A stretch of DNA of 64,000 nt from an uncultured Halobacteriales archaeon (GTDB lineage: Archaea > Thermoplasmatota > E2 > JACPAO01), in contig CAYOZB010000001.1 of NCBI GenBank assembly GCA_964408365.1, positions 2,157 to 66,156 of the forward strand, written 5' to 3'. The position numbers and the translations under genes were made by a program. Each line of letters opens with the position of its first letter. Position 1 is the stretch's first letter. Under the pieces are notes generated by a model, which saw only the letters and a list, made by a program, of their open reading frames with translations, ran no database searches and was not told where the DNA came from. Shown one piece after another: positions 1 to 64,000 of the stretch.

Positions 1-674
1 ACCCCAACCGCGGCAACGGCGTGTGGCACGAAAGCGACGCCTGGCCCCCGCCCGAGTCACAAGCGCGCAACTTCAACCTCACCGACACGGGGCTCGCCGC
101 CGACGCCCCCGGGAAGGAACGATCGTACAGGGCGGCACCCATGCCTGAAGGCACAAGCGCGCCCGTCCTCGGGGAAGGCGGTTGGCAGTGGCCGAAGAAC
201 TTCCTCTGCGACGACGCCGCCGACGCGGCGGAACCCGTTCGCCTCGTGTACCGGATGGACGCGACCGGCGACCCGTTCCTCATCGCGGGCATCCCGACGC
301 TCGATCTCACGATCTCGACGGACGAACCGGGCGGGATCGTCAACGCGTTCCTGGTGCTCGAGCACGCGGGGGAACAACCCTGCGACGACACCGACGCGCA
401 GGGTCCGGCCCTCATCAGTTTCGGCGCGGCGGATCTCCTCTTCGTCGACGACATCTACACGGAGAAACCGTTCCCGACCAGCAAGGCGACGCACATCCAG
501 ATCGAACTCACGGACATCGCCCAGGTCGTCCAACCGGGTCAGCGGCTCGTCCTGGTGCTTGGGGCCGGGAACGCGGTGGACCACCAGAGCCGGTACGCGC
601 CGATGATCACGATCCACGAAGGGACGCCCGAGATGCCGACGCATCTGACGTTGCCGATCCTCGAGCAGGGTTGA
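1..674 (+). CDS. C-terminal part (5' end outside window) of a CocE/NonD-family (X-Pro dipeptidyl-peptidase-like) hydrolase, beta-sandwich C-terminal domain
   Basis: Open frame runs in from the window edge and stops at 672-674. Composition is protein-like (not Arg-rich, unlike the overlapping antisense ORF 57..707). The tail ...MITIHEGTPEMPTHLTLPILEQG resembles the PepX_C domain ending of this family; that assignment is from memory, not a search. Confidence 0.4.
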   Translation, partial: PNRGNGVWHESDAWPPPESQARNFNLTDTGLAADAPGKERSYRAAPMPEGTSAPVLGEGGWQWPKNFLCDDAADAAEPVRLVYRMDATGDPFLIAGIPTLDLTISTDEPGGIVNAFLVLEHAGEQPCDDTDAQGPALISFGAADLLFVDDIYTEKPFPTSKATHIQIELTDIAQVVQPGQRLVLVLGAGNAVDHQSRYAPMITIHEGTPEMPTHLTLPILEQG

Positions 675-870
675 GCCAGCGTCGGCGCGCGTAGACCGGA
701 TGTCCATCCAGGCGTCGCTCGTGTCGCCCGCGGGGGCTCAGTGCGGCGTATGGAATCGTTTGGCAGCTTACTAATTTACTAATTTGTAAAATTCTTGTGT
801 TCGTAAGCTAAATGCCGTTTCGTCCCACGCCACACCAAGGGCCCGATGAACGAGTTCCTTGCTCTCCCCA

Positions 871-2337
871 TCAGGGGGAACCGGCGACGCGCGTCGGCAA
901 TTCGACCATCCACGCTTCCGAATAGGGCGTGTCGGCGGTGCTCTTTCGGCCGTCCTGCCACACCGCGACGACGCCTTGGTCGTTGTAGGAGATGCCGAGG
1001 TAATCGCCCAAATGGGTGAGGAACGAAGGCTGGTTGTTCATCGACGTGGCGCTCGTCGGTTCGGAGCTCACTTGGTATTCGGTGAACGTGTGTCCGCTGT
1101 CGACGGAGCGCGCCACGTACGCGTGGTACGCGCTGTCGGCCACTTCCGCCATGTAGATGATCGAGACCGCGCCGTCGGGTTCGACGACGAGTTCCGGCAT
1201 GCGAAGATCCATGCCGTTGCCCACCGTGTCTTGGTTCACGCGGACCGACGGCTCCCAGGTCTTTCCGTTGTCGCGTGACACGTGGAGGAACACGTCCCCG
1301 TCGCCGTTGCGGTCGTCCATCAGGGAGGCATAGATCGTGCCATGGTTCGGTCCCCCGGTGCGGTCGACGTCGACCGAAGGCAACCACGAGCCGGCGTTCT
1401 GTTCAATCAGCCGCGGCGCGGCGAACCCGTTTCCATCCGCGTCGCTGACATAGAACGAGCCCGAGCGTAGCTCGCACCACAGGATGAGGAGATGACCGTC
1501 GACGGTCACGACGGGCCAACCTCCCATTTGGTGCTGCATCGAGCCGATGTAGTGCGGTTCGGGCGCGGAGATCGGGATCGGGTCGTTCCAGGTGCGTCCG
1601 CCGTCGGTGCTTTTGGCGAACATTTGTCGCGCCTCGGAGCTTTGCTGCCACCGTTCGGCGTAGGCGGCGTACACGTGGCCCGTGTAGGGATCGATGGTGA
1701 ACTGTTCCTTGTCGACATGCGGTCCGACCTGCGACGTGGGCACGTCGTGGGCGCCGTCGACGCCGGTCGCGCCGCTTGCGAACTCGGCGACGAACGTCGG
1801 GTCGCGGGAGCCCCAGGGGAATTCTGCGACGCCGATCGAGATGATGACGGGGTAGCGGATCGGAAGGACACCCAAGAGGAGACTGCCGTCGGCTTGGAAG
1901 TTCAGGACGCCGTCGCCAAGGGCCCAAGCACCAGGGAAGGGACCGACCTCGGTGTCGCCGGGGTAGCCGCGGATCGGTTCGTAATCCCAGGTCTCTCCGC
2001 CGTCGTCGCTCAGGGCGATGCCAGTCCACTGCATGGAATCGTAGGGGGCCAGCTCGTACTGGGTCGGGTAGGGCACCATCATGACGGCCGCCATATGGAG
2101 CGGGTTGTATGGGTCCGTCGCGACGTCGATCTCACGTGCGCGGACGCGCTCGGTCAGAAGGGGTCGGTCTTCGATCACGATCTCGGGGTCCAGGATGGCC
2201 GGGAACGAAGGTAGTGCGCCCCCGACTCGTCGTGCGTCGGCATCCTCTTGCTGCGTCTGGAGGCAGCCTGCCAATAACACTGCAAGCACCAGAACGGCCG
2301 CACGGGCCCAACTCGTCACGCGGCAACAGTTGCACAT
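871..2337 (-). CDS. BNR/Asp-box repeat lipoprotein (sialidase-like beta-propeller)
   Basis: Four S-x-D-x-G-x-T-W/F Asp-box motifs (SDDGGETWDY, STDGGRTWND, SRDNGKTWEP, SVDSGHTFTE). Start placed at M201 of the track ORF (MCNCCRVTSWARAAVLVLAVLLAGCLQ: signal peptide with L-A-G-C lipobox), because the upstream extension would overlap the PHP gene. Confidence 0.6.
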   Translation of the reverse strand: MCNCCRVTSWARAAVLVLAVLLAGCLQTQQEDADARRVGGALPSFPAILDPEIVIEDRPLLTERVRAREIDVATDPYNPLHMAAVMMVPYPTQYELAPYDSMQWTGIALSDDGGETWDYEPIRGYPGDTEVGPFPGAWALGDGVLNFQADGSLLLGVLPIRYPVIISIGVAEFPWGSRDPTFVAEFASGATGVDGAHDVPTSQVGPHVDKEQFTIDPYTGHVYAAYAERWQQSSEARQMFAKSTDGGRTWNDPIPISAPEPHYIGSMQHQMGGWPVVTVDGHLLILWCELRSGSFYVSDADGNGFAAPRLIEQNAGSWLPSVDVDRTGGPNHGTIYASLMDDRNGDGDVFLHVSRDNGKTWEPSVRVNQDTVGNGMDLRMPELVVEPDGAVSIIYMAEVADSAYHAYVARSVDSGHTFTEYQVSSEPTSATSMNNQPSFLTHLGDYLGISYNDQGVVAVWQDGRKSTADTPYSEAWMVELPTRVAGSP

Positions 2338-2436
2338 GACCCGTATATGATAGCGGGCTACCAGGAAAGGACTCGGACGCTGCAGGGACGCCCGCTCAGT
2401 AGGCTTAAGCCGATGTTCGGGTTGCGGCGAACTCCC

Positions 2437-3126
2437 ATGGAACTTCCCGGAGCCGCCCGCATCGACTGTCACATCCATTCCAAGTATTCCCCCGACGGGC
2501 GCGGGGAACTCCACGAACTCGTCAAGGTGGCCAAGGAAAAGGGTCTCACAGGGATCGTGGTGAGCGACCACAACACCTACCGAATGCCCGCCGACATGAA
2601 AGCCGCCAAGTTCGACGGGTTCACATTGATCCCCGCCGAGGAAGTCAGTGTCCGGGAGGGACACTGCTTGGCGCTTGGGATCCGCGAACTGATTCCGCCT
2701 CGTCTGCCCCTCATCGAGACGTTGCAGAAGATCCGCGACGCCGGCGGGATCGGCGTCCCGTCTCACCCGTTCCGCCGAGTGCATGGCGTCGGGGCGATCG
2801 CCCTTGACGCTGCGCGGAAGGATCTTCGCGCCCTCGAGGTCTACAATGCACGGGACGGCCCGCGAAAATCCAACGACCGTTCCCAAGCGACGGCGAAACG
2901 GTTCCAGCTCGGGGGAACCGGCGGCAGCGACGCGCACCAGATCTTCGAGGTCGGCAACGCGTTCACCGTGTTCAAGGAACGCGTCGACACCGTGGACGAG
3001 TTCCTAGACCAGATCGACAAACGTCAAACATGGGGCCAGGGTGTTCCGACGCCGCGGAGCAAGTTGTGGATGCAGAACGCCAAGAATGCGTGGTTGTTCG
3101 CGCGGCGCGGCTTCCGAAGCATCTGA
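2437..3126 (+). CDS. PHP-domain metal-dependent phosphoesterase
   Basis: IDCHIHSKYSPDG ... VVSDHN ... GGSDAHQ histidine motifs typical of the PHP fold. Start at MELPGAARIDCH (an alternative M lies 24 nt upstream). Confidence 0.6.
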   Translation: MELPGAARIDCHIHSKYSPDGRGELHELVKVAKEKGLTGIVVSDHNTYRMPADMKAAKFDGFTLIPAEEVSVREGHCLALGIRELIPPRLPLIETLQKIRDAGGIGVPSHPFRRVHGVGAIALDAARKDLRALEVYNARDGPRKSNDRSQATAKRFQLGGTGGSDAHQIFEVGNAFTVFKERVDTVDEFLDQIDKRQTWGQGVPTPRSKLWMQNAKNAWLFARRGFRSI

Positions 3127-3344
3127 GGTCGCGGCGAGTTCACGAGGTCAAACGGTCGGGGAACGTCATCCGGCGGCCCGGGCCGGCGAGGTAGGCCTAG
3201 ATGCCGTCGAATGTCTTGAGCATCTGGTGGGCGCGTTCGCGTTCCTTCGCAAGCCCGCGCGCAGCGACGGGTTGGAGTCCTTGCTTCGGGACATCGAGAA
3301 AGAAGGCGGGCATCTTCGTCGGGTCCGTTGAGCTACCGCTCAGT

Positions 3345-3385
3345 CAGAAAAAACGGACGACCCGACGGATCGTCATGTGGCTTGA
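3345..3385 (-). terminator. Short hairpin (GACGA...TCGTC) followed by T6 on the minus strand, just downstream of the coiled-coil gene
   Basis: Minus-strand reading ...GACGATCCGTCGGGTCGTCCGTTTTTTCTGAC. Archaeal termination at oligo-T tracts is established knowledge; the hairpin itself is weak. Confidence 0.3.
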
Positions 3386-3394
3386 GAGGAGGCC

Positions 3395-4228
3395 TTACTT
3401 GATGCCGTATTTCTTTCGAAGCGCGACTGCGCCGGGGCGGTTCTGGTAGGCGCCCTTGCCGCCGCGGGCGCTCATCGCGCGCTTCTTGAATGCTGCGAAC
3501 TCAGTGTTGTACCGATTTCGGCGCTCAGCGAGCGTCAACGGTTTTTTGCCCGCGCCTTTCTTGACGGTCGCCTTGCGGGCCGGCGCGGGTTTGGCCGCCA
3601 CGGGCGCGACGATCTTCTTGCGCGGAGCGAGCCGAGCGATCTCGGCGTTCGCCTTGTCGAGGCGCGCTTCGGTGTCTTCGAACACCTTGTAGAGTTTCGC
3701 GAGCCGCTCCTGTTCCTGGGTGAAGAGTTTCACGTATTCTTCCAAGCGGGAGGCGGTGCGGGCAGCGTCGCCTTTGAGGAGTTGGTTCTCGGACTCGAGG
3801 TCCAGGATGCGCGCCTTGACGCGGGCGGGGGATCCGAGGTCGACGAGGGATTTCTCGAGCTTGCGGTACTCGCCCAGGATGTCGTCCCGTTCTCGCTCGA
3901 GGGCCTTGAGTTGGTCTTCCTGGGTCTTGAAGGCGTCCCAGAGCTTGGCGAGCCGGCGCTGCTCGGACTCGAGTTCGAGGATGTATTTCCGGGCCTCGGC
4001 GCCGGATTCCACGGTCTTGATCCGGGCCTCGAGTTGATCGATGACGGAAAGCAGATCGTTGAGGTACTTGAGGTCCAACATTCCGCGGATGCGGTCGAGG
4101 CTGTCCACTTCCTCGCGGGTGCGGTCGCGGACGCGGGTGAGTTCATCCGCCACTTGGCGCAGATTGGACTTGAGGCTCTCTGCGCTTTCCATTGGAATGA
4201 TGACATTCTTCTCGTTCGAAGTGGCCAT
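3395..4228 (-). CDS. Coiled-coil protein with lysine/alanine/proline-rich basic C-terminal tail (possible nucleoid- or filament-associated protein)
   Basis: About 200 aa of heptad-like E/K/L/R-rich sequence, then KKIVAPVAAKPAPARKATVKKGAGKKPL...RKKYGIK. No enzymatic motifs. Confidence 0.5.
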   Translation of the reverse strand: MATSNEKNVIIPMESAESLKSNLRQVADELTRVRDRTREEVDSLDRIRGMLDLKYLNDLLSVIDQLEARIKTVESGAEARKYILELESEQRRLAKLWDAFKTQEDQLKALERERDDILGEYRKLEKSLVDLGSPARVKARILDLESENQLLKGDAARTASRLEEYVKLFTQEQERLAKLYKVFEDTEARLDKANAEIARLAPRKKIVAPVAAKPAPARKATVKKGAGKKPLTLAERRNRYNTEFAAFKKRAMSARGGKGAYQNRPGAVALRKKYGIK

Positions 4229-4303
4229 AAAAGCTCTGAACCCGAACCGCTCAAACTTCGAGGAGCCTATAAAAGCCCTTTGTTGTGAGGCGAGCGGCCG
4301 TCG

Positions 4304-4648
4304 TCATGTTTTTGTCGTCGGGTCCGTCGACTCGGCTTCCGGCGTGGTCATGTTGCCGAAGACACGCATCATTTGAGCGACGTAGGATCGGAATTCCTCG
4401 TCGCCACGCGGCCTGATCTTGAACGCCCGGTGCTTGGTAACCGAATTGGGAGTCCATTCCAGGGCGACGTAGCCCGCCTCTTCCAGAACACGAAGATGAG
4501 CGGGGAGATTCCCAGCCGTTAGGGTCGTGCTTTTTTGGAGCGAGGCGAACCGCATCGAGCGGTGGATCGCCCGGCGGCTCATGATGGTAATCCGCGGCGC
4601 GGAGTCGAGCACCTGATTGAATGCATCGGGACGGATTTCGTCGCTCAT
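4304..4648 (-). CDS. Small winged-helix transcriptional regulator
   Basis: Only the last 114 codons of track ORF 4304..4987 look like protein (MSDEIRPDAFNQVLDSAPRITIMSRRAIHRSMRFASLQKST...LRVLEEAGYVALEW: helix-turn-helix then wing). The upstream part of that ORF is Arg-rich non-protein-like sequence. Confidence 0.45.
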   Translation of the reverse strand: MSDEIRPDAFNQVLDSAPRITIMSRRAIHRSMRFASLQKSTTLTAGNLPAHLRVLEEAGYVALEWTPNSVTKHRAFKIRPRGDEEFRSYVAQMMRVFGNMTTPEAESTDPTTKT

Positions 4649-4650
4649 GG

Positions 4651-4830
4651 TCACTCTGGATTCGCCAGGATGCGGAGCGTTCCGAGAATTGCGAGAGGGA
4701 TCATGTATCCGATGGCGATCCAGGTGAACATGAGGTCTTGCGACAGGACCCCGAGCGCCAACAAGAGGGGCCATACCACCGAGACCATGGCATAGGTGCG
4801 CAGGACAGGGTCGTCGTGCTGCTTGCTCAT
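4651..4830 (-). CDS. Possible 59-aa two-TM membrane protein (below the ORF-track length cut-off)
   Basis: My own translation: MSKQHDDPVLRTYAMVSVVWPLLLALGVLSQDLMFTWIAIGYMIPLAILGTLRILANPE. It ends 2 nt before the regulator start. Coordinates approximate. Confidence 0.2.
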   Translation of the reverse strand: MSKQHDDPVLRTYAMVSVVWPLLLALGVLSQDLMFTWIAIGYMIPLAILGTLRILANPE

Positions 4831-4899
4831 CGACTTTCCGGGCAGGGAACGATTGAAGGAGAGGGCGCGGCCCGTCCTGGACCCGCGCCGATCGCTCTC

Positions 4900-5022
4900 C
4901 TACTCTTCGTCGACGCGGCCCTCCCAGTCGTCGGGGCGTTCGTCTTCGCCTCGCGACTCCCAGTAGGCGTCGTTGTTGGGGTTGCATTGGTTCGCGTGGT
5001 TGTCATCGTTGGGGTTGCCCAT
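4900..5022 (-). CDS. Possible 40-aa acidic small protein preceded by a GGAGGTGA Shine-Dalgarno
   Basis: My own translation: MGNPNDDNHANQCNPNNDAYWESRGEDERPDDWEGRVDEE. GGAGGTGA lies 7 nt upstream of the ATG. Coordinates approximate. Confidence 0.2.
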   Translation of the reverse strand: MGNPNDDNHANQCNPNNDAYWESRGEDERPDDWEGRVDEE

Positions 5023-5110
5023 GTTGCGGTGTCACCTCCGCGGCGTCAGCACGCCACATCCCGCTTTCTCGCCGGGATTCATAATGAGATGACCGAACAC
5101 CCGCCAATCC

Positions 5111-7015
5111 TCAACCGGAACAATGCGGGTGGACGAACGAATCCTTCCGAAACACGACGGGCGCGGACGTGGTGGCTGAGCGTGCGGCGCGAAGGGCCAG
5201 ATTGCGGATTTGGACCGCTCGCTGCCCGCCATCTCCCTCCATCATCGTCGCATCTGGAGGGTGAACCAGGAATTCTCCGTGGGTGCGGCTTGACGCTGAC
5301 AGGATCGCCGCAGCCTCTCGGGCCGCCGCGGTGAACTCCTCGGCGCCTTTCTTTGTGGCCAGATTGGCCCGGGAGATCCGCTCCAGCAAGATGCCCAGGT
5401 CCTTGCTACGACCCGTTGGCTGCGACCGGGCAGCCTTCAAGCGGGTCGCCGACCAGCCTTCCCAAAGCTCTCGAAGGCGATTTACGAGCCCCAATTCGGG
5501 AATCATGTGCAAGACCGAGCCCGATACTTCTTCCAACGTCCCCACGGCGACTTGATGAAACGGCTCATCACAAGCGGCGCAATCCTGCTCTCGTTCCAGT
5601 TTGAGGGAATATTCGCGGATTCCGAACCAGGTCGCCGGCGCCGCAGGATTCTTCAGAACCTCGGTTGGGCATTCTTCGTGCACCGGCGGAGCCCATCCGC
5701 GTTCCCGGTTCGCGGAGTCGTGTTTGCGTGATAATAATAGATTTCGCGACCCCCAACACTTTCCGCATTTTGAACAACGGCGGAGGAACATCCAGGCCGA
5801 CGGGGCGAGGACCAACTCGTCTGACGCTTCCAGCGAGCGCTTGATCGCCCCCGAAGCTCCCGCAATCAGCCCGTGGGAAATCGCCTTCTCGATCAACCGA
5901 AACACATTGGTTTCGCCCAGGAGCGCCAAACCCGACCGTCTGGCCTTGTAATTGGCCCGGTTGCGCCCTTGCACTTGTTCCCAGATTTCGCGGGGCGTGA
6001 TCTTGCCCCCCGATTGGAAAGCGTCCGCCGCTGCAGCAAGAAGGGTCGACGGGGGACGGGCGGGGCCCAACACGTAAGCCTTGCCTTCGCGAGCCAGCAG
6101 CTGTGCGTCCGTGAGCAAGTCCAGGTGCTCGTGGGTCGTCGGGGGTTTGACACCGAGTTGTCGTGCAATCGCGCGCGGGCCCAGTTTCTTCCTGGCGTCC
6201 ACATCGTCGAACAGGTCGTAGACGGCCAGCGGGCCTTGCTCGCGGCGTGCCCGGTCATGCAGGGATCGATACCGGGTGACCCGGCCTTCGGAGGTCATTT
6301 CGACTTTCTCGTTCAGCCGCAACTCCTCGAGCGTCCACTCCAATTCCTCACTTCGGTCCTTGTCCAAGTCGAAGACCTTGAGCAGATCCGAAACGGAAAG
6401 TCCTCGGCGGAGCCGCCACGTGGATTTGGCTTCGGTGACCTCGTGGAGCACCCTGAGGATTGCACGGTCGTCGACCGTCGCGGCATACTTGGCGAGCTCG
6501 AGGAATCCGGTCTCGTCGCGAGGAACGTCGTCGAGGTCAAGGTGCAACAAACGGGGGATGGGCAAGGCGGCCTGGACGTCGGCTTCGTCGAGTACGCGCT
6601 CCGGAACCCCTGTCAAGGCCGCAAACAGGACGCGCTGTGCTGCCGTGTGGTCCAATTCCGGTTTCAGCCACGGGGCGCCCCAATCGAGGATTGCGTTCCA
6701 CGTTTGGTCATACGTGGCCAATTGGCGCGCGTGATCGCACTCTTCGCGAAACTGCGGCAGGTTGCCCTTGCCGGAAAGCTGTTTGAGATGCGCAACCACC
6801 TCCGGCCACGGCGCCCGGAATGCTCGGGCAAGTTCCTCACCGGAGAGGGCACGTGGTCCGAGCCGGCGTTGCCATTGGAGGAAACCCAACACGTGTTGTT
6901 GGTCGCATTCGAGTTGGCGCCGCAAGGCGGTGTCTCCGACGCTCATGGGTTGCCTTAATGCTGCGCCTCCAACCCTGATAAGTCGATGACCGAACGTCGC
7001 CCGGATCAACTTCAC
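5111..7015 (-). CDS. Hypothetical 634-aa protein with several winged-helix-like segments and a Cys-rich (zinc-ribbon-like) region
   Basis: Repeated HTH-like stretches (LSGEELARAF...LKQLSGKGNL; LSVSDLLKVF...; AIARQLGVKPPTTHEHLDLL...). Cys cluster CSKCGKCWG...HEECPTEV...CAACDEPFH. Start overlaps the stop of the upstream Hjc-like gene (7012-7015), suggesting translational coupling. The C-terminal ~60 aa look low-complexity (possible frameshift). Confidence 0.5.
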   Translation of the reverse strand: MKLIRATFGHRLIRVGGAALRQPMSVGDTALRRQLECDQQHVLGFLQWQRRLGPRALSGEELARAFRAPWPEVVAHLKQLSGKGNLPQFREECDHARQLATYDQTWNAILDWGAPWLKPELDHTAAQRVLFAALTGVPERVLDEADVQAALPIPRLLHLDLDDVPRDETGFLELAKYAATVDDRAILRVLHEVTEAKSTWRLRRGLSVSDLLKVFDLDKDRSEELEWTLEELRLNEKVEMTSEGRVTRYRSLHDRARREQGPLAVYDLFDDVDARKKLGPRAIARQLGVKPPTTHEHLDLLTDAQLLAREGKAYVLGPARPPSTLLAAAADAFQSGGKITPREIWEQVQGRNRANYKARRSGLALLGETNVFRLIEKAISHGLIAGASGAIKRSLEASDELVLAPSAWMFLRRCSKCGKCWGSRNLLLSRKHDSANRERGWAPPVHEECPTEVLKNPAAPATWFGIREYSLKLEREQDCAACDEPFHQVAVGTLEEVSGSVLHMIPELGLVNRLRELWEGWSATRLKAARSQPTGRSKDLGILLERISRANLATKKGAEEFTAAAREAAAILSASSRTHGEFLVHPPDATMMEGDGGQRAVQIRNLALRAARSATTSAPVVFRKDSFVHPHCSG

Positions 7016-7416
7016 GTTGCAACGTCCTCGACCGACCCATCCGGGGCGACGAAGAGGGCCGTGATCCGTGTGCGACGTTTCGCCTCATCGGGCAGCCGCG
7101 TCGTTCGGAATTGTGGGTGTTCGGGGACCGCAATGCTGTACTTTGCCGCCGGGTCGGTCATCCGCTGCAACGTTTCACCCAAGACGCCGATGAAATAATT
7201 CACCCTCATGGGCTGCAGGGACCCGCCGCCCTTGGCTTCAATCAGCCAGCGCTCGGACCCCCGCTGCGCCGCAATATCCACGCCTCGCGTCTTGGCCACG
7301 GCGACCGCGCACGACCAACCCTGTTTCTCGAGGTGGGCGACGAGAAGGCGTTTCAGCTCGTCTTCTGTGAGTACAGCGGCGGCCGCTTCGAGCCGGCGAG
7401 GCTTTGTCGCCCGCAC
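7012..7416 (-). CDS. PD-(D/E)xK nuclease-fold protein, Hjc-like (putative Holliday-junction resolvase-type endonuclease)
   Basis: 134 aa with E...D...E-x-K spacing: TEDELKRLLVAHLEKQGW...GVDIAAQRGSERWLIEAKGGG. Size and motif order match Hjc/NucS-type archaeal nucleases; no search was run. Confidence 0.4.
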   Translation of the reverse strand: MRATKPRRLEAAAAVLTEDELKRLLVAHLEKQGWSCAVAVAKTRGVDIAAQRGSERWLIEAKGGGSLQPMRVNYFIGVLGETLQRMTDPAAKYSIAVPEHPQFRTTRLPDEAKRRTRITALFVAPDGSVEDVAT

Positions 7417-7495
7417 CCAAAGCCCCTTGTTTACGGAACCGTATACTGTATACGCCTTCGTAAACTATATTGATGGGGGCGACCAATTGTTTGCC

Positions 7496-7741
7496 ATGGC
7501 CGTTGTGAGCTTCCGACCCACGCAGGAGGAAGAAGCGATTATCGAACAAACGCGACGCAGCCTCGGCTCCGGCACGCGCACCGAAGCGGTTCGCTTCCTG
7601 ATTAAGAAGGGAGCGAAAACGGCAGGGTCGTTGGCGGATGATCCAGTGTGGAAGGCACGTGCTCCACCCGAGTTCTGGTTCAAGAAGAGTCTTTCAAGCC
7701 GAGAGATCGATCGACGGCTCTACGGACGACGGCGCCAATAG
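7496..7741 (+). CDS. vapB: Ribbon-helix-helix (CopG/VapB-like) antitoxin
   Basis: MAVVSFRPTQEEEAIIEQTRRSLGSGTRTEAVRFLIKKG has the beta-strand then two helices of an RHH. Its stop TAG abuts the ATG of the PIN gene. Only the last 81 codons of track ORF 7208..7741 are used. Confidence 0.55.
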   Translation: MAVVSFRPTQEEEAIIEQTRRSLGSGTRTEAVRFLIKKGAKTAGSLADDPVWKARAPPEFWFKKSLSSREIDRRLYGRRRQ

Positions 7742-8143
7742 ATGCGTCTCGCTGTGGACAGCTGGGCGTTCATCGAGAGCTTCTTCAGTGGTCCGCGAAG
7801 GGCCGAGGTCGACGCCTTGCTCAAGAACTCCGAAATTCTCGTCACCTCTCGCGAAATTGTTGTGGAGACGTTCAATTCGATTGTCTATGAGCTGCGGCGG
7901 ACATCCCCCGCCAACGACTGGCTCCAACTGCTCCGCTCCAGCCGGACGCGTGTCATCGAACCTGCCATGCACGACGTCGAGGCGTTCATGCAAGCGCTCG
8001 GTGCAAGGTCGACCCTAAGCTACGCGGACTCGTCTCTGGCCTTCGTTGCACAATCAGAAGGCATCGCCCACGTGATCACCGAGGACAGCGGTTTCCGCCA
8101 GGCGCGACTGGAGCCGCTCTTTTCAAAGCCCCTCCGCCGCTGA
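7742..8143 (+). CDS. vapC: PIN-domain toxin (VapC-like ribonuclease)
   Basis: MRLAVDSWAFIE... (Asp near residue 6), ...ITEDSGF acidic quartet typical of PIN/VapC. Immediately follows the RHH gene. Confidence 0.65.
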   Translation: MRLAVDSWAFIESFFSGPRRAEVDALLKNSEILVTSREIVVETFNSIVYELRRTSPANDWLQLLRSSRTRVIEPAMHDVEAFMQALGARSTLSYADSSLAFVAQSEGIAHVITEDSGFRQARLEPLFSKPLRR

Positions 8144-8168
8144 GGGCCGCGCCCAAGTGGGCGCAGAC

Positions 8169-8639
8169 CTACGCCACTTCGGCGCCGTGCTGGGAACCCT
8201 TGGCCATCGATGGGCCGGGTCCGCCGTCCTTCTTTTCGAACTTGACCACGGGCATCGGGATCGGTGGTGGCAGTTGGACGGCGCGCGCGAGCGTCACGGC
8301 TTCCGGCAAGCAGGCGTGCATGATGGTGGTGTGGATCTCGGAGGCGGCTTCGCCGGGCATCTGCTTCTTCTCTTCCCATTCTTTGATGGCTTGGGGAGCC
8401 AACGGGCCGCTGTAGAGGAATTCGCCTTCGATCTTGATGACGCCGAGCGGACCGTACACGGCGGTATAGTTGAACTCGATGTGGGCCGAGTTGGGACCTT
8501 CGGGGCGGATGACGGTGACGGCGAGGTTGTTGTCGATGCGGACCTGGATGGGGGCGGGGGCGACTTTGAGGAATCTTCGCGCTTCGACGTTCTTGAGTTG
8601 GAGCTGTGAGACGTTTCCCATCTTAGACGCCCGAACCAA
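8169..8639 (-). CDS. Hypothetical protein (start probably MGNVSQLQLK at about 8621)
   Basis: Protein-like composition (NYTAVYGPLGVIKIEGEFLYSGPLAPQAIKEWEEKK) but I recognise no motif. Confidence 0.35.
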   Translation of the reverse strand: MVRASKMGNVSQLQLKNVEARRFLKVAPAPIQVRIDNNLAVTVIRPEGPNSAHIEFNYTAVYGPLGVIKIEGEFLYSGPLAPQAIKEWEEKKQMPGEAASEIHTTIMHACLPEAVTLARAVQLPPPIPMPVVKFEKKDGGPGPSMAKGSQHGAEVA

Positions 8640-8698
8640 AATACCCGTCCGTGATAAGCATTTGGGGTCGAACGTTCACTGCGACGAACGCAGCCGCG

Positions 8699-9634
8699 TC
8701 AACCGGCCCCGTGGAGCGTTGTGATATCGGCGACGACATGGTCCGCACGGTCTTCGGAAACGCCGCGGGAGACCAGGAACTTCTTCGCCTTCGCGGCGTT
8801 GGGTGGGGCAAATTTTGGTCGGAACTTTCGGTCGATGGGATGCGACAAGAACACGTCTCGTACCGCTTCGTACTCGGGCATCTTGCCGCCGCGTTCCGCG
8901 AGCGCCTTCGCCAAGCTTCCGTGGCGTTTGATGATCTGGATCGCCGTCACGGGACCGACGCCGCGCACGCCGTCATTGTAATCGGTGCCGATGAGGATCG
9001 CCGCGTCGACCAATTGTTCCCGCGTCAAGCCCGCTGCGGCCAGCGATGCTTTGAGGTCAAGGAGCTCCGGCGGACGCGTCTTGCTCTGCGTCAGGTTGCG
9101 AAGCGCACGAGGCGCGCCAAAAAGCGCGATGTCCCAATCCTGCGTCACCGCGGCCCACGCGTCCCCATCTTGCGCAAGATGCGCGCATTGCGCATCCGAC
9201 TCACCGGGGGCGACCATGTTGGGGATGCCCAACGCGTCGAGCAACGTGCGGCATTCCGCCAGGTCCTCCGGGGTGACTTCGATGCCCGCCTGCGTATCGC
9301 CCCGGGCGCGGGCGGCCTCGATCTTTTCCACGCGACCGATGAGGGTCGCCTGTTTCAGCTCCGGTTGGACACCATCGAAGATCCACGCACTCTTGACGCC
9401 CCACGCAGCGTAGGCGCGCAACCGGCCCACGAGCCCGTACAGGTGCGCCATCGGGCGACCATCCGGCGCGCGCGGGAAATCACCGGTCGCCCCCAGCGCG
9501 GTGGCGAAGGCCCAGATGAGGTTGTCCGCGTCGACGGCGACGACCCTGCCGGATAGTTTCGTCGGATCGAACGGGACCGGCGAGAGGATCTTGCGGAGGG
9601 CGGAGAGTCCCACGATTCCCGAAACCGCCTGCAT
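8699..9634 (-). CDS. fen1: Flap endonuclease 1 (FEN-1)
   Basis: RVVAVDADNLIWAF...GRPMAHLYGLVGR...IFDG...PGESDAQCAHLAQDGDAWAAVTQDWDIALFG...GTDYNDGVRGVGPVTAIQ (H3TH) follow the archaeal FEN-1 motif order. Start at M104 of the track ORF; the upstream part is non-protein-like. Confidence 0.8.
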   Translation of the reverse strand: MQAVSGIVGLSALRKILSPVPFDPTKLSGRVVAVDADNLIWAFATALGATGDFPRAPDGRPMAHLYGLVGRLRAYAAWGVKSAWIFDGVQPELKQATLIGRVEKIEAARARGDTQAGIEVTPEDLAECRTLLDALGIPNMVAPGESDAQCAHLAQDGDAWAAVTQDWDIALFGAPRALRNLTQSKTRPPELLDLKASLAAAGLTREQLVDAAILIGTDYNDGVRGVGPVTAIQIIKRHGSLAKALAERGGKMPEYEAVRDVFLSHPIDRKFRPKFAPPNAAKAKKFLVSRGVSEDRADHVVADITTLHGAG

Positions 9635-9942
9635 CTGATGGAGTTTTTGCCAGAGCAGGCCAGCCGTTCGAATCGTGGCCCGCGGTGGGATTATCAAAGG
9701 GCTCGAGAATCTTGCTGGTTTCCCTGCGTTCGGACCAGTTGTATCGGGCGCTCCAACCGTGATGACCGACCAACGAATCTGAGCAAGTGGTTTCGGAGCC
9801 TTTCCGCGGCTTCCGCGAATGTTACCGATTGGGAGAGAAAACGTAAATGATGGCCGCGCAAAGCGCGTGCGCATCGTTATCATTGGATGGGCAGTCCCAG
9901 CGCCTACCTCTTGTAAGGGGCCATCAAGGAGGAACAAGAACA

Positions 9943-10413
9943 ATGCGTACCCGAGGAAGTTGGACCATTACGATTGTGACCGGAGCATTCCTGACCATGG
10001 CGCTCGCCGCACCGATGGCGGCAAGCTATGCGGAGGCCGAAGCCAGCGTGGACATGAGCGGACTCGGAGGATGGACTTGCACGGCGCGGATCGAATACTA
10101 TGCGTACGCCGACGTCCCAGTTTTTGACATCGGGGCAACCGTCCTCGCTGAGGGTTCCGGCACCGCAGCGCCAACGCTCGCCGACTCCGGAATGGCACCC
10201 GCAAAGACATCTGCTAGCGTTGACTGGGACCAGACAATCTCCGTGCCGGCCGGCGAATTCGCTGTAGCCTTTGCGCACGCCCGTTCCCAAGGAATCATCA
10301 GCGGCACGCAGGACGCCACGATGGACGATGACGCCCAATGCGAAGAAGGCGTGGCTGACGAACTGTGCGAGCTTAATCTCGCGTTCTGCGACCCCCTGCG
10401 ACCGAAACCTTAG
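9943..10413 (+). CDS. Small secreted protein (signal peptide; unknown function)
   Basis: AAGGAGGAAC Shine-Dalgarno 8 nt upstream of the ATG; MRTRGSWTITIVTGAFLTMALAAPMAASYAEA signal peptide; four Cys. Confidence 0.45.
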   Translation: MRTRGSWTITIVTGAFLTMALAAPMAASYAEAEASVDMSGLGGWTCTARIEYYAYADVPVFDIGATVLAEGSGTAAPTLADSGMAPAKTSASVDWDQTISVPAGEFAVAFAHARSQGIISGTQDATMDDDAQCEEGVADELCELNLAFCDPLRPKP

Positions 10414-10467
10414 CGAGCAACCTACTTCTAACCGCGTGGAGTATCACCTGGGAAGGGTTTGGTAACA

Positions 10468-11976
10468 ATGAGACGCGGCTTCTCCGTCCTTCTCATCCTC
10501 ATGTTCATGCCGTGGGCTGGCTGCCTTGAAAGCCTCGCTGACACGGGCGAGTGCACCGTACATCTCCCAGCTGTGACGGCAGGCGACACGTACCTCTACG
10601 AGGCAAATGGGTCCCTTGCACACATCTACACGACAGCTGGCGCCGTCACCCATTGGACCGCTGTAGACGATACTTGGACGGAGGGCAACCTTGCGTTCGG
10701 AGGCATCCTGACCGTCAACAAGGGAGCAACGCTGAAAATTCGGATCGCAGACCAGCCAATCCCGCGCCTCCAGTACCAAGGCCTGGTGCGGCCGGCCTAT
10801 CAAATTGCGTACGAAGTGAAAGACCCCGCGCACGAACCCGTTTTCCACTACGTGGACGAATGGATGGATGCCGAATCAGGGGACTTGGTGGCCGCCAGCT
10901 TGCGTGCCACATATGATTTTGGCGACGACCAAGACCATCTTATCCGCCTCATGCGGGACGGCCGCGCTCCATTATTCATTTCTGGCGCCTTGCCGTCGGA
11001 ACTAGAAGCGGGGCACCGAATTGGGATTAACTCGGCCCCGGAAGTTCGCGGCGGACCACGCGCTCGAGCCGAACGAATTGAAGGAGGAGCGGCTCTGGAC
11101 GGTAGCGTACAGCGCACGGAACTCATCCGCGGCGTGTGTCATGCATTCGTCGAGATCGAGTACAGCGAACTAAGAAACACGCGTTCTGAAATTCAGATAC
11201 AAATCCGTGCCACATACCGGGACGGGCGTCCCCTCCCTGTCGAATACACCGAACACTATCCGCCGTCCTTCGGGTATCTCGACATGAAGTTGGTCCTAGC
11301 GGAGTACAGGGGGGCCAATGGCGCGGCCCTGCCAGAATGGAACCCGCCTTCCCGACAAAATGGCTCCCTAAAGACACAGATCGCGCCCGATGGCTTCTTG
11401 CCTTACACGAAGAACATCTTCCCGACCACATTCGCGGAAGCGGAACAGGCAATCCGCGCGGACGAAGTCGCCGCGACATGGCTCAACGCAAGGGCCGATG
11501 CAACCTTGCTTGAGGTGAGGCACGTCATGGGTGACCCATCGACCGACGCCGTAGACCAGTGGGAGATAACATGGGCGGACAACGAAAAAGCGCTTCTCAC
11601 GGCCACCGCCACGAAGCGCCGCTCATTATTGCCTGATACACCCGTGACGAAACGCGAGGAAATTCAGGTCACGACCAAGCTGGGCGACAAAGCCGACGAC
11701 CTTCCTGGGCCGGTGACACCAAGGATCGCTCTTGATGACATGGACAAGTTGTCAAGGACGTTCTACAAAGAACCGTTGGAATTTCTCTCGTGTGACTTCT
11801 TCCGAAATGATTGCTGGTTTGGATCCCACAATGTTACGGGGTGGCCGAAGGCCGGGGAGACGGGCGGCGGCCTGCCGCAACCGGGCCTAATGATATTCCT
11901 TGAGGCCGGGTGGCTGTTCATGGAACAATCCTATGCGCAGCGCGCATTAGACGACGCGGCCGCCCCAGAGGCCTAG
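10468..11976 (+). CDS. Secreted lipoprotein, unknown function
   Basis: MRRGFSVLLILMFMPWAGC (lipobox-like AGC). 500 aa without recognisable catalytic motifs. Confidence 0.5.
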   Translation: MRRGFSVLLILMFMPWAGCLESLADTGECTVHLPAVTAGDTYLYEANGSLAHIYTTAGAVTHWTAVDDTWTEGNLAFGGILTVNKGATLKIRIADQPIPRLQYQGLVRPAYQIAYEVKDPAHEPVFHYVDEWMDAESGDLVAASLRATYDFGDDQDHLIRLMRDGRAPLFISGALPSELEAGHRIGINSAPEVRGGPRARAERIEGGAALDGSVQRTELIRGVCHAFVEIEYSELRNTRSEIQIQIRATYRDGRPLPVEYTEHYPPSFGYLDMKLVLAEYRGANGAALPEWNPPSRQNGSLKTQIAPDGFLPYTKNIFPTTFAEAEQAIRADEVAATWLNARADATLLEVRHVMGDPSTDAVDQWEITWADNEKALLTATATKRRSLLPDTPVTKREEIQVTTKLGDKADDLPGPVTPRIALDDMDKLSRTFYKEPLEFLSCDFFRNDCWFGSHNVTGWPKAGETGGGLPQPGLMIFLEAGWLFMEQSYAQRALDDAAAPEA

Positions 11977-12113
11977 AGGTGACCGTTCGGCTTTCGGCCC
12001 GATTGGCGCAAGCAACCGGACGAGCTCGGTTATCAGGACAAGCCACCGACGCACCGACCCACTTTCACCCATCCCCTCCCGTTCCCTAAGTACCATGAAG
12101 CCCGAATGCGTCG

Positions 12114-13094
12114 ATGTTGGCCGGAGGGACCCCAGCGCCAAGTCTCGAGGAAGCAGCGAACGCCATCCTCGAAGAAGTCCAGGGCACACTCGACCATCCC
12201 CTCGAATTCTTGCCGATCCAAGTCGCAAAGCACGGGCGACGTTGTGCTGCCGTCGACGGTGGCTCGACGGTCGTCCTCAACGCGCGCACCGCCGGCATGT
12301 ACGCCATCCGAGCGGGGTACGCGCTTCGCGAACCCGACGACCGCCACTTGCTCCGGATCTCCTCCAACACGTGGCGGACCGCCACGAAACGTTCCACCGG
12401 CCGACTCTGGACCGAACTCAAACGCCACTACGCGTGGGGCGTCGACGTGGAGGCTCCGAAAATCGACGCGGCGCGCCTCGTCCCGCAATTGGCGGAAGCA
12501 GAACGGGTGCTCGCCGAGTTCGACGCCTCTCGCCGCGCCCTCAAGGAACTCCGCTCCGGCGATCTTCTCCTCGTCGACGGATCGTTCGACGATGAAGAAC
12601 GGTTCGCTCCGCTTCGAGAGAACCTTCTCGAATGGGCCGAAGCCGGCGGCGTTGGCGTCATCGGCGTGTCCAAGGACACGAGCCTGTCCGTCGGGGGCAT
12701 CCTACCGTTCACGTTGGAACTCGAAGAGTTGAGCGCGTCGCGAAAAGTGACGGCCCCTTGGATGGTGGATGTCACCGCTGCGCTTGGTTACGGCGAACGG
12801 GGATTCCAAGTGTTCGGCATGCAATTCGACACGCGCTCCACGCCCTACCGGGTCGACGTGTCGGGGGTCGACGCGGCGGAGGCAGCCTCGTTCTTGCTGA
12901 GCCTCTGCAACGATCCGGCGTACGCGGGCTACCCCTACCCACTTGCGCGTGTGCACCAACGGGTGCATTACGAAAGCGGCGAATCGATGGACCTGCGACG
13001 CGAACTCGAAGGCATCGTTGCGCGACGACGAGGCCACCGGCTCAGTATGCGACTCTTTGGAAACGGACGGGACGTGCTGGAACTTGCCAACTGA
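12114..13094 (+). CDS. nurA: NurA 5'-3' nuclease
   Basis: CAAVDGGSTVV (the NurA IDGS-type motif), size about 325 aa, immediately upstream of HerA. Confidence 0.7.
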   Translation: MLAGGTPAPSLEEAANAILEEVQGTLDHPLEFLPIQVAKHGRRCAAVDGGSTVVLNARTAGMYAIRAGYALREPDDRHLLRISSNTWRTATKRSTGRLWTELKRHYAWGVDVEAPKIDAARLVPQLAEAERVLAEFDASRRALKELRSGDLLLVDGSFDDEERFAPLRENLLEWAEAGGVGVIGVSKDTSLSVGGILPFTLELEELSASRKVTAPWMVDVTAALGYGERGFQVFGMQFDTRSTPYRVDVSGVDAAEAASFLLSLCNDPAYAGYPYPLARVHQRVHYESGESMDLRRELEGIVARRRGHRLSMRLFGNGRDVLELAN

Positions 13095-13128
13095 ACATGA
13101 CGTCGGACGCATCACGGGAAAAAGCGTT

Positions 13129-14664
13129 ATGGAGCTTGAGCTCCGCGTCCCCTACCGACTCGACGTGAGCCTCGGAGAGATGCTCGTCGGCGTCGAGGAA
13201 GGATCAGAACGGACGTTCCTGCTCCGCGTCACGAACATCCTTCACGGCGCCGAGTCGACCCACGATGACTGGGAGCACCGCGTCGCCGGCTCGATGATGC
13301 GCCTCGACAAGGAGAACGCCAAGTACGATCTCCACGACCGAGAAGAGCGACTGTATCAGGTCGCGGTCGCAACGCCCTTGGGGTTCATCGACAAGGAAGA
13401 GTCGCCGCCCCGGCTTCGCAAACCAAAAACGCTTCCGCCGCAGTTTTCCCTGGTCCGGCGCCTCAATAAGGAGGATCTCGAATTCCTCGCTTCCTACGAG
13501 CAAGACATCCCCATCGGGAAACTCCGAAGCGGATCCCATACGTTGGAGCAGCGCGTCGGAATCCACGGCCGGTACCTGGGCCACCACATCGGCGTGTTCG
13601 CGACGACGGGCATGGGAAAGAGCAACCTCATGAAGACCTTCGGCGCGAGCATCATGCGTTCGCACCGGTACGGCATGCTCGTCTTCGATCCCCATGGCGA
13701 ATACTATGATGGAGGCGCGGGCGTCCTGCCGGACGGACGGAAGCTGCAGGGCCTCATCCATTCGCCCGACGCGGCCGAGCGGCTCGTCGTGTACTCGTCG
13801 CGCCAACTTTCCGGCCCATACAACCAACTCAAGATCAGCGCCGCCGAGATCACGATCGCGGACCTCAAGGCCGTTTACACGTTCTCTCAAGCCCAGGAGG
13901 AATGCTTGTGGGCGCTCAACGCAGTCTACGGGGAAACATGGCTCCTCGATCTCGCATCGTCCAGTCCTGAGGAGCTCAACATCCACTTCGGCTCGAAATT
14001 CCACGAGATGACCCTGGCCGTGCTCAAGCGGCGCGCGGAGCAGGTCCTTCGGTTCGATGTCGTGCACGCCGACCCCGGCGTCACGGTGACGCCTGGGATC
14101 TTGAAGGCGCTCGAGGAAGCGCGGTTGGTCCTCGTGGACACGGCGAGCTTGTGGGAACCCGAGGAACTCCTCGTTTCCGCCGTATTGGCGCGCAGTGTCT
14201 TGAAACGCAACAAGGAGCGGTTCAAGCGCCCCGTAGAATTCCAGGCGACGCCGCATGTGATCATCGCGATGGAAGAAGCGCAACGCGTGCTCGCGAACCG
14301 CGAGGGCGAAGCATCCGTGTTCGCTCAGATCGCGCGTGAGGGTCGCAAGTTCAAGACCGGCTTGTGCGCGATCACGCAGCAGCCGAAGCTGATCCCCGAG
14401 GAGCTCCTATCCCAGTTCAACACGTTCTTCATCCTGGGCTTGGCCGACGAACGAGACCGGGAGATCATCGTCGGCAGCGCCAAGCAGGACATGGGTGCGT
14501 TGGTGCATGAGATCCAGACGTTGGAACCGGGCGAGGCGATCATCGCGTCGCCGAACGTGCCCTTTGCGGTCCCCGCCAAGGTCGACCTGTATGAGGACCT
14601 CTTGCCGACGCTGACGCGCAATGGCGTGAAGCTCGTCTCGCCGTTGCCGAAGGCGTTCTACTGA
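13129..14664 (+). CDS. herA: HerA hexameric DNA helicase/translocase (FtsK-HerA superfamily ATPase)
   Basis: Walker A FATTGMGKSNLMK; Walker B/acidic IIAMEEAQRV; about 510 aa. Start at M63 of the track ORF, 35 nt after the NurA stop. Confidence 0.8.
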   Translation: MELELRVPYRLDVSLGEMLVGVEEGSERTFLLRVTNILHGAESTHDDWEHRVAGSMMRLDKENAKYDLHDREERLYQVAVATPLGFIDKEESPPRLRKPKTLPPQFSLVRRLNKEDLEFLASYEQDIPIGKLRSGSHTLEQRVGIHGRYLGHHIGVFATTGMGKSNLMKTFGASIMRSHRYGMLVFDPHGEYYDGGAGVLPDGRKLQGLIHSPDAAERLVVYSSRQLSGPYNQLKISAAEITIADLKAVYTFSQAQEECLWALNAVYGETWLLDLASSSPEELNIHFGSKFHEMTLAVLKRRAEQVLRFDVVHADPGVTVTPGILKALEEARLVLVDTASLWEPEELLVSAVLARSVLKRNKERFKRPVEFQATPHVIIAMEEAQRVLANREGEASVFAQIAREGRKFKTGLCAITQQPKLIPEELLSQFNTFFILGLADERDREIIVGSAKQDMGALVHEIQTLEPGEAIIASPNVPFAVPAKVDLYEDLLPTLTRNGVKLVSPLPKAFY

Positions 14665-15281
14665 TCGGCTGAAGCAGGCTTCGGAGCGGGGTCGGGGGCC
14701 GGTGCCGGCGCTGCTTGGGTCGGAATCGGTCGGGCGGGGTCCTCCGGGTGTCGGAGACTGAACACCCAGACCGAGATGCGGCTGGAAAGTCGGGCGACCT
14801 TTCCGTCGACGACCTTCCAAAAACTAGGGAAGTACACGGTGGACAGCATCCAGGCGCTGATGGAGACGACGAGGACGAACATCTCGGGGTGGTCGTCCCG
14901 GTAGGTGATGCCGGAGACGATGAGTCCGGCTTGGTCGACGATGAGGCCCAGTCCGGTGCCGTAGAGCACGGCGGCGATGCGGGTGATGGCGACCCCTTTG
15001 TAGTGGAGGCCGACGAACCCGGCGATGCCAAGGAACAGGATGCCGGTCACGATGTGGTGGGGATGGTAGCCGAAGATGACGGTCTTGCCGCCCATCTCGA
15101 ACACGTTCTCCACGCCGACGGGTGGCACTTTGGCGAAGTAGGTGACCCAGACGCGGGCCCACAAGAAGGCGGCGAGGAAGCTGATCCAAATGAGGAACCG
15201 AGTGTCGCCTCCCCGGGTGCGGAACTCTCGGCGCACCATCCTGGGGACCCACGTAACAAAGCGGGCCAGAGAAGAGGACAC
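14658..15281 (-). CDS. Integral membrane protein (4 TM), unknown function
   Basis: Hydrophobic helices (FLIWISFLAAFLWARVWV; IVTGILFLGIAGFVGL; IAAVLYGTGLGLIVDQAGLIV; MFVLVVSISAWMLSTVYF) and a Pro/Ala-rich tail. Confidence 0.45.
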   Translation of the reverse strand: MSSSLARFVTWVPRMVRREFRTRGGDTRFLIWISFLAAFLWARVWVTYFAKVPPVGVENVFEMGGKTVIFGYHPHHIVTGILFLGIAGFVGLHYKGVAITRIAAVLYGTGLGLIVDQAGLIVSGITYRDDHPEMFVLVVSISAWMLSTVYFPSFWKVVDGKVARLSSRISVWVFSLRHPEDPARPIPTQAAPAPAPDPAPKPASADQ

Positions 15282-15349
15282 AACCCCCTTCTTTCCCCGG
15301 ACGAGTACCTAAAGTTTCGCTTGGCTCTCGCAGGTTGGTTGGGGCGGTG

Positions 15350-16795
15350 CTAGCCCGTGGCGGGTTGGAATTCCCCGAGTTCGACCTTGAGGAAAATGTA
15401 GAACGTGAGCCAGAGGTAGGTCTCGAAGGTCTCCGCCATGAGGGCTTCGCCGAACGCGACCTCTTCGGGGGTGAGTTCGGATTCAAAGTCGACGGGGAAG
15501 TTCCAGACCATGTAGCGGGTCCAATTGTCCAGGGTGTCGCGTTGGTTGTGGATGCCGATGGGCGTGTTGAGGGCGTCCCCGTTGAACAGGAAGTAGCTCG
15601 GAACGCCAGCGGCGATGAAACTGGTGTGATCGCTTTGGGCGTTGACGCCCGCGTACCCATTGACTTGGCCACCGCCGACGCCTTCGTAGAGGAAGTACGA
15701 GTCGGGCCAGCCGACCGCCACCTGGGTCTGGATCTCGTGTCCGAGGCCGAGAAGGTTGTCGGCCATGGGGCCGTCGGGGCCGGCGCTCACGATCAACGGG
15801 TCCGGGCAAAAGAAGGGGGCTTGGGCGGTGTGGGCCGGACGGATGGTGCAGTCCGGCACGGTGCCGTCGTTGGACACGGGTGCGGGTCCGGGCCAGGAGA
15901 ACCCGTTCACGTCGAGGTTGACATAGGTACGCATCTGTGCAGCGACGTTCGGGTTCGTCCGGACATAGAATTGGGAGCCTTGAAGCCCAGATTCTTCGCC
16001 GCCCCACAGTCCGAACAGCATGTTGTGGTCGGTGGAGACGTTGGCCATGGCGCGGGCGAACTCGAGGGTGGCGAGGGTACCGGCCGTGTTGTCGAAAGCG
16101 CCTTCCGTCGTGCCCGCGACGACGTCGTAGTGTCCGCCTACGCCGAGCATTTGGGGGTGGGCGAGGTCGGTCTTCGGGTACTTCATGGCGACGACGTTGG
16201 CAAACGGGGGATTGAGGGCGTTGGTGCCGTACGGATCGACTTCGACGTTGTTGTAGCCAAAACTCCGGAACAAGCCGGCGAAGTATTGTTGGGAACGGGC
16301 GTAGTTCGGGCAGCCCTGGCAACGGTTCGGATAGTCGGCACGTTGGACCTTGTACCAATCAACGATGTTCTCGCCCTGGAAGAACCCGGCCGTGGTCTCG
16401 GGCGTCTCGACCTTGACGACGTCGCCGTCGACAGTGAGGGAGACCTCCGTCATGCCGGGTGGGATCAGGAGCGTCAATTGGCTGCTGGGGGTCACGGTGG
16501 CAAGGTGTTCGACGGCGAAACGTTTCGTCGCGGGATCGAACAGGTAGACATTCTCGGGGAAACCGATGATGGCCGCTTTGTCGCCATGCCACGAGAACGT
16601 GGACAGCGCGCCGGAAGCGGTTTTCGCGTCGAATCGGCCCGAACCAGTGTCCACCGACGATTCCAGGTAACCGTTGACGACGTCCGCGAGCTGGGCCTCA
16701 TCCGGGGGCACCTCGGGGCCGTCCTGCGCGCTGAGGCACCCGGCTGAGACAAGGCCGACGACGATCACGAGCGAAGCAACGAAACGGACGGCCAC
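15350..16795 (-). CDS. M28-family aminopeptidase-like metallopeptidase, lipoprotein
   Basis: GGHYDVV, WGGEESGLQGSQ and QSDHTSF metal-ligand motifs of the M28 family. N-terminal VVGLVSAGC lipobox-like signal. GTG start. Confidence 0.7.
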   Translation of the reverse strand: MAVRFVASLVIVVGLVSAGCLSAQDGPEVPPDEAQLADVVNGYLESSVDTGSGRFDAKTASGALSTFSWHGDKAAIIGFPENVYLFDPATKRFAVEHLATVTPSSQLTLLIPPGMTEVSLTVDGDVVKVETPETTAGFFQGENIVDWYKVQRADYPNRCQGCPNYARSQQYFAGLFRSFGYNNVEVDPYGTNALNPPFANVVAMKYPKTDLAHPQMLGVGGHYDVVAGTTEGAFDNTAGTLATLEFARAMANVSTDHNMLFGLWGGEESGLQGSQFYVRTNPNVAAQMRTYVNLDVNGFSWPGPAPVSNDGTVPDCTIRPAHTAQAPFFCPDPLIVSAGPDGPMADNLLGLGHEIQTQVAVGWPDSYFLYEGVGGGQVNGYAGVNAQSDHTSFIAAGVPSYFLFNGDALNTPIGIHNQRDTLDNWTRYMVWNFPVDFESELTPEEVAFGEALMAETFETYLWLTFYIFLKVELGEFQPATG

Positions 16796-16973
16796 CTGTG
16801 GGGCTTCGTGCCGCGTCTATTAGACCATTTCTACAACGCCTCGGTATTTCGGGGAAAAGGGTCCGAGTTGTCCTAGAAAAACCGAAACATGGTCGGGTCC
16901 GAAACCTACCAGTCGGCAGACTCGTCATTTTTCGGCCAAAAACCTCCCATTCCATTGTTTCCCGTTCGGGCTC

Positions 16974-19283
16974 CTACTTGACGGGGACTATGGCGGACGC
17001 CGGGGCCGGGCTCGCCGCGCCTGCCGCGGCCTCGATCTGGACCGCGGTGCCGAGAACGACGAGTACGTCGTGCGCCTTCAGCACTTCGGCGGGCCCTGGG
17101 TTCGTGACGCCTTCGACGCCGCGCTGGATGAGCACCACATGCAGGCCCTGGCGGGCCCGCAACGCGAGCTCCTCCAGGCTCTTGCCGATCCAGGGCGAAT
17201 CCTCCGGGACGACGACGCGTCCGGGCTTCAGTTCCTCGGACGGCAGGTGGAGAGGCATCTTGCGAGCAAGGAGGGCCCGGGCACTTGCGACCTGCTCCGG
17301 GTTGCCCATCAAGGTCAACCGGTCGCCTCCAAGGATCGGAATGTCCTTGGCGGGGATGAGTTGGCCCCCGTTGTCTCGCTCGATGAGGATGATGCTTGCG
17401 CCCGTCGTGCTACGAATCCCCAATTGCTCGACGGTCTTGTCCCTCGCCCAGGCATCGGGCGTGACCACCGCGTGCTCGATGGTCGCCTGCAAGGGGAATT
17501 CGTGCGACAAGAACCCTTGGAGGGCCTCCGGGGCCGAGACGGGCACGTGCTTCGCCTCAAGCAGGGCGCCGACGCTCTCCCGGATGCGGCGATGGAGGCG
17601 TCGGATCTGGGTCCACAGGAGCAACACGGCCCCCGCCACCATCCCGATCCAGATGGCAGCGACGGTCGGTTCTGCGAGGAAAGAGCGTGTCGCGATCACG
17701 AGCGGGAGCCCCAGGAGGACGGTGGCGGCGACCACGAAGCTGTATTGCACGACCCCTCGGACCCCGAGGCCTTTCTGGTCTCCGGAGCGTACGCGGTGCG
17801 CCTCCTCCACCCAACGCCGGCCGGCTCGCTGCATCTCGAACCCAACGGGGAAGAGGAGTGCCGTCACGAAGGCCCAGTACGCGGGGAGCGCCACGCCCAC
17901 GTCAAGGCCCACCTCTTGTTCGAGGAACCGGACGCCGGGCGGTCGAAGAACGGGGGCCGCGCTGATGAGGAGCGCCGCGAGGAGGGCGGCCACGATGGCG
18001 TCGTGCCGGGAGCGGCGCACGGCCTGGGTCTGTTCGGGGCCAGGGCGCTCCCGGACCGAGCGCATCCAGGTGGAGTACACGGAGCCGTAGGTGCGCAGCG
18101 CCGGGAACGCGAGCCGACCCAGGATTCCGCTGATCCTTTCGTCGTGGCGGATGAGAAGGGGGCTCGCGAACGAGGTGATGCCGGCCGTTCCTACGATGAG
18201 CGGGAACAGGAAGGGGCTCATGGTGCCGGTCGCGAGGCCGAGCGCGGCGATGACAAAGCTGAACTCTCCCACTTGGGCAAGCGCGAGGCCCACGGCCACC
18301 GAGGTGGCGGGGGAATAGCCCGCGAGGAAGGTGGCCGCGGTGCCGCTCACGAGCTTCCCGACGACGATGACGGCAACGAGTAGCAAGACCTCGGGTACGT
18401 GGTCGGCGAGAACCGCGAAGTCGACCAGGGTGCCGATGCTTACGAAGAAGATCGCTGCGAAATAGTCGTGCACGGGGCGGACGCGCTCCTCGATGTCCTT
18501 CCGTCGCTTCGCTTCGGAGAGGACGGCGCCCACGACGAAGGCCCCGAGGCCGACGTGGAAGCCCATTGCGGCGCTAAGCGCGGCACCGCCGAGCGCAACG
18601 GCCAGTACGAAGAGAACGAGCACCTCGGGACGAAACCGTTCGGCGATGTGGTCGGCGAGCCGTGGCAATGCGACCAACCCGAACAAGAGGAGCGCCAGTA
18701 GGAAGAGCGTCATCCGCAGAAGGGCAACCAGTGCATCCCGCACGGGGATGTCCCCCGTCGCGGCGTACCCGCTCAGCAAGGCCAGCATGACGACGGCAAC
18801 GACGTCTTCGAGGACGAGAACGGCGAAGATGATCCTTGAAGAATCGGCATCGAGGCGCCCCTGCTCCCGCAGGACGCTCACGATGATCGCGGTGCTGCTG
18901 ATGCTCAGCATGGCGCCGAGGAAGACGGAGTCCACGGGTGACCAGCCGAGAAGATTTCCGGCTTCGTAGCCGAGCCAGAAAACGAACAGCACCTCAAAGA
19001 GCGTGATGAGGAACGCGGCGCCGCCGACCTTGCGAAGTCCCCGCAGGTTGAAGTCGAGGCCGAGCCCGAAGAGGATCAGCACGATGCCGAGGTCGGCGAG
19101 CGTGCGAAGGCTGAACTCGTCTTGGACGAGGGAGAAGGGCGACGTGTGGGGGCCGATGATCACGCCTGCGGCGAGCAGGCCGAAGACCAGCGGGAAGCGG
19201 AGGCGCTGGAATAGCAGGGTCGTGAGGGCCGCGATGACCGTGACGACCGCGAGGTCCTGGAGGAACTGGAATTCGGTCGCCAC
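16974..19283 (-). CDS. CPA2-family monovalent cation:proton antiporter with two C-terminal TrkA-C (RCK_C) domains
   Basis: About 12 TM helices and a Kef/NapA-like fold, followed by two roughly 80-aa RCK_C-like repeats (...DRLTLMGNPEQVASARALL... and ...HDVLVVLGTAVQIEAAAG). Confidence 0.75.
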   Translation of the reverse strand: MATEFQFLQDLAVVTVIAALTTLLFQRLRFPLVFGLLAAGVIIGPHTSPFSLVQDEFSLRTLADLGIVLILFGLGLDFNLRGLRKVGGAAFLITLFEVLFVFWLGYEAGNLLGWSPVDSVFLGAMLSISSTAIIVSVLREQGRLDADSSRIIFAVLVLEDVVAVVMLALLSGYAATGDIPVRDALVALLRMTLFLLALLLFGLVALPRLADHIAERFRPEVLVLFVLAVALGGAALSAAMGFHVGLGAFVVGAVLSEAKRRKDIEERVRPVHDYFAAIFFVSIGTLVDFAVLADHVPEVLLLVAVIVVGKLVSGTAATFLAGYSPATSVAVGLALAQVGEFSFVIAALGLATGTMSPFLFPLIVGTAGITSFASPLLIRHDERISGILGRLAFPALRTYGSVYSTWMRSVRERPGPEQTQAVRRSRHDAIVAALLAALLISAAPVLRPPGVRFLEQEVGLDVGVALPAYWAFVTALLFPVGFEMQRAGRRWVEEAHRVRSGDQKGLGVRGVVQYSFVVAATVLLGLPLVIATRSFLAEPTVAAIWIGMVAGAVLLLWTQIRRLHRRIRESVGALLEAKHVPVSAPEALQGFLSHEFPLQATIEHAVVTPDAWARDKTVEQLGIRSTTGASIILIERDNGGQLIPAKDIPILGGDRLTLMGNPEQVASARALLARKMPLHLPSEELKPGRVVVPEDSPWIGKSLEELALRARQGLHVVLIQRGVEGVTNPGPAEVLKAHDVLVVLGTAVQIEAAAGAASPAPASAIVPVK

Positions 19284-19523
19284 GCCGCCAATGCATCAGG
19301 CGTACGTCGCTAAAGCCTTCCCAAACGGTTCCGAGGGGAGCATTGCCGCCGCTCCCGCTTCTTCCGTTCGCGCCGTCCGAAAAGACAACCAAAAGGGGAA
19401 AATCAGGCGACGCAGACGCACCGTCGCGGGCAAGAACGAGCCACGAACGGAATTTCCTACTTTCACCCAACCCCCCGAACCTGATATCACCCTCGCCGGC
19501 CCAGCAGTCCTGCAGGTCGTGGT

Positions 19524-20660
19524 TTGGTCGAGATTCTCCACGTGTCGGACACACATCTCGGGTTCCAAGCCTACAGCTGCCTCACTCCCGATGGGTTCAA
19601 CCAACGCGAAGTCGACGCGCAAGACGCGTTTCGACGCACGATCGACAACGCAATCGCCAACCCGCCCGACGTCATCGTCCACTCCGGCGACCTTTTCGAC
19701 GTCGTCCGACCCTCGAACCGAGCCATCGCGTTCGCCCTGGAGCACGTGCGCCGCCTGAGCCAAGCCCAGATTCCTTTCGTCCTCGTCTCCGGAAACCACG
19801 AAGCCCCCCGTCTCCGGGAGACCGGCTGCATTTTCCGCATCTTCGATGGATTGCCAAACGTGTACTCCGTCTACCGCGGACAATACGAAGCCCTGACCCT
19901 CGACACCCGAGGCGGCCCGGTCACCGTGCACGGCGTCCCGCAGACGTTGGCCCAGGCCGACTTCTCGCAGGAATTGCTTCGCGCCGCACCCGCCGGTCCG
20001 GGCCAACAGATCCTCGTCGCCCACGGCACCGTCGCCGGCGTCGACGGTTTGTTCATGCACGAGCTCAACGAACTCACCATCCCCCACAACGCCCTCCGAC
20101 CTGACTACGACTACGTCGCCCTCGGACACTTCCACAACCACCGACGCATCGGCGACAATGCCGCGTACGCCGGCTCGACGGAACGCACCTCCTTCTCGGA
20201 AGCCCTGGAAGAGAAAGTGTTCCTGCGCGTCACCCTCAGCGGCGGCCTGCCCCGGATCAAAACGATCTCCAGCGAAGCCCGACCGATGCGGGACGCGGGA
20301 GTCCTGGATGCTTACGGCTTCGATTCGCGCCAAATCGCGGACGAGGCCGCCCAGCGATTGTCCGCCGTCACCCTGCCCGGCGCGATCGTCCGACTCAAAG
20401 TCGTCGGCATGGAACCCTCGACCCTACGGACCCTGGACGTCGAAGCGGTCAAAGCGGCGGCAAGCAACGCCCTGCACGTCGACCTGCGGTTCGAACCCCG
20501 CATGGACGAACACGCCACCCAATCGGTGCCGGAACTGGGATCCATGGAAGCCGAACTCGACGCGTTCCTCTCCACGCGACCCATCGTCGGCATCGACCGA
20601 GAACTCGTTGCGGCCCAGGCCCGGATCTATTTGCGCGGGGAGGCCGACCGTGCGGCTTAA
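19524..20660 (+). CDS. mre11: Mre11 DNA double-strand-break repair nuclease
   Basis: Phosphoesterase motifs I-III HVSDTHLG, GDLFD, GNHE. TTG start as in the track (an in-frame GTG lies 6 nt upstream). Its stop overlaps the Rad50 GTG. Confidence 0.8.
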   Translation: MVEILHVSDTHLGFQAYSCLTPDGFNQREVDAQDAFRRTIDNAIANPPDVIVHSGDLFDVVRPSNRAIAFALEHVRRLSQAQIPFVLVSGNHEAPRLRETGCIFRIFDGLPNVYSVYRGQYEALTLDTRGGPVTVHGVPQTLAQADFSQELLRAAPAGPGQQILVAHGTVAGVDGLFMHELNELTIPHNALRPDYDYVALGHFHNHRRIGDNAAYAGSTERTSFSEALEEKVFLRVTLSGGLPRIKTISSEARPMRDAGVLDAYGFDSRQIADEAAQRLSAVTLPGAIVRLKVVGMEPSTLRTLDVEAVKAAASNALHVDLRFEPRMDEHATQSVPELGSMEAELDAFLSTRPIVGIDRELVAAQARIYLRGEADRAA

Positions 20661-23130
20661 CCGACTGCGACTCGTCAATTACCGCCGATTCGCGGACGCC
20701 GAAGTCGAATTCCCCGACGGCCTCATCGGCATCGTCGGCCGAAACGGGGCCGGCAAGTCCTCCATGCTGGAATCCGTTCTTTGGGCCCTCTTCGGGCACG
20801 AAGCGGCACGGACCAACAAAGAACTCGTCAAACGCCAAGCCGCCGCCCCCGGCGAAGACGTAGTCGTCCGTCTCGAATTCGAGATCGAGGGCATCCAACA
20901 CACAATCACCCGCCGTTTGCGCGGCCGGTCCTTGCAACCCGAGGCGGCCGTCGAATCGGCCGGCGTCCTCGTCGTCGCGCCCGGGCCGAATTCCTGGGAG
21001 CAGGCCAACCTACTCATTATGCGCATCCTCGGCTTCGACCGCTCCTCCTTCGAATCCACCGTCGTCGCCAAACAAGGCGAACTCGCCGCCCTCTCCGAAT
21101 TGCGACCCGCCCAGCGAAAAAAAGTCCTCCTGGGACTCCTCGGCATCGACCGCATCGACCACGCGGTCCAACACGCCCGCTCCGACGGAAGGATCCTCGA
21201 CGCGCGCCTCGGCGAGGCCCGCCGGTCCTTGACGGACGAGGATGCGCTGCGCGCCGAACTCAAGACCACCGACAACGAGCTCGCCATCGCGAAGGCGGCA
21301 CTCTCGAAGGCCGAGACGGACGCCGACGCGACCCGGCGCCGCCTCGGGGGCGTCCAACATGCTGCCGACGACCTCCTCGCTCGAAAGATCAAGGACCAAG
21401 AACTCCGCATCCGACTCCAAGCCCTCCAGTCGCGACTCGAATCCATCTGGGGTCAACGCACGCGACTCGGGGCCGAAGCCCATCTGGCCCGCGAACGCAT
21501 CGCCCAAGCGCCCGAACTGCGTTCTAGACTCGGAACGTTGGGCGATCTCGACGAGCGCGTCGTGACGTTCGAACGGCTTCGGAACCAAGTCGCGCGGCGG
21601 GCGGAACTTTCGGGTCGGCACACCCGGGCCGCCGCCGAGTTCGCCGCCCTTTCGCAATCAACGCCCCCATCGTTCGCGCCCATGGAAGCAGACGTCCGCG
21701 CCCGAGTGGCGAAACTCCAGCGGGAAACCGACGAAATCTCGACCTCGCAGGGCCGGCTCGAAGCAGAGCGCGCCGGGTTGACCACCGTCCTCGCCGAGGC
21801 AAAACCGACCGCCTTGGACCGCTCGCCCGAATGGACCGCCGACGACTGCTGCCCGACCTGCGGACGCGAACTTGCCGACGCGGCCGACCGCCTTCGCCAC
21901 CAATTCCAAGAAGCATTGCAAACGTGGGACGCGTCTCGCCAGACCCTCAAGGCGCGCCTCAACGCCGTAACGACGGAACTGGCTGACTTGGCCGCTCGTC
22001 GCCGGAAAAACGCATCGGAACGAACCAAGACCGAAGCCGCCCTCCGAACGCTGCAACAGAACGCCACGGCGGACGCGGTCCGACAGGCACGACTCGCCCG
22101 GCTCGAACAAGACGTCGCAGAACTCGCGGGGCAGGTCGCTGCCCTTCCCGAACCCGAGTTTGATCCTGCGGAACACGAACGCCTCCTGGTTGCCCGCGCG
22201 GAACGCGACAATTTGCGCGACGCAGTCTCACGCATCGAGGAAACGGAGCGCCGATTATCCCGAATGCAGGACGAAGACCGACTCCTTGCCGCCCAAGAAC
22301 AAGAAATCATCCGCGACCGGGAGACCTCCAGCCGTGAACTCCGGACGCTGACCTACGAGGCTGGATCGTGGGAGAGGACACACGCGGAAGCCGAAACGTT
22401 GCGCCAGCGCGCGGAAGCCGCCGAACGCGACATGATCCAATGGCGCGAACGCTGTGAGGCCCGAACCCGCCAACGAACCCGCATCACGGAAGCCCTTGCA
22501 AAACTCGACGGACGCCGGAAAGAGGTCAAGGAACTCGAAGAAGGCCTTCGGTTGTTGGAGATCCTCGCGGCCCGACGCGGCGAAGACGGCCTCCTGCCCG
22601 AGTTCCGGACCCACCTCATCGGCCGACTACGGCCCGCCTTGAGCCGCGCCGCGGGCCAACTCTTGGGCCAAATGACCCAAGGAACGTACGCGGACCTTGT
22701 CCTCGACGAGGAATATGGGGCCTCGCTCTTCGACAATGGAGTCTCCCATCCCCTCGAACGATTCTCCGGCGGAGAAGTCGACATCTGCAACCTTGCTCTT
22801 CGCCTTGCGGTGAGCGAACTGGTCGCGAACGCCCGGGGCCGAAGCCGACTCCAGTTCATCGCCCTCGACGAAGTCCTCGGGTCACAAGACGAGGAGCGGC
22901 GTGGCCTGATCCTCGTCGCGTTGAACTCGTTGGCGAACGTGTTCCGCCAGGTCTTCGTCGTGACGCACACGGAAGACATCCGCGAACGGCTCGAACATGT
23001 CCTTCGCGTGGAAGACGCGGGAGATGGAACGAGCCGGTTCGTCACGACGTGGGACTCCAGCCCGCCGCGGCCTCCCGAGACCTTGCCGAAGGCGCCCGAG
23101 ACGACGTTGCTGGCGCCTGCACGCGCATAA
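20650..23130 (+). CDS. rad50: Rad50 ATPase
   Basis: Walker A GRNGAGKSS, long coiled coil with zinc hook CPTCGREL, signature FSGGE, Walker B/D-loop FIALDEVLGSQD. GTG start (VRLNRLRLVNYRRF) overlaps the mre11 stop by about 11 nt. The 5' part of track ORF 20158.. is a different-frame artefact. Confidence 0.8.
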   Translation: MRLNRLRLVNYRRFADAEVEFPDGLIGIVGRNGAGKSSMLESVLWALFGHEAARTNKELVKRQAAAPGEDVVVRLEFEIEGIQHTITRRLRGRSLQPEAAVESAGVLVVAPGPNSWEQANLLIMRILGFDRSSFESTVVAKQGELAALSELRPAQRKKVLLGLLGIDRIDHAVQHARSDGRILDARLGEARRSLTDEDALRAELKTTDNELAIAKAALSKAETDADATRRRLGGVQHAADDLLARKIKDQELRIRLQALQSRLESIWGQRTRLGAEAHLARERIAQAPELRSRLGTLGDLDERVVTFERLRNQVARRAELSGRHTRAAAEFAALSQSTPPSFAPMEADVRARVAKLQRETDEISTSQGRLEAERAGLTTVLAEAKPTALDRSPEWTADDCCPTCGRELADAADRLRHQFQEALQTWDASRQTLKARLNAVTTELADLAARRRKNASERTKTEAALRTLQQNATADAVRQARLARLEQDVAELAGQVAALPEPEFDPAEHERLLVARAERDNLRDAVSRIEETERRLSRMQDEDRLLAAQEQEIIRDRETSSRELRTLTYEAGSWERTHAEAETLRQRAEAAERDMIQWRERCEARTRQRTRITEALAKLDGRRKEVKELEEGLRLLEILAARRGEDGLLPEFRTHLIGRLRPALSRAAGQLLGQMTQGTYADLVLDEEYGASLFDNGVSHPLERFSGGEVDICNLALRLAVSELVANARGRSRLQFIALDEVLGSQDEERRGLILVALNSLANVFRQVFVVTHTEDIRERLEHVLRVEDAGDGTSRFVTTWDSSPPRPPETLPKAPETTLLAPARA

Positions 23131-23175
23131 CCGTCGATGCGAGGGTTCTAACCGGTTTCGCCGTTTCCGGGGCCC

Positions 23176-24555
23176 GTGTTCGAGGGCCTCCTCAAGAAAT
23201 CGCTCCAGGAAGGAGCGACGTACGCCGATCTTCGTCATCAGACCATTTCGACGCACGGGTTGGAGATGCGCAACGGCAAGATCGAGCGCGCGATCGGCGG
23301 CAAGGAAGAAGGCATCGGCATCCAAGTCCTGTACAAAGGAGGCTGGGGATTCTATGCGACGAACGTCGCCACCATCGCAGCCCTCGACGACGCGTTGCAG
23401 AGCGCGTTGACTTCCGCGAAGGCCGCGGCGAAGCACATCGGCGAGAGGAACAAGCTCGCCGACGACGAGGCCCGGACGGCGACCGTGTTGTGGAAGCCGA
23501 AGAAGAACCCGGACGACGTGGACGCGAAGGACAAAGAAGAGGTGGTCCGGATCATGCACGGCGCGGTCAAGGAGCAAAAAGAGGTCAAGAGCACGACCGG
23601 CTCCTATGGCGACCGCACAACGCACCAGGTCTTCTACAACTCCGAGGGCGCCCACGTCGAGACGCAGGTGACCCGAAGTGTCGCCCAGGTGCATTTCATC
23701 GCGCGCGCCGAGGGTCGCGTCACGAGTCGCCGGATCCGCGTCGGCGCGGCTGCCGGCTTCGAACTCTTTACCGACGTCGACGTGGAGAAAAAGGCGCGAG
23801 AGGCGGCCGAATCCACGATCCGACTCCTTCGCGCCCCGGCGGCTCCGAGCGGCCGGATGACCGTCGTGACGGATCCAGAACTCACGGGAGTGTTCTCCCA
23901 CGAAGCCGTGGGCCACGCCTCCGAAGGCGATTTGGTCGCGGCGGGCGAATCCTGCCTTGAAGGAAAGATCGGGCAAAAGATCGGTTCTGAGCTCGTCACA
24001 TTGGTCGACGATGGTACCATCAAGGGCTCCTTCGGCTCGGCCCCGTACGACGATCATGGGGTCCCCATGCAGCGACGCGTCCTCGTCGAGAACGGCGTGT
24101 TCAAACGGTACCTCACGGACCGCGTCGCCGGCGGCAAACTTGGGTTCCGCTCGACCGGCTCCGCCCGCGCCGAGTCATACAGTTCGCGGCCGTTGGTCCG
24201 GATGACGAACACGTTCATCGAGAAAGGCGACCTTTCCTTCGACGAACTGGTCGCGGACGTCAAGGACGGCGTCTACGCCGTCGGAAGCCGCGGCGGCCAG
24301 GTCGACACCGCCAAGGGATCGTTCCAGTTCTCCGCCCAGGAAGCATATCGGATCCGCAAGGGCCGCATCGTGGGACCGCTTCGGGACGTGAGCCTGACTG
24401 GGTTCACGTTGGAAACCTTGTCGAACATCGACGGGGTGTCCAAGGAATGGGCCCTCGGCGACCCTGGCTACTGCGGCAAAGGCCAATACGTGCCCGTCGG
24501 GGACGGCGGACCGCATCTTCGCATCCGCAACGCGATCGTGGGAGGCACGGCATGA
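23176..24555 (+). CDS. tldD: TldD-family metalloprotease
   Basis: HEAVGHASEGD motif; about 460 aa; GTG start. Confidence 0.75.
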   Translation: MFEGLLKKSLQEGATYADLRHQTISTHGLEMRNGKIERAIGGKEEGIGIQVLYKGGWGFYATNVATIAALDDALQSALTSAKAAAKHIGERNKLADDEARTATVLWKPKKNPDDVDAKDKEEVVRIMHGAVKEQKEVKSTTGSYGDRTTHQVFYNSEGAHVETQVTRSVAQVHFIARAEGRVTSRRIRVGAAAGFELFTDVDVEKKAREAAESTIRLLRAPAAPSGRMTVVTDPELTGVFSHEAVGHASEGDLVAAGESCLEGKIGQKIGSELVTLVDDGTIKGSFGSAPYDDHGVPMQRRVLVENGVFKRYLTDRVAGGKLGFRSTGSARAESYSSRPLVRMTNTFIEKGDLSFDELVADVKDGVYAVGSRGGQVDTAKGSFQFSAQEAYRIRKGRIVGPLRDVSLTGFTLETLSNIDGVSKEWALGDPGYCGKGQYVPVGDGGPHLRIRNAIVGGTA

Positions 24556-25916
24556 GCGCGGGAAACCTCCTTCGCACGGCTGAGAAAATCGTCGCCTATG
24601 CGACGCGGCACGGAGCGGACGTCGCGGAAGCGTTCGTCGAACGCAGCAACAGCGGCACGGTGCGCATCGAGAAGAACCACGTCGGCGGGATCGAGGCCGA
24701 CACCACGTACGGGATCGGATTGCGGATCGTGAAGGACAAACGCGTCGGGTTCTCGCATCTCACGAGCGAGGAAGACGTGGCGGCTGCGTTGAAGGACGCG
24801 TTGGGGAATGCGAAGCTCGCCAAGCGGTTGCCGGCCTTTGCGCTTCCTTCGTCCAACAAGATGCCGCGCATCTCCGGGATTTTCGACCCGAAGATCGCAG
24901 CACTCTCCGGGCCGGACATCATCGAGCTCTCCATGGAAATGGTGCGCGGCGCCCACGATGTGCGCGCCGGCCTCAACGTCACCGAAGCGGGGGCCTCTTT
25001 CGGTCAGATGGAGAACGCCATCGCGAACTCCGAAGGGCTTGCCGTCTCGAGCCGCGAGACGAGCATCGGGGCAAGCTGTTTCGTCGTCCAAAGCCAAGAA
25101 GGGATCTCGACCGGGTCCGCGAACCGTGAATCCACCCGTTTGAACCTCAACACGAAGAAGCTCGGCGCCGAAGCCGCGCAACTTGCTCTCGATGGGCGAA
25201 AGCCGAAGAAACTGGAAGGAGCCGGTCGACGCATCTTGGTGTTAAAGCCGGATCCTGCCGCCGACTTGATCGGTACCTTGACCGTGCCGTCCCTCTACGG
25301 AAGATCGGCGATGCGCGGCGAATCCTTCTACTCCAAGAAGGTGGGCAAGAAAGTGGCGCATTCGAAGATCTCGTTGATCGATGATCCCACCGTAGAGAAC
25401 GGGTTGGGTTCGTCGCCGTTTGATGACGAAGGCGAGGTCAGTCGACCGTTCTTCGCGATCAAGAACGGCGTCCTCAAGACGTTCCTCTTTGACCGCAGCG
25501 CGGGCGCGGAGTTCAAGAGCAAACCCACTTCGTCCGCGTTGCGCGTCCACCCGTTTGATGGTCGCAGTTACAAGAGTCCCCCGGGCATCAGCGCGCGAAA
25601 CGTCCGATTGGGAGCCCCCTCACGGGCGACTGAGAGCCTCATCGCCGGCGTGGACGATGGTCTTCTCGTGCACGACCTTATGGGAGTCCATACGGCGAAC
25701 ACCGTGAGCGGCGATTTCAGCGTCACGTCGACCGTCCTGTTTCGGATCATCAAGGGGTCCGTCGAAGGCCCCGTCGAGCCGGTTTCCGTCGCCGGGAACC
25801 TCCACCAAGCCTTGCGGGAAGGGCTCGTATTGGGTGACGACCTTAAGCAGACGTCCGGGGAAGCCGTGATCGAGATGCCGAGCACGCGGTTCGAGTCCTT
25901 CACCGTCACGCCCTAA
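24552..25916 (+). CDS. pmbA: PmbA/TldE-family protein (TldD partner)
   Basis: Starts MSAGNLLRTAEKIVAYA with ATG overlapping the tldD TGA (ATGA) and GGAGG 6 nt upstream. TldD/PmbA-fold C-terminal region. Confidence 0.7.
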   Translation: MSAGNLLRTAEKIVAYATRHGADVAEAFVERSNSGTVRIEKNHVGGIEADTTYGIGLRIVKDKRVGFSHLTSEEDVAAALKDALGNAKLAKRLPAFALPSSNKMPRISGIFDPKIAALSGPDIIELSMEMVRGAHDVRAGLNVTEAGASFGQMENAIANSEGLAVSSRETSIGASCFVVQSQEGISTGSANRESTRLNLNTKKLGAEAAQLALDGRKPKKLEGAGRRILVLKPDPAADLIGTLTVPSLYGRSAMRGESFYSKKVGKKVAHSKISLIDDPTVENGLGSSPFDDEGEVSRPFFAIKNGVLKTFLFDRSAGAEFKSKPTSSALRVHPFDGRSYKSPPGISARNVRLGAPSRATESLIAGVDDGLLVHDLMGVHTANTVSGDFSVTSTVLFRIIKGSVEGPVEPVSVAGNLHQALREGLVLGDDLKQTSGEAVIEMPSTRFESFTVTP

Positions 25917-26083
25917 TCCTGGCTCGAAGGGCATTGAAAAGCGATCAACCACGGGTCCCCCGTACACCGCGGCGGGTCGTGAAGCGCGCAACGCTTACCG
26001 ACCCGCCGCGCAAGTTTGGGGATGCGGCTAAGGGAGCGGCCAGGCCATCTGCTTCAACCCCCCTCGCAGCCGCATGCAGGCTT

Positions 26084-26389
26084 CTACCCGATGCAGCCGC
26101 CGTCGTAGTCGTTCTCGTCGCCGACGTCGGAGGTGACGACGTGGGCTGCCCAACAGGCGCGGTCGGCTCCGATGTTGGTCAACCAGCTGAGCACTGCGAG
26201 TCCAAAGTCTGCGACGCAAAGTGCCTCGTTGACGACAAGGTCGACGGGAGAACCTGACCAGCACGGCGGCTCTCCCGTGGCAGGGACATCGGGCGAATCG
26301 GGGGCATCGTGCGGCGTGTGAATCGGATGTGCCGTAACAGACGGCAAGCCGAGGACGGCCGCTGTTAGAATCGCGATTCCTACCCACAT
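26084..26389 (-). CDS. Small secreted Cys-containing protein (about 101 aa), unknown
   Basis: MWVGIAILTAAVLGLPSVTAHP signal peptide, then a 4-Cys mature region. Only this frame is protein-like in the 25.9-26.5 kb gap. Confidence 0.3.
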   Translation of the reverse strand: MWVGIAILTAAVLGLPSVTAHPIHTPHDAPDSPDVPATGEPPCWSGSPVDLVVNEALCVADFGLAVLSWLTNIGADRACWAAHVVTSDVGDENDYDGGCIG

Positions 26390-26513
26390 CTTTCGATTGG
26401 TGGTTGGTGCCACGGCGCCCCCGGGTTACCATCGGGATATCTAGTCTTCCGCGACCAACCTGGCACCCGGGAGGGAACACATATGAATTCCTTATTGAAC
26501 CTCTGAACGTAGG

Positions 26514-27521
26514 ATGGCAACCGAACCCAGAATTGCCCGGGCAGCTCCGGTTGTGCTGATTCTTGTCGCGGCAGCTCTTCTTTCTGCGGGCTGTCTCGAA
26601 CGCGATGCAGACGGGTTGCCGGGCCAGAATGATCCCCGTCGGGCCGGCAAGGCCGCCGCGGCTGAGCACGTTTTGAGTTCAGCGGATGCGCTAGACATTA
26701 GAGAAGGGGATCTGATGGACATCCACCTCCGTGGCGTCGGATGGGGCCGGCTCGTCATTCGGACTCAGGTTCCGACGACCGTCAACATTACGGTGTCCCA
26801 TTCCGAAATCGATCTGGAGAATCCCACTGGCCCGGCGCAGGGGAAGTACGACGAACGAAATCATACTCAAGTTTACTTCTTCCCTGACGGGGGCGCTCCG
26901 ACCGAGCCCAACTCCTTCCTATTTGAATGGCTCGGGCTCCCTCGCAACGCTTCGAGGGGCTTTGTTGGCGCCGCCCGCGGTTCGCTCGAGGTCACTCCCG
27001 AAAATCCAGGAGTCATCGTCGTCGCCACGTCTGTTCAAGGCTACCGAATTGAGCTCCAAGCCGGCGTGGCATCAAGTTTTCTGTCCCGCGACTGGAAACT
27101 TGCCCCTCACGAGGGGTACGCCTTTGAGGTTCCCACTCCATCCATCACCGCAGCGGTCGATGACGACTTGGCCCGCGTGAGCGTTGTTCGTGATTGGACG
27201 ACGGGAAGCCTCGACCTTAACCCGTCTCTTTTGATCGCTTTCCAATGGACGATAAGCGGACCTGATTCGTTCTCCGCGGGCGTAATCCGCAATGAACTTG
27301 CTATCCGCGAGCAGCGCCCGGCCGATGATCCGCGACGTGGACTGAGCATCGACGCCCCGAACACGCCGATTGTCTCCGTGAGTGGAGGATCGTTTTTCCT
27401 ACGACGGATCGTGGCCGAGCCGACGACGTTGGAGATGTATCGTCATCTTGAGGTCACGACTGTGGGCCCGGACACCCAAATCTACGGCGCCTCGTTCCTT
27501 TCCATACCTCTTTACCCCTAA
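26514..27521 (+). CDS. Secreted lipoprotein, unknown function
   Basis: MATEPRIARAAPVVLILVAAALLSAGC (lipobox-like). Beta-rich 335-aa protein. Confidence 0.45.
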   Translation: MATEPRIARAAPVVLILVAAALLSAGCLERDADGLPGQNDPRRAGKAAAAEHVLSSADALDIREGDLMDIHLRGVGWGRLVIRTQVPTTVNITVSHSEIDLENPTGPAQGKYDERNHTQVYFFPDGGAPTEPNSFLFEWLGLPRNASRGFVGAARGSLEVTPENPGVIVVATSVQGYRIELQAGVASSFLSRDWKLAPHEGYAFEVPTPSITAAVDDDLARVSVVRDWTTGSLDLNPSLLIAFQWTISGPDSFSAGVIRNELAIREQRPADDPRRGLSIDAPNTPIVSVSGGSFFLRRIVAEPTTLEMYRHLEVTTVGPDTQIYGASFLSIPLYP

Positions 27522-27625
27522 AGGGCAACGGCGGGGAATCCCTGGGCGATAAGTAAGAGGCGCGTGCAAGCGGCCCCCGCCCCTCGGGGCAAGGTTTTCA
27601 ACAATAGCGGTCATCGGCACGCCGA

Positions 27626-28711
27626 ATGGGGGGAACTCAGCCAGTGGCCGCGCCCGCCAAGGGGCTCTCGTTGGAGACCCCCGAAGCGGCTCCAACCGAG
27701 GCGCTGCGCGTCGACCTCCCCCCGATGCGGAACGGGCACGGTCGTCGGATCGCGAGCCTGCCCGAACTGCGCGCCCTCACCGACCGATCGATCAGGTCGG
27801 TCGACTTGCACCTCGGGCCTCTTCGACGTGTCCCGACGAGTGTCTGGTTTCCCGAACTCCAACGCGCGTTGCGCCCAGCCGGGTTTGCCCACATCGTGCT
27901 CCAAAACGGGAGTGGTGGCGAAGTCCGTTCGATGATGCGCGAAGCGTCGCACTATTTCGACGCGGAACGCACGGGGTCGAGTTCGTTCCTAGTCACGCGA
28001 CGACCGACCTCGGCGACCGCGGACCACTTCGAAGAGCTCGCCGGACACTACTGGTCCCAGATCCCAGTCCACATCCAGGAACATTTCCTCAACCGCAAAC
28101 TCGCGCTCCTTGGCGAACTTGTGCAACCTCTGGAGGGAACCGTCGGCTTGGACCTGGGTTGCGGCGTGGGACGGTTTGCCGCCGAACTCCGTCGCCGATA
28201 CAATGCCAACGTCGTCGGCGTCGATCCGTCGCGAGCGGCCGTGCGGGAAGCGCGTGAGCACGACGCGTCGGGCCGGTTCGCGAGCGCGGACGCGTTGCGG
28301 CTGCCGTTTGGGGACGAATCGTTCCATTACGCGTACACGATCAATGTCCTTCACCACCTCAAGCGTGGCGAGCAGGAACGCGCGTTGGCGGAGTTGCATC
28401 GCGTCATCAAACCGGGCGGGGTCTTGATCGTGCATGAGATGAACATCCGGAACCCGTTGTTTGCGTGGTACCTGCGCAAACTGTACCCGAAGATCCGTCC
28501 GATCGACAAGGGCGACGAGGAGTTCATCCACCCCGATTCGTGGCCGCTTGCGCCGGGCTGGAAGCGGGAGACGACGCGGTACATGACCTTCGTGCCGGAT
28601 TTCCTTCCACGTGCGTTGCTTGCGCCCGCACGGAAGATCGAAACATTCTTGGAAAACGGCCGCGGCGCGCCGTACTCGGCCCATTACGTGGTCGCATTGC
28701 GCAAGTCGTGA
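27626..28711 (+). CDS. Class I SAM-dependent methyltransferase (start uncertain; catalytic core begins near 27932)
   Basis: Motif I GLDLGCGVGRFAAEL; acidic post-I VVGVDPS; motif IV-like VLIVHEMN. The first ~100 codons of the track ORF may be non-coding. Confidence 0.6.
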   Translation: MGGTQPVAAPAKGLSLETPEAAPTEALRVDLPPMRNGHGRRIASLPELRALTDRSIRSVDLHLGPLRRVPTSVWFPELQRALRPAGFAHIVLQNGSGGEVRSMMREASHYFDAERTGSSSFLVTRRPTSATADHFEELAGHYWSQIPVHIQEHFLNRKLALLGELVQPLEGTVGLDLGCGVGRFAAELRRRYNANVVGVDPSRAAVREAREHDASGRFASADALRLPFGDESFHYAYTINVLHHLKRGEQERALAELHRVIKPGGVLIVHEMNIRNPLFAWYLRKLYPKIRPIDKGDEEFIHPDSWPLAPGWKRETTRYMTFVPDFLPRALLAPARKIETFLENGRGAPYSAHYVVALRKS

Positions 28712-28715
28712 ACCA

Positions 28716-31700
28716 TCAGTCTGCTGCGGCGGAGGCGTTGATGGGCGTTGCGCGGAACGCGGACGGGAACGAAGCGTCGTGCTTCCATGTTTCATCCATG
28801 GCACACGTGCTTGGGACAGTGTTGCGCGCCAGATGAGGCACAAGAGGCGCTGTCAGGAGTTTCAAGCACGTGACATCCGTCGGGTGGGTGAGCACCCAGC
28901 CGCTGTCGGGCGCCCACGGTTTGATCCCGGTGAAGGCGATGTTCGCCGACGGGCAACGGTAGGCGAGCGGGTAGGACGATCCATTACGCTCCAAGACCGC
29001 GTATCCCGGTTCTTGTGGCTCGAGGCGCACGACGTCGCCTAGGTCGAGTTCATCGTCGTTGTCGGGCAGGACGGAGTGACCGAGGGACAATGCGTCGTTG
29101 GTCTGGCAGGATGCGGGGATGAGTTCGCGGATCGGCGCGGCGACTTCGCGACCCACCACGACGAGGGGAACGCCGGCGGCGACCCAGTCGAACAGCATGT
29201 TCCGGACCTCGGTCGACATGCTGCTTGCGTCGTAGGCGTCGCGTCCTCCGTCGATCACGACCATCGAGGGCGGTCCGCGTTCGCCAGGGGACGCGTCGAG
29301 GGCGTCGATGGCGACGACGCGGGCGTTGGTGTAGGCGCGGGCGACGGCTGCTGTGAGGCGGAGGCCCCAATCGTGGGGTCGGTCGGCTTCGGAGAAGGCG
29401 GGATGTGTGCGCGAGGAGCGTTCGTGGGTGATGACGACGATCTCGTCGGTCGGTGCGGGTGTCCGGTTGAGGATGTCGCGGTACGCCTTGGTGGCGAGCA
29501 TGAACTCGTCGCCGAATTCGAGGCTCGGTTCGATGCTGCTTCCTTCGAAGAATTCGTTGAAGGTGGCGACCAAGACGAGGTCGGGTCGGTGACGTAGCAC
29601 GGACTCCCACATGAGGTTGTACGTGGTGCCTTGGTCGGTGTAGGCGGGGATCTTGAAGCCGAAGGATCGGGTTGGGGCGAGGGGGTCTTCGGTCTGGAAG
29701 AATCCGGCGCGGTTGACCGTGTCGTCGTAGGCGGGGGCGATGCCGTACGAGGAGAACCGGTTGTCTCCCTCGGTGGCGGCGGTGAGCCAGATGTTGCGGT
29801 CTTCCCAGCTTTGGAAGATGTCGCCGTAGCTTCGTTCGAAGTTGCCGGTTCCGTCGCGCGGGTGATTGCCCCAGACGAAGGAGGGGCTGTAGATGAACGT
29901 CCCGTTGAAGGCGTCGTTGGCGACGAACCCCTTGACGATCCCGGCTTCGAAACCGGCGTGCTCGTTGAAGGCTTCACCGCTGATGAGGAAGAGCGGCCCC
30001 ATCGTTTCTTCGAGGTTCGCGCGGATCTGGTTCCAGAAGTCCCGGTGGAGATTGAGATGTGCAACGCGCCAGTAGGCGGATTGGTTGATCTGGGTGAAGC
30101 CGTGATATTGGGTGGACGGGGTGCGGTTGCCTTGGTAGAACGCCTGGGATGGGTTTCCCTGGAAGGTGGTGCCGGGCGTGGGGAAGTGGAGCAGGGCATC
30201 GTCGATGGTCGGTTCTAGGCCGGGGTTGTCGAAGGCGGTGCGAAGCGTCTCGATGGGGAAGGATTGGAGAAGGGTCTTCGCGAGGAGTCGCTTGGTCGGT
30301 TCGTCGTAACTGATCGCGGACACGTACGAATCGTAGAAGAAGACGACCGGGCGATCGTCGACGCGGTAGAGGGGCGCGGTGGGGCCAGTTAGGTCGGCGA
30401 GTTGCTTGACGAAGTCCTCGATGGCGATGCGCGTGCCGTTGTCGAGTCGGTAGGCGGCGTGGCCGACGGGTCGGCCGTCGGGTCCGAGGGCGTGTCGTTC
30501 GACTTGGTCGTAGATCTGGTTGAGTTCGATGAGGGGGGCGACGAGGAGTCCTTGCTCGGCGGCCTCTTCCATGAAGACGCGCATCCGTTCGTGTTCGCTG
30601 CTGTGGTAGCTCACGATGGCGACGTCGATGCCGCTCTCGAGCATCATGCGGACGTGGTCGCGGGCGACGCCGCGGGTGTTGGTGTAGTAGCCCATTTCAG
30701 GTGTTTGGCTGACCTTGAGCCAGTTTCCGTAGAGGATGGTCGGGTCGTGGGCGGGGTTGTGCCACCAGAGGTAGTAGAAGGCGGCGATGAGGGGTTCGTC
30801 GGCGGAGGGTTCGGGTCGGATGTCGGGGAGGTCCGGTGCGCCGACGGGGAGGATGGGGATCATGATGACGAGGAGGGTCGCGGCGGTTGCGTAGTAGCGG
30901 CTGTGCATTTCGCGTGACGTGGCGGGCGAGCGGACGGATAGGGCGGGAATCCAGCGTCGGGCGAACCGGTAGCTGAGGAACAGGTTGGCGCTGATGCCGA
31001 TGAGGAAGAGGACGGCGGCGACGTTGTCGGGCAGGGGGAAGATGCGTTCGCGCATCTGGCGCAATGCGGGGATGTGTTCCCGGATTTCTTCGGCGACCGC
31101 GTCGACGGGTTTGCCGAAGGTGGGGAGGGCGATGTCGGGGGGGATGAAGGTGAGGAAGTGCCAGCCGATGAATACGGTCACGCCGGCGAGGAAGGCGGGG
31201 ACGATCCTGGCGGCGCGGCGGGCGGTCTTGCTTTCGAGTTCTCCCAGTCCGAAGAGTAGCAGTAGCGGGGCGACGGCGAGGACCATGTATTGGTCGTTGA
31301 CGACGCGGTTCCAGAAGAGGATCTGGACGCTGGCGGCGAGGGTGATGAGGAGCGGGGCGGCGGGGGAGCGCACGCGGGGTGCAAGGAGTGCCAAAAGGAG
31401 CAGGCTGGCCGACATGAGGGCGAAGCTTGCGATCTCGATGCTTTCGGCGGAGGCGGCTTCGGCGGGGACGAGTCGCCAGATGCTGTGGCCTTGGACGGGG
31501 CGGGCGAGATGGAAGAGGACGATCTGTTGGAAGAATCCGCGGGGAGTGGCGATGAAGAACGGGAGGCACACGGCGAGGATGGTGGCGCACGCGGCGCCGA
31601 ACGCCCGACCGACGGGTCGCCAGCCGCGTTCGTAGAGGAAGAACGAAGCCAGCGGCAGGGCGAGGAGGATGGGGAAGGGTTTGATGAGCGTCGCGAGTCC

Positions 31701-32462
31701 GACGAACAGCCCGGCTTCGAGGGCCCGGCCTTGCTGGAACCGTAAGGCGCCGAAGAGGAAGAGGGCGATGAGGGCAGGATCCGTCATGCCCCAGACGGGT
31801 CCGATGATGATGAGGAAGGGGTTGAACAGCAGCAGGGTACGGACGCGTCGACCGACTTCGGGGGTCTTGCCGAGGTGTTTGGCCCAGGCTTCGCCGACGA
31901 AGGCGACGGCGAGCGTGCCGAGGACCATCGGGAGTTTGAGGAGGATCCGTTCGAGGAAGGGCGGGACGTCGAGGAGGATCTCGGGCATGTACGTGAATGC
32001 CATCGCCAAAAGCGGCAAGGGCGGGTAGGCGTACCATTGGGGGTGGGCGTCGTTGATGCCGAGGAACGTGTAGAACGGTTGGTCTTCGGCGACCGCGTAG
32101 GGGGTCTTGCCTTCCCAGAAGTCGCGGACGCTGTTCTCGAAGACGAACCCGTCCCAGTCGTGGATGAAGAGGGCGGCGAGGAGCACGTACATCGCGGCCG
32201 CGATGAGGTAGTGGGTTCGCCGCCGGACGGGGGAATCCGGTTCGGTGGGAGCGGGGTCTGGAACGTCGGTCGTAGTGGATTCCCTCGGGCCGGAACAAAC
32301 GGGCGGAACGTGGGGCCTATAAATTAGATTCCGGACGGACCACGGCCACGGTAGGGCGGCGGATACGTCAGGAAACGCCCCGGAGCCAGCGGAGGGCTCG
32401 CTGGTTCCAGGCGACCGTGTGCGTGGTGCCGGTGCGTCCGGCGATCGACGCCAGGTGGGCAA
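28716..32462 (-). CDS. Giant membrane protein: N-terminal polytopic GT-C-fold (PMT/ArnT/DUF2029-like) glycosyltransferase-like domain fused to a GH99-like (endo-alpha-mannosidase-like) domain and a ~250-aa C-terminal domain of unknown function
   Basis: About 12 TM helices at the N-terminus with loop motifs similar to GT-C enzymes. Middle: AAFYYLWWHNP...TPEMGYYTNTRGVARDHVRMMLESGIDVAIVSYHS ... LVLVATFNEFFEGSSIEP, matching the YYPWY...YdS.d...H...aGId...SW...SFNEWhEGTqIEP pattern of glycoside hydrolase family 99 (from memory). The true start is ambiguous: TTG at 32462 would overlap the upstream epimerase by about 95 nt, the next ATG is at 32192, and a TATA-like TTTATAGG lies in between (see findings). 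Confidence 0.6.
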   Translation of the reverse strand: MPTWRRSPDAPAPRTRSPGTSEPSAGSGAFPDVSAALPWPWSVRNLIYRPHVPPVCSGPRESTTTDVPDPAPTEPDSPVRRRTHYLIAAAMYVLLAALFIHDWDGFVFENSVRDFWEGKTPYAVAEDQPFYTFLGINDAHPQWYAYPPLPLLAMAFTYMPEILLDVPPFLERILLKLPMVLGTLAVAFVGEAWAKHLGKTPEVGRRVRTLLLFNPFLIIIGPVWGMTDPALIALFLFGALRFQQGRALEAGLFVGLATLIKPFPILLALPLASFFLYERGWRPVGRAFGAACATILAVCLPFFIATPRGFFQQIVLFHLARPVQGHSIWRLVPAEAASAESIEIASFALMSASLLLLALLAPRVRSPAAPLLITLAASVQILFWNRVVNDQYMVLAVAPLLLLFGLGELESKTARRAARIVPAFLAGVTVFIGWHFLTFIPPDIALPTFGKPVDAVAEEIREHIPALRQMRERIFPLPDNVAAVLFLIGISANLFLSYRFARRWIPALSVRSPATSREMHSRYYATAATLLVIMIPILPVGAPDLPDIRPEPSADEPLIAAFYYLWWHNPAHDPTILYGNWLKVSQTPEMGYYTNTRGVARDHVRMMLESGIDVAIVSYHSSEHERMRVFMEEAAEQGLLVAPLIELNQIYDQVERHALGPDGRPVGHAAYRLDNGTRIAIEDFVKQLADLTGPTAPLYRVDDRPVVFFYDSYVSAISYDEPTKRLLAKTLLQSFPIETLRTAFDNPGLEPTIDDALLHFPTPGTTFQGNPSQAFYQGNRTPSTQYHGFTQINQSAYWRVAHLNLHRDFWNQIRANLEETMGPLFLISGEAFNEHAGFEAGIVKGFVANDAFNGTFIYSPSFVWGNHPRDGTGNFERSYGDIFQSWEDRNIWLTAATEGDNRFSSYGIAPAYDDTVNRAGFFQTEDPLAPTRSFGFKIPAYTDQGTTYNLMWESVLRHRPDLVLVATFNEFFEGSSIEPSLEFGDEFMLATKAYRDILNRTPAPTDEIVVITHERSSRTHPAFSEADRPHDWGLRLTAAVARAYTNARVVAIDALDASPGERGPPSMVVIDGGRDAYDASSMSTEVRNMLFDWVAAGVPLVVVGREVAAPIRELIPASCQTNDALSLGHSVLPDNDDELDLGDVVRLEPQEPGYAVLERNGSSYPLAYRCPSANIAFTGIKPWAPDSGWVLTHPTDVTCLKLLTAPLVPHLARNTVPSTCAMDETWKHDASFPSAFRATPINASAAAD

Positions 32463-33390
32463 TGTACCAGTCGTAACTGTCGACCAGGGTCTCGCTGTTG
32501 GAGCGTCGGGGATGCCAGCCGAGCTTCGCTGTGGCTTTGGTGATCTCGACGTAGGATTCCCGGTCCATGGTACCGTAGTGCCAACGGGTCAAGGGGGACA
32601 GCCGGAGCTTGTCGAGCACGAACAAGGCGAACTTGCTGAGGCGGCGGGGCAGGGCCGTGACACGCGAAGCCGTGCCCGCGTGGTCGATCACGGTCTGAAG
32701 ATCCTGCTTGATGGAGGCAAAGCGGTCGGCGCCCAGGTTGAAGTCGTCGTTTCCGGCGCTCGTCTGCGCGGCGAGGATGATCCCGTCGACAAGGTCCTCG
32801 ACATCGAGGAGTTGGTAGCGGTTGTTTCCCTTGCCGATGGTGTAGATGCGTTTGCCGCGTCGGATCCAGTCGAACAGGATCTCGAACACGCCGAGTCGTC
32901 CGGGGCCGAGGAACGTCTTGCAACGCAAGATGCCCACGTGGAGCCCTTTCGCGCGGTACTCGCGGCACATTTCTTCACCGCGGACCTTCGAGGCACCGTA
33001 CGGTCCGATGGGGATCATGGGAGACGTCTCGAGGATCGGATGGTACTTGTGCAAACCATACACGGCAGTGCTGCTCGTGAACACGAACCCTTTCACGCGC
33101 GCCGCGACGGCGGCATCGAGCACGTTTCGCATGCCTTCGACGTTGACGGAGAAAATGAACTTGCGAGAACGGTGGATCGGAAGAGCCGCTGCTGCGTGGA
33201 CGACGTAGTCGGCTCCGGCGACGGCTCGTTCGACGGCCGCCTTGTCGCGGATGTCCACACGGACGTAGTCCACGCCCTCGACCACGAAGGCCGGTTCCGG
33301 ATCGACGATGTCGATGCTTTTGGCCTTCACGCCCGCCTTGACCATGCGCGTCAACACGGCGTGCCCGAGGAACCCGGCGCCGCCCGTCAT
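32368..33390 (-). CDS. NAD-dependent epimerase/dehydratase (UDP-sugar 4-epimerase-like, extended SDR)
   Basis: VMTGGAGFLGHAV Rossmann motif and YGASK catalytic Y-x3-K; about 340 aa. Start at M94 of the track ORF. Confidence 0.75.
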   Translation of the reverse strand: MTGGAGFLGHAVLTRMVKAGVKAKSIDIVDPEPAFVVEGVDYVRVDIRDKAAVERAVAGADYVVHAAAALPIHRSRKFIFSVNVEGMRNVLDAAVAARVKGFVFTSSTAVYGLHKYHPILETSPMIPIGPYGASKVRGEEMCREYRAKGLHVGILRCKTFLGPGRLGVFEILFDWIRRGKRIYTIGKGNNRYQLLDVEDLVDGIILAAQTSAGNDDFNLGADRFASIKQDLQTVIDHAGTASRVTALPRRLSKFALFVLDKLRLSPLTRWHYGTMDRESYVEITKATAKLGWHPRRSNSETLVDSYDWYIAHLASIAGRTGTTHTVAWNQRALRWLRGVS

Positions 33391-33539
33391 CACCCAGGTC
33401 GTGCCGTTTCGCGGGCTCGGCCGGGGGGTGTCGTTCTGCACGGTCTCGCGTACCGCAGGCTGCGGAAAAAGGCTGCTACGACGGAACCCGCGGCGGCCAG
33501 GGCAAACGTAAAGCGTTTGGGACGAGTGCCGCGCCGCGA

Positions 33540-35249
33540 ATGGGAACCGACAATCCAACGCCGGGGCCCGTTGCGCCGTCGCGGTCCGCGTGGATTTGGC
33601 GAATGGTTTTTGCGTCGCGACCGCTCGAACGTCGCGACCTCTGGATCGCCGCATCACTTTTCCTTGCATCGTTGGGATTGCTCGTGTCCGTCCGCGCTCG
33701 GACCCTCAACACCACGGACAGTTTCCTGTTCGCGCTGGCGACGGAGGATTATGACTTGACGCGCGCGCATCCCCACCCGCCCGGATACCCCGTCTTCATC
33801 GCATTGGCCCGCATCTTCCTGGTTTTCACACAGGAGGCGAACGCGGCGCTCGTGGGGGTCAGTGTGCTGTTCGGTGCCGTGTCGATCGCCCTGCTGTACC
33901 TGCTGGTTCGCGAGTTCGCATCGGTCGCCGCCGCTGCGCTTGCGGCCATTTTGTTCGCTGCGTCGCCGAACCTCCTATACAACGGGGCGCTGGCACTTTC
34001 GTACACGGCGGAAGGCGCAACCTCGATCGCCGTGGCTTGGGCGGCCGTCCGGACCCGTCAAGGTCGGTTCCCATTTTGGGCTCTTGGGGTGCTCTTCGCG
34101 GTGAGCCTCGGTCTGCGCCAATCCTCGTTGTTTTTCTTGACGCCGATCGTCCTTTGGACTCTTGTGGACCGACTCCGCGACCGGACCCGGCTTCGCCAAG
34201 CCATCCAAGGGCTCGCGTCGGGTGCGGTGCCGACGTTCCTCCTCTGGTTCGTCCCCATGTTGATGTTCGGAGGCGGGTTCCGCGTCTGGCTCGAGACGAC
34301 GCAACTGCAGAGTCGCGTCGTTGTCTTCGCGTACACGGTCTTCAACTCCGGGTGGCCGGCCGTCTTCGACAATGTGAGCCGTCTGCGGATCTTCACAGAG
34401 GCGGATTGGATCCTTGTTTGGGCCGCCGTACCCGTGCTTTTGCTGGCAGTGTTTTTGTCGCGAAGAAACACGGGCGGGGCCAGGATCTCACCAACCGTAA
34501 AGCAGGCGAGCACGGCGCTGTTGATCTGGGCCTTGCCGAGCCTGCTTTTTTACACATTCATTTTCAGCGGCTCCCACAACGGACCGCGCGGCTACATTCT
34601 CGTCGTTGAACCAGCGTTCTTTGCCGCGCTTGCGGTGCTCACTCAGTGGCTGTACGACGGAGTGGAAATTTCTTTCAAGCGGCCGAGGGCGAGCGTTTCG
34701 ATGGGGTCCGCGGTGCTGGTGTTGCTCTTGCTGTTGACGATCCCCTTCGGGACCGCCTCCGCCGCTCTGCTCAAGAAGGAAGTCCGAGACCACGACGTCT
34801 GGTCCGACGCATGGCTCGGTCTCAAACAGGAATACGCCCCCAACGAGACGGCCCTCTTCGCGAGCCACAGTTGGGGATTCGCAAAATGGTACTTTCCCGA
34901 ATACGTGGTCTGGAACTTCATGCCCGTGACACCAGACCCGGCGGGCACTCCTCTCCATTTCATCATGGAATCCCGCCATCACGTCGACGACGTCGCCCTC
35001 TACGACAGCTGGGTCCGCTCCGCCTGGAACACCGAACACCCCATCCCCCCCGGCATCCGCACCATCATCATCCTTGATTTCCAACTCGCCGGAGAGAACA
35101 ACGGCATCCGCGCGATCCGCCCCGAGATCAAGGTCGACGAAGCGCACCTGGCCTCCGGCTGGCGCCTGCTCGTCATGCATCCCGATCCGGAACACCCCAC
35201 CGTCGAATCGCTCGTCTACCTCGACGACCGGTCACCGCAACCAAGATAG
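33540..35249 (+). CDS. GT-C-fold membrane glycosyltransferase-like protein (PMT/ArnT-like first-loop acidic motif)
   Basis: About 11 TM helices. First loop TEDYDLTRAHPHPPGYPVF resembles the D-E ... HPPL loop of GT39/GT83 enzymes. Soluble C-terminal domain of about 150 aa. Confidence 0.55.
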   Translation: MGTDNPTPGPVAPSRSAWIWRMVFASRPLERRDLWIAASLFLASLGLLVSVRARTLNTTDSFLFALATEDYDLTRAHPHPPGYPVFIALARIFLVFTQEANAALVGVSVLFGAVSIALLYLLVREFASVAAAALAAILFAASPNLLYNGALALSYTAEGATSIAVAWAAVRTRQGRFPFWALGVLFAVSLGLRQSSLFFLTPIVLWTLVDRLRDRTRLRQAIQGLASGAVPTFLLWFVPMLMFGGGFRVWLETTQLQSRVVVFAYTVFNSGWPAVFDNVSRLRIFTEADWILVWAAVPVLLLAVFLSRRNTGGARISPTVKQASTALLIWALPSLLFYTFIFSGSHNGPRGYILVVEPAFFAALAVLTQWLYDGVEISFKRPRASVSMGSAVLVLLLLLTIPFGTASAALLKKEVRDHDVWSDAWLGLKQEYAPNETALFASHSWGFAKWYFPEYVVWNFMPVTPDPAGTPLHFIMESRHHVDDVALYDSWVRSAWNTEHPIPPGIRTIIILDFQLAGENNGIRAIRPEIKVDEAHLASGWRLLVMHPDPEHPTVESLVYLDDRSPQPR

Positions 35250-35261
35250 GAGCGGGTCACG

Positions 35262-36800
35262 GTGGCACGTTCGATGGAAGCCCGCGCACGGTTGTTGCAG
35301 TGGGCACCTTACTTGTTACTCACCCTCTTGGCGTTCGCGTTGAAGCTGCCATTCGCCGACATCCCCCCGTATGGCGACGAGGGCGCGTTCTACTACACTT
35401 CACGTGAACTCGATTCGTTTCCGCCCAATGTCCACGACCTGTACCTGCCCGCGGAGTCGGAACTTTCGCCCAACGTTCTCTACCGGCCGGTTCCCTTGTT
35501 CTGGTATCGACCGGTCCATTACCTCACGATGTGGCCCGCGGCACAGTTTGGGTTCGACGCATACCGAGTCGCTTCGATCGCATTGACGTCGACGATACCG
35601 GCGCTCGCCGCTTCCGTATTGGTGTCGTTCGGAACGCGACGCTCCTATGCGGTCGGCGCTGGCGTTGTCCTCGCGACGGTACCGTACTTTGTCGTCTGGG
35701 GCGTCCTCACACTGCCGGACACGCTGCTGACGATGTGGTTCCTCGCGGGCCTCCTCGCGTACCGGCTCGGACGTCCGTGGCTTATGGGCGCGGCCTTCCT
35801 CAGCGCGGCTTGGACGAAAGAGATCGCCGTGATCGGGATCGCCGCTCTCCTTGTCTTCACGGTTGCGACCCGGATCCGCTCGGGCGCGCCGCGAACGTGG
35901 CCGCTCGAGGTCTCGCGGCGCGAGTTCGTTCTCGCTCTATGCGTGCCCCTTGGCCTCGTGCCGATGATGATCGCGCTGTGGAAAGGCGGCGCACCTCCCG
36001 GCGGCGGAGGCGCCCCAGGCTGGGGTTGGTTGTTCGAGGGTTTGTTCGGCGTCGTCTGGCTGCTTCCCTTGGTGCTCCTGGCGCTTGTCTACCGCAACAC
36101 GCGGCTGCTCGCCGGTTTCGCCCTCGTGTACCCGGTGTTCTACGTGTTGTACGGGCAGATTTTGGGCCGCGCCGTGAACATCTGGTACCTCTACGTTCCC
36201 GCGACGCTGTCCATCGTGGCCGCCGCCGCAGCGTTGGACGCATGGACCTCCGCGGTCGATGGGACTCGTCACAAGCGGGTGCCAAAGGTCGTCGCCGCTA
36301 TCGTGGTCGCAATGTTCCTCGCAATGGCCCTCCTCCCGACCGGCGCCGCCAAGGGTGCTTTGATCCGGCCTTTCACCCGTGATCCCGCGGACAGTCTACG
36401 CGATGCGTTGCAATATGAGTCGGCGCGAGACGCCGATCTGCGCGACGCGTTGGCGGCGCTTCAACTGGGTCCGGGGCGGCGGGTGTTCGTGGTGGACCTG
36501 TATGGATCCTACGTGCTGCATCCCGTATCCACGTCGGGCGCCGAGGTGTGGTGGGGGGAAACCCGGACGGTGGAACTGTTTCACCAACGGTTGGATCCGT
36601 GGTCGGTGACCTTGGAGCAGCGTGCGACCCACACGTTGGTGTCGAAGAACGACAACGCCTTGAACCGCGCCGTGCGCGACGTGTACGCAGATTGTGTCAC
36701 ATTCGCGAGCGAACGGTTTGCCGTCATCGAAGGGTCAGGATGCCCAGATCGGAAGGACGTGTTGGCCAATCGGTACGCGGAGCTCACTGTTTCGGAGTGA
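35262..36800 (+). CDS. GT-C-fold membrane glycosyltransferase-like protein (second paralog)
   Basis: Polytopic. First loop PPYGDEGAFYY (DE motif). C-terminal soluble domain. Follows the previous gene by 12 nt. Confidence 0.5.
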   Translation: MARSMEARARLLQWAPYLLLTLLAFALKLPFADIPPYGDEGAFYYTSRELDSFPPNVHDLYLPAESELSPNVLYRPVPLFWYRPVHYLTMWPAAQFGFDAYRVASIALTSTIPALAASVLVSFGTRRSYAVGAGVVLATVPYFVVWGVLTLPDTLLTMWFLAGLLAYRLGRPWLMGAAFLSAAWTKEIAVIGIAALLVFTVATRIRSGAPRTWPLEVSRREFVLALCVPLGLVPMMIALWKGGAPPGGGGAPGWGWLFEGLFGVVWLLPLVLLALVYRNTRLLAGFALVYPVFYVLYGQILGRAVNIWYLYVPATLSIVAAAAALDAWTSAVDGTRHKRVPKVVAAIVVAMFLAMALLPTGAAKGALIRPFTRDPADSLRDALQYESARDADLRDALAALQLGPGRRVFVVDLYGSYVLHPVSTSGAEVWWGETRTVELFHQRLDPWSVTLEQRATHTLVSKNDNALNRAVRDVYADCVTFASERFAVIEGSGCPDRKDVLANRYAELTVSE

Positions 36801-37959
36801 CCGCGGCGACGAACATCGCCGTCGACGGGGTGGGCTTCGGGCCCAGTGTCGTGGGCGTGGGGCGAGGCGTCGGCTTCGAGCTGCGGTCCTTCCATCCGAG
36901 GCTCGGGGTCTCGACCAACACGTAGAGGAGCCACGTCGCGAGCATGACCGGGGCGGCCAGGATCAGTTGGAACATGACGAACCCGTGGTCGAGCGTCCAC
37001 GGCATCTTCGAGGCGATGAACGTCATGACGGGGAAGTGCATGAGGTAGAGGCTGTAGCTGCGTTCTCCGAGAGCGTCCGTGAACCGGTTGCCGAGCGCGC
37101 GGCTGACGACGCGTTCCGGGTTTGCGGCGAGGAAGATGGCCAATGCGAAACCGATTGCGGGGCCGGCGCGAACGATAAAAGTGCTGGGCAAGGGGGCCAG
37201 GGCGCTCCACAGGCCCGGTGGCGGTGCGGCCAAGAGCAGCGGCGCGACGATAAGGATGGGTACGGAGGCCCAAAGCCAGGGACGGGCGGATTTACTGATG
37301 GTGTAGTTGCCGACGTATAGCCGCGCGGCCGTGATGCCGAGGGCGAAGTGGAACAGGTAGCCGGGCAGTTGGCTGAGCGCCCAGAAGTTGTCCGCGCCGG
37401 GGTTGTTCATGTCGATGGTCAACACGTTCCAGGTCATCGAGACCGCGTAGGCGGCGGCGAGTCCGACGATGGGGTGGGTCCGCAAGAGGAACCAGAGAAG
37501 GACCGGCAGGACGACGTAGAATTGGAACTCGACCGCGAGGGACCAGTAGACGGGGTTGATGGTCCACACGAGACCATCGACGAAGTTGTGCGCGTAGGCA
37601 CCGTGAAGCATGAGGCTGGTGGGGCGGGTCCATAGGTAGTTCATGGTGCCGGCCGCGAACAGGGCGAAGAGGAGCGACGCGTAGTAGGGAGGCGCGATGC
37701 GGATCAAGCGTCGGCGCAGGTAATTGGCCCAATACCCGAAGCTTTGTCCCTCGTTCTTGCGCAGCAACGGGGAAGCGAGAAGGAAGGCGCTCAGCACGAA
37801 GAACAGGTCGACGCCGATCCAGCCGTATCGGTAGACCCCGTCCACTCCAGCGAAAACGCTGTGCTTGGCGACGTACAGCTGCCACGCGTGGTAGACAGCG
37901 ACGTAAAGCGCGGCTAGGCCACGCATGCCTGTCAGCGCCGGCAGTCGCCCCACGAACAT
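36784..37959 (-). CDS. Acyltransferase family 3 (OatA-like O-acetyltransferase) membrane protein
   Basis: GMRGLAALYVAVYHA ... GVDLFFVLSAFLL, the characteristic acyl_transf_3 N-terminal motifs; about 10 TM. A TATA-like TTAAAT lies about 22 nt upstream of the ATG. Confidence 0.7.
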   Translation of the reverse strand: MFVGRLPALTGMRGLAALYVAVYHAWQLYVAKHSVFAGVDGVYRYGWIGVDLFFVLSAFLLASPLLRKNEGQSFGYWANYLRRRLIRIAPPYYASLLFALFAAGTMNYLWTRPTSLMLHGAYAHNFVDGLVWTINPVYWSLAVEFQFYVVLPVLLWFLLRTHPIVGLAAAYAVSMTWNVLTIDMNNPGADNFWALSQLPGYLFHFALGITAARLYVGNYTISKSARPWLWASVPILIVAPLLLAAPPPGLWSALAPLPSTFIVRAGPAIGFALAIFLAANPERVVSRALGNRFTDALGERSYSLYLMHFPVMTFIASKMPWTLDHGFVMFQLILAAPVMLATWLLYVLVETPSLGWKDRSSKPTPRPTPTTLGPKPTPSTAMFVAAVTPKQ

Positions 37960-38108
37960 TTCGTTGCAGGGTCAATGATTTAAGAGGTGTGGTGAGGCCG
38001 TGGTTACTTCGCATTCACATCTTTAGCGTGGCACGGCCAATCGGCCCCGCGTCGGCGGGAACCACGGTCTCGACGCGATGACGGTTTCTCCCAAACGACA
38101 ACCGTCGC

Positions 38109-38118
38109 TATATAAGGC
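38109..38118 (+). promoter_or_regulatory. TATA-box-like element (CTATATAAGG) about 30 nt upstream of the ATG at 38148
   Basis: AT-rich hexamer in an otherwise GC-rich context at the canonical archaeal distance for a near-leaderless transcript. Confidence 0.35.
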
Positions 38119-38147
38119 GCCCGGGCACATCGAAGACTCGGACGAGC

Positions 38148-38996
38148 ATGACCAAGATAGTCCTTGACGCGGAGGCCTTCAAAGCCTTGGCAAGCGACAC
38201 GCGCCTCCAGATCCTCAAGGCGCTCGACGCTCGACCCCTGACGGTCTCGGAACTGTCCCGGCTCCTGAACCTCAACAAAGCGACCGTCTTCGAGCACCTC
38301 AAGCAACTCATGGCCGCCGACTTGGCCAAGCGCGAGGACGACCCGGCCCGCAAATGGGTCTACTACCACCTCACGTGGAAAGGCAAGAACATCCTCCATC
38401 CCGAGAACGCACAGATCTTCCTGATGCTCGGCATGGCCGCCTTGGGCCTGGGCGGCGCCGTGCTCCAGACCGCCTACCTCGCCCAACTTTGGCTCCAAGG
38501 GAACAACTCGCTCTCATCCCCCTCGTCTGGGCCGTCGGCGGACCTCGTTTCGGACATGTCCGAAAGCCGGCTCGTCGAGGATTCCAACGACAACGCGGCG
38601 CAGCACGAACCGCAAGCCGCCCAAGGTTCCAGTACCGCCGATCCGGCTCCCGCCGGAGCCCCCGCATCCTCCACGTCCGCCTCGGGCGCCGGGGGCCAAG
38701 CAGACAAAGCGGGTGGCGGCGGCAACGAGGACACGGTCGCCGAAGCCGACGTGATCCCCGTCAACGCCGACGAATCCGCCATGGCCGACACGGCGGGTCC
38801 GGCCTGGTGGGAACCCTTGACGAGCAACTACTTCCTCACCCTGATGGGGGTCCTCGTGTTCTTGGGACTCCTCACGCTCATCATCTGGACCCTGTACGGC
38901 AGCCAACGCAACGAGCGCCTCGCGATGCGCACGAAGATCGGAACGTTGCCCTTGGACGTCAACCGCGAAGAGGCCGCCCTCGGCCAGCCGGCGTAG
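38148..38996 (+). CDS. Membrane-tethered ArsR-family winged-helix regulator (wHTH - TM - acidic Ser/Ala-rich extracytoplasmic linker - TM)
   Basis: LASDTRLQILKALDARPLTVSELSRLLNLNKATVFEHLKQL is a textbook ArsR HTH. Two hydrophobic helices (IFLMLGMAALGLGGAVL; FLTLMGVLVFLGLLTLIIWTLY) flank a low-complexity segment. Confidence 0.55.
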   Translation: MTKIVLDAEAFKALASDTRLQILKALDARPLTVSELSRLLNLNKATVFEHLKQLMAADLAKREDDPARKWVYYHLTWKGKNILHPENAQIFLMLGMAALGLGGAVLQTAYLAQLWLQGNNSLSSPSSGPSADLVSDMSESRLVEDSNDNAAQHEPQAAQGSSTADPAPAGAPASSTSASGAGGQADKAGGGGNEDTVAEADVIPVNADESAMADTAGPAWWEPLTSNYFLTLMGVLVFLGLLTLIIWTLYGSQRNERLAMRTKIGTLPLDVNREEAALGQPA

Positions 38997-39066
38997 CTAT
39001 AGCCAGGGAAGGAATGAATCGCGAGGCTCAGGTTTTTGCGAACAAAGGGGTGACCGTTCGCGGGCG

Positions 39067-39939
39067 CTAGGGTTCGAATGCTGCGGCTTGTTTGAGAACC
39101 TCGGCGCGCATTTTCTGCGGGCGGGCGTCCTTCGCCAAGCGCTTCTCCAGGTCCGTGAGGTTGTTCAGGAAGGAGAACCGTTTGGCTGCTTTGGCGCATT
39201 CGGGGTTCCAGTCCTTTTGCTGGTTCTTGCCGAGCAGGCGGTTGAGGTTCTTCCAATCCTTCAGCCCGGTGCCTAGTTTTTTGAGAATCAAGGGTGGATC
39301 CAACGACTGGCGGACGCTCCAGAGTTTGGCGGCGGCGAGGAACCGGGCCGGGTCGGCCTTGAAGGGCAGGGAAGCGTATTGGATGACATCGTAGTAGTCG
39401 CGATCGCTTGTCCGTTGCTGGAGGGCTCGGAGCTTTTCCGAAATGGCCTCCACCATCGGAAGGCTTGGCACGTCAACCGGTGTGAAAGGCAGCGATGGGA
39501 AGTAGGATTGTGGGATCTGGGGGGTGGGCCGGGGGTTGAGGAAGGGGGCTTCCCTGTAACTGACGTCGATCGAGAAGTGGTCTTCCGCGTGCTCGTGTGT
39601 GTAGTGAACGTCGCAAGCCCAACTGCCTTCGTCCGTCGTGTGGGCGTTGTCGATCGTAAACGTGATCCCGTCGAACGGCTGCGCAAACGCTTTTCGAAAC
39701 AAGGCCTCGGGATCTTTTTGGATCCCGTTCTGAGTGAAATCGAGGTCTTCGCTGATCCGGCCGAGTCCACCCACAATCATTTTCCGAAGGTACGTTCCGC
39801 CTTTGAACACCAAGAGACGCAGCAATCCGTGCTGGTGTAAGCGCTGAAGGGCATAGGTCAGGACGACGTCTTGTTGGGCGACCTCGACGTCTGTCTGGGC
39901 CTGGTCGGCAAACTTGTTGAGAACCGGGTACGGAATCAA
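39067..39939 (-). CDS. abiEii: AbiEii-family nucleotidyltransferase toxin (DUF1814)
   Basis: VFKGGTYLRK ... GRISEDLDFT (GG-x-A/Y-L and R-x-S-E-D-x-D-F motifs of the AbiEii/AbiGii NTase). Overlaps the upstream gene by 4 nt. Confidence 0.7.
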   Translation of the reverse strand: MIPYPVLNKFADQAQTDVEVAQQDVVLTYALQRLHQHGLLRLLVFKGGTYLRKMIVGGLGRISEDLDFTQNGIQKDPEALFRKAFAQPFDGITFTIDNAHTTDEGSWACDVHYTHEHAEDHFSIDVSYREAPFLNPRPTPQIPQSYFPSLPFTPVDVPSLPMVEAISEKLRALQQRTSDRDYYDVIQYASLPFKADPARFLAAAKLWSVRQSLDPPLILKKLGTGLKDWKNLNRLLGKNQQKDWNPECAKAAKRFSFLNNLTDLEKRLAKDARPQKMRAEVLKQAAAFEP

Positions 39940-40754
39940 CCAATACTCACTTCGCTGAGGATTTCACCCATCGGTTGATTCACTTGCACGTGCCACTGCG
40001 AATCCGTCGGGCCGCCTCGTGGCGAGGAAGGATCAATCTGGACGTAGCCTGCGCCGACACAAGCCGCCAACGTCTTCCGGGCGTTGGTCGGGATGGCAAT
40101 GTCCTTTCTCACGTGATCCAGGAGCCAACCCAAGCGTTGCACCGTACTGTGGCGTCCGAAATGAGTCGCGGCATCCGCTAAACGCTTCCAATTCATTCGG
40201 GGCTTTGCCGCTGCGACGATCTGCGCGGAATTGGAAACGCCTCCCACCAGGTCGGGGCGGTCGACGCATTCCAGGACCGTCGTTTCTTGGTTTGAAAGCC
40301 GAATCTCGACTCCTCGGCGTTCCTGCGTTTCCGCATCCTGGCCCTTGCGTGGCGAAATCACGAACCTGATCTGGACTGGCAAATCCTTGGGGACGCGTTT
40401 GCGCTTCGGGGTCGTGATCACGTACTCTTGGAAACGTTGCTTTAGCAGTCCATGGAGGTTTGCCGCCGTGGAATGGCTGAAGAAGTATGGGTGAACGAGG
40501 CTGCTTCCAATTCGAAACGGGTCGCGATCCGGAATCGCGTCGGGGCCATTCACGCTTGGGTTGACGAGGTACCGGCCCCGGCCGACTCGTTGCAACCAAT
40601 GTTTTTCGTTCAGCCTGTGGGCAAGCTTTCGTGCATGGGTCCGGCTGGCCGAAGTCCAAAGCTGAATCTGATCCAACGTCACCTCGCGCTGGGCCTCTGA
40701 CTCCGCCGTCAGAATGACCTGGGATTCCAAGGGCGACAGACTACGCACACTCAT
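39936..40754 (-). CDS. abiEi: AbiEi-family antitoxin / transcriptional regulator
   Basis: N-terminal wHTH with WLQRVGRGRYLV (the G-R-G-R-Y motif of AbiEi), plus a C-terminal domain. Forms an operon with abiEii. Confidence 0.7.
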   Translation of the reverse strand: MSVRSLSPLESQVILTAESEAQREVTLDQIQLWTSASRTHARKLAHRLNEKHWLQRVGRGRYLVNPSVNGPDAIPDRDPFRIGSSLVHPYFFSHSTAANLHGLLKQRFQEYVITTPKRKRVPKDLPVQIRFVISPRKGQDAETQERRGVEIRLSNQETTVLECVDRPDLVGGVSNSAQIVAAAKPRMNWKRLADAATHFGRHSTVQRLGWLLDHVRKDIAIPTNARKTLAACVGAGYVQIDPSSPRGGPTDSQWHVQVNQPMGEILSEVSIG

Positions 40755-40780
40755 TGGGCGGTTTATCCAACGAGGGCCCT

Positions 40781-40870
40781 CTTATAATCTTTGTAACTAT
40801 AATTACTCAATTAGTAATTTATGGGATATCGTCCGATGTAACTAAAATTACTGAATCTATAATTTTAGGG
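40781..40870. promoter_or_regulatory. About 75% AT island upstream of abiEi with two 19-nt direct repeats (GTAACTAWAATTACTSAAT at about 40793-40811 and 40838-40856) and an inverted repeat AATTACT-N5-AGTAATT (about 40801-40819)
   Basis: Seen directly in the sequence. AbiEi antitoxins are known to autoregulate by binding repeats in their own promoter. Confidence 0.35.
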
Positions 40871-40925
40871 ATTGGGAAAAATGCGCCCTTTTGCGGACCA
40901 GCTGGGACGGCCCAAACCTACCCAC

Positions 40926-42215
40926 CTAGGCCGGGTTTTTCCGCGCCACGATTGGCAACGCCCGCACGACGTCGACTTCCATCTGTGCCGCATCGGTCTC
41001 CTCGATCCGGAGTTGCTTGGCGAACGCGTCGAGCATCCGACGTTCCTTGATCGTGATCCGACCGTCGGACCAGGCTTCTGCCAACGCGTCACGGTACACG
41101 TCCCGCTTCCGTCCGCCTTCGTAGGAACGTGTTCGCTCCACGGTCGGCAGCAACCGTCCAGCGAACCGTTCCGCCCAGCGTTGCAACGGGTTGAGCGCGA
41201 ACAAGAGAAGGCCGCACGCGATGCCTCCGATGAGGTAGTCTTGGCCGAATTCGTCCTCGAAGAACGCTTCCACCACCTGTGACACGAGGATGAAGACGAA
41301 CGTGAACGAGGCGACGACTTCCCCCCGCGACACGGTGACTTTCAGTCGCAGGTCGATGTCAAACAGGCGGGCGCGGGCGAGGGCATAGGTGAGGACGATG
41401 CCGAAAACGAGGGCGTTGACGGCCGGGAAGTCGACGCGAAAGACGTCGAGCACGCGCGCCAGAAACACCAATCCAAGCAAGGCTCCTACGAAGGTCGACT
41501 TGCCGACGCCGCTTTGTTGTTGTCGGGACGCTGCGCGGATCGCCAACACGGCGAGGAACAAGGCGGCCACTCGTGCGGCCAAGTACAGGGTTTCGACGAT
41601 GGCGTCGGCGACCGCGGAAGCGGATCCGACGTCGGTGAGGTAGTCGATGAGGTTCGCCCAATACGATGGGGAGAGCATCGTGACGGCCTGGCTCAACGGA
41701 TAGACGAGGAACGCCGTCGCGACGAGGATCATGCTCCACGCGCGGGGATCGCGGGGTTGTCGCAACGGGGTTTGGAGGGAACGGAACGCTCCCCACGCCA
41801 GGAGTGGCGTCCACGCGACGGAGATGAGTGTGAACATGGGGCTCTCGGCAGCGCTGCGGTCGCCTGCGTACCACACGCTGAGCGCGCCCGCCCCGACCAG
41901 ACAGGCCCAGCCGATCCAGTTCGCGCGACGAGCACGTTTCGGGTAAAGGCAGAGGAACCAGACCAACGCTGCGGACGCCCAAACGGCAAGATGCGTGTAC
42001 AAGCGCAGGTAATAATCGTCCCGGGGCGGGAGCGTGGAGAAGAGCAATCCCTCGACGAGGTCCCAGATCGCGTTGAGGGTCACAAGGATGGCGAAGCTGC
42101 GGTGCCGCGCGTTGCCGGGCGCCAGCGAGAAGACCCACACGGCCGCGGCGAGTTGGAGCAGGGCGCCCACGGCGTAGGTGAGCACCTGTGGGTCCGTGAA
42201 CTCGGGAGGAACCAC
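40926..42215 (-). CDS. Polytopic membrane protein, paralog of the sensor domain of the Ser/Thr kinase at 45868..47790 (no kinase domain)
   Basis: Shares ...RLFDIDLRLKVTV... (vs kinase ...QLFDFDLKLKAAV...) and a C-terminal ...RDVYRDALAEAWSDGRITIKERRMLDAFAKQL... (vs ...VEVYREALRDALGPDGKMDSKQSSALREFRNSL...). About 8 TM. Confidence 0.45.
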   Translation of the reverse strand: MVPPEFTDPQVLTYAVGALLQLAAAVWVFSLAPGNARHRSFAILVTLNAIWDLVEGLLFSTLPPRDDYYLRLYTHLAVWASAALVWFLCLYPKRARRANWIGWACLVGAGALSVWYAGDRSAAESPMFTLISVAWTPLLAWGAFRSLQTPLRQPRDPRAWSMILVATAFLVYPLSQAVTMLSPSYWANLIDYLTDVGSASAVADAIVETLYLAARVAALFLAVLAIRAASRQQQSGVGKSTFVGALLGLVFLARVLDVFRVDFPAVNALVFGIVLTYALARARLFDIDLRLKVTVSRGEVVASFTFVFILVSQVVEAFFEDEFGQDYLIGGIACGLLLFALNPLQRWAERFAGRLLPTVERTRSYEGGRKRDVYRDALAEAWSDGRITIKERRMLDAFAKQLRIEETDAAQMEVDVVRALPIVARKNPA

Positions 42216-42683
42216 CTATGCCACCGACCCGAGAAGCATCGTGGCCTACGCCGGGTGCCGCCATTTAACGTGTCGGTCGCGGGCGTTCGCGACGAACCGA
42301 CTTCACCGACGATGAAAAAGAGTCCCTTAGGGGCACGCGAGGAGAGGGGGAATGCACGTCGTGCCCCTAGGACCAGGTTCATCGGCAAACGCATCGAGCG
42401 GGCGCTCGCAACCAAGGGGGAGCGGAAGCTGTCCTCGGTTGCGAAGCGCTCGTCGAGCATCATCCACGAAGCGACCGAGCTCGGCAGCGCCGCGTGGGCG
42501 GCGCGCCCGCAGTTGCGTCGCAACGTACGCGACCACGGGGTCGGAGTCGTTCCGGGTTCCTCGCGTCGGCAAGATCGCCGTTCGGAGGGCGCCGATCGTT
42601 CGCATCATGGGTAAACCAGACCGAGAGCAGATGGAGTATATCGCGCCGCGGAGGGGGTGGGTGAAAGTGGCCGAAAGTGGGGG

Positions 42684-43020
42684 TCAGCCGATGCGGTTCA
42701 TCGCGACGAAAATGAGGATCGTGAACGCCAGGGTCAGCACCAGGAACAGGATTCCTGCCGGGGTCTTCGGAAGTCGCAGGCGTCGTCGCAGGAACCAGAT
42801 GAGCGGCAAAACGAGCCACGCGACGAGGAATCCGATGAGGAGACGGATCAGGATGAAGAACCACACGTCGGCGGCCGCAGAGGAGTCCACGCCAAGGTAG
42901 GCGAGGAAAAGCAAGCTGGCGAGCCCGATGAGGAAGAACAATGCGAGGCTCCGTTTCCTGCGCCGTAGGGCGTCGTACTCGACGAGGTTGTGGAGGTAAC
43001 GTCGGAAACGTCCAGCCAAG
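42684..43020 (-). CDS. Possible small 3-TM membrane protein (TTG start)
   Basis: The track ORF 42684..43301 cannot be real upstream of about 43020 because it runs through the tRNA. The hydrophobic C-terminal 112 aa (ALFFLIGLASLLFLAYLG...FFILIRLLIGFLVAWLVLPLIWF...ILFLVLTLAFTILIFVAM) has no internal ATG, so a TTG start is assumed. Confidence 0.2.
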
Positions 43021-43074
43021 GTCGTTCCGGCAAATGCCCGCGCCGCGTAAGGGTTCGCCTTGGAGTTGGAAAGG

Positions 43075-43163
43075 CGTGGGGGCGGGATTCGAACCCGCGA
43101 GGACCGCCTTCGGGATCCATTGGTCCTCAGCCAATCGCCTTTTCCAGGCTGGGCTACCCCCAC
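43075..43163 (-). tRNA. tRNA-Leu (anticodon GAG), type II with long variable arm; no encoded CCA; possible 1-nt defect at the T-stem/acceptor junction
   Basis: Reverse complement reads GTGGGGG-TA-GCC(C)-AGCCTGGAAAA-GGC-G-ATTGG-CTGAGGA-CCAAT-[20-nt variable arm]-GCGGG-TTCGAAT-CCCG-CCCCCAC-G. Anticodon loop CTGAGGA gives GAG. The 3-bp D-stem and long variable arm are Leu-like. One C fewer than tRNA-2 between T-stem and acceptor. Confidence 0.6.
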
Positions 43164-43215
43164 GTTCCGAACGATTTTCTTGCCCCACCACCATGTACTC
43201 GTTGGACTCCTGTCC

Positions 43216-43286
43216 GACTGTGTCCAGCCCTCAGCAGCTGGGCCAGCTCGGGGGTCTTCGGACCCCCGAAGCCTTTCCTTTTTTGG
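43216..43286. repeat. Copy 1 of a ~70-nt repeat: ...GACTGTGTCCAGCCCTCAGCAGCTGGGCCAGCTCGGGGGTCTTCGGACCCCCGAAGCCTTTCCTTTTTTGG (7-bp GC hairpin with UUCG loop followed by a T-tract on the plus strand)
   Basis: Near-identical copies at 49905-49972 and 50139-50210. Each lies about 45-55 nt 5' (in the minus-strand sense) of a tRNA-Leu-like sequence. Confidence 0.5.
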
Positions 43287-43384
43287 AAACCATGTTTGCA
43301 TGACCTCTGGCCGGGGTGGACAGGCGACGACAGCGGCGTCAGTCAGTTGGCTGGACGCCCTTATGCATGGCCGCGTCCGGTGGG

Positions 43385-45049
43385 ATGGCTATGAACCAAC
43401 TCGTTCGCGGCCCTGGAATGCTCTTTGTCATGCTGATCCTCGCAGGCTGTGCCGGCGCGGGGTCGAACCCTTCGCAGACCGTCGCTCCGGCCGTCTTGGG
43501 GCCCGGCGACGCCCCCGGCCCAGCCCAGACCGCCCAGGCACCGGTCACGGGTCCCTTGCTCACGGTCCCCGTGTCGGGCACATTCACGAGCGACGGCTTC
43601 ATGCCGCCGGACCAGGTGATCTGCTTCGACCCCTCGAACCCTATCGCCCCTCGCCCGGGCGCTTGTGAAGCGTACTTCACGATGTTCCTCAACATGAGTG
43701 GCACCCTCACAGGCCGGATCACCGACATCTTCCACTTCCACGCGCTCGAGAACGGATCGATCGACGCGGAGGGCACACGCGTGTTCACGGGCGCCGTGGA
43801 CAGGTGCGGATCCGGCACCATGTCCCTGCGCCTGGACGGCATCGCTCCGGCGGATCCGAACCCGGAAATGCCCGGGTACACCCACATCAAGGAACCCATG
43901 CAGACGCTCTTGCAAGGATCCACGACGACGGGCCTTGCGGGCGTCATCGACGCGCGGATCCGGTTCGAGTTCAACACGACGAACGGGCCCGGCGGGGTCT
44001 CAAGCATCCCGGACGGCACCGTGACGGGATGGATCCAGTGCCGATCGGCCGGAGACGCCCAAACGTTGTCCAGCCACGACAAGACAACAGCAATCGCGAT
44101 CGCCGGACATTTCACGATGGACGGCGCACAGACGGAAAGCCAAGCCGCCTGCGACGTCGAGACACGGCGTTGCGAGCTCTACCCGGACCTGTTCCTCGAC
44201 CTCACGGGACCGATCGAGGGCCGCATGGTCGACCATGGGCACTTCCACTACCACGACGGGTCGACCGACGGGTCCGTCGACGGATACGGTGAACGCATCT
44301 TCACCGGCACCATCGCCGGTTGCGGTTCGGGTACCCTCACGCTCCTCGTCGACGGCGCGGCCCCGCCCCAGCCCAACCCGCCCAACGCGTTCCGATACCA
44401 CGAGCCATCGATGAAACTCGTCCCGGGGTCAACGACGACCGGACTTTCGGGCGTGATGGACGCCGACCTCGTGTTGGAATGGAACATCACGGTCCAAGGC
44501 ACCATCCGCGACGGCACGGTCACCGGAACGGTCTGGTGCAAGGAGTCCCACGGGAAAGGGACCATCGACCGAGACGAGGGAGCACGCGCGCAGTCGGTCA
44601 CGATGCGGACGATCACCCCCGGCATCCTCCTTCCCAAGGAAGGGAACTGCGCGGTCGATCCTGCCAAGCCCGATGAGTGCGACGTCTACGCGAGCCAATT
44701 CCTCTTCGCAGATGCGCCCTGGGACGCGCTGATCATCGACAACGCCCACCTTCACACCCACCGGAACGGATCGGTGTGGGCGACCGCGGAGCGGCCCTTC
44801 TTCGGCGAAGTGCCTGGGTGCGGCTCCGGCATGATGACGTTCCGCCTCGGCGGCTGGCTCGGCAGCGTGGACCCCGTCCTGGACCAGCCAGGCTACTTCC
44901 ACCTTCGCGAGCCCGCCATGCGGCTCGTCCCGGGATCGACGTCGACCGGCCTTGCGGGCCTCGTCGACGCCGAACTCACCGGCGACTTCGTCTTCACCGG
45001 CCCCGGCGCCGGCACCGACACGTTCACGGGCACCGTCTGGTGCCGTTGA
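43385..45049 (+). CDS. Secreted lipoprotein composed of tandem ~130-aa repeats of an unrecognised domain (H-x-H ... CGSG ... GSTTTGL)
   Basis: MAMNQLVRGPGMLFVMLILAGCAG (L-A-G-C lipobox). Three to four repeats such as FHFHALENGS...RCGSGTMSL...GSTTTGLAGVIDA; HFHYHDGS...GCGSGTLTL...GSTTTGLSGVMDA; HLHTHRNGS...GCGSGMMTF...GSTSTGLAGLVDA. Confidence 0.55.
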   Translation: MAMNQLVRGPGMLFVMLILAGCAGAGSNPSQTVAPAVLGPGDAPGPAQTAQAPVTGPLLTVPVSGTFTSDGFMPPDQVICFDPSNPIAPRPGACEAYFTMFLNMSGTLTGRITDIFHFHALENGSIDAEGTRVFTGAVDRCGSGTMSLRLDGIAPADPNPEMPGYTHIKEPMQTLLQGSTTTGLAGVIDARIRFEFNTTNGPGGVSSIPDGTVTGWIQCRSAGDAQTLSSHDKTTAIAIAGHFTMDGAQTESQAACDVETRRCELYPDLFLDLTGPIEGRMVDHGHFHYHDGSTDGSVDGYGERIFTGTIAGCGSGTLTLLVDGAAPPQPNPPNAFRYHEPSMKLVPGSTTTGLSGVMDADLVLEWNITVQGTIRDGTVTGTVWCKESHGKGTIDRDEGARAQSVTMRTITPGILLPKEGNCAVDPAKPDECDVYASQFLFADAPWDALIIDNAHLHTHRNGSVWATAERPFFGEVPGCGSGMMTFRLGGWLGSVDPVLDQPGYFHLREPAMRLVPGSTSTGLAGLVDAELTGDFVFTGPGAGTDTFTGTVWCR

Positions 45050-45062
45050 GGAGCTTCTGTCC

Positions 45063-45863
45063 ATGCTGAACTTCAGTCGTGGCGTACGCATGGCGGCCCA
45101 AGCCGTGATGAACGGGAAACCACCTGTTGCACCCATGCAACGACAAGGGGCGCCGGATGTGGATTATGCGAGCCTGGCGGACTTTCTGAGCGCCCTTGCG
45201 TACCCGACGCGGCTGGAACTCCTTCGCGTCCTTCGATTCCCGCACATCGCAAGCGAGATCCGGATTGCGCCTCTTCGCGTCGAACGCGGCGAGAACCCCA
45301 GGCGGACCGCCAGCAAGCAGACGATCCAGGCGCACCTCGACAAACTCGTGGATGCTGGCCTGGTGCGGGTAGAATCGTCGGGCGAAGAGGGGAGAAAGCG
45401 ACGCGTGTACAGCGTCAACAGCCAGAAAGTGTACGCGGTCACCGAGGATCTGAGAAAGGTGTCCACCATCTACGCCGGTCGGGGTGCGGTCGGCGAGGCG
45501 ACAGGCACACTGGTCCAGTCGCCGCCTACGAACGATCCACTCCCGGGCCCCCGGCTCGTGCTCGTGCATGGACTCTACGAAGGAAAATCGTTCCCACTCG
45601 ACGAGCGGATCGCGCCTGACGGCGCGTGGGTCATCGGCCGGCGACGCGGGCTGGCCATCTCCCTCGACTACGACCCATACGTTTCTCTCGAGAACAGTGT
45701 CGTCCGTCGCCAAGGCAACCAACTCACGGTCGAAGACCTGCCGGAGAGCAAGAACGGCGTCACGGTGAATTGGGAACCCGTTGCCAAGGGCGCCCGTCGC
45801 GTGCTGAAATCCGCCGATGTGGTGGGCGTGGGGCGTTCGTTGTTGGTCTTCTCGCTGGGATGA
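45063..45863 (+). CDS. ArsR-type winged-helix + C-terminal FHA-domain protein (phospho-threonine-reading transcription regulator)
   Basis: N-terminus LADFLSALAYPTRLELLRVL (ArsR HTH). C-terminus PRLVLVHGLYEGKSFPLDERIAPDGAWVIGRRRG...VSLENSVVRRQGNQLTVEDLPESKNGVTVN (the G-R ... S-x-x-H/N ... N-G-T-x-V-N pattern of an FHA domain). Confidence 0.6.
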   Translation: MLNFSRGVRMAAQAVMNGKPPVAPMQRQGAPDVDYASLADFLSALAYPTRLELLRVLRFPHIASEIRIAPLRVERGENPRRTASKQTIQAHLDKLVDAGLVRVESSGEEGRKRRVYSVNSQKVYAVTEDLRKVSTIYAGRGAVGEATGTLVQSPPTNDPLPGPRLVLVHGLYEGKSFPLDERIAPDGAWVIGRRRGLAISLDYDPYVSLENSVVRRQGNQLTVEDLPESKNGVTVNWEPVAKGARRVLKSADVVGVGRSLLVFSLG

Positions 45864-45867
45864 GACC

Positions 45868-47790
45868 CTAGTGCAACGCGGCCGTCAACGCGCGACGCAT
45901 CTCGGCGGCGCTCGAAAACCGTTTTTCGGGCGCGAGGGCGCGCGCGAACCAGGCCCGGAGCTTCGACGGCTTCACGTTCCCCTTGAAGTCCCGCAGGGCG
46001 CCGACGCGCATCCTGAGCTCGATGGCGCTCTCGTCCGGCAGGCGCTCGATCACGGGGCGTCCCGTGCGGGCCTCGTACATGGTGGCTGCGGCGCTGTAGA
46101 GATCGCTCAACACGGTGAGCCGCTTGCCGCGCGCCTGCTCGGGAGACATGTATTGGGCCGTGCCAGACCCGGAACCCCCGATGGTGGTCTCGAACCCGGC
46201 GAGCTGTGCGATTCCGAAGTCGGCCAGCTTGGCGCGGCCATCGCGCGTCAGCAGAATGTTGCTGGGTTTCACGTCGCGGTGAACGGCCCCTGCGGCGTGC
46301 ACGGCTTCGAGGGCGGCGAGCACGTCATCGGCGATGCGGGCGAAGGCCGAGTCCGAGAGTGGACCGCTCGTTCGAAGCCTCTCGCGGAGTGATCCGCCGT
46401 CCACGTACTCCATCACGAGCACGGTCTGGTCCCGCACGTTCTCGACGTCGTAGATCCTCACGACATTGGGATGTTCGATGGCGGCGGCGGTCCGCGCTTC
46501 GCGGATGACGGCCGCCTGATCGTCGCTCGGGATGGTCTTGAGAACGACGCGACGGTTCATGCGCACGTCGCTTGCGAGGAACGCCTTTCCGCTCCCACCT
46601 GCGCCGAGCTCGCGTTCGACCCGATACTTTCCAAGAATCGTGGCTCCCGGGACGACTTGGGCGGCGCGGTTTGCGAACGGACTGGCCTCGAGCGCGGCGA
46701 GCATCACGTCGTGGTCGCGCTGTGTGAGACCGAGGCTGTTCCTGAACTCACGAAGCGCGGAGGATTGTTTGGAATCCATCTTGCCGTCCGGTCCGAGCGC
46801 GTCGCGCAGTGCTTCTCGGTAGACCTCGACCTTCTTGCGCATGAGGTAGTCCGGTGTCTTGGAGACGCCGGGAAAGAGGCGGTCGGCAAGGGCGTTCGAG
46901 GCTCGTCGAATGGGGGCGATCGCGATCAGCAGTGCGCCGACGGCCGCGCCGCCCACGAGGATCCCGTACTGTTGTAGATACTGCTGAGCGATGGCACTTC
47001 CAAGCACGAAGGCGCCGACGAAGATGGCGACGAGCGCGCTCCGGGCGACGGCCGCCTTGAGCTTGAGGTCAAAGTCGAACAGTTGGTATCGAAGCAAGGC
47101 GGTGGTGACGAGGGCGCCGAACGCCAGCTGGAGGACGACGTTGGCGATGTCGTGCCCAATCAAGTCGTTCGGTTTGAGAAATATGTACGAGAGCGCCGCA
47201 GCGACGCCGACGTCTTGCGTGGTGAAGGCCAGAAGGTAGGCTTTCGCGCGCCGACGAGGCATCGTCCCTGGGACTGTGCGTCGGAAGGCGGAGATGGCGG
47301 CGACCAGCCCAAAAACCACCATGAACAGGTAGACGAAGAGACCCGTCGTGAGAAGGGGACCGGAATCCCAGGCCCAACCGTGCTCCGGCACCAAGCGTCC
47401 GGGGCCGGTCATGACGGTCTGTGGGAAAAGAAAGGAAATGATGCCGGCCGTGGCCGCCACCAGGATGATCGCGACGCGGAACCAAGCGCGGCGCAACAGA
47501 TTCGTCAACGGTGTCTCGAGGGCGTAGCCGAGGAAGATGGGGTAAGAGGCGAGGCCGCCCCACGCCAAGGCCCATAGGGTCCGGGTGGCATTGTAATCGA
47601 GTGTGCGGTCCGGGAAGAGAGTGCCGAACACGCCCGGGGGCACGGAGATTGCCTTGAACACGATCAAGGCCGCGAGCGCGCGGTTGGTGCCGCGGCGTGG
47701 TCCGGCCGCGAGGATGATGCCGGCGAGGACGAACTCGATCACCATCATGACGATGGTGACGATGGCGACCGTCATTGCGGCGCTGACCAT
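45868..47790 (-). CDS. Membrane-integrated Hanks-type Ser/Thr protein kinase (N-terminal ~8-TM sensor domain, C-terminal kinase)
   Basis: ELGAGGSGKAFLA (G-loop), VVLK (Lys), HRDVKPSNILL (catalytic loop), DFGIA, SPEQ (APE-like). N-terminal 330 aa polytopic. Confidence 0.7.
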   Translation of the reverse strand: MVSAAMTVAIVTIVMMVIEFVLAGIILAAGPRRGTNRALAALIVFKAISVPPGVFGTLFPDRTLDYNATRTLWALAWGGLASYPIFLGYALETPLTNLLRRAWFRVAIILVAATAGIISFLFPQTVMTGPGRLVPEHGWAWDSGPLLTTGLFVYLFMVVFGLVAAISAFRRTVPGTMPRRRAKAYLLAFTTQDVGVAAALSYIFLKPNDLIGHDIANVVLQLAFGALVTTALLRYQLFDFDLKLKAAVARSALVAIFVGAFVLGSAIAQQYLQQYGILVGGAAVGALLIAIAPIRRASNALADRLFPGVSKTPDYLMRKKVEVYREALRDALGPDGKMDSKQSSALREFRNSLGLTQRDHDVMLAALEASPFANRAAQVVPGATILGKYRVERELGAGGSGKAFLASDVRMNRRVVLKTIPSDDQAAVIREARTAAAIEHPNVVRIYDVENVRDQTVLVMEYVDGGSLRERLRTSGPLSDSAFARIADDVLAALEAVHAAGAVHRDVKPSNILLTRDGRAKLADFGIAQLAGFETTIGGSGSGTAQYMSPEQARGKRLTVLSDLYSAAATMYEARTGRPVIERLPDESAIELRMRVGALRDFKGNVKPSKLRAWFARALAPEKRFSSAAEMRRALTAALH

Positions 47791-47982
47791 TGCTGACCAC
47801 CCACACCGGTCTCGGCCGGTTGTCGACCGACGGGACCCGGTTTAGCGACGCTGCTGGGAAGATATAAGGCCTGGCGGGCCAGCCCCGCTATTGCATGCGA
47901 TCTCTCGTGGCGGTTGCCGGGCTGGGATTGCCAGCGAGTTGGCTGGCAAGCCTATTGGGAGGGACGCCCACTGGGTCGTGAC

Positions 47983-49539
47983 ATGAACCGAGCGTGCCTC
48001 CCGTCGATTTGCCTTCTCCTGCTGGCCGCGTTGGCCGGGTGCGCGTCGACCCAGCCCGAATCGCCAACCATGTCCGGCGATGGCCTGGGTGCCGGCACGC
48101 CTCCCGACGGGCCGGGAGTCGTGTTCTTGAAGCCGCCGACCGAGAGGCCTCTAAAGTTCCACTTCGACCTCCATCTCACCGCGGCGCCTTTTCCGCTTGA
48201 TTGCGGCCCGTCCACTCCGGGCACCTGCCGGGAGTACCTGACCGGCTCCGCCAACCTCAGTGGGGACGTCGTCGGGAACGCCGTGGACTCAGGATTCCTC
48301 TATTGGGAATCGGGATCCCGGTTCAACGCCCGGGAATGGTTTCGCGTGACCGCCGACGTGGCCGGGTGCGGCTCGGGGACTTTCACGCTCGCCAACATCG
48401 GCACTGGCGCGCTCGAGCCCGACGCCGGCGGCGTCATCCACATCCTGGCGGACCTCCACCTTGTCGCCGGCTCGACGTCCACGGGCCTCGTCGGCCTCGT
48501 CGCGATGAACGTCACCGGGGACTGGCGTTTGAACGGCCAGTTCGGCTCCGGCGACCTGGCCGGGACGATCTCGTGCGCCGAAGTCGTTAACGACGAAAAG
48601 GCGAAGGCCGTCGGGCCCGGGGAGCAGGCTTTCAAGTTCCACTTCGACGCGCACCTAACGTTCGCCCCGTACCCTGTCGATTGCGCCGCCGCCAAAACCT
48701 GGGTGTGCGACGAGTACTGGACCGGCAACGTGAATCTCACGGGCGGCCTCGTGGGGACCGCGTCCCTCTCGGGCCACGTCCACCACAAAGGCGGCGCCGT
48801 TGTCTGGGCGCAGGAATACTACCGGTTCAGTGGCACCGTCGCCGGTTGCGGTTCCGGCTCTTTCAGCATGGTCCTCAACGGGACCGTGACCGCGGAGGCC
48901 AACCCGGCGGGTATCAGCCACTTGATGGCACGCGCCGACCTCGTGCCCGGCTCCACATCGACGGGCCTTGCGGGGCTCATGCGCCTGCACGCGCTGGGCG
49001 ACTGGCGGCAGAGCGGCCAGTTCGGGTCCGGGGACCTTGAGGGCACCGTTTCCTGCTCCGACGTGAAGGCCCCCGGCAAGGACGCGGCGCATGCTGCCCG
49101 CGAGCGCCCTCTCAAATTCCACTTCGACGCCCACATCACCCTCGCGCCGGATCCCGTCGACTGCAACGCTGCGCGCGCCTGGGTCTGCGACGAATATTGG
49201 ACGGGCAACGCTGAGATGAGCGGGGGACTCGTCGGCAACGCCATCCTCCAAGGCCATGTCCACTACGACGCCGGCACCCGCGCCTGGGCCCGCGAATCCT
49301 ACGAGTTCAGCGGCCAGGTGCTGGACTGCGGCTCCGGCGCGTTCACCCTTACAGTACCTGGAGCCGGCACCGTCGAGCCCAACACAGGCGGCGTCCTCCA
49401 CCTCCAGGCCGCGGTCGACCTTGTGTCCGGCTCGACCTCCACCGGCCTCTCGAGCCTCGCAAGCATCCACGGGAAGGCAGACATTCGTCTCACGGGACAA
49501 TTCGGTTCCGGCGACGTCGAAGTCACCGTCGCCTGTTAG
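47983..49539 (+). CDS. Secreted lipoprotein, paralog of 43385..45049, with three ~150-aa repeats (KFHFDxHLTxAPxPxDC ... AGCGSG ... GSTSTGL)
   Basis: MNRACLPSICLLLLAALAGCAS lipobox. Repeats at about residues 70, 230 and 380, each with FKFHFD.HLT.AP.P.DC, CGSG(T/S)F and GSTSTGL(V/A/S). Confidence 0.55.
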   Translation: MNRACLPSICLLLLAALAGCASTQPESPTMSGDGLGAGTPPDGPGVVFLKPPTERPLKFHFDLHLTAAPFPLDCGPSTPGTCREYLTGSANLSGDVVGNAVDSGFLYWESGSRFNAREWFRVTADVAGCGSGTFTLANIGTGALEPDAGGVIHILADLHLVAGSTSTGLVGLVAMNVTGDWRLNGQFGSGDLAGTISCAEVVNDEKAKAVGPGEQAFKFHFDAHLTFAPYPVDCAAAKTWVCDEYWTGNVNLTGGLVGTASLSGHVHHKGGAVVWAQEYYRFSGTVAGCGSGSFSMVLNGTVTAEANPAGISHLMARADLVPGSTSTGLAGLMRLHALGDWRQSGQFGSGDLEGTVSCSDVKAPGKDAAHAARERPLKFHFDAHITLAPDPVDCNAARAWVCDEYWTGNAEMSGGLVGNAILQGHVHYDAGTRAWARESYEFSGQVLDCGSGAFTLTVPGAGTVEPNTGGVLHLQAAVDLVSGSTSTGLSSLASIHGKADIRLTGQFGSGDVEVTVAC

Positions 49540-49813
49540 CAACGGGTGCCTTGCTTGGCCGGTGGGGCAAGGGACCGCCATCTCGAATCGTGCTTCCCGC
49601 GCCCTTGGCTGTTAGGCATGTGGCTGGCGCCCCTGAACCGCCACAGAGAACGCGCCGAAACGGCTAGGATTGCACTTTGTGGGAACCAACGCCGAAACTT
49701 GTTGATGGGTTTTACCGGGCGCCGGCGCGTCGCTGCGTGCCGCGCCGCGACGACAAGCGGCGCCGCGGTCAGGTCACCGACTGCGGCTCCGCGTCCATCA
49801 CCTTCTACCCTTG

Positions 49814-49852
49814 TTCTCAGCCAATCACCGTTTCCGGGCTGGGCTACCCCAT
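49814..49852 (-). pseudogene. Truncated tRNA-Leu 5'-half copy (acceptor 5' strand, D-arm and anticodon 5' stem, then divergence)
   Basis: Reverse complement TGGGGTAGCCCAGCCCGGAAACGGTGATTGGCTGAGAAC is about 90% identical to positions 3-41 of the tRNA at 43075-43163 but lacks the 3' half. Confidence 0.4.
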
Positions 49853-49904
49853 AGAATTTTCTTTTCCTTGGGCAGCACTATCATGGCCGGACGCCTGAGG
49901 TCCA

Positions 49905-49972
49905 CTTTGTTCAGCCGTCTCAGCGGCTGGGCCACTCGGGGGTCTTCGGACCCCCGAACCCTCCTTTTCTGC
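49905..49972. repeat. Copy 2 of the ~70-nt hairpin + T-tract repeat
   Basis: ...TTCAGCCGTCTCAGCGGCTGGGCCACTCGGGGGTCTTCGGACCCCCGAACCCTCCTTTTCTG. Sits between tRNA-Leu copy 2 and the tRNA fragment. Confidence 0.5.
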
Positions 49973-49996
49973 CTCCCCTTCCACGATGTGGAGAGG

Positions 49997-50084
49997 CGTG
50001 GGGGGCGGGATTTGAACCCGCGAGGACTGCCACATCCAACTTGGTCCTCAGCCAAGCGCCGTAACCGGTCTGGGCCACCCCCAC
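49997..50084 (-). tRNA. tRNA-Leu (anticodon GAG), type II, canonical stems, no encoded CCA
   Basis: Reverse complement GTGGGGG-TG-GCC-C-AGACCGGTTAC-GGC-G-CTTGG-CTGAGGA-CCAAG-[18-nt variable arm]-GCGGG-TTCAAAT-CCCGC-CCCCCAC-G. All stems pair. Differs from copy 1 in D-loop, anticodon stem, variable arm and T-loop. Confidence 0.7.
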
Positions 50085-50138
50085 ATCGAAATTGTTATTG
50101 CCTTTCCTCACGTAGTGGTCGTGAGGACTGCCAGATCC

Positions 50139-50210
50139 GACTGTGTTCAGCCGTCTCAGCGGCTGGGCCGCTCGGGGGTCGTCGGACCCCCGAACCCTTT
50201 CCTTTTCTGG
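50139..50210. repeat. Copy 3 of the ~70-nt hairpin + T-tract repeat
   Basis: GACTGTGTTCAGCCGTCTCAGCGGCTGGGCCGCTCGGGGGTCGTCGGACCCCCGAACCCTTTCCTTTTCTGG. It is preceded (50120-50135) by a 16-nt copy of the tRNA-2 variable-arm segment GAGGACTGCCAGATCC. Confidence 0.5.
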
Positions 50211-50290
50211 TTCCCACGTTTGCGTGACGCTGTGAGCAAAGCCTAAACCGCGCTGCGCCTTCGGCCGCGCCCACCGAGGCGACGCGTCCC

Positions 50291-51475
50291 ATGGATCTCC
50301 AACTCACCGAAGACCAGAAACTCCTCCGACAGACGGTTCGGCAGTTCGTCGACGACGAGATCAAGCCCCACGTCCGCCAGTGGGAAATCAAAGGCGAGGT
50401 CCCGGACTCGATCTACAAACGCATGGCGGACCAGGGCTTCATGGGCGCCCCGATCCCGGAAGAATACGGCGGCGCCGGCCTTGACCCCGTCTCCTACGCG
50501 ATCCTGACGGAGGAACTCGCGAAAGGTTGCTCCTCATTGCGCACCTCGTTGAGCGTCAATGCGAGCCTTGCGGGGATGACGCTCCTCAAGTTCGGCTCGG
50601 AGGCCCAGAAGGAGAAATGGCTTCGGCCGATCGCGAGCGGGAAAAAGATGGGCGCATGGGCGCTCACGGAAGCGGGTTCTGGTTCCGACGCGGCGGCGAT
50701 GAAGACGCGTGCGGTCCGACGAAGCAAGGACTACGTGGTCAACGGTTCCAAGATGTGGATCAGCAACGGCGCCAAGGCCGACGAGGTCGTCCTGTTCGCG
50801 TCGACGGATCCCAAAAAACGCCACGAAGGCATCTCCACGTTCATCGTCGCGAAGGGCCACAAAGGGTTCCGACCCGGCACCATCGAGACGACCAACAAAC
50901 TCGGGTTGCGCAGTTCCCCGACGGCGGAACTGATCTTCGAAGACTGCTCGTTGCCGGAGGATCAACGGATCGGGAAGGAAGGCCAAGGGTGGGAGATCGC
51001 CATGTACGTGCTCAACAACGGCCGCCTCTCCGTTGCGGCGGGCGCGGTCGGGATCGCGCAGGCGGCGTTCGAGGCGTCGCAGGATTATGTGAAGAAACGC
51101 ACCGCGTTCGAGAAACCGATCGGAAGTTTCCAACTTGTGAAAGCGAAGATCGCCGACATGGCGACGCAGATCGAAGCGGGGCGGCTCCTCGTGTGGAACG
51201 CCGCATTGATGAAGCAACGGTACGAGAACAAGGACTGCACGTTCGACGAGTGGACGCTCGCGGTCTCCAAGGCCAAACTGTTCACTGCGGAGATGTGCGT
51301 GAAGGTCGCGGAGGAAGCGATTCAGATCCATGGAGCGAACGGGTACACGAACGAGTACCCGGTGGAGCGGTATTGGCGGGACGCCAAGATCTGCGGCATC
51401 TACGAGGGGACCAATGAGATCCAACGGCTCATCATCGCGCGGCACGTATTGGGGAAAGAGTTCAGCGCGACGTGA
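50291..51475 (+). CDS. Acyl-CoA dehydrogenase
   Basis: Full-length ACAD architecture; ...[15 protein letters not shown]-terminal signature; FAD/CoA-binding regions. Confidence 0.8.
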
Positions 51476-51484
51476 CGCGACGTT

Positions 51485-52750
51485 CTACGTCGCCTTGCCG
51501 CGCGAAACCTGACGGGGCGCGCGCATCGACGTCGGACGGATCCCGGCGACGAGTTGTTCGACCGCGTTGGCGAAATCGTCGATCTCTTCTTTCCGGTTGT
51601 AGAAGTAGAAACTGGCGCGGACCCAGCCGTCGATGCCCCGGCGTGCAAAATAGGAGGTCACGCAGTGGGCGCCGCTACGCACCGCGACGTTTTTGGCCTG
51701 GTCCAAGTACAAGGCGACGTCGTGCGGACCCAGGCCGTCGACGTTGAACGGCAAGATGCTGCCGCGGTTGGCGGCGGACGGACCGTAGAGGGTCACGCCA
51801 TCGATCTCGCTCAACCGTTTCGTCGCGTGCGCGTTGAGCATGCGGTCGCGCGACTGGATCCAGTCACGTCCCACCTTGTCGAGGAACTCGAGCGCGGCCG
51901 GGAACGCGGCGAGGGCCGCATAGTTCTGAAGCCCTGCCTCGAACCGCATCGGCACGTCGTGCATTTCGAACGATTCGCCTTTGACCGTGTTGACTGCCCC
52001 GCCGCCGTAGATGAGAGGGTCGAGCCCATCGAGTGCCTCCGTGGTTCCCCAAAGGAATCCGAGGCCGCTGGGTCCGAGCATTTTGTGTGCGCTGGCGGCG
52101 ACAAAGTCGGCGCCAAGAAGCCGCACGTCGACGGGTTGGTGGGGAATGGATTGGGCGCAGTCGAGAAGGAGGAGGGCGTCCTGTTCGTGGGCGATGTCTG
52201 CCACCTGTTTCGCGGGGATCTGAGCTCCATCCGCGTTGGACACGTGGACCATGCTCACAAGGCGGAGTTTTGCGCCTGCTGTTTTCACAGCTTTCTCGTA
52301 GGCCCGTTCGTCGAAACTGCCGTCCGCGGCGCTGGCAACGGCCACGACGTTGACCCCGAGACGTTTTCGTAGTTGAAGCCAAGGGATCCAGTTGCTGTTG
52401 TGCTCCTTGTCGGTGGTGAGGACGACGTCGCCGCGCGAGAGTCCCAGACCGTTGGCGACGATGTTGATGGCTTCGGTCGCGCTCTTCGTGAACACGATTT
52501 CTTGAGAAACACGGGCTCCGACGAAGGCTGCCACGCGTCGACGGGCGGCTTCCACTTGGCCGGACACCGCTTCGCCCAACCGGTGGACGCTTCGCCCGCC
52601 GCAGACCGGCGTGTCGCGGTAATACGCAACGGTAGCGTCGATCACCGATTGGGGCTTGAGGCTCGTGCAAGCATTGTCGAAATAGATCGGCCGCTGCTTG
52701 GCCCCCACGTTCAGGATCGGGAACTCTTTCCGGATCCGTTCAATGTCCAC
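51485..52750 (-). CDS. Cysteine desulfurase (class V aminotransferase, SufS/NifS-like)
   Basis: PLP-lysine region SAHKMLGPSGLGFLWG; about 420 aa; N-terminal MDIERIRKEFPIL typical of SufS/CsdA. Confidence 0.75.
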   Translation of the reverse strand: MDIERIRKEFPILNVGAKQRPIYFDNACTSLKPQSVIDATVAYYRDTPVCGGRSVHRLGEAVSGQVEAARRRVAAFVGARVSQEIVFTKSATEAINIVANGLGLSRGDVVLTTDKEHNSNWIPWLQLRKRLGVNVVAVASAADGSFDERAYEKAVKTAGAKLRLVSMVHVSNADGAQIPAKQVADIAHEQDALLLLDCAQSIPHQPVDVRLLGADFVAASAHKMLGPSGLGFLWGTTEALDGLDPLIYGGGAVNTVKGESFEMHDVPMRFEAGLQNYAALAAFPAALEFLDKVGRDWIQSRDRMLNAHATKRLSEIDGVTLYGPSAANRGSILPFNVDGLGPHDVALYLDQAKNVAVRSGAHCVTSYFARRGIDGWVRASFYFYNRKEEIDDFANAVEQLVAGIRPTSMRAPRQVSRGKAT

Positions 52751-53018
52751 GTCGACTCACCTCGGAGAGGCTCGGCGAAAGATCATCCCAGACCGCTTGC
52801 GCCGCAGCCATGTCGAGGGTCTTGATGAGCACGCGACCGTTCTGGAAGATGGTCGCCTCATGTTCCTTTCGGACGATGAGCATCACGCCCGCGTTTACAC
52901 GCGGCTCCCAGCCACGCTTCTCCAACCGTGGCTCCAATGCGGCCAAGTCAAGATTGAGGTCCCCCTCCGGGATCGCCTCCAGGGCGCGCGTCGTCCGGCA
53001 TGGCTGGATCAGAACCAT
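52740..53018 (-). CDS. Small (92 aa) hypothetical protein overlapping the sufS start by 11 nt
   Basis: Only the last 92 codons of track ORF 52740..53339 are protein-like (MVLIQPCRTTRALEAIPEGDLNLDLAALEPRLEKRGWEPRVNAGVMLIVRKEHEATIFQNGRVLIKTLD...). The upstream part is Ser/Thr/Arg-rich. Confidence 0.3.
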   Translation of the reverse strand: MVLIQPCRTTRALEAIPEGDLNLDLAALEPRLEKRGWEPRVNAGVMLIVRKEHEATIFQNGRVLIKTLDMAAAQAVWDDLSPSLSEVSRRGH

Positions 53019-53067
53019 CGGGCCCACGCGACGAGCAAGGCGTTCCGATAAACCTATCGCACGGGGC

Positions 53068-54267
53068 TTAGCGCTTCGCGACCTTGAGTTCCTTGCGCGC
53101 CAGTTCCGTTCCGCGGGCCATGATCTCCATCTTTTTCCGGGAGACCTCCCATGTGCGGGTGCGAAGCCCACAATCCGGGTTGATGTAGATCTTCTCCGGG
53201 TCGCCGCGCATCTTGACCGCGTACAGGATCCGGTCCCGCACGAGCTCGGGCGTCTCCAGGTTGTCCGTGTGCACGTCGAGGACGCCGACACCGACCTCGA
53301 AATCGGTCTTGTGGTCCTTGAACAACTTGATCGTCTCATACCCAGGTCGCTCGCCTTCCTTGACGCCAGTTTCCTGGCTGTCCTTGTTCGCGTATTCGAG
53401 CGTGAACTGGGCGCAGTTCTCGAGCTTCGTGACGGCCGGCCACATCAAACGGTAGTCGCTGAAGCAGATGTGGATCGTGAACCGACCCTTCAAGCCCTTC
53501 ACGGACTCGTTGAACGTGTCCACGACGAGATCCACCTCGTCCGGACGCGTGATGGCGGCGGGTTCGTCGATCTGGATCGAATGCGCGCCCGCGTCGACCA
53601 GGGCTTTGATGTTGGGCCGCAACACGTTCTTCGCGAGATCGATACCGAAGTGTCGACGGGCCTCGTCGAGCACTTCGCGTCGTCGTCGGCCGTTCTGCTT
53701 GACCTTGCCGATGTAGTACTCGTCGAAGCTCCAATCCATCAACGTGTACGCGCCCGTGATTGGGATCTTCACCGGCTTCGTGGCGTACTTCTTGATGATC
53801 TTGAGTTCCTCGTTGTGGTAGAACTCTGTGGGCTTGACCGGACCCACGACGGCCTGTTTGAGGTAATACCGGTTGTCGAAGCTCCGCACATAGCCGCGGG
53901 GTTCGAAGTTCTGGATGTGCTTGACCGCGTAATCGTACATCTCGGTACGGTGCTGTTCCCCATCGTAGACGATGTCGAGACCGATCTTCTCTTGCCAACC
54001 GATGGCAAGGGCGGAGGCGAATTCTTTCACCTCTTGCTTCTCCTTCGGCTCGAGTCCCTGCTTCTTCAGAAGCTGCAGCAGGCGGTCGCCGTCCTTGAGT
54101 CGGAGTTCCTTCACCAAGGACTCGGCTTCCTTGTAGGCGGCCGGGGCGACCGGTTTTCCGGACAGCGCTTGGATGCGCCAGACCGGTTTTGCGAGGCTTC
54201 CGATCTCTTGGAGCGGGAAAAGGGGCAACGTCTGGGCGCCGGCGCCGGTCTTGACGGTCGGGCTCAT
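53068..54267 (-). CDS. metE: Cobalamin-independent methionine synthase, catalytic (MetE C-terminal-type) protein
   Basis: Archaeal-type short MetE. ...IHICFSDYRL... and ...INPDCGLRTR... zinc-ligand regions (His/Cys/Glu/Cys). Start at M35 of the track ORF. Confidence 0.75.
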   Translation of the reverse strand: MSPTVKTGAGAQTLPLFPLQEIGSLAKPVWRIQALSGKPVAPAAYKEAESLVKELRLKDGDRLLQLLKKQGLEPKEKQEVKEFASALAIGWQEKIGLDIVYDGEQHRTEMYDYAVKHIQNFEPRGYVRSFDNRYYLKQAVVGPVKPTEFYHNEELKIIKKYATKPVKIPITGAYTLMDWSFDEYYIGKVKQNGRRRREVLDEARRHFGIDLAKNVLRPNIKALVDAGAHSIQIDEPAAITRPDEVDLVVDTFNESVKGLKGRFTIHICFSDYRLMWPAVTKLENCAQFTLEYANKDSQETGVKEGERPGYETIKLFKDHKTDFEVGVGVLDVHTDNLETPELVRDRILYAVKMRGDPEKIYINPDCGLRTRTWEVSRKKMEIMARGTELARKELKVAKR

Positions 54268-55217
54268 GCCGTCACCGCCTTTTTGGAACGGACCGATGCA
54301 AGGGCTTCGAGTTTCCGCACAGCGACGTCGGCGGGAACGAACTCCAGGTCCCAGGTGTGGGTGACCCACAGCGCGGCGGGTTTCAACTTGTTCCGGATCC
54401 GGCCGACGAGTTCATCCAGTTCCGCGGGGGTCTCGAGGTGGCTTTCGCGGCCATTGACGACCTGAGCCTGGAGTTTCTTGCCTTGGAGGCGGGGCGGGAG
54501 TTTTTCGGGCAATGTTTCGATGAAATCGATCCCCAGCACATCGACCGGGACGGTCTGCAGGAACGAGTGATGGCGCGCGGCGTCGCCGTTCGTGAAATTT
54601 CCGACCGTGGTCCCCTTGACGCCAGTCGTGGCTTCGGCGAGGAGTTCGTTGCAGAAGCCGACGTCAGGGACTTTTTCGTAGAGCAAGGCGGGTTCTTGGA
54701 ACTGGATCGTCTGGTAGCCATCGACGGCGAGTTGCTTCGCGGCGTCGTTGAGCACGCCGGCGAGTGCGTGGCCGAGCTTGGCTTCGTCCTTGAAGTGGTG
54801 GTCGAGGGTGGCGCGCGTGAACCAGTAGGGCGAGGGGAGGATGGCTTTCCAAGTGCCCTTCTTGGTCTGAGCTGATGAAGGCAACGCGGCGCGGAGCTTG
54901 GCGTAATCGAGTTTCGGCGCGTCGTGGAGGATGGGTTGCCGGAAGAACCGGTTCGTCTCGAAGAGCCGCGTGACGCCGCCGACCTCGAAGCCTGTGGTTG
55001 CTTCGACGATGCCGCGGAACTGGTCTTGCCAGTTCAGGAGTCCGTCGAAGAGCGGGGTGAATCCGAGTCGCGCTTGCAGTTCGACGAGTTCGTTCGTGGC
55101 GTCCGCCTGGAGTTTGGTGAGTTCCTCTTTCTTGAGGAGTCCCTTGTCGGCGTTCCAAGTGCCTTTGACGAGTTCTTCGCGGCGTGGGTAGATGCCGCCG
55201 AGCGTTGCTTCTGTCAT
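54264..55217 (-). CDS. MetE N-terminal-domain-like protein (stand-alone UroD/MetE-fold partner of MetE)
   Basis: ...TRLFETNRFFRQP... resembles the W-F-D-T-N-Y-H-Y region of the MetE N-terminal domain. 4-nt overlap with metE. Confidence 0.55.
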   Translation of the reverse strand: MTEATLGGIYPRREELVKGTWNADKGLLKKEELTKLQADATNELVELQARLGFTPLFDGLLNWQDQFRGIVEATTGFEVGGVTRLFETNRFFRQPILHDAPKLDYAKLRAALPSSAQTKKGTWKAILPSPYWFTRATLDHHFKDEAKLGHALAGVLNDAAKQLAVDGYQTIQFQEPALLYEKVPDVGFCNELLAEATTGVKGTTVGNFTNGDAARHHSFLQTVPVDVLGIDFIETLPEKLPPRLQGKKLQAQVVNGRESHLETPAELDELVGRIRNKLKPAALWVTHTWDLEFVPADVAVRKLEALASVRSKKAVTA

Positions 55218-56122
55218 CGTTTTTCCTCGAGGGGTTTGACCAAGGGCGGAGAGCTCCGCTTGCCGCGCAGTTCGGAGAGCAGACGCAGGACCTGCTCCTC
55301 GTTGGGGTTGATCGGCATGAGGTGAAGCCCGTTGTAGCGACCCTTGATGGCGTCGCGCAGTTCCAGGACGAGTCGGTTGGCCTCGGTGGCGAAATCTGTG
55401 GCGGCGGCCAATCGTTTTTCGAGGCGTTCCGTCACCTCGATGCCCGGGATGGTCTTGAGCGTGGCGAGGACCTTCTGGTTCTTGAGCGGAACGGTCCCGA
55501 GAAGCACCGGAAGTTCGGCTTGGTATCGTCGCACGGTCGGAGAGTCGAGGGTGGCGGGGTCGAGGATGATCTGCGTCTGGAAGAAGTCCGCTCCACCGTC
55601 GATCTTTTTCTTGAACGTCTCGAACCCATCGGGGCGCGTGTCCGTGAGGGTCACCGCGGCGCCGATGCTGAACGAAGTCGGAGGCTTGATCTCTTTTCCG
55701 ACGCGGTCGCGTCCTTCGTTGAGTCCGCGCACCAGTTCGATCAGTTGGTTCGCGTAGAGCTCGTACACACCCTTGGCGTCCGGGTGGTCGCCGATCTTCA
55801 TCGGGTCGCCGGTGAGCGCGAACACGTTCCGGATGCCTTGGAACGAGAATCCCAAGAGTTCGCTCTGAAGCGCGAGGACGTTTCGGTCGCGGCCCGTGAT
55901 ATGAGGAATCGTGGCGACGTTCGTTTGGTTCTGGATCGCCGCGGCGAGCGGTCCAGGCGACATGCGCAGGCTCGACATCGGATTGTCAGTGAGGTTGAAT
56001 GCGTCGACGAAGGGCGCGACGGTCTTCGCGTGCGTCAACACGCTCGTCGCATCGCTGCTTCGCGGCGGGTTCAGTTCATAGGTGAGCGTGAAGTTTGGTT
56101 TGAGGAACTTGGGTTTGACCAT
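55214..56122 (-). CDS. metF: 5,10-methylenetetrahydrofolate reductase
   Basis: ...YELNPP...ITGRD...ALTGDP...FFQTQ... MTHFR motifs. GGAGGTGA Shine-Dalgarno upstream of MVKPKF. Confidence 0.7.
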   Translation of the reverse strand: MVKPKFLKPNFTLTYELNPPRSSDATSVLTHAKTVAPFVDAFNLTDNPMSSLRMSPGPLAAAIQNQTNVATIPHITGRDRNVLALQSELLGFSFQGIRNVFALTGDPMKIGDHPDAKGVYELYANQLIELVRGLNEGRDRVGKEIKPPTSFSIGAAVTLTDTRPDGFETFKKKIDGGADFFQTQIILDPATLDSPTVRRYQAELPVLLGTVPLKNQKVLATLKTIPGIEVTERLEKRLAAATDFATEANRLVLELRDAIKGRYNGLHLMPINPNEEQVLRLLSELRGKRSSPPLVKPLEEKR

Positions 56123-57125
56123 GCCGTGTCTCACCTCCGTTGTGCCGGGCGACGCGGAGCAGGTCGCCGTAGACGTTGGTTGCGGTGCCGCGGCCTCCGG
56201 CGCCGATTCCGCGGACGAACAATTCGCCTGCGTTCGGCGTATCGATGAGGAGCGCGTTCTCCAATCCGTACACGCGAAGCGGGGAGTGCATCGGGAGAGT
56301 CTTGGCCTCGGTCTCGACGCGTCCCGGCGTCACGCGTGCGACAAGCCGCGTGCCTGGGACGAGCGTCTCGGGTTCCTGGAGGAACGATTGGATCCCCGTG
56401 CGTCTGACGCGTTTCCACGAGATCGGTTCCGGGAACATGGTATTGTGCAGGATCGTGGCTTTGGCGGCGAGGTCCCACCCGTCGAGGTCGTGCCGCTCAT
56501 CACGCTCGAGGATGCCGAGTTTTCGCGCCCGGTCGACGATCTCCCGAGGACCTGCGCGTCGGGCTTCGAGTTCGGTCAAGATGTAGGTGGTGGTGGCGTT
56601 GACGACGCCGGTCGCGCCTTGGACCTGGTGCGCTGCGGCGGCTTGCTCGAGGATCGGGATGAACGGGACGCTTCCACCGACGCACGCGCTGTAGCGAAGC
56701 TGGGCGCGTCCTTTCTCTTGCGCGGCGCGAAGGCGTTCGAAGCCGAGCACGAGGGACGCTTTCTCGGCGGAGACGACATCGATGCCTCGCTCTAGGGCGG
56801 CGATGCTGCCGGTAAGCGCGAGGCCGCCGGTCTCGTAGTCGCACGGGAGAAGGTTCAGGAGGATCTTCACGGGTTCCCGCTCAACAAGGTCCGGGGCGGA
56901 TGCTTGCGGTTCGAACCGTGCGCCGCGCAAGGAGCCGAGTCCTTTGCCTTGCTTGGCGTGAAGCAGATCGGCGGGGCGGATCCCCTCGCGAGCGATCACG
57001 GCGCCCGTGGAGTCTGCCGCCCAGGCGATGCGGAACCGGGGTTCGGGTCGTTCGGACCAGAGTTCGAGAAGGCCGCGTCCGACGCCGCCGAGGCCGAGGA
57101 TGCCGACGTCAACGGGCGGCGACAA
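56076..57125 (-). CDS. hom: Homoserine dehydrogenase
   Basis: VGILGLGGVGRGL NAD-binding motif; homoserine dehydrogenase catalytic-domain-like middle region. Its end overlaps the metF start region. Confidence 0.7.
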   Translation of the reverse strand: MSPPVDVGILGLGGVGRGLLELWSERPEPRFRIAWAADSTGAVIAREGIRPADLLHAKQGKGLGSLRGARFEPQASAPDLVEREPVKILLNLLPCDYETGGLALTGSIAALERGIDVVSAEKASLVLGFERLRAAQEKGRAQLRYSACVGGSVPFIPILEQAAAAHQVQGATGVVNATTTYILTELEARRAGPREIVDRARKLGILERDERHDLDGWDLAAKATILHNTMFPEPISWKRVRRTGIQSFLQEPETLVPGTRLVARVTPGRVETEAKTLPMHSPLRVYGLENALLIDTPNAGELFVRGIGAGGRGTATNVYGDLLRVARHNGGETRHGQTQVPQTKLHAHL

Positions 57126-58305
57126 CGGTCCTCCTCCGAGCGGCGGGCGCGGCCGCTTCCAAGCCGACGGCGAGGTCGGCTTTGAGGTCGTCGATGTGCT
57201 CGATGCCGACGCTCAGCCGCACGAGTCCGTCTCGGATGCCGGCCTTTGCCCGCAGTACCGCGGACATGGAGGCGTGCGTCATCGACGCGGGATGCGTGAT
57301 GATGGACTCCACGGCACCGAGGTTTTCGGCCAAGGAAAAGAGTTTCACGGCTTTCATGAACCGGACCCCTGCGTCGAATCCGTCGCGAAGCTCGAACGAC
57401 AGCATGCCGCCGTGCCCGGTCGATTGCTTCGTGGAAACGTTGTGGCCGGCGAAGGATTTGAGGCCCGGGTAATTCACGGTCGCGACGCGGGGATCCTTCT
57501 CCAGCCACTCGGCGATCTCCTGCGCGTTCTTGGAGTGCTGCGCCAAGCGCAAGGGCAACGTCTTGAGGCCTTGCAACGTGAGCCACGCCTCGAAGGGCGA
57601 CAAGATGATGCCCAACGCGTTCTGGTCGAATTTCAGACGCTCGTAGAGTTTCGCGTCGTTGACCAAGATGGCGCCGCCCGTCGTCGCATTGTGGCCTTCG
57701 ATGTACTTGGTCGTCGAGTACACGCTGATGTCCGCACCGAAATCGAGAGGACGCTGGTAGTAGGCGGTGAGGAACGTGTTGTCGACCGCGACCAAGGCGC
57801 CCGCTTTCTTGGCGACGTCGCACACGGCTCGGATGTCGGTCACTTTGAGGGTCGGGTTCGCCGGGGTCTCGATCACGACGAGTCGGGTGGGCTTCGCGAG
57901 GGCGGTCTTCACGGCTTTGAGGTCGCTGGTGTCGACGTATTCGACGATGACCCCGAATTTTTGGAACGTGTTGTTGAAGAGCCGCACCGTGCCGCCGTAC
58001 ACCGCGTCGCCGATGATGACGCGGTCACCTTGTTTGAGGAGACTCGTGCCGATGCACGTGATGGCGGCCATCCCGGTGCCGAAGCAGAGTCCGGGCTGTT
58101 TTGCGTCTTCGAGTGCGGCGAGCCGTCGTTCGAGGACGGACACCGTGGGGTTGCCGCTTCGACTGTACGCGTAGCCTTTGGTCTCGTTCGGTCCGGTCTG
58201 AAGATAGGTGGTGCTTTGGTAGATGGGTGGGAGAAGCGCGTTGAAGCCGGGTTCGGCGTCGTAGCCTGCGCGGATCGCGTCGGTCTCGAATTTTCGCGAC
58301 GTCAT
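57109..58305 (-). CDS. Cystathionine gamma-synthase / O-acyl-homoserine sulfhydrylase (PLP, Cys/Met family)
   Basis: YSRSGNPT and ...YSTTKYIEGHNATTGG... (PLP Lys region). Start at M97 (MTSRKFETDAIRAGY). Confidence 0.7.
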   Translation of the reverse strand: MTSRKFETDAIRAGYDAEPGFNALLPPIYQSTTYLQTGPNETKGYAYSRSGNPTVSVLERRLAALEDAKQPGLCFGTGMAAITCIGTSLLKQGDRVIIGDAVYGGTVRLFNNTFQKFGVIVEYVDTSDLKAVKTALAKPTRLVVIETPANPTLKVTDIRAVCDVAKKAGALVAVDNTFLTAYYQRPLDFGADISVYSTTKYIEGHNATTGGAILVNDAKLYERLKFDQNALGIILSPFEAWLTLQGLKTLPLRLAQHSKNAQEIAEWLEKDPRVATVNYPGLKSFAGHNVSTKQSTGHGGMLSFELRDGFDAGVRFMKAVKLFSLAENLGAVESIITHPASMTHASMSAVLRAKAGIRDGLVRLSVGIEHIDDLKADLAVGLEAAAPAARRRTVVAAR

Positions 58306-59312
58306 TTGGAACGGCCCCCGATCAACGGAGCGGCGACTTCGCGAAGAAGATCGACCTGGGGTGGTTCTTCCTTGAAGTTGGTTCGGAAATATTCGTCGTT
58401 GTAGACCTTGGACAAGTAGCGTTCGCCGCCATCGGGGATGATGACGAGGATCCGGTCTTCGCGGGAGAGTTTGCTTGCGACACCAATCGCGGCGTGAACG
58501 GCCGCGCCGGCTGAGCTGCCAGCGAAGATCCCTTCGAGTCGGGCGAGGCGTCGGCACGTCACGAACGCGTCCTTGTCGCCAACGCGGACCCATTCATCGA
58601 TGACCTGGCGCCACAGCGTGGCTGGGGTAAAGTCGTACCCGATTCCTTCGGTCAGGTAGGGCGCCGAGGGGGCTTTGGTGGCGAGGCTGGAGCCGATCGG
58701 GTCGACGCCGATGATTTTGATCTTCGGGTTCTTCTGCTTGAGGAAATTGCCGATGCCGCTGATGGTTCCCCCGGTGCCCGCTCCGGCGACGACCGCTGTA
58801 AGCGTCGCACCGAAGTCGTCCCAGATCTCGCGTCCGGTCTGGAAGTGTCCTTGGACGTTCGCCTGGTTCTCTGTTTGCGCGCAGAAAAACGCGCCCGGTC
58901 GCTCTTTGACGATGCGTTGGGCGACGCCGATGTAACTCTCAGGGTGATCGTGGGGCAGGGTGTCGCACACGTGCACTTCGGCGCCGAGGGCGCGCAAGAT
59001 AGCGACCTTTTCGGTCGTCATCTTCTTCGGGATCGTGATGACGACGCGGTAGCCCTTGACGGCCCCGATGAGGGCCAACGCGATGCCCGTGTTGCCGCTC
59101 GACGCCTCGACGAGTGTGTCCCCCGGGTGGATCTTGCCGCGTTTCTCCGCGTCGTCGACCACGGCGACCGCGCAACGGTCCTTGACGGATCCGCCCGGGT
59201 TGAGATATTCCAGTTTGGCATAGACTTCGGCGCCGCCTGCGCGGGGCAGCCGGTTGAGGCGGACGACGGGCGTCTTGCCCACGAGCGACAGGATGTTCTG
59301 GTGGATTACCAC
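58302..59312 (-). CDS. Cysteine synthase / cystathionine beta-synthase-family PLP enzyme
   Basis: ...GKTPVVRLNRL...AKLEYLNPGGSVKDR...SSGNTGIALA... are classic CysK/CBS motifs. 4-nt overlap with the downstream gene. Confidence 0.75.
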   Translation of the reverse strand: MVIHQNILSLVGKTPVVRLNRLPRAGGAEVYAKLEYLNPGGSVKDRCAVAVVDDAEKRGKIHPGDTLVEASSGNTGIALALIGAVKGYRVVITIPKKMTTEKVAILRALGAEVHVCDTLPHDHPESYIGVAQRIVKERPGAFFCAQTENQANVQGHFQTGREIWDDFGATLTAVVAGAGTGGTISGIGNFLKQKNPKIKIIGVDPIGSSLATKAPSAPYLTEGIGYDFTPATLWRQVIDEWVRVGDKDAFVTCRRLARLEGIFAGSSAGAAVHAAIGVASKLSREDRILVIIPDGGERYLSKVYNDEYFRTNFKEEPPQVDLLREVAAPLIGGRSK

Positions 59313-59370
59313 AGGGACCCTCGTTGGGTTGCCGACGAGACGGGCCGCTCTTAATCATGACGGGGTACGT

Positions 59371-59386
59371 TATTCCTAAAAGAATA
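59371..59386. promoter_or_regulatory. Palindrome TATTC-CTAAAA-GAATA in the divergent promoter region between the Met/Cys operon and the HTH-CBS regulator
   Basis: Seen in the sequence. AT-rich, so it may double as a TATA element. Confidence 0.25.
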
Positions 59387-59414
59387 TGTAGGGCCAAAGG
59401 TTCGGCGAGGACCG

Positions 59415-59999
59415 ATGATCCCCGAGATCGAGGAGATCCGACACGTGCGTCGGGAACTCGGCTTGACCCAGAAGGAGCTCGCGACGACGGCGGGGGTCAG
59501 TCAGAGTCTCATCGCGAAGATCGAAGGCGGCCTCGTCCAGCCTTCCTACGCGAACGTGAAGAAACTCCTCGAAGTGTTGGAGCGCGAGAAAACGCGTCGC
59601 CACCCGCCCGTCGCTGTCGGCAAGGTCTGCGCGCGCAACATCGTGTGGTGCGAAGCCAGCGAGAGCGTGCGGGACGCGGCGATCTTGATGCGCAAACACG
59701 GATTCTCGCAGCTTCCGGTGCGTCGACGCGGCGCTCCCGTGGGTTCGATCACGGACAAACTCTTGAGCGAAGCGTTGACGATCTCGGACCGCCCGGACGT
59801 CGTGGCTCAGCAACGTGTCGAAGAGATCATGGGCGAGCCGTTCCCGCAGTTGCCCGAGACGACGCCGTTGAAGGTCGCTTCGACGTTGCTGCAGTACGCG
59901 CCGGCGGTTTTGGTGATGCGAGAGAGTGAGCCGGTCGGGATGCTGACGAAGGCGGACTTGTTGAAGGTGCTCGCCGCGGAGTCGCCGTCGCGATCGTAG
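59415..59999 (+). CDS. XRE-type HTH + tandem CBS-domain transcriptional regulator
   Basis: LGLTQKELATTAGVSQSLIAKIEGG (HTH_XRE), then two CBS-like segments (VGKVCARNIVWCEASESVRDAAILMRKHGFSQLPV...; ...PLKVASTLLQYAPAVLVMRESEPVGMLTKADLL). Confidence 0.65.
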   Translation: MIPEIEEIRHVRRELGLTQKELATTAGVSQSLIAKIEGGLVQPSYANVKKLLEVLEREKTRRHPPVAVGKVCARNIVWCEASESVRDAAILMRKHGFSQLPVRRRGAPVGSITDKLLSEALTISDRPDVVAQQRVEEIMGEPFPQLPETTPLKVASTLLQYAPAVLVMRESEPVGMLTKADLLKVLAAESPSRS

Positions 60000-60642
60000 G
60001 GCGGGTCGTTGGCGCGGCGGTCCGTACCGCGGCGCGCAGTGGCGCGGGGGTCTCTTCTTCTTCGGCTTCGCGCGTGACCACGCGGGACAACGGTCGGACG
60101 TCGAAGCCGAGGCCGGGTTGCCACGTCTCGAACGCCGTGACGTAGAGGCCCGCCCCGAGGACGACGGCACCAAAGACCGAGATGAAACCGCGGTTGAGGA
60201 TTCCGTCGTAGTTGAGGTACACGAATGCGGCCCAGCCGACGCCGCCTTCGGCGCCGCTTACCGACGCCTTGAACAAGAACACGATGCCAAAGTAGACGAG
60301 GAAGAGTCCGAACACGAGGATGACCGGGTAGAACCGCATCCGAGGCGCCATGATCCCCCGTTCGCGCTTGTTGGCGGCCAACGCAGCGGTTTCCTTGGAG
60401 ACGCGGCCAAAGACGGCATAGCCCGCGATCCCGAGGACCAGCAAGATCAGGAATACGACGTGGAGCCCGGTGAACGTAATGAGCGTGGACGGGACGGCGA
60501 TGACGATGAAGATGTTCCCGGTCTGCAGGGCCCAGTCCCAGTTCCAACCGGGACCGAACATGATGCCCAGGACGACCGCCAACAGCGACGCCGCGGCCGG
60601 CAACGGGCGAACATGAACGGGCAGCCGGCGCGCGATCGACAC
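59827..60642 (-). CDS. Membrane protein (about 5 TM); true 3' end uncertain because the last ~170 nt overlap the HTH-CBS gene and look non-coding
   Basis: GTG start MSIARRLPVHVRPLPAAASLLAVVLGIMF... with hydrophobic helices for about 175 aa, then a Pro/Ala/Thr/Arg-rich tail. Confidence 0.3.
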   Translation of the reverse strand: MSIARRLPVHVRPLPAAASLLAVVLGIMFGPGWNWDWALQTGNIFIVIAVPSTLITFTGLHVVFLILLVLGIAGYAVFGRVSKETAALAANKRERGIMAPRMRFYPVILVFGLFLVYFGIVFLFKASVSGAEGGVGWAAFVYLNYDGILNRGFISVFGAVVLGAGLYVTAFETWQPGLGFDVRPLSRVVTREAEEEETPAPLRAAVRTAAPTTRPTIATATPRRAPSTSPPSSASRPAHSLASPKPPARTAATSKRPSTASSRATAGTARP

Positions 60643-60758
60643 ACCTTTGCAGTCATCGTCGGCCTATTTAGCGGTGCGGCGGCGACGACAAACGGCGCTT
60701 CGGCGGTTACGCTAACGTTTTTATGGAAGGCGCCTGTGGTTCGAGGAGCGTCTTCTCC

Positions 60759-61694
60759 ATGAAGGTCCGGGTTCGCTTGTTCAGCATCCTGCGCGACCGC
60801 GCCGGAACGAGTGAAACCGAAATCCAGCTACCCGCGGGCGCTACGGTCGGAGGCGCGCTGGAGAACCTCGCCGAACGATTGCCGAGACTCGCGCCCACGC
60901 TCTTAGGGGCGGGCGGGTTTCCTTTGTTGTTGGCGGTGAACAGGGATTACGCCAAACGCGAGACCACGCTTCGCGATGGCGATGAACTCGCCGTCTTGCC
61001 GCCCGTTTCCGGCGGAAGCGGGTTGCCCCATGGGCTCTTGCTCCTAAGCGGCGGCTTCGACAGCCCCGTCGCCGGTTCCCTTGTCCTCGCCTCGGGACGC
61101 ACCCTCGACGCGGTGCACTACACGATGGAGCCGTTTACGGACGATGCCAGCGTGCACAAAGCGCGCGATTTGGCGCGTCGACTGGGCTTGGGACGCCTGA
61201 TCGTGATCCCGTTGGGCGAGGACTTGGCGGAATTCACCCGAAAATGCGGCCACCGCTACTACTTCATCCTCCTCAAACGGCTCATGGTTCGTGTCGCGGA
61301 ACGCGTGGCCGCCACAGTCGGCGCCTCGTTTCTCGTCACCGGGGAAAACCTGGGCCAGGTCAGCAGCCAAACACTGAGCAACCTCACCGTCATCGATCAG
61401 ATCTCCACCTTGCCCATCGTGCGTCCCGTCATCGGACTGGACAAACAGGAGATCGTCGACTACGCCAAACGCATCTCCACGTACGAAACCAGCCGCGGAC
61501 CGGAACTCTGCGATCTTCTCGGGCCGAAGCATCCGGCAACGCACAGTTCGGTCGCGGACATCCTCGCCGAGGAAGCCAAGCTCGACGTGGAAGCATTGGT
61601 CCGAAACGCGTTGTCGAAGGCCAAAACGGAGCCGCTCGTGCCGTTCGGGGTCCCTCTTACGAAACCCGGCGCCAGCGGAACGAAAGCGGTGTGA
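60759..61694 (+). CDS. Fusion of an N-terminal MoaD/ThiS-like ubiquitin-fold domain (ending ...PPVSGG) with a PP-loop ATP-pyrophosphatase of the ThiI/TtuA-like sulfurtransferase type
   Basis: MKVRVRLFSILRDRAG...DGDELAVLPPVSGG (beta-grasp ending in Gly-Gly), then LLLLSGGFDSPVAG (SGGxDS PP-loop) and a ThiI-like C-terminal region. Confidence 0.6.
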   Translation: MKVRVRLFSILRDRAGTSETEIQLPAGATVGGALENLAERLPRLAPTLLGAGGFPLLLAVNRDYAKRETTLRDGDELAVLPPVSGGSGLPHGLLLLSGGFDSPVAGSLVLASGRTLDAVHYTMEPFTDDASVHKARDLARRLGLGRLIVIPLGEDLAEFTRKCGHRYYFILLKRLMVRVAERVAATVGASFLVTGENLGQVSSQTLSNLTVIDQISTLPIVRPVIGLDKQEIVDYAKRISTYETSRGPELCDLLGPKHPATHSSVADILAEEAKLDVEALVRNALSKAKTEPLVPFGVPLTKPGASGTKAV

Positions 61695-63285
61695 GCACCA
61701 AGAGACCCACAAGGAACACCCAACCCTGGGCGGTCCCGATGAGATCGGAGATGAAATCGTCGATGCTCTGCGAACCCGAGGCCAACTGCGACGCGGCTCC
61801 TGACCCGTATCCGACGGAGACGGGATCCTTGGCGTGCCTCGGATCGCCGGATTCGGCGCCGGCGTACTTCACTTTCCCGGCCAGGAACGAATCCATCGAA
61901 CCCGGTGCCTTGAGAGCGGTGCGGTACGCGTTGAGCGCATGCACGTAGCCTTTCCCGCTTTCCCACACGTCGTAGCCGGTGACAGGGGTGGAGGTGCTGA
62001 CGATGATGTCCATCACTTCGTCGGGGCTGAGGTCCGGGTTTCCTTCGATGAGGAGCGCCGCCACGCCCGACACGTGGGGCGCGGCCATGCTGGTGCCGCT
62101 CTTCGTCGTGTAAGGATTCGTCAAGCCGCCGTCCCCCTCGGTCGAGGCTTTGGCGGCCGTGATGGCAACGCCAGGCGCCATGACGTCCGGGTGATCGTAG
62201 GGTTGTTCGCGGATCGTCGGGTCACTGCCGCGTGAACTGAACCGGGCCAATTTGTTGAGGTAATCCCCGGCCGCGACGCCGAGGACCCACGGGGCGACCG
62301 CGTACTTGTTGAGGGTGTGCTCGCCGTTCTCGCCTTCATTGCCGGCGGCGAAGACGACGACGAGTCCATCCTTGTACATGAGCAGGCTCGCGATGTTGAT
62401 CGGGGAGCGCGGATCGAATTCACCGTTGGCGCCCCAGCTGTTGCTCACGACGCGGATGCCATATTTTTTCTGGTTGGCGATCGCATAGTTGAACGCTTCC
62501 AGCACGGTCTGGCTTTCGAACGCGATTTCGCCCGTCGCGGGGTCCTCGATCCCCGCAGCGAACCCGACGAGGTCCGCTTCGTGGGCGATGCCGCGGTATT
62601 TGCCGATGTCTCCTGCTTGCGCCCGTCCGCCGGCGATGCTTGCGACGTGCGTGCCGTGTCCGTCGAAATCAGTGAGCGGTTGGTTCTCGGCGCTTTGGGC
62701 ACTGAGGAGTCCGCCGCCGCTGAGGACGGGCTTGACGTTTTGGACGAGGTTCTCGCCCAGCCGGACGTCGGGATGGGTTCCGTCGACGCCGGAGTCGACG
62801 ATCATGATGGTCGCAGCTTTGCCGCGGACCCCGTAGGTCTTCCAGACGACAGACGCCCCGGTGTAGTCGGCCGAGCGGTCTAGTTGGAGTTCCATGTGTT
62901 CGTTGTGATAGATGACGAGGATACCGGGAACCCCAGAGAGATCCTCCAAGCGATCTTGGGGCAGTAGGACGGAGACCATGCGAAGCTCATCGTACGGGTG
63001 GAAGGGCAACCCCAACTGCGTGAGCGCCGCCGTGGCGTCGTCGTATGCCGATGGTTCGATGACGACGATGACGATCTGCGTCAGAGCGATTTCGAACCGT
63101 TCCAACACGATCGGATCGATGTAGAATGACCCCTCGGTGAGGCCCGCATACGCCTTCACGCCCGTGGAATCCGCGGTCGTGCCTGCCGTCGCTCCCGCCC
63201 CCGAGTCAACCTTGACCTGGCCTAGTGCAGACGTCGGTGTAAGGACAACAGCCCAAACGAGGAGCAAAGCGAGGATTCGACGCAA
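61657..63285 (-). CDS. Secreted subtilisin-like serine protease (peptidase S8) with C-terminal hydrophobic anchor
   Basis: Catalytic triad contexts IVDSGVDGTHPD (Asp), HGTHVASIAGG (His), GTSMAAPHVSGVAALL (Ser). N-terminal signal peptide. C-terminal WVFLVGLLVLTPLSFRWRRVS. A TATA-like TTATAG lies about 30 nt upstream. Confidence 0.8.
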   Translation of the reverse strand: MRRILALLLVWAVVLTPTSALGQVKVDSGAGATAGTTADSTGVKAYAGLTEGSFYIDPIVLERFEIALTQIVIVVIEPSAYDDATAALTQLGLPFHPYDELRMVSVLLPQDRLEDLSGVPGILVIYHNEHMELQLDRSADYTGASVVWKTYGVRGKAATIMIVDSGVDGTHPDVRLGENLVQNVKPVLSGGGLLSAQSAENQPLTDFDGHGTHVASIAGGRAQAGDIGKYRGIAHEADLVGFAAGIEDPATGEIAFESQTVLEAFNYAIANQKKYGIRVVSNSWGANGEFDPRSPINIASLLMYKDGLVVVFAAGNEGENGEHTLNKYAVAPWVLGVAAGDYLNKLARFSSRGSDPTIREQPYDHPDVMAPGVAITAAKASTEGDGGLTNPYTTKSGTSMAAPHVSGVAALLIEGNPDLSPDEVMDIIVSTSTPVTGYDVWESGKGYVHALNAYRTALKAPGSMDSFLAGKVKYAGAESGDPRHAKDPVSVGYGSGAASQLASGSQSIDDFISDLIGTAQGWVFLVGLLVLTPLSFRWRRVS

Positions 63286-63460
63286 ACAAAAGAGACAGCA
63301 GTCTTCCGACTATAAGTAGGGTTTACCAAGCGGGAAATGTAGCGTCCGCGGCTCCGCGGCAAAAATGGGCCTTGGGACGCGCATCCTTCGAAGCTTGGGA
63401 AAAACTCGATTTAAGAGCCAACCCCGCCAGGAGAAGGTTGGACATCGGGAGTTGACAAAC

Positions 63461-64000
63461 GTGGAAACACGCGCACCATGGTTCATTCTAGGCATCCTGA
63501 TCGGTGCGACACTACTGCTTCCAATCGTCCTGTCCCAGGACGACACTCGTTCTTGGGAACAAGACGAACGTCGCTTAAGTTTCCAACAAACCCCCGACGG
63601 GTTCCGCTACGAGTCGACCCGCGATACCGACCTTGGAAACGACGTCGTCGAAGGCTCCTTCTCGACCCTAAACCGACGCTACTCCATGAGCTACCTCGAC
63701 CGCCTCTCCGCCAACATGACCCCGCTCCGCCTCGACGTCGCCTTCGAAGGCCTTCTCGAATACCAAGACATCGACGGCGACGACGCCTACAGCCTCGGCG
63801 ACCGGATCATTCAACGCCAGCGGCTCGTCGACCTGCCCGCTCCCACCCAGAAGGTGGATCCGTTACTCAACGGCGGCCAACGCGCGACCTACACGTACGC
63901 GCTCTCCGTTCTCGACCCCGAAAGCCAAGACGCTACCCTCCAAGTCGCGTTCAGCATCTTCCCGCGCGCCGAAACGATCGGGGACCAACTCGTGCCCCCG
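63461..64000 (+). CDS. Partial (3' end beyond window) secreted or membrane-anchored hypothetical protein
   Basis: Own translation from GTG: VETRAPWFILGILIGATLLLPIVLSQDDTRSWEQDERRLSFQQTPDGFRYESTRDTDLGNDVVEGSF..., open to the window end. Not in the ORF track (no stop). Confidence 0.3.
   Translation, partial: METRAPWFILGILIGATLLLPIVLSQDDTRSWEQDERRLSFQQTPDGFRYESTRDTDLGNDVVEGSFSTLNRRYSMSYLDRLSANMTPLRLDVAFEGLLEYQDIDGDDAYSLGDRIIQRQRLVDLPAPTQKVDPLLNGGQRATYTYALSVLDPESQDATLQVAFSIFPRAETIGDQLVPP

Follow-up and report, generated by a model that had tools for sequence, protein, structure and literature searches.

In Mycobacterium tuberculosis, the membrane Hanks kinase PknH acts on EmbR, a transcription factor encoded next to it that joins a winged helix to an FHA domain (PMC4601284). 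Threonine phosphorylation alters promoter binding in this system and the targets are cell-envelope genes, as is also proposed for the locus described here. In GarA and OdhI, a threonine in a flexible tail is phosphorylated by a Hanks kinase and then recognized by an FHA domain, either that of the same protein or that of a partner; these proteins carry their threonine motif (ETTS) at the N terminus, lack a DNA-binding domain, and regulate enzymes. Among archaea, ArnA/ArnB/ArnC-D of Sulfolobales and ST0829/ST1565 likewise lead from a Hanks kinase through an FHA protein to the transcription of surface structures, with ArnA combining a zinc finger with an FHA domain and working with the vWA protein ArnB (PMC5007285, PMC6509490, PMC10470591).

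A 64,000-nucleotide stretch of DNA from an uncultured Halobacteriales archaeon (the window) was found to share with PknH/EmbR (PMC4601284; PDB 2FEZ, 2FF4) a kinase gene adjoining that of a winged-helix factor with a C-terminal FHA domain. The features of the locus and its surroundings are as follows.

40926-42215, minus strand: 429-aa membrane protein, a kinase-less paralogue of part of the kinase
43073-43164, minus strand: tRNA-Leu(GAG) copy 1, left bracket (context only, outside the system)
43339-43354, no strand: putative operator A, palindrome TCAGTCAGTTGGCTGG, with TATA-like CCTTAT at ~43359-43364
43385 (or 43391)-45049, plus strand: lipoprotein A, Sec-type signal with LAGC lipobox, and three DUF3224-like modules
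43556-44041, 44081-44539 and 44576-45046, plus strand: modules of lipoprotein A, DUF3224-like beta-barrels
45063-45863, plus strand: wHTH-FHA regulator, 266 aa, with Pfam FHA and HTH_20 matches
45165-45416, plus strand: ArsR-like winged helix of the regulator
45501-45503, plus strand: T147 codon in the disordered linker of the regulator
45552-45854, plus strand: FHA domain of the regulator
45868-47790, minus strand: membrane Hanks-type Ser/Thr kinase, 640 aa (Pkinase E = 6.6e-43)
45871-46650, minus strand: kinase domain
46651-46905, minus strand: juxtamembrane linker of the kinase
46906-47790, minus strand: polytopic membrane module of the kinase (aa 1-295)
47931-47946, no strand: putative operator B, palindrome CCAGCGAGTTGGCTGG, with TATA-like CCTATT at 47951-47956
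47983-49539, plus strand: lipoprotein B, LAGC lipobox and three DUF3224-like modules
48145-48576, 48625-49056 and 49105-49536, plus strand: modules of lipoprotein B, with an exact 160-aa period
49995-50084, minus strand: tRNA-Leu(GAG) copy 2, right bracket (context only, outside the system)

The four genes run in the order and at the positions given in an earlier note on this DNA, lipoprotein A (+), regulator (+), kinase (-), and lipoprotein B (+), and the two tRNA-Leu(GAG) copies, both on the minus strand, flank them as it had described. The regulator gene starts 13 nt 3' of the lipoprotein A stop codon, and because of this gap the two genes are probably cotranscribed. The kinase and regulator genes lie tail to tail with 4 nt between them, and the kinase and lipoprotein B genes are divergent, with operator B in their intergenic region. 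An AbiE toxin-antitoxin pair (AbiEi/AbiEii) adjoins the cluster, and this region is variable and contains duplicated tRNAs.

All catalytic motifs are present in the kinase (GAGGSG G-loop, VVLK, HRD, DFG, and SPE), which, judged by its sequence, is an active-looking Hanks-type (eukaryote-like) Ser/Thr kinase, as previously proposed. Its N terminus, described earlier as an 8-TM sensor, is indeed multipass; a hydropathy scan gives 7 to 9 membrane segments, so the number eight is approximate. Only short loops connect these segments, with almost no extracellular ones, unlike PknH, which has a folded extracellular sensor domain. The Arn kinases differ in that they are not polytopic membrane proteins encoded tail to tail with the regulator.

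The earlier note had staked its reading on the FHA region withstanding profile searches. This region scores 28.3 bits against the Pfam cutoff of 20.7 and is an FHA domain by fold as well as by profile, so that the description of the regulator as an ArsR-like wHTH joined to an FHA domain stands. The term "ArsR" applies to the fold only: matches to HTH_20 and ArsR-type models are significant yet remain below the curated cutoffs (HTH_20, 23.5 versus 27; HTH_5, 15.1 versus 22; NF033788, 28.2 versus 55), whereas the AF2 model does place a long C-terminal helix after a winged helix. With regard to the metal-sensing sites (alpha3N or alpha5) of the ArsR/SmtB family, no Cys/His cluster is conserved in the regulator alignment (A2). 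In a fold search, the FHA domain was nearest to GarA/OdhI, DgcB, and EmbR; GarA/OdhI/DgcB are the closest FHA structures (28-36% identity, TM ~0.9), and EmbR is matched across both domains of the regulator. All 27 homologues keep the phosphothreonine-binding residues G192-R193, S208, and N231, which, together with the profile match, mark the domain as a predicted phosphothreonine binder. The canonical FHA histidine is replaced by Asn in 23 of the 27, which counts against the phospho-relay reading set out below.

Between the two domains, residues 142-153 are predicted to be disordered (pLDDT < 50, AF2). Within this otherwise variable linker, T147 is invariant in all 27 homologues and kept in 49/56 family members, in the motif (D/E)-A-T-G-T-(L/V/I), and the residue at +3 is L/V/I in 27/27 homologues and L/V/I/M in 42/56 family members. 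Such conservation makes T147 a likely phospho-switch site, for which the mechanism of GarA and OdhI is proposed. The AF2 model did not show the T147 linker docked onto the FHA domain; this gives no support, though it is expected because the modeled chain is unphosphorylated.

EmbR itself has an OmpR/SARP-type winged helix and BTAD/TPR; in the window regulator the winged helix is ArsR-like, and a short disordered linker holds the conserved threonine. A Pfam search found no BTAD or Trans_reg_C match in the regulator, and 266 aa leave no space for a BTAD. Lacking the OmpR-type helix and BTAD, it falls outside the EmbR/SARP family, though it would function in a similar way to EmbR. Membership of an ArnA/ArnB module was likewise ruled out: Pfam gave no zinc-finger match in the regulator, and no vWA gene occurs in the window cluster or related loci. 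The Arn systems belong to Thermoproteota and the present one to Thermoplasmatota. PknH/EmbR, with EmbR among the fold matches, is the closest analogy, rather than ArnA/ArnB/ArnC, which had been named as such.

Both lipoproteins carry the LAGC lipobox reported earlier, after a hydrophobic stretch, and match the signature [LVI][ASTVI][GAS]C, so that lipidation is predicted; an L[AS]GC lipobox is present in nearly all family members at related loci. The two are paralogues (BLASTP E = 4e-46), again as reported. Each contains exactly three modules rather than three to four, and the repeat, put at ~130-150 aa in the earlier note, has a period of 160-172 aa with a module of ~145-170 aa. Of the motifs considered common to the modules, CGSG and GST[ST]TGL occur three times per lipoprotein and are invariant, together with four cysteines per module, in the six-module alignment; H-x-H is found in 5/6 modules and FHFD is confined to lipoprotein B.

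The module had been considered to lie outside every known family; it is instead a divergent DUF3224/AOC-barrel-like domain. The profile search suggested in the earlier note, run with a module HMM, recovered relatives of which 39/66 match PF11528 at E <= 0.01 (best, 6.2e-13). A family profile (A3) matches the solved DUF3224 protein 2Q03 (E = 2.3e-4), with the FTG/GSF and GS-TG-L motifs aligned, and the module has the eight-stranded AOC-like beta-barrel of DUF3224 (Pfam PF11528; PDB 2Q03, 2OOJ). The six-module profile alone matched no solved DUF3224 member, and neither window lipoprotein matched PF11528 at E <= 0.1 in a Pfam search. The solved proteins are bacterial, single-domain, and without the four module cysteines, whereas those of the window are secreted lipobox proteins that carry the module three times in tandem, with four conserved cysteines in each copy and often H-x-H. 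No mention of DUF3224 was found in the literature library that was searched. Dirigent proteins, AOC, PodA, and Diels-Alderases are among the small-molecule binders and enzymes that share the barrel fold. A small hydrophobic or aromatic ligand is probable for the lipoprotein barrels.

What is new here is a 16-bp palindrome, consensus CCAGCCA-NN-TGGCTGG, that precedes nearly every DUF3224-like lipoprotein gene of the system. It matches twice in the 64-kb window at <= 1 mismatch (0.12 expected), once before each lipoprotein gene, and stands at the equivalent position in orthologous loci, where non-redundant sequences contain 19 matches in 142 kb versus 0.5 in simulation, a 38-fold enrichment. In 15 cases, nearly all of them genes for lipobox proteins, the palindrome lies 34-36 nt from the ATG; for operator B the distance to the start codon of lipoprotein B is 36 nt. 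This spacing suggests that the true start of lipoprotein A is the ATG at 43391. With a 7-bp stem and a loop of 2 nt, the palindrome cannot fold into an RNA hairpin and is therefore read as a DNA site. A TATA-like box follows 5-6 nt on its 3' side. The palindrome immediately precedes the BRE/TATA region of what appear to be leaderless promoters; on position alone this would suit an activator. Such archaeal promoters also set the system apart from PknH/EmbR. In one orthologous locus (L007) the operator also precedes a PP2C phosphatase gene, and in another (L005) it precedes unrelated lipoproteins, namely, a multicopper oxidase, a CarboxypepD_reg protein, and a member of the HCHGH family. Conversely, no palindrome was found before the unlinked triple-module paralogues (L056, L058, L059): the palindrome is present where the kinase/regulator pair adjoins and absent where it does not.

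The regulator belongs to a sizeable family and is not a one-off. It has 312 homologues; the family is one of Thermoplasmatota, each genome carrying several copies, and databases already label its proteins "FHA domain-containing protein" or "ArsR family regulator". Every related sequence derives from an uncultured MAG. Of 51 genome loci that hold a regulator homologue, 44 have a kinase gene within 5 kb, and in 31 of the 51 it is adjacent (within 300 nt). Every regulator orthologue of >= 65% identity (L001/5, L002, L003/4, L006, L007, L012) is flanked by DUF3224-like lipoprotein genes, which occur at none of 47 more distant paralogue loci. The co-occurrence that the earlier note had proposed to look for was found, with all four gene types together in six other genomes or metagenomes, where synteny is kept though the flanking genes differ. 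The recognition helix, KQTIQAH(L/I)DKLVD, is near-identical across the six closest aligned homologues (64-74% identity), and the operator is present in all five loci fetched from these. Since three triple-module lipoprotein genes stand apart from any kinase/regulator pair, the lipoproteins and the pair are linked often but not obligatorily.

On balance, these observations make it somewhat probable that the locus encodes a one-step Ser/Thr phospho-relay, which would run from the kinase through the wHTH-FHA regulator and the operator to a regulon of surface lipoproteins. The polytopic kinase would sense a signal in or at the membrane and phosphorylate the adjacent regulator, most likely at T147; the regulator's own FHA domain would bind pT147, intramolecularly or across a dimer, altering occupancy of the palindrome by the winged-helix dimer. 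Operator-bound regulator would act in an activator-like position just upstream of BRE/TATA, with operator A driving the lipoprotein A/regulator operon, which implies autoregulation, and operator B driving lipoprotein B. Autoregulation is not universal, since the regulator genes of L006, L007, and L012 have no upstream palindrome. The products would be membrane-anchored proteins, each with three disulfide-bearing DUF3224/AOC-like beta-barrels. Control of the repeat proteins by the kinase/regulator pair, previously only suggested, gains direct sequence support from the conserved operator, and the relay offers a directly testable model of archaeal signaling independent of two-component systems.

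The same operator and regulon would be retained under EmbR-type docking, which we regard as rather unlikely: the FHA domain would bind phosphothreonines of the autophosphorylated kinase, in the activation loop or juxtamembrane linker, so that the regulator is brought to the membrane and phosphorylated or sequestered, with T147 structural or secondary. The kinase activation loop does hold a TT pair (FETTIGG), EmbR is a fold match across both regulator domains, and the PknH/EmbR kinase-substrate interaction requires the FHA domain (PMC4601284); however, docking leaves unexplained why one threonine, with a hydrophobic residue at +3, is kept in a variable disordered linker in 49/56 family members. 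Docking and self-recognition are not mutually exclusive. It is distinctly doubtful that the lipoproteins are mainly cosensors whose barrels catch an extracellular small molecule and hand it to the kinase membrane module, with operator control as a feedback loop. The short loops of the kinase, the ligand-binding associations of the barrel fold, and the divergent kinase/lipoprotein pairing in the window, L003, and L005 would agree with this, but contact between kinase and lipoprotein is purely conjectural, paralogous kinase/regulator pairs exist without such lipoproteins, and the operator before unrelated lipoproteins in L005 better fits an output regulon.

A different factor could bind the palindrome, and some triple-module genes adjoin a small TrmB/MarR-type regulator away from the kinase/regulator pair. 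Taken further, the neighborhood may be coincidental, in a variable region with AbiE and duplicated tRNAs, the palindrome serving another, unlinked transcription factor of secreted proteins and the pair controlling something else; this is improbable given that the palindrome tracks adjacency to the pair, is 38-fold enriched in orthologous loci, and belongs to a synteny kept in six other genomes with differing surroundings. Least of all do we expect an anti-phage defense system or mobile island, in which the kinase would be a defense kinase of the PD-T4-6/MADS kind; to this we assign a negligible probability. The kinase domain strongly matches PD-T4-6, mad6, and PglW HMMs, the regulator wHTH matches that of Csa3, AbiEi/AbiEii adjoin, and the duplicated tRNA-Leu could bracket an integrated element, but the matches cover only generic kinase and wHTH domains, the architecture differs, and no integrase was found in the tRNA-bracketed segment. 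The conserved partners are instead lipoprotein genes with a common promoter operator, and we know of no defense system with such partners. The tRNA bracket is absent from all relatives' loci; being specific to the window genome, it forms no part of the kinase/regulator/lipoprotein system.

Finally, the 429-aa membrane protein encoded to the left of the bracket resembles the last membrane segments and juxtamembrane linker of the kinase (38% identity over 141 aa, E = 2e-23, BLASTP) without a kinase domain. A role as accessory or decoy sensor is possible, and its membership of the system is uncertain; standalone versions of ~380 aa occur elsewhere.

The kinase, the regulator and the two lipoproteins constitute a real, conserved archaeal signalling cassette that apparently has not been described before and for which an operator and a regulon are identifiable. 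The whole case is one of comparative genomics of uncultured organisms. ORF listing and tRNA scans reproduced the gene order and the bracketing tRNA genes reported in the earlier note; the features are as follows, together with a neighboring membrane protein gene.

40926-42215, minus strand: 429-aa polytopic membrane protein, paralogous to the part of the kinase that comprises its final membrane segments and juxtamembrane linker, without a kinase domain
43073-43164, minus strand: tRNA-Leu(GAG), copy 1
43385/43391-45049, plus strand: lipoprotein A (alternative start codons)
45063-45863, plus strand: regulator (winged helix-FHA), 266 aa, beginning 13 nt past the lipoprotein A stop codon
45868-47790, minus strand: Hanks-type Ser/Thr kinase, 640 aa, 4 nt from the regulator, tail-to-tail
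47983-49539, plus strand: lipoprotein B, divergent from the kinase
49995-50084, minus strand: tRNA-Leu(GAG), copy 2

By sequence comparison, the regulator and the kinase are a conserved, multi-copy pair. The kinase matches the Pfam Pkinase profile (E = 6.6e-43) and its catalytic motifs are complete. Its N-terminus is polytopic, as had been proposed, and the original count of eight transmembrane segments is amended to 7-9 hydrophobic segments within the first 295 residues. In the regulator, the FHA domain scores above the Pfam threshold, and matches to ArsR-type HTH profiles of Pfam and NCBIfam are sub-threshold. Searches with the regulator detect 312 homologues, many of them 50-75% identical over the full length, from metagenome-assembled genomes (MAGs) labelled Thermoplasmatota or mislabelled Halobacteriales. 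Among GTDB species representatives, 51 regulator loci were found, as many as seven or more of them in a single MAG. Annotation of every locus relied on four profiles (regulator, kinase domain, kinase membrane module, lipoprotein module) and placed a kinase gene next to the regulator in 31 of the 51 loci and at most 5 kb away in 44.

AF2 models the regulator (pLDDT 83) as a winged helix at residues 35-118, a long helix at 120-136 and an FHA sandwich at 164-264, preceded by a linker that is disordered at residues 142-153 (pLDDT <50). The nearest FHA folds are those of GarA/OdhI, DgcB and EmbR, and the residues that bind phosphothreonine (G-R, S and N) do not vary among the aligned homologues. 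A threonine of the linker, T147, is invariant in 27/27 close homologues, all of which have L, V or I at the +3 position; it is kept in 49/56 family members, down to 28% identity, while the linker around it is not conserved. By analogy, a lone conserved threonine that has a hydrophobic residue at +3 and lies in a disordered segment beside an FHA domain is the pattern of a GarA/OdhI-type self-recognition switch. In such switches, a phosphothreonine in the disordered segment is read by the protein's own FHA domain. Intramolecular inhibition by an FHA domain has been described (PMC4601284).

Both lipoproteins possess an LAGC lipobox and are related to each other (E = 4e-46). The tandem modules noticed earlier are present, at exactly three per protein with a period of 160-172 aa rather than three to four of ~130-150 aa: the CGSG and GST[ST]TGL motifs occur in three copies each, with a period of 166-172 aa in lipoprotein A and exactly 160 aa in lipoprotein B. 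Alignment of the six modules shows four invariant cysteines along with invariant CGSG and GSTxTGL. Neither lipoprotein could be placed by scanning it against Pfam and NCBIfam (a lone sub-threshold match to DUF6897 is spurious), and a word-indexed search with lipoprotein B returned only the self-match. An exhaustive search of 1.84 billion representatives with a profile of the six modules identified a small family of 103 proteins (E <= 1e-3), many of them single-domain proteins of ~190 aa, with some that carry two modules and about a dozen, 504-570 aa long, that carry three. The Pfam family DUF3224 (PF11528) is matched by 39 of 66 single-domain members, with a best E of 6.2e-13. The six-module profile had no match among PDB sequences; the 66-member family profile was needed, and it aligns with the DUF3224 structure 2Q03 (E = 2.3e-4), pairing the two signature motifs with FTGSLGD-KKGSF and SATGDFVHLVG. 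Because of the PF11528 matches among the relatives and the 2Q03 profile match, the module is assigned at the sequence level to a known superfamily without an assigned function, as a divergent DUF3224 barrel, and the claim that it belongs to no recognized domain family does not hold. The lipoprotein branch differs from other DUF3224 proteins in being secreted with a lipobox, triplicated in tandem and endowed with four conserved cysteines, and in the frequent presence of an H-x-H motif on a strand (the structure model of the module had six sequences as its only input). Structures of DUF3224 proteins have been available since 2007, with no function assigned. No mention of DUF3224 was found in the literature search, an absence that is not proof of absence; secreted, tandem, putatively disulfide-bearing barrels on an archaeal surface would be the first regulatory and cellular setting for this superfamily.

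A palindrome, CCAGCCA-NN-TGGCTGG, was found in the intergenic DNA before module-bearing lipoprotein genes. In the window, two copies with at most one mismatch (0.12 expected) are located directly 5' of lipoproteins A and B, at 43339-43354 and 47931-47946, respectively. In non-redundant orthologous loci, 19 copies are present in 142 kb, versus 0.5 in Markov simulations, and 6 were found in 655 kb of other loci. Patterns with other spacers yielded chance-level or zero matches, the 7-2-7 form being the one that matches. In 15 cases, nearly all of them lipobox proteins, 34-36 nt separate the palindrome from the start codon, and a TATA-like box follows the palindrome by 5-6 nt (GTTAT, ATTAAG, TTTAAC and CTTATA; CCTTAT and CCTATT in the window). 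Because relatives keep this spacing, the start of lipoprotein A is suggested to be the ATG at 43391 (MNQLV...), not the one at 43385. A loop of 2 nt on a 7-bp stem rules out a hairpin, and the palindrome is therefore predicted to be a protein-binding DNA site, not an RNA hairpin. The geometry corresponds to a leaderless archaeal promoter, with the predicted site directly next to the BRE, at about -37 to -52.

All regulator orthologues with 65% identity or more are flanked by module-lipoprotein genes (loci L001/L005, L002, L003/L004, L006, L007 and L012, from related MAGs or metagenomes). These loci come from six different genomes or metagenomes with different surrounding genes; the kinase, the regulator and the repeat lipoproteins co-occur there as they do in the window. 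None of 47 more distant paralogue loci contains module-lipoprotein genes, and the palindrome is absent at the triple-module genes located away from a kinase/regulator pair (L056, L058 and L059). The recognition helix is essentially identical in all six closest regulator homologues aligned; the loci of five of these were fetched, and all five bear the operator. We infer that the regulator is the binder of the operator.

The operator also precedes other genes in relatives. For example, a single palindrome (L005 11696-11711, equivalent to L001 9693-9708) lies midway between divergent genes for a multicopper oxidase and a CarboxypepD_reg lipoprotein, each of which starts 35-36 nt from the palindrome and has its own TATA-like box. 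In L001, two tandem lipoprotein genes (14593-15763; ~190 aa, conserved HCHGH, no match to Pfam) are found, the first of them behind a palindrome; in L005, too, the operator precedes this HCHGH family. In L007, a PP2C-type phosphatase gene (11728-12441), divergent from the kinase, has a palindrome at 26 nt, less than the usual spacing; within the cluster in the window, no such phosphatase gene was noticed.

The best-supported reading of these comparisons is a one-step relay from the kinase to the regulator. The membrane kinase would sense a signal and phosphorylate the regulator, probably at T147; the FHA domain of the regulator would read the phosphothreonine, altering how the winged-helix dimer binds the operator and thus changing transcription of the surface lipoprotein regulon, which here includes the lipoprotein A/regulator operon and would entail autoregulation. 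Archaeal activators are generally placed just upstream of the BRE/TATA. Because the operator sits in such a position, it favors activation by analogy. Alternatively, the FHA domain could dock on the kinase in the manner of EmbR and PknH; the lipoproteins might, in addition, act as co-sensors that feed back to the kinase. The PknH/EmbR pair of Mycobacterium tuberculosis works alike (PMC4601284), with a GarA-like FHA domain in the regulator described here; SARP/EmbR proteins differ in that this regulator lacks a BTAD domain and its winged helix is ArsR-like, and by curated thresholds it is not a member of ArsR/SmtB. The Arn module of Sulfolobales (PMC5007285, PMC6509490) differs in its zinc finger and vWA partner, both lacking here. 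Literature searches combining Thermoplasmatota with FHA, or ArsR with FHA and kinase, returned no description of the architecture for Thermoplasmatota in the library covered, which does not prove that none exists.

If the kinase-to-regulator relay is correct, a surface regulon is under the control of a Ser/Thr relay. To our knowledge, signal transduction in archaea beyond Sulfolobales and haloarchaea is almost unstudied, and the locus offers a testable model with a sensor kinase, a predicted phospho-site, a 16-bp operator of fixed geometry, targets and, in a relative, a PP2C phosphatase. A survey of cultured Thermoplasmatales genomes detected no two-component genes (PMC5007285). A far broader proposal, which we consider rather unlikely, is that kinase/regulator pairs, at up to seven or more per genome, are the main transmembrane route to transcription in this Thermoplasmatota group, a Ser/Thr analogue of two-component systems in which each linker threonine is read by its own FHA domain, with the window pair controlling a regulon of dirigent-like AOC-barrel lipoproteins and, in a close relative, a multicopper oxidase. 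Many MAGs of the group are from soil, sand or saline samples. By analogy with plant laccase plus dirigent proteins, such a regulon would hint that phenolic or quinone-type compounds undergo chemistry outside the cell.

Two other readings of the region were set aside. A tRNA-bracketed mobile island is not a property of the system, given that relatives have no tRNA-Leu bracket and the segment has no integrase. A defence system is considered very unlikely: the PADLOC matches (PD-T4-6, mad6, PglW and the Csa3 wHTH) are to generic domains.

Several features of the neighborhood were also observed. On the minus strand, a ~70-90 nt block (43213-43304, 49904-49975 and 50136-50228) immediately precedes each tRNA-Leu(GAG) copy on its 5' side; it is 84-95% conserved, more so than the spacer adjoining the tRNA. 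It contains two hairpins, GGGGGTC-CGAAG-GACCCCC and CAGCCGC...GGCTG, reads as a hairpin followed by a T-run on the plus strand, and had no match in an Rfam scan. A third, partial tRNA-Leu unit (49810-49962), comprising the tRNA 5' half and the upstream block, is immediately next to the second full copy, which indicates tandem duplication and decay rather than simple att-site duplication. In L059 (7164-7460), from another metagenome, the unlinked triple-module gene is just downstream of a tRNA-like sequence, judged by eye, and lipoprotein A likewise adjoins a tRNA gene; this adjacency may be coincidental. The 429-aa membrane protein type has standalone counterparts (~380 aa) in other metagenomes. 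A type IV toxin-antitoxin pair, made up of AbiEii (toxin, 39067-39939) and AbiEi (antitoxin, 39936-40754), is encoded on the minus strand just upstream of the cluster.
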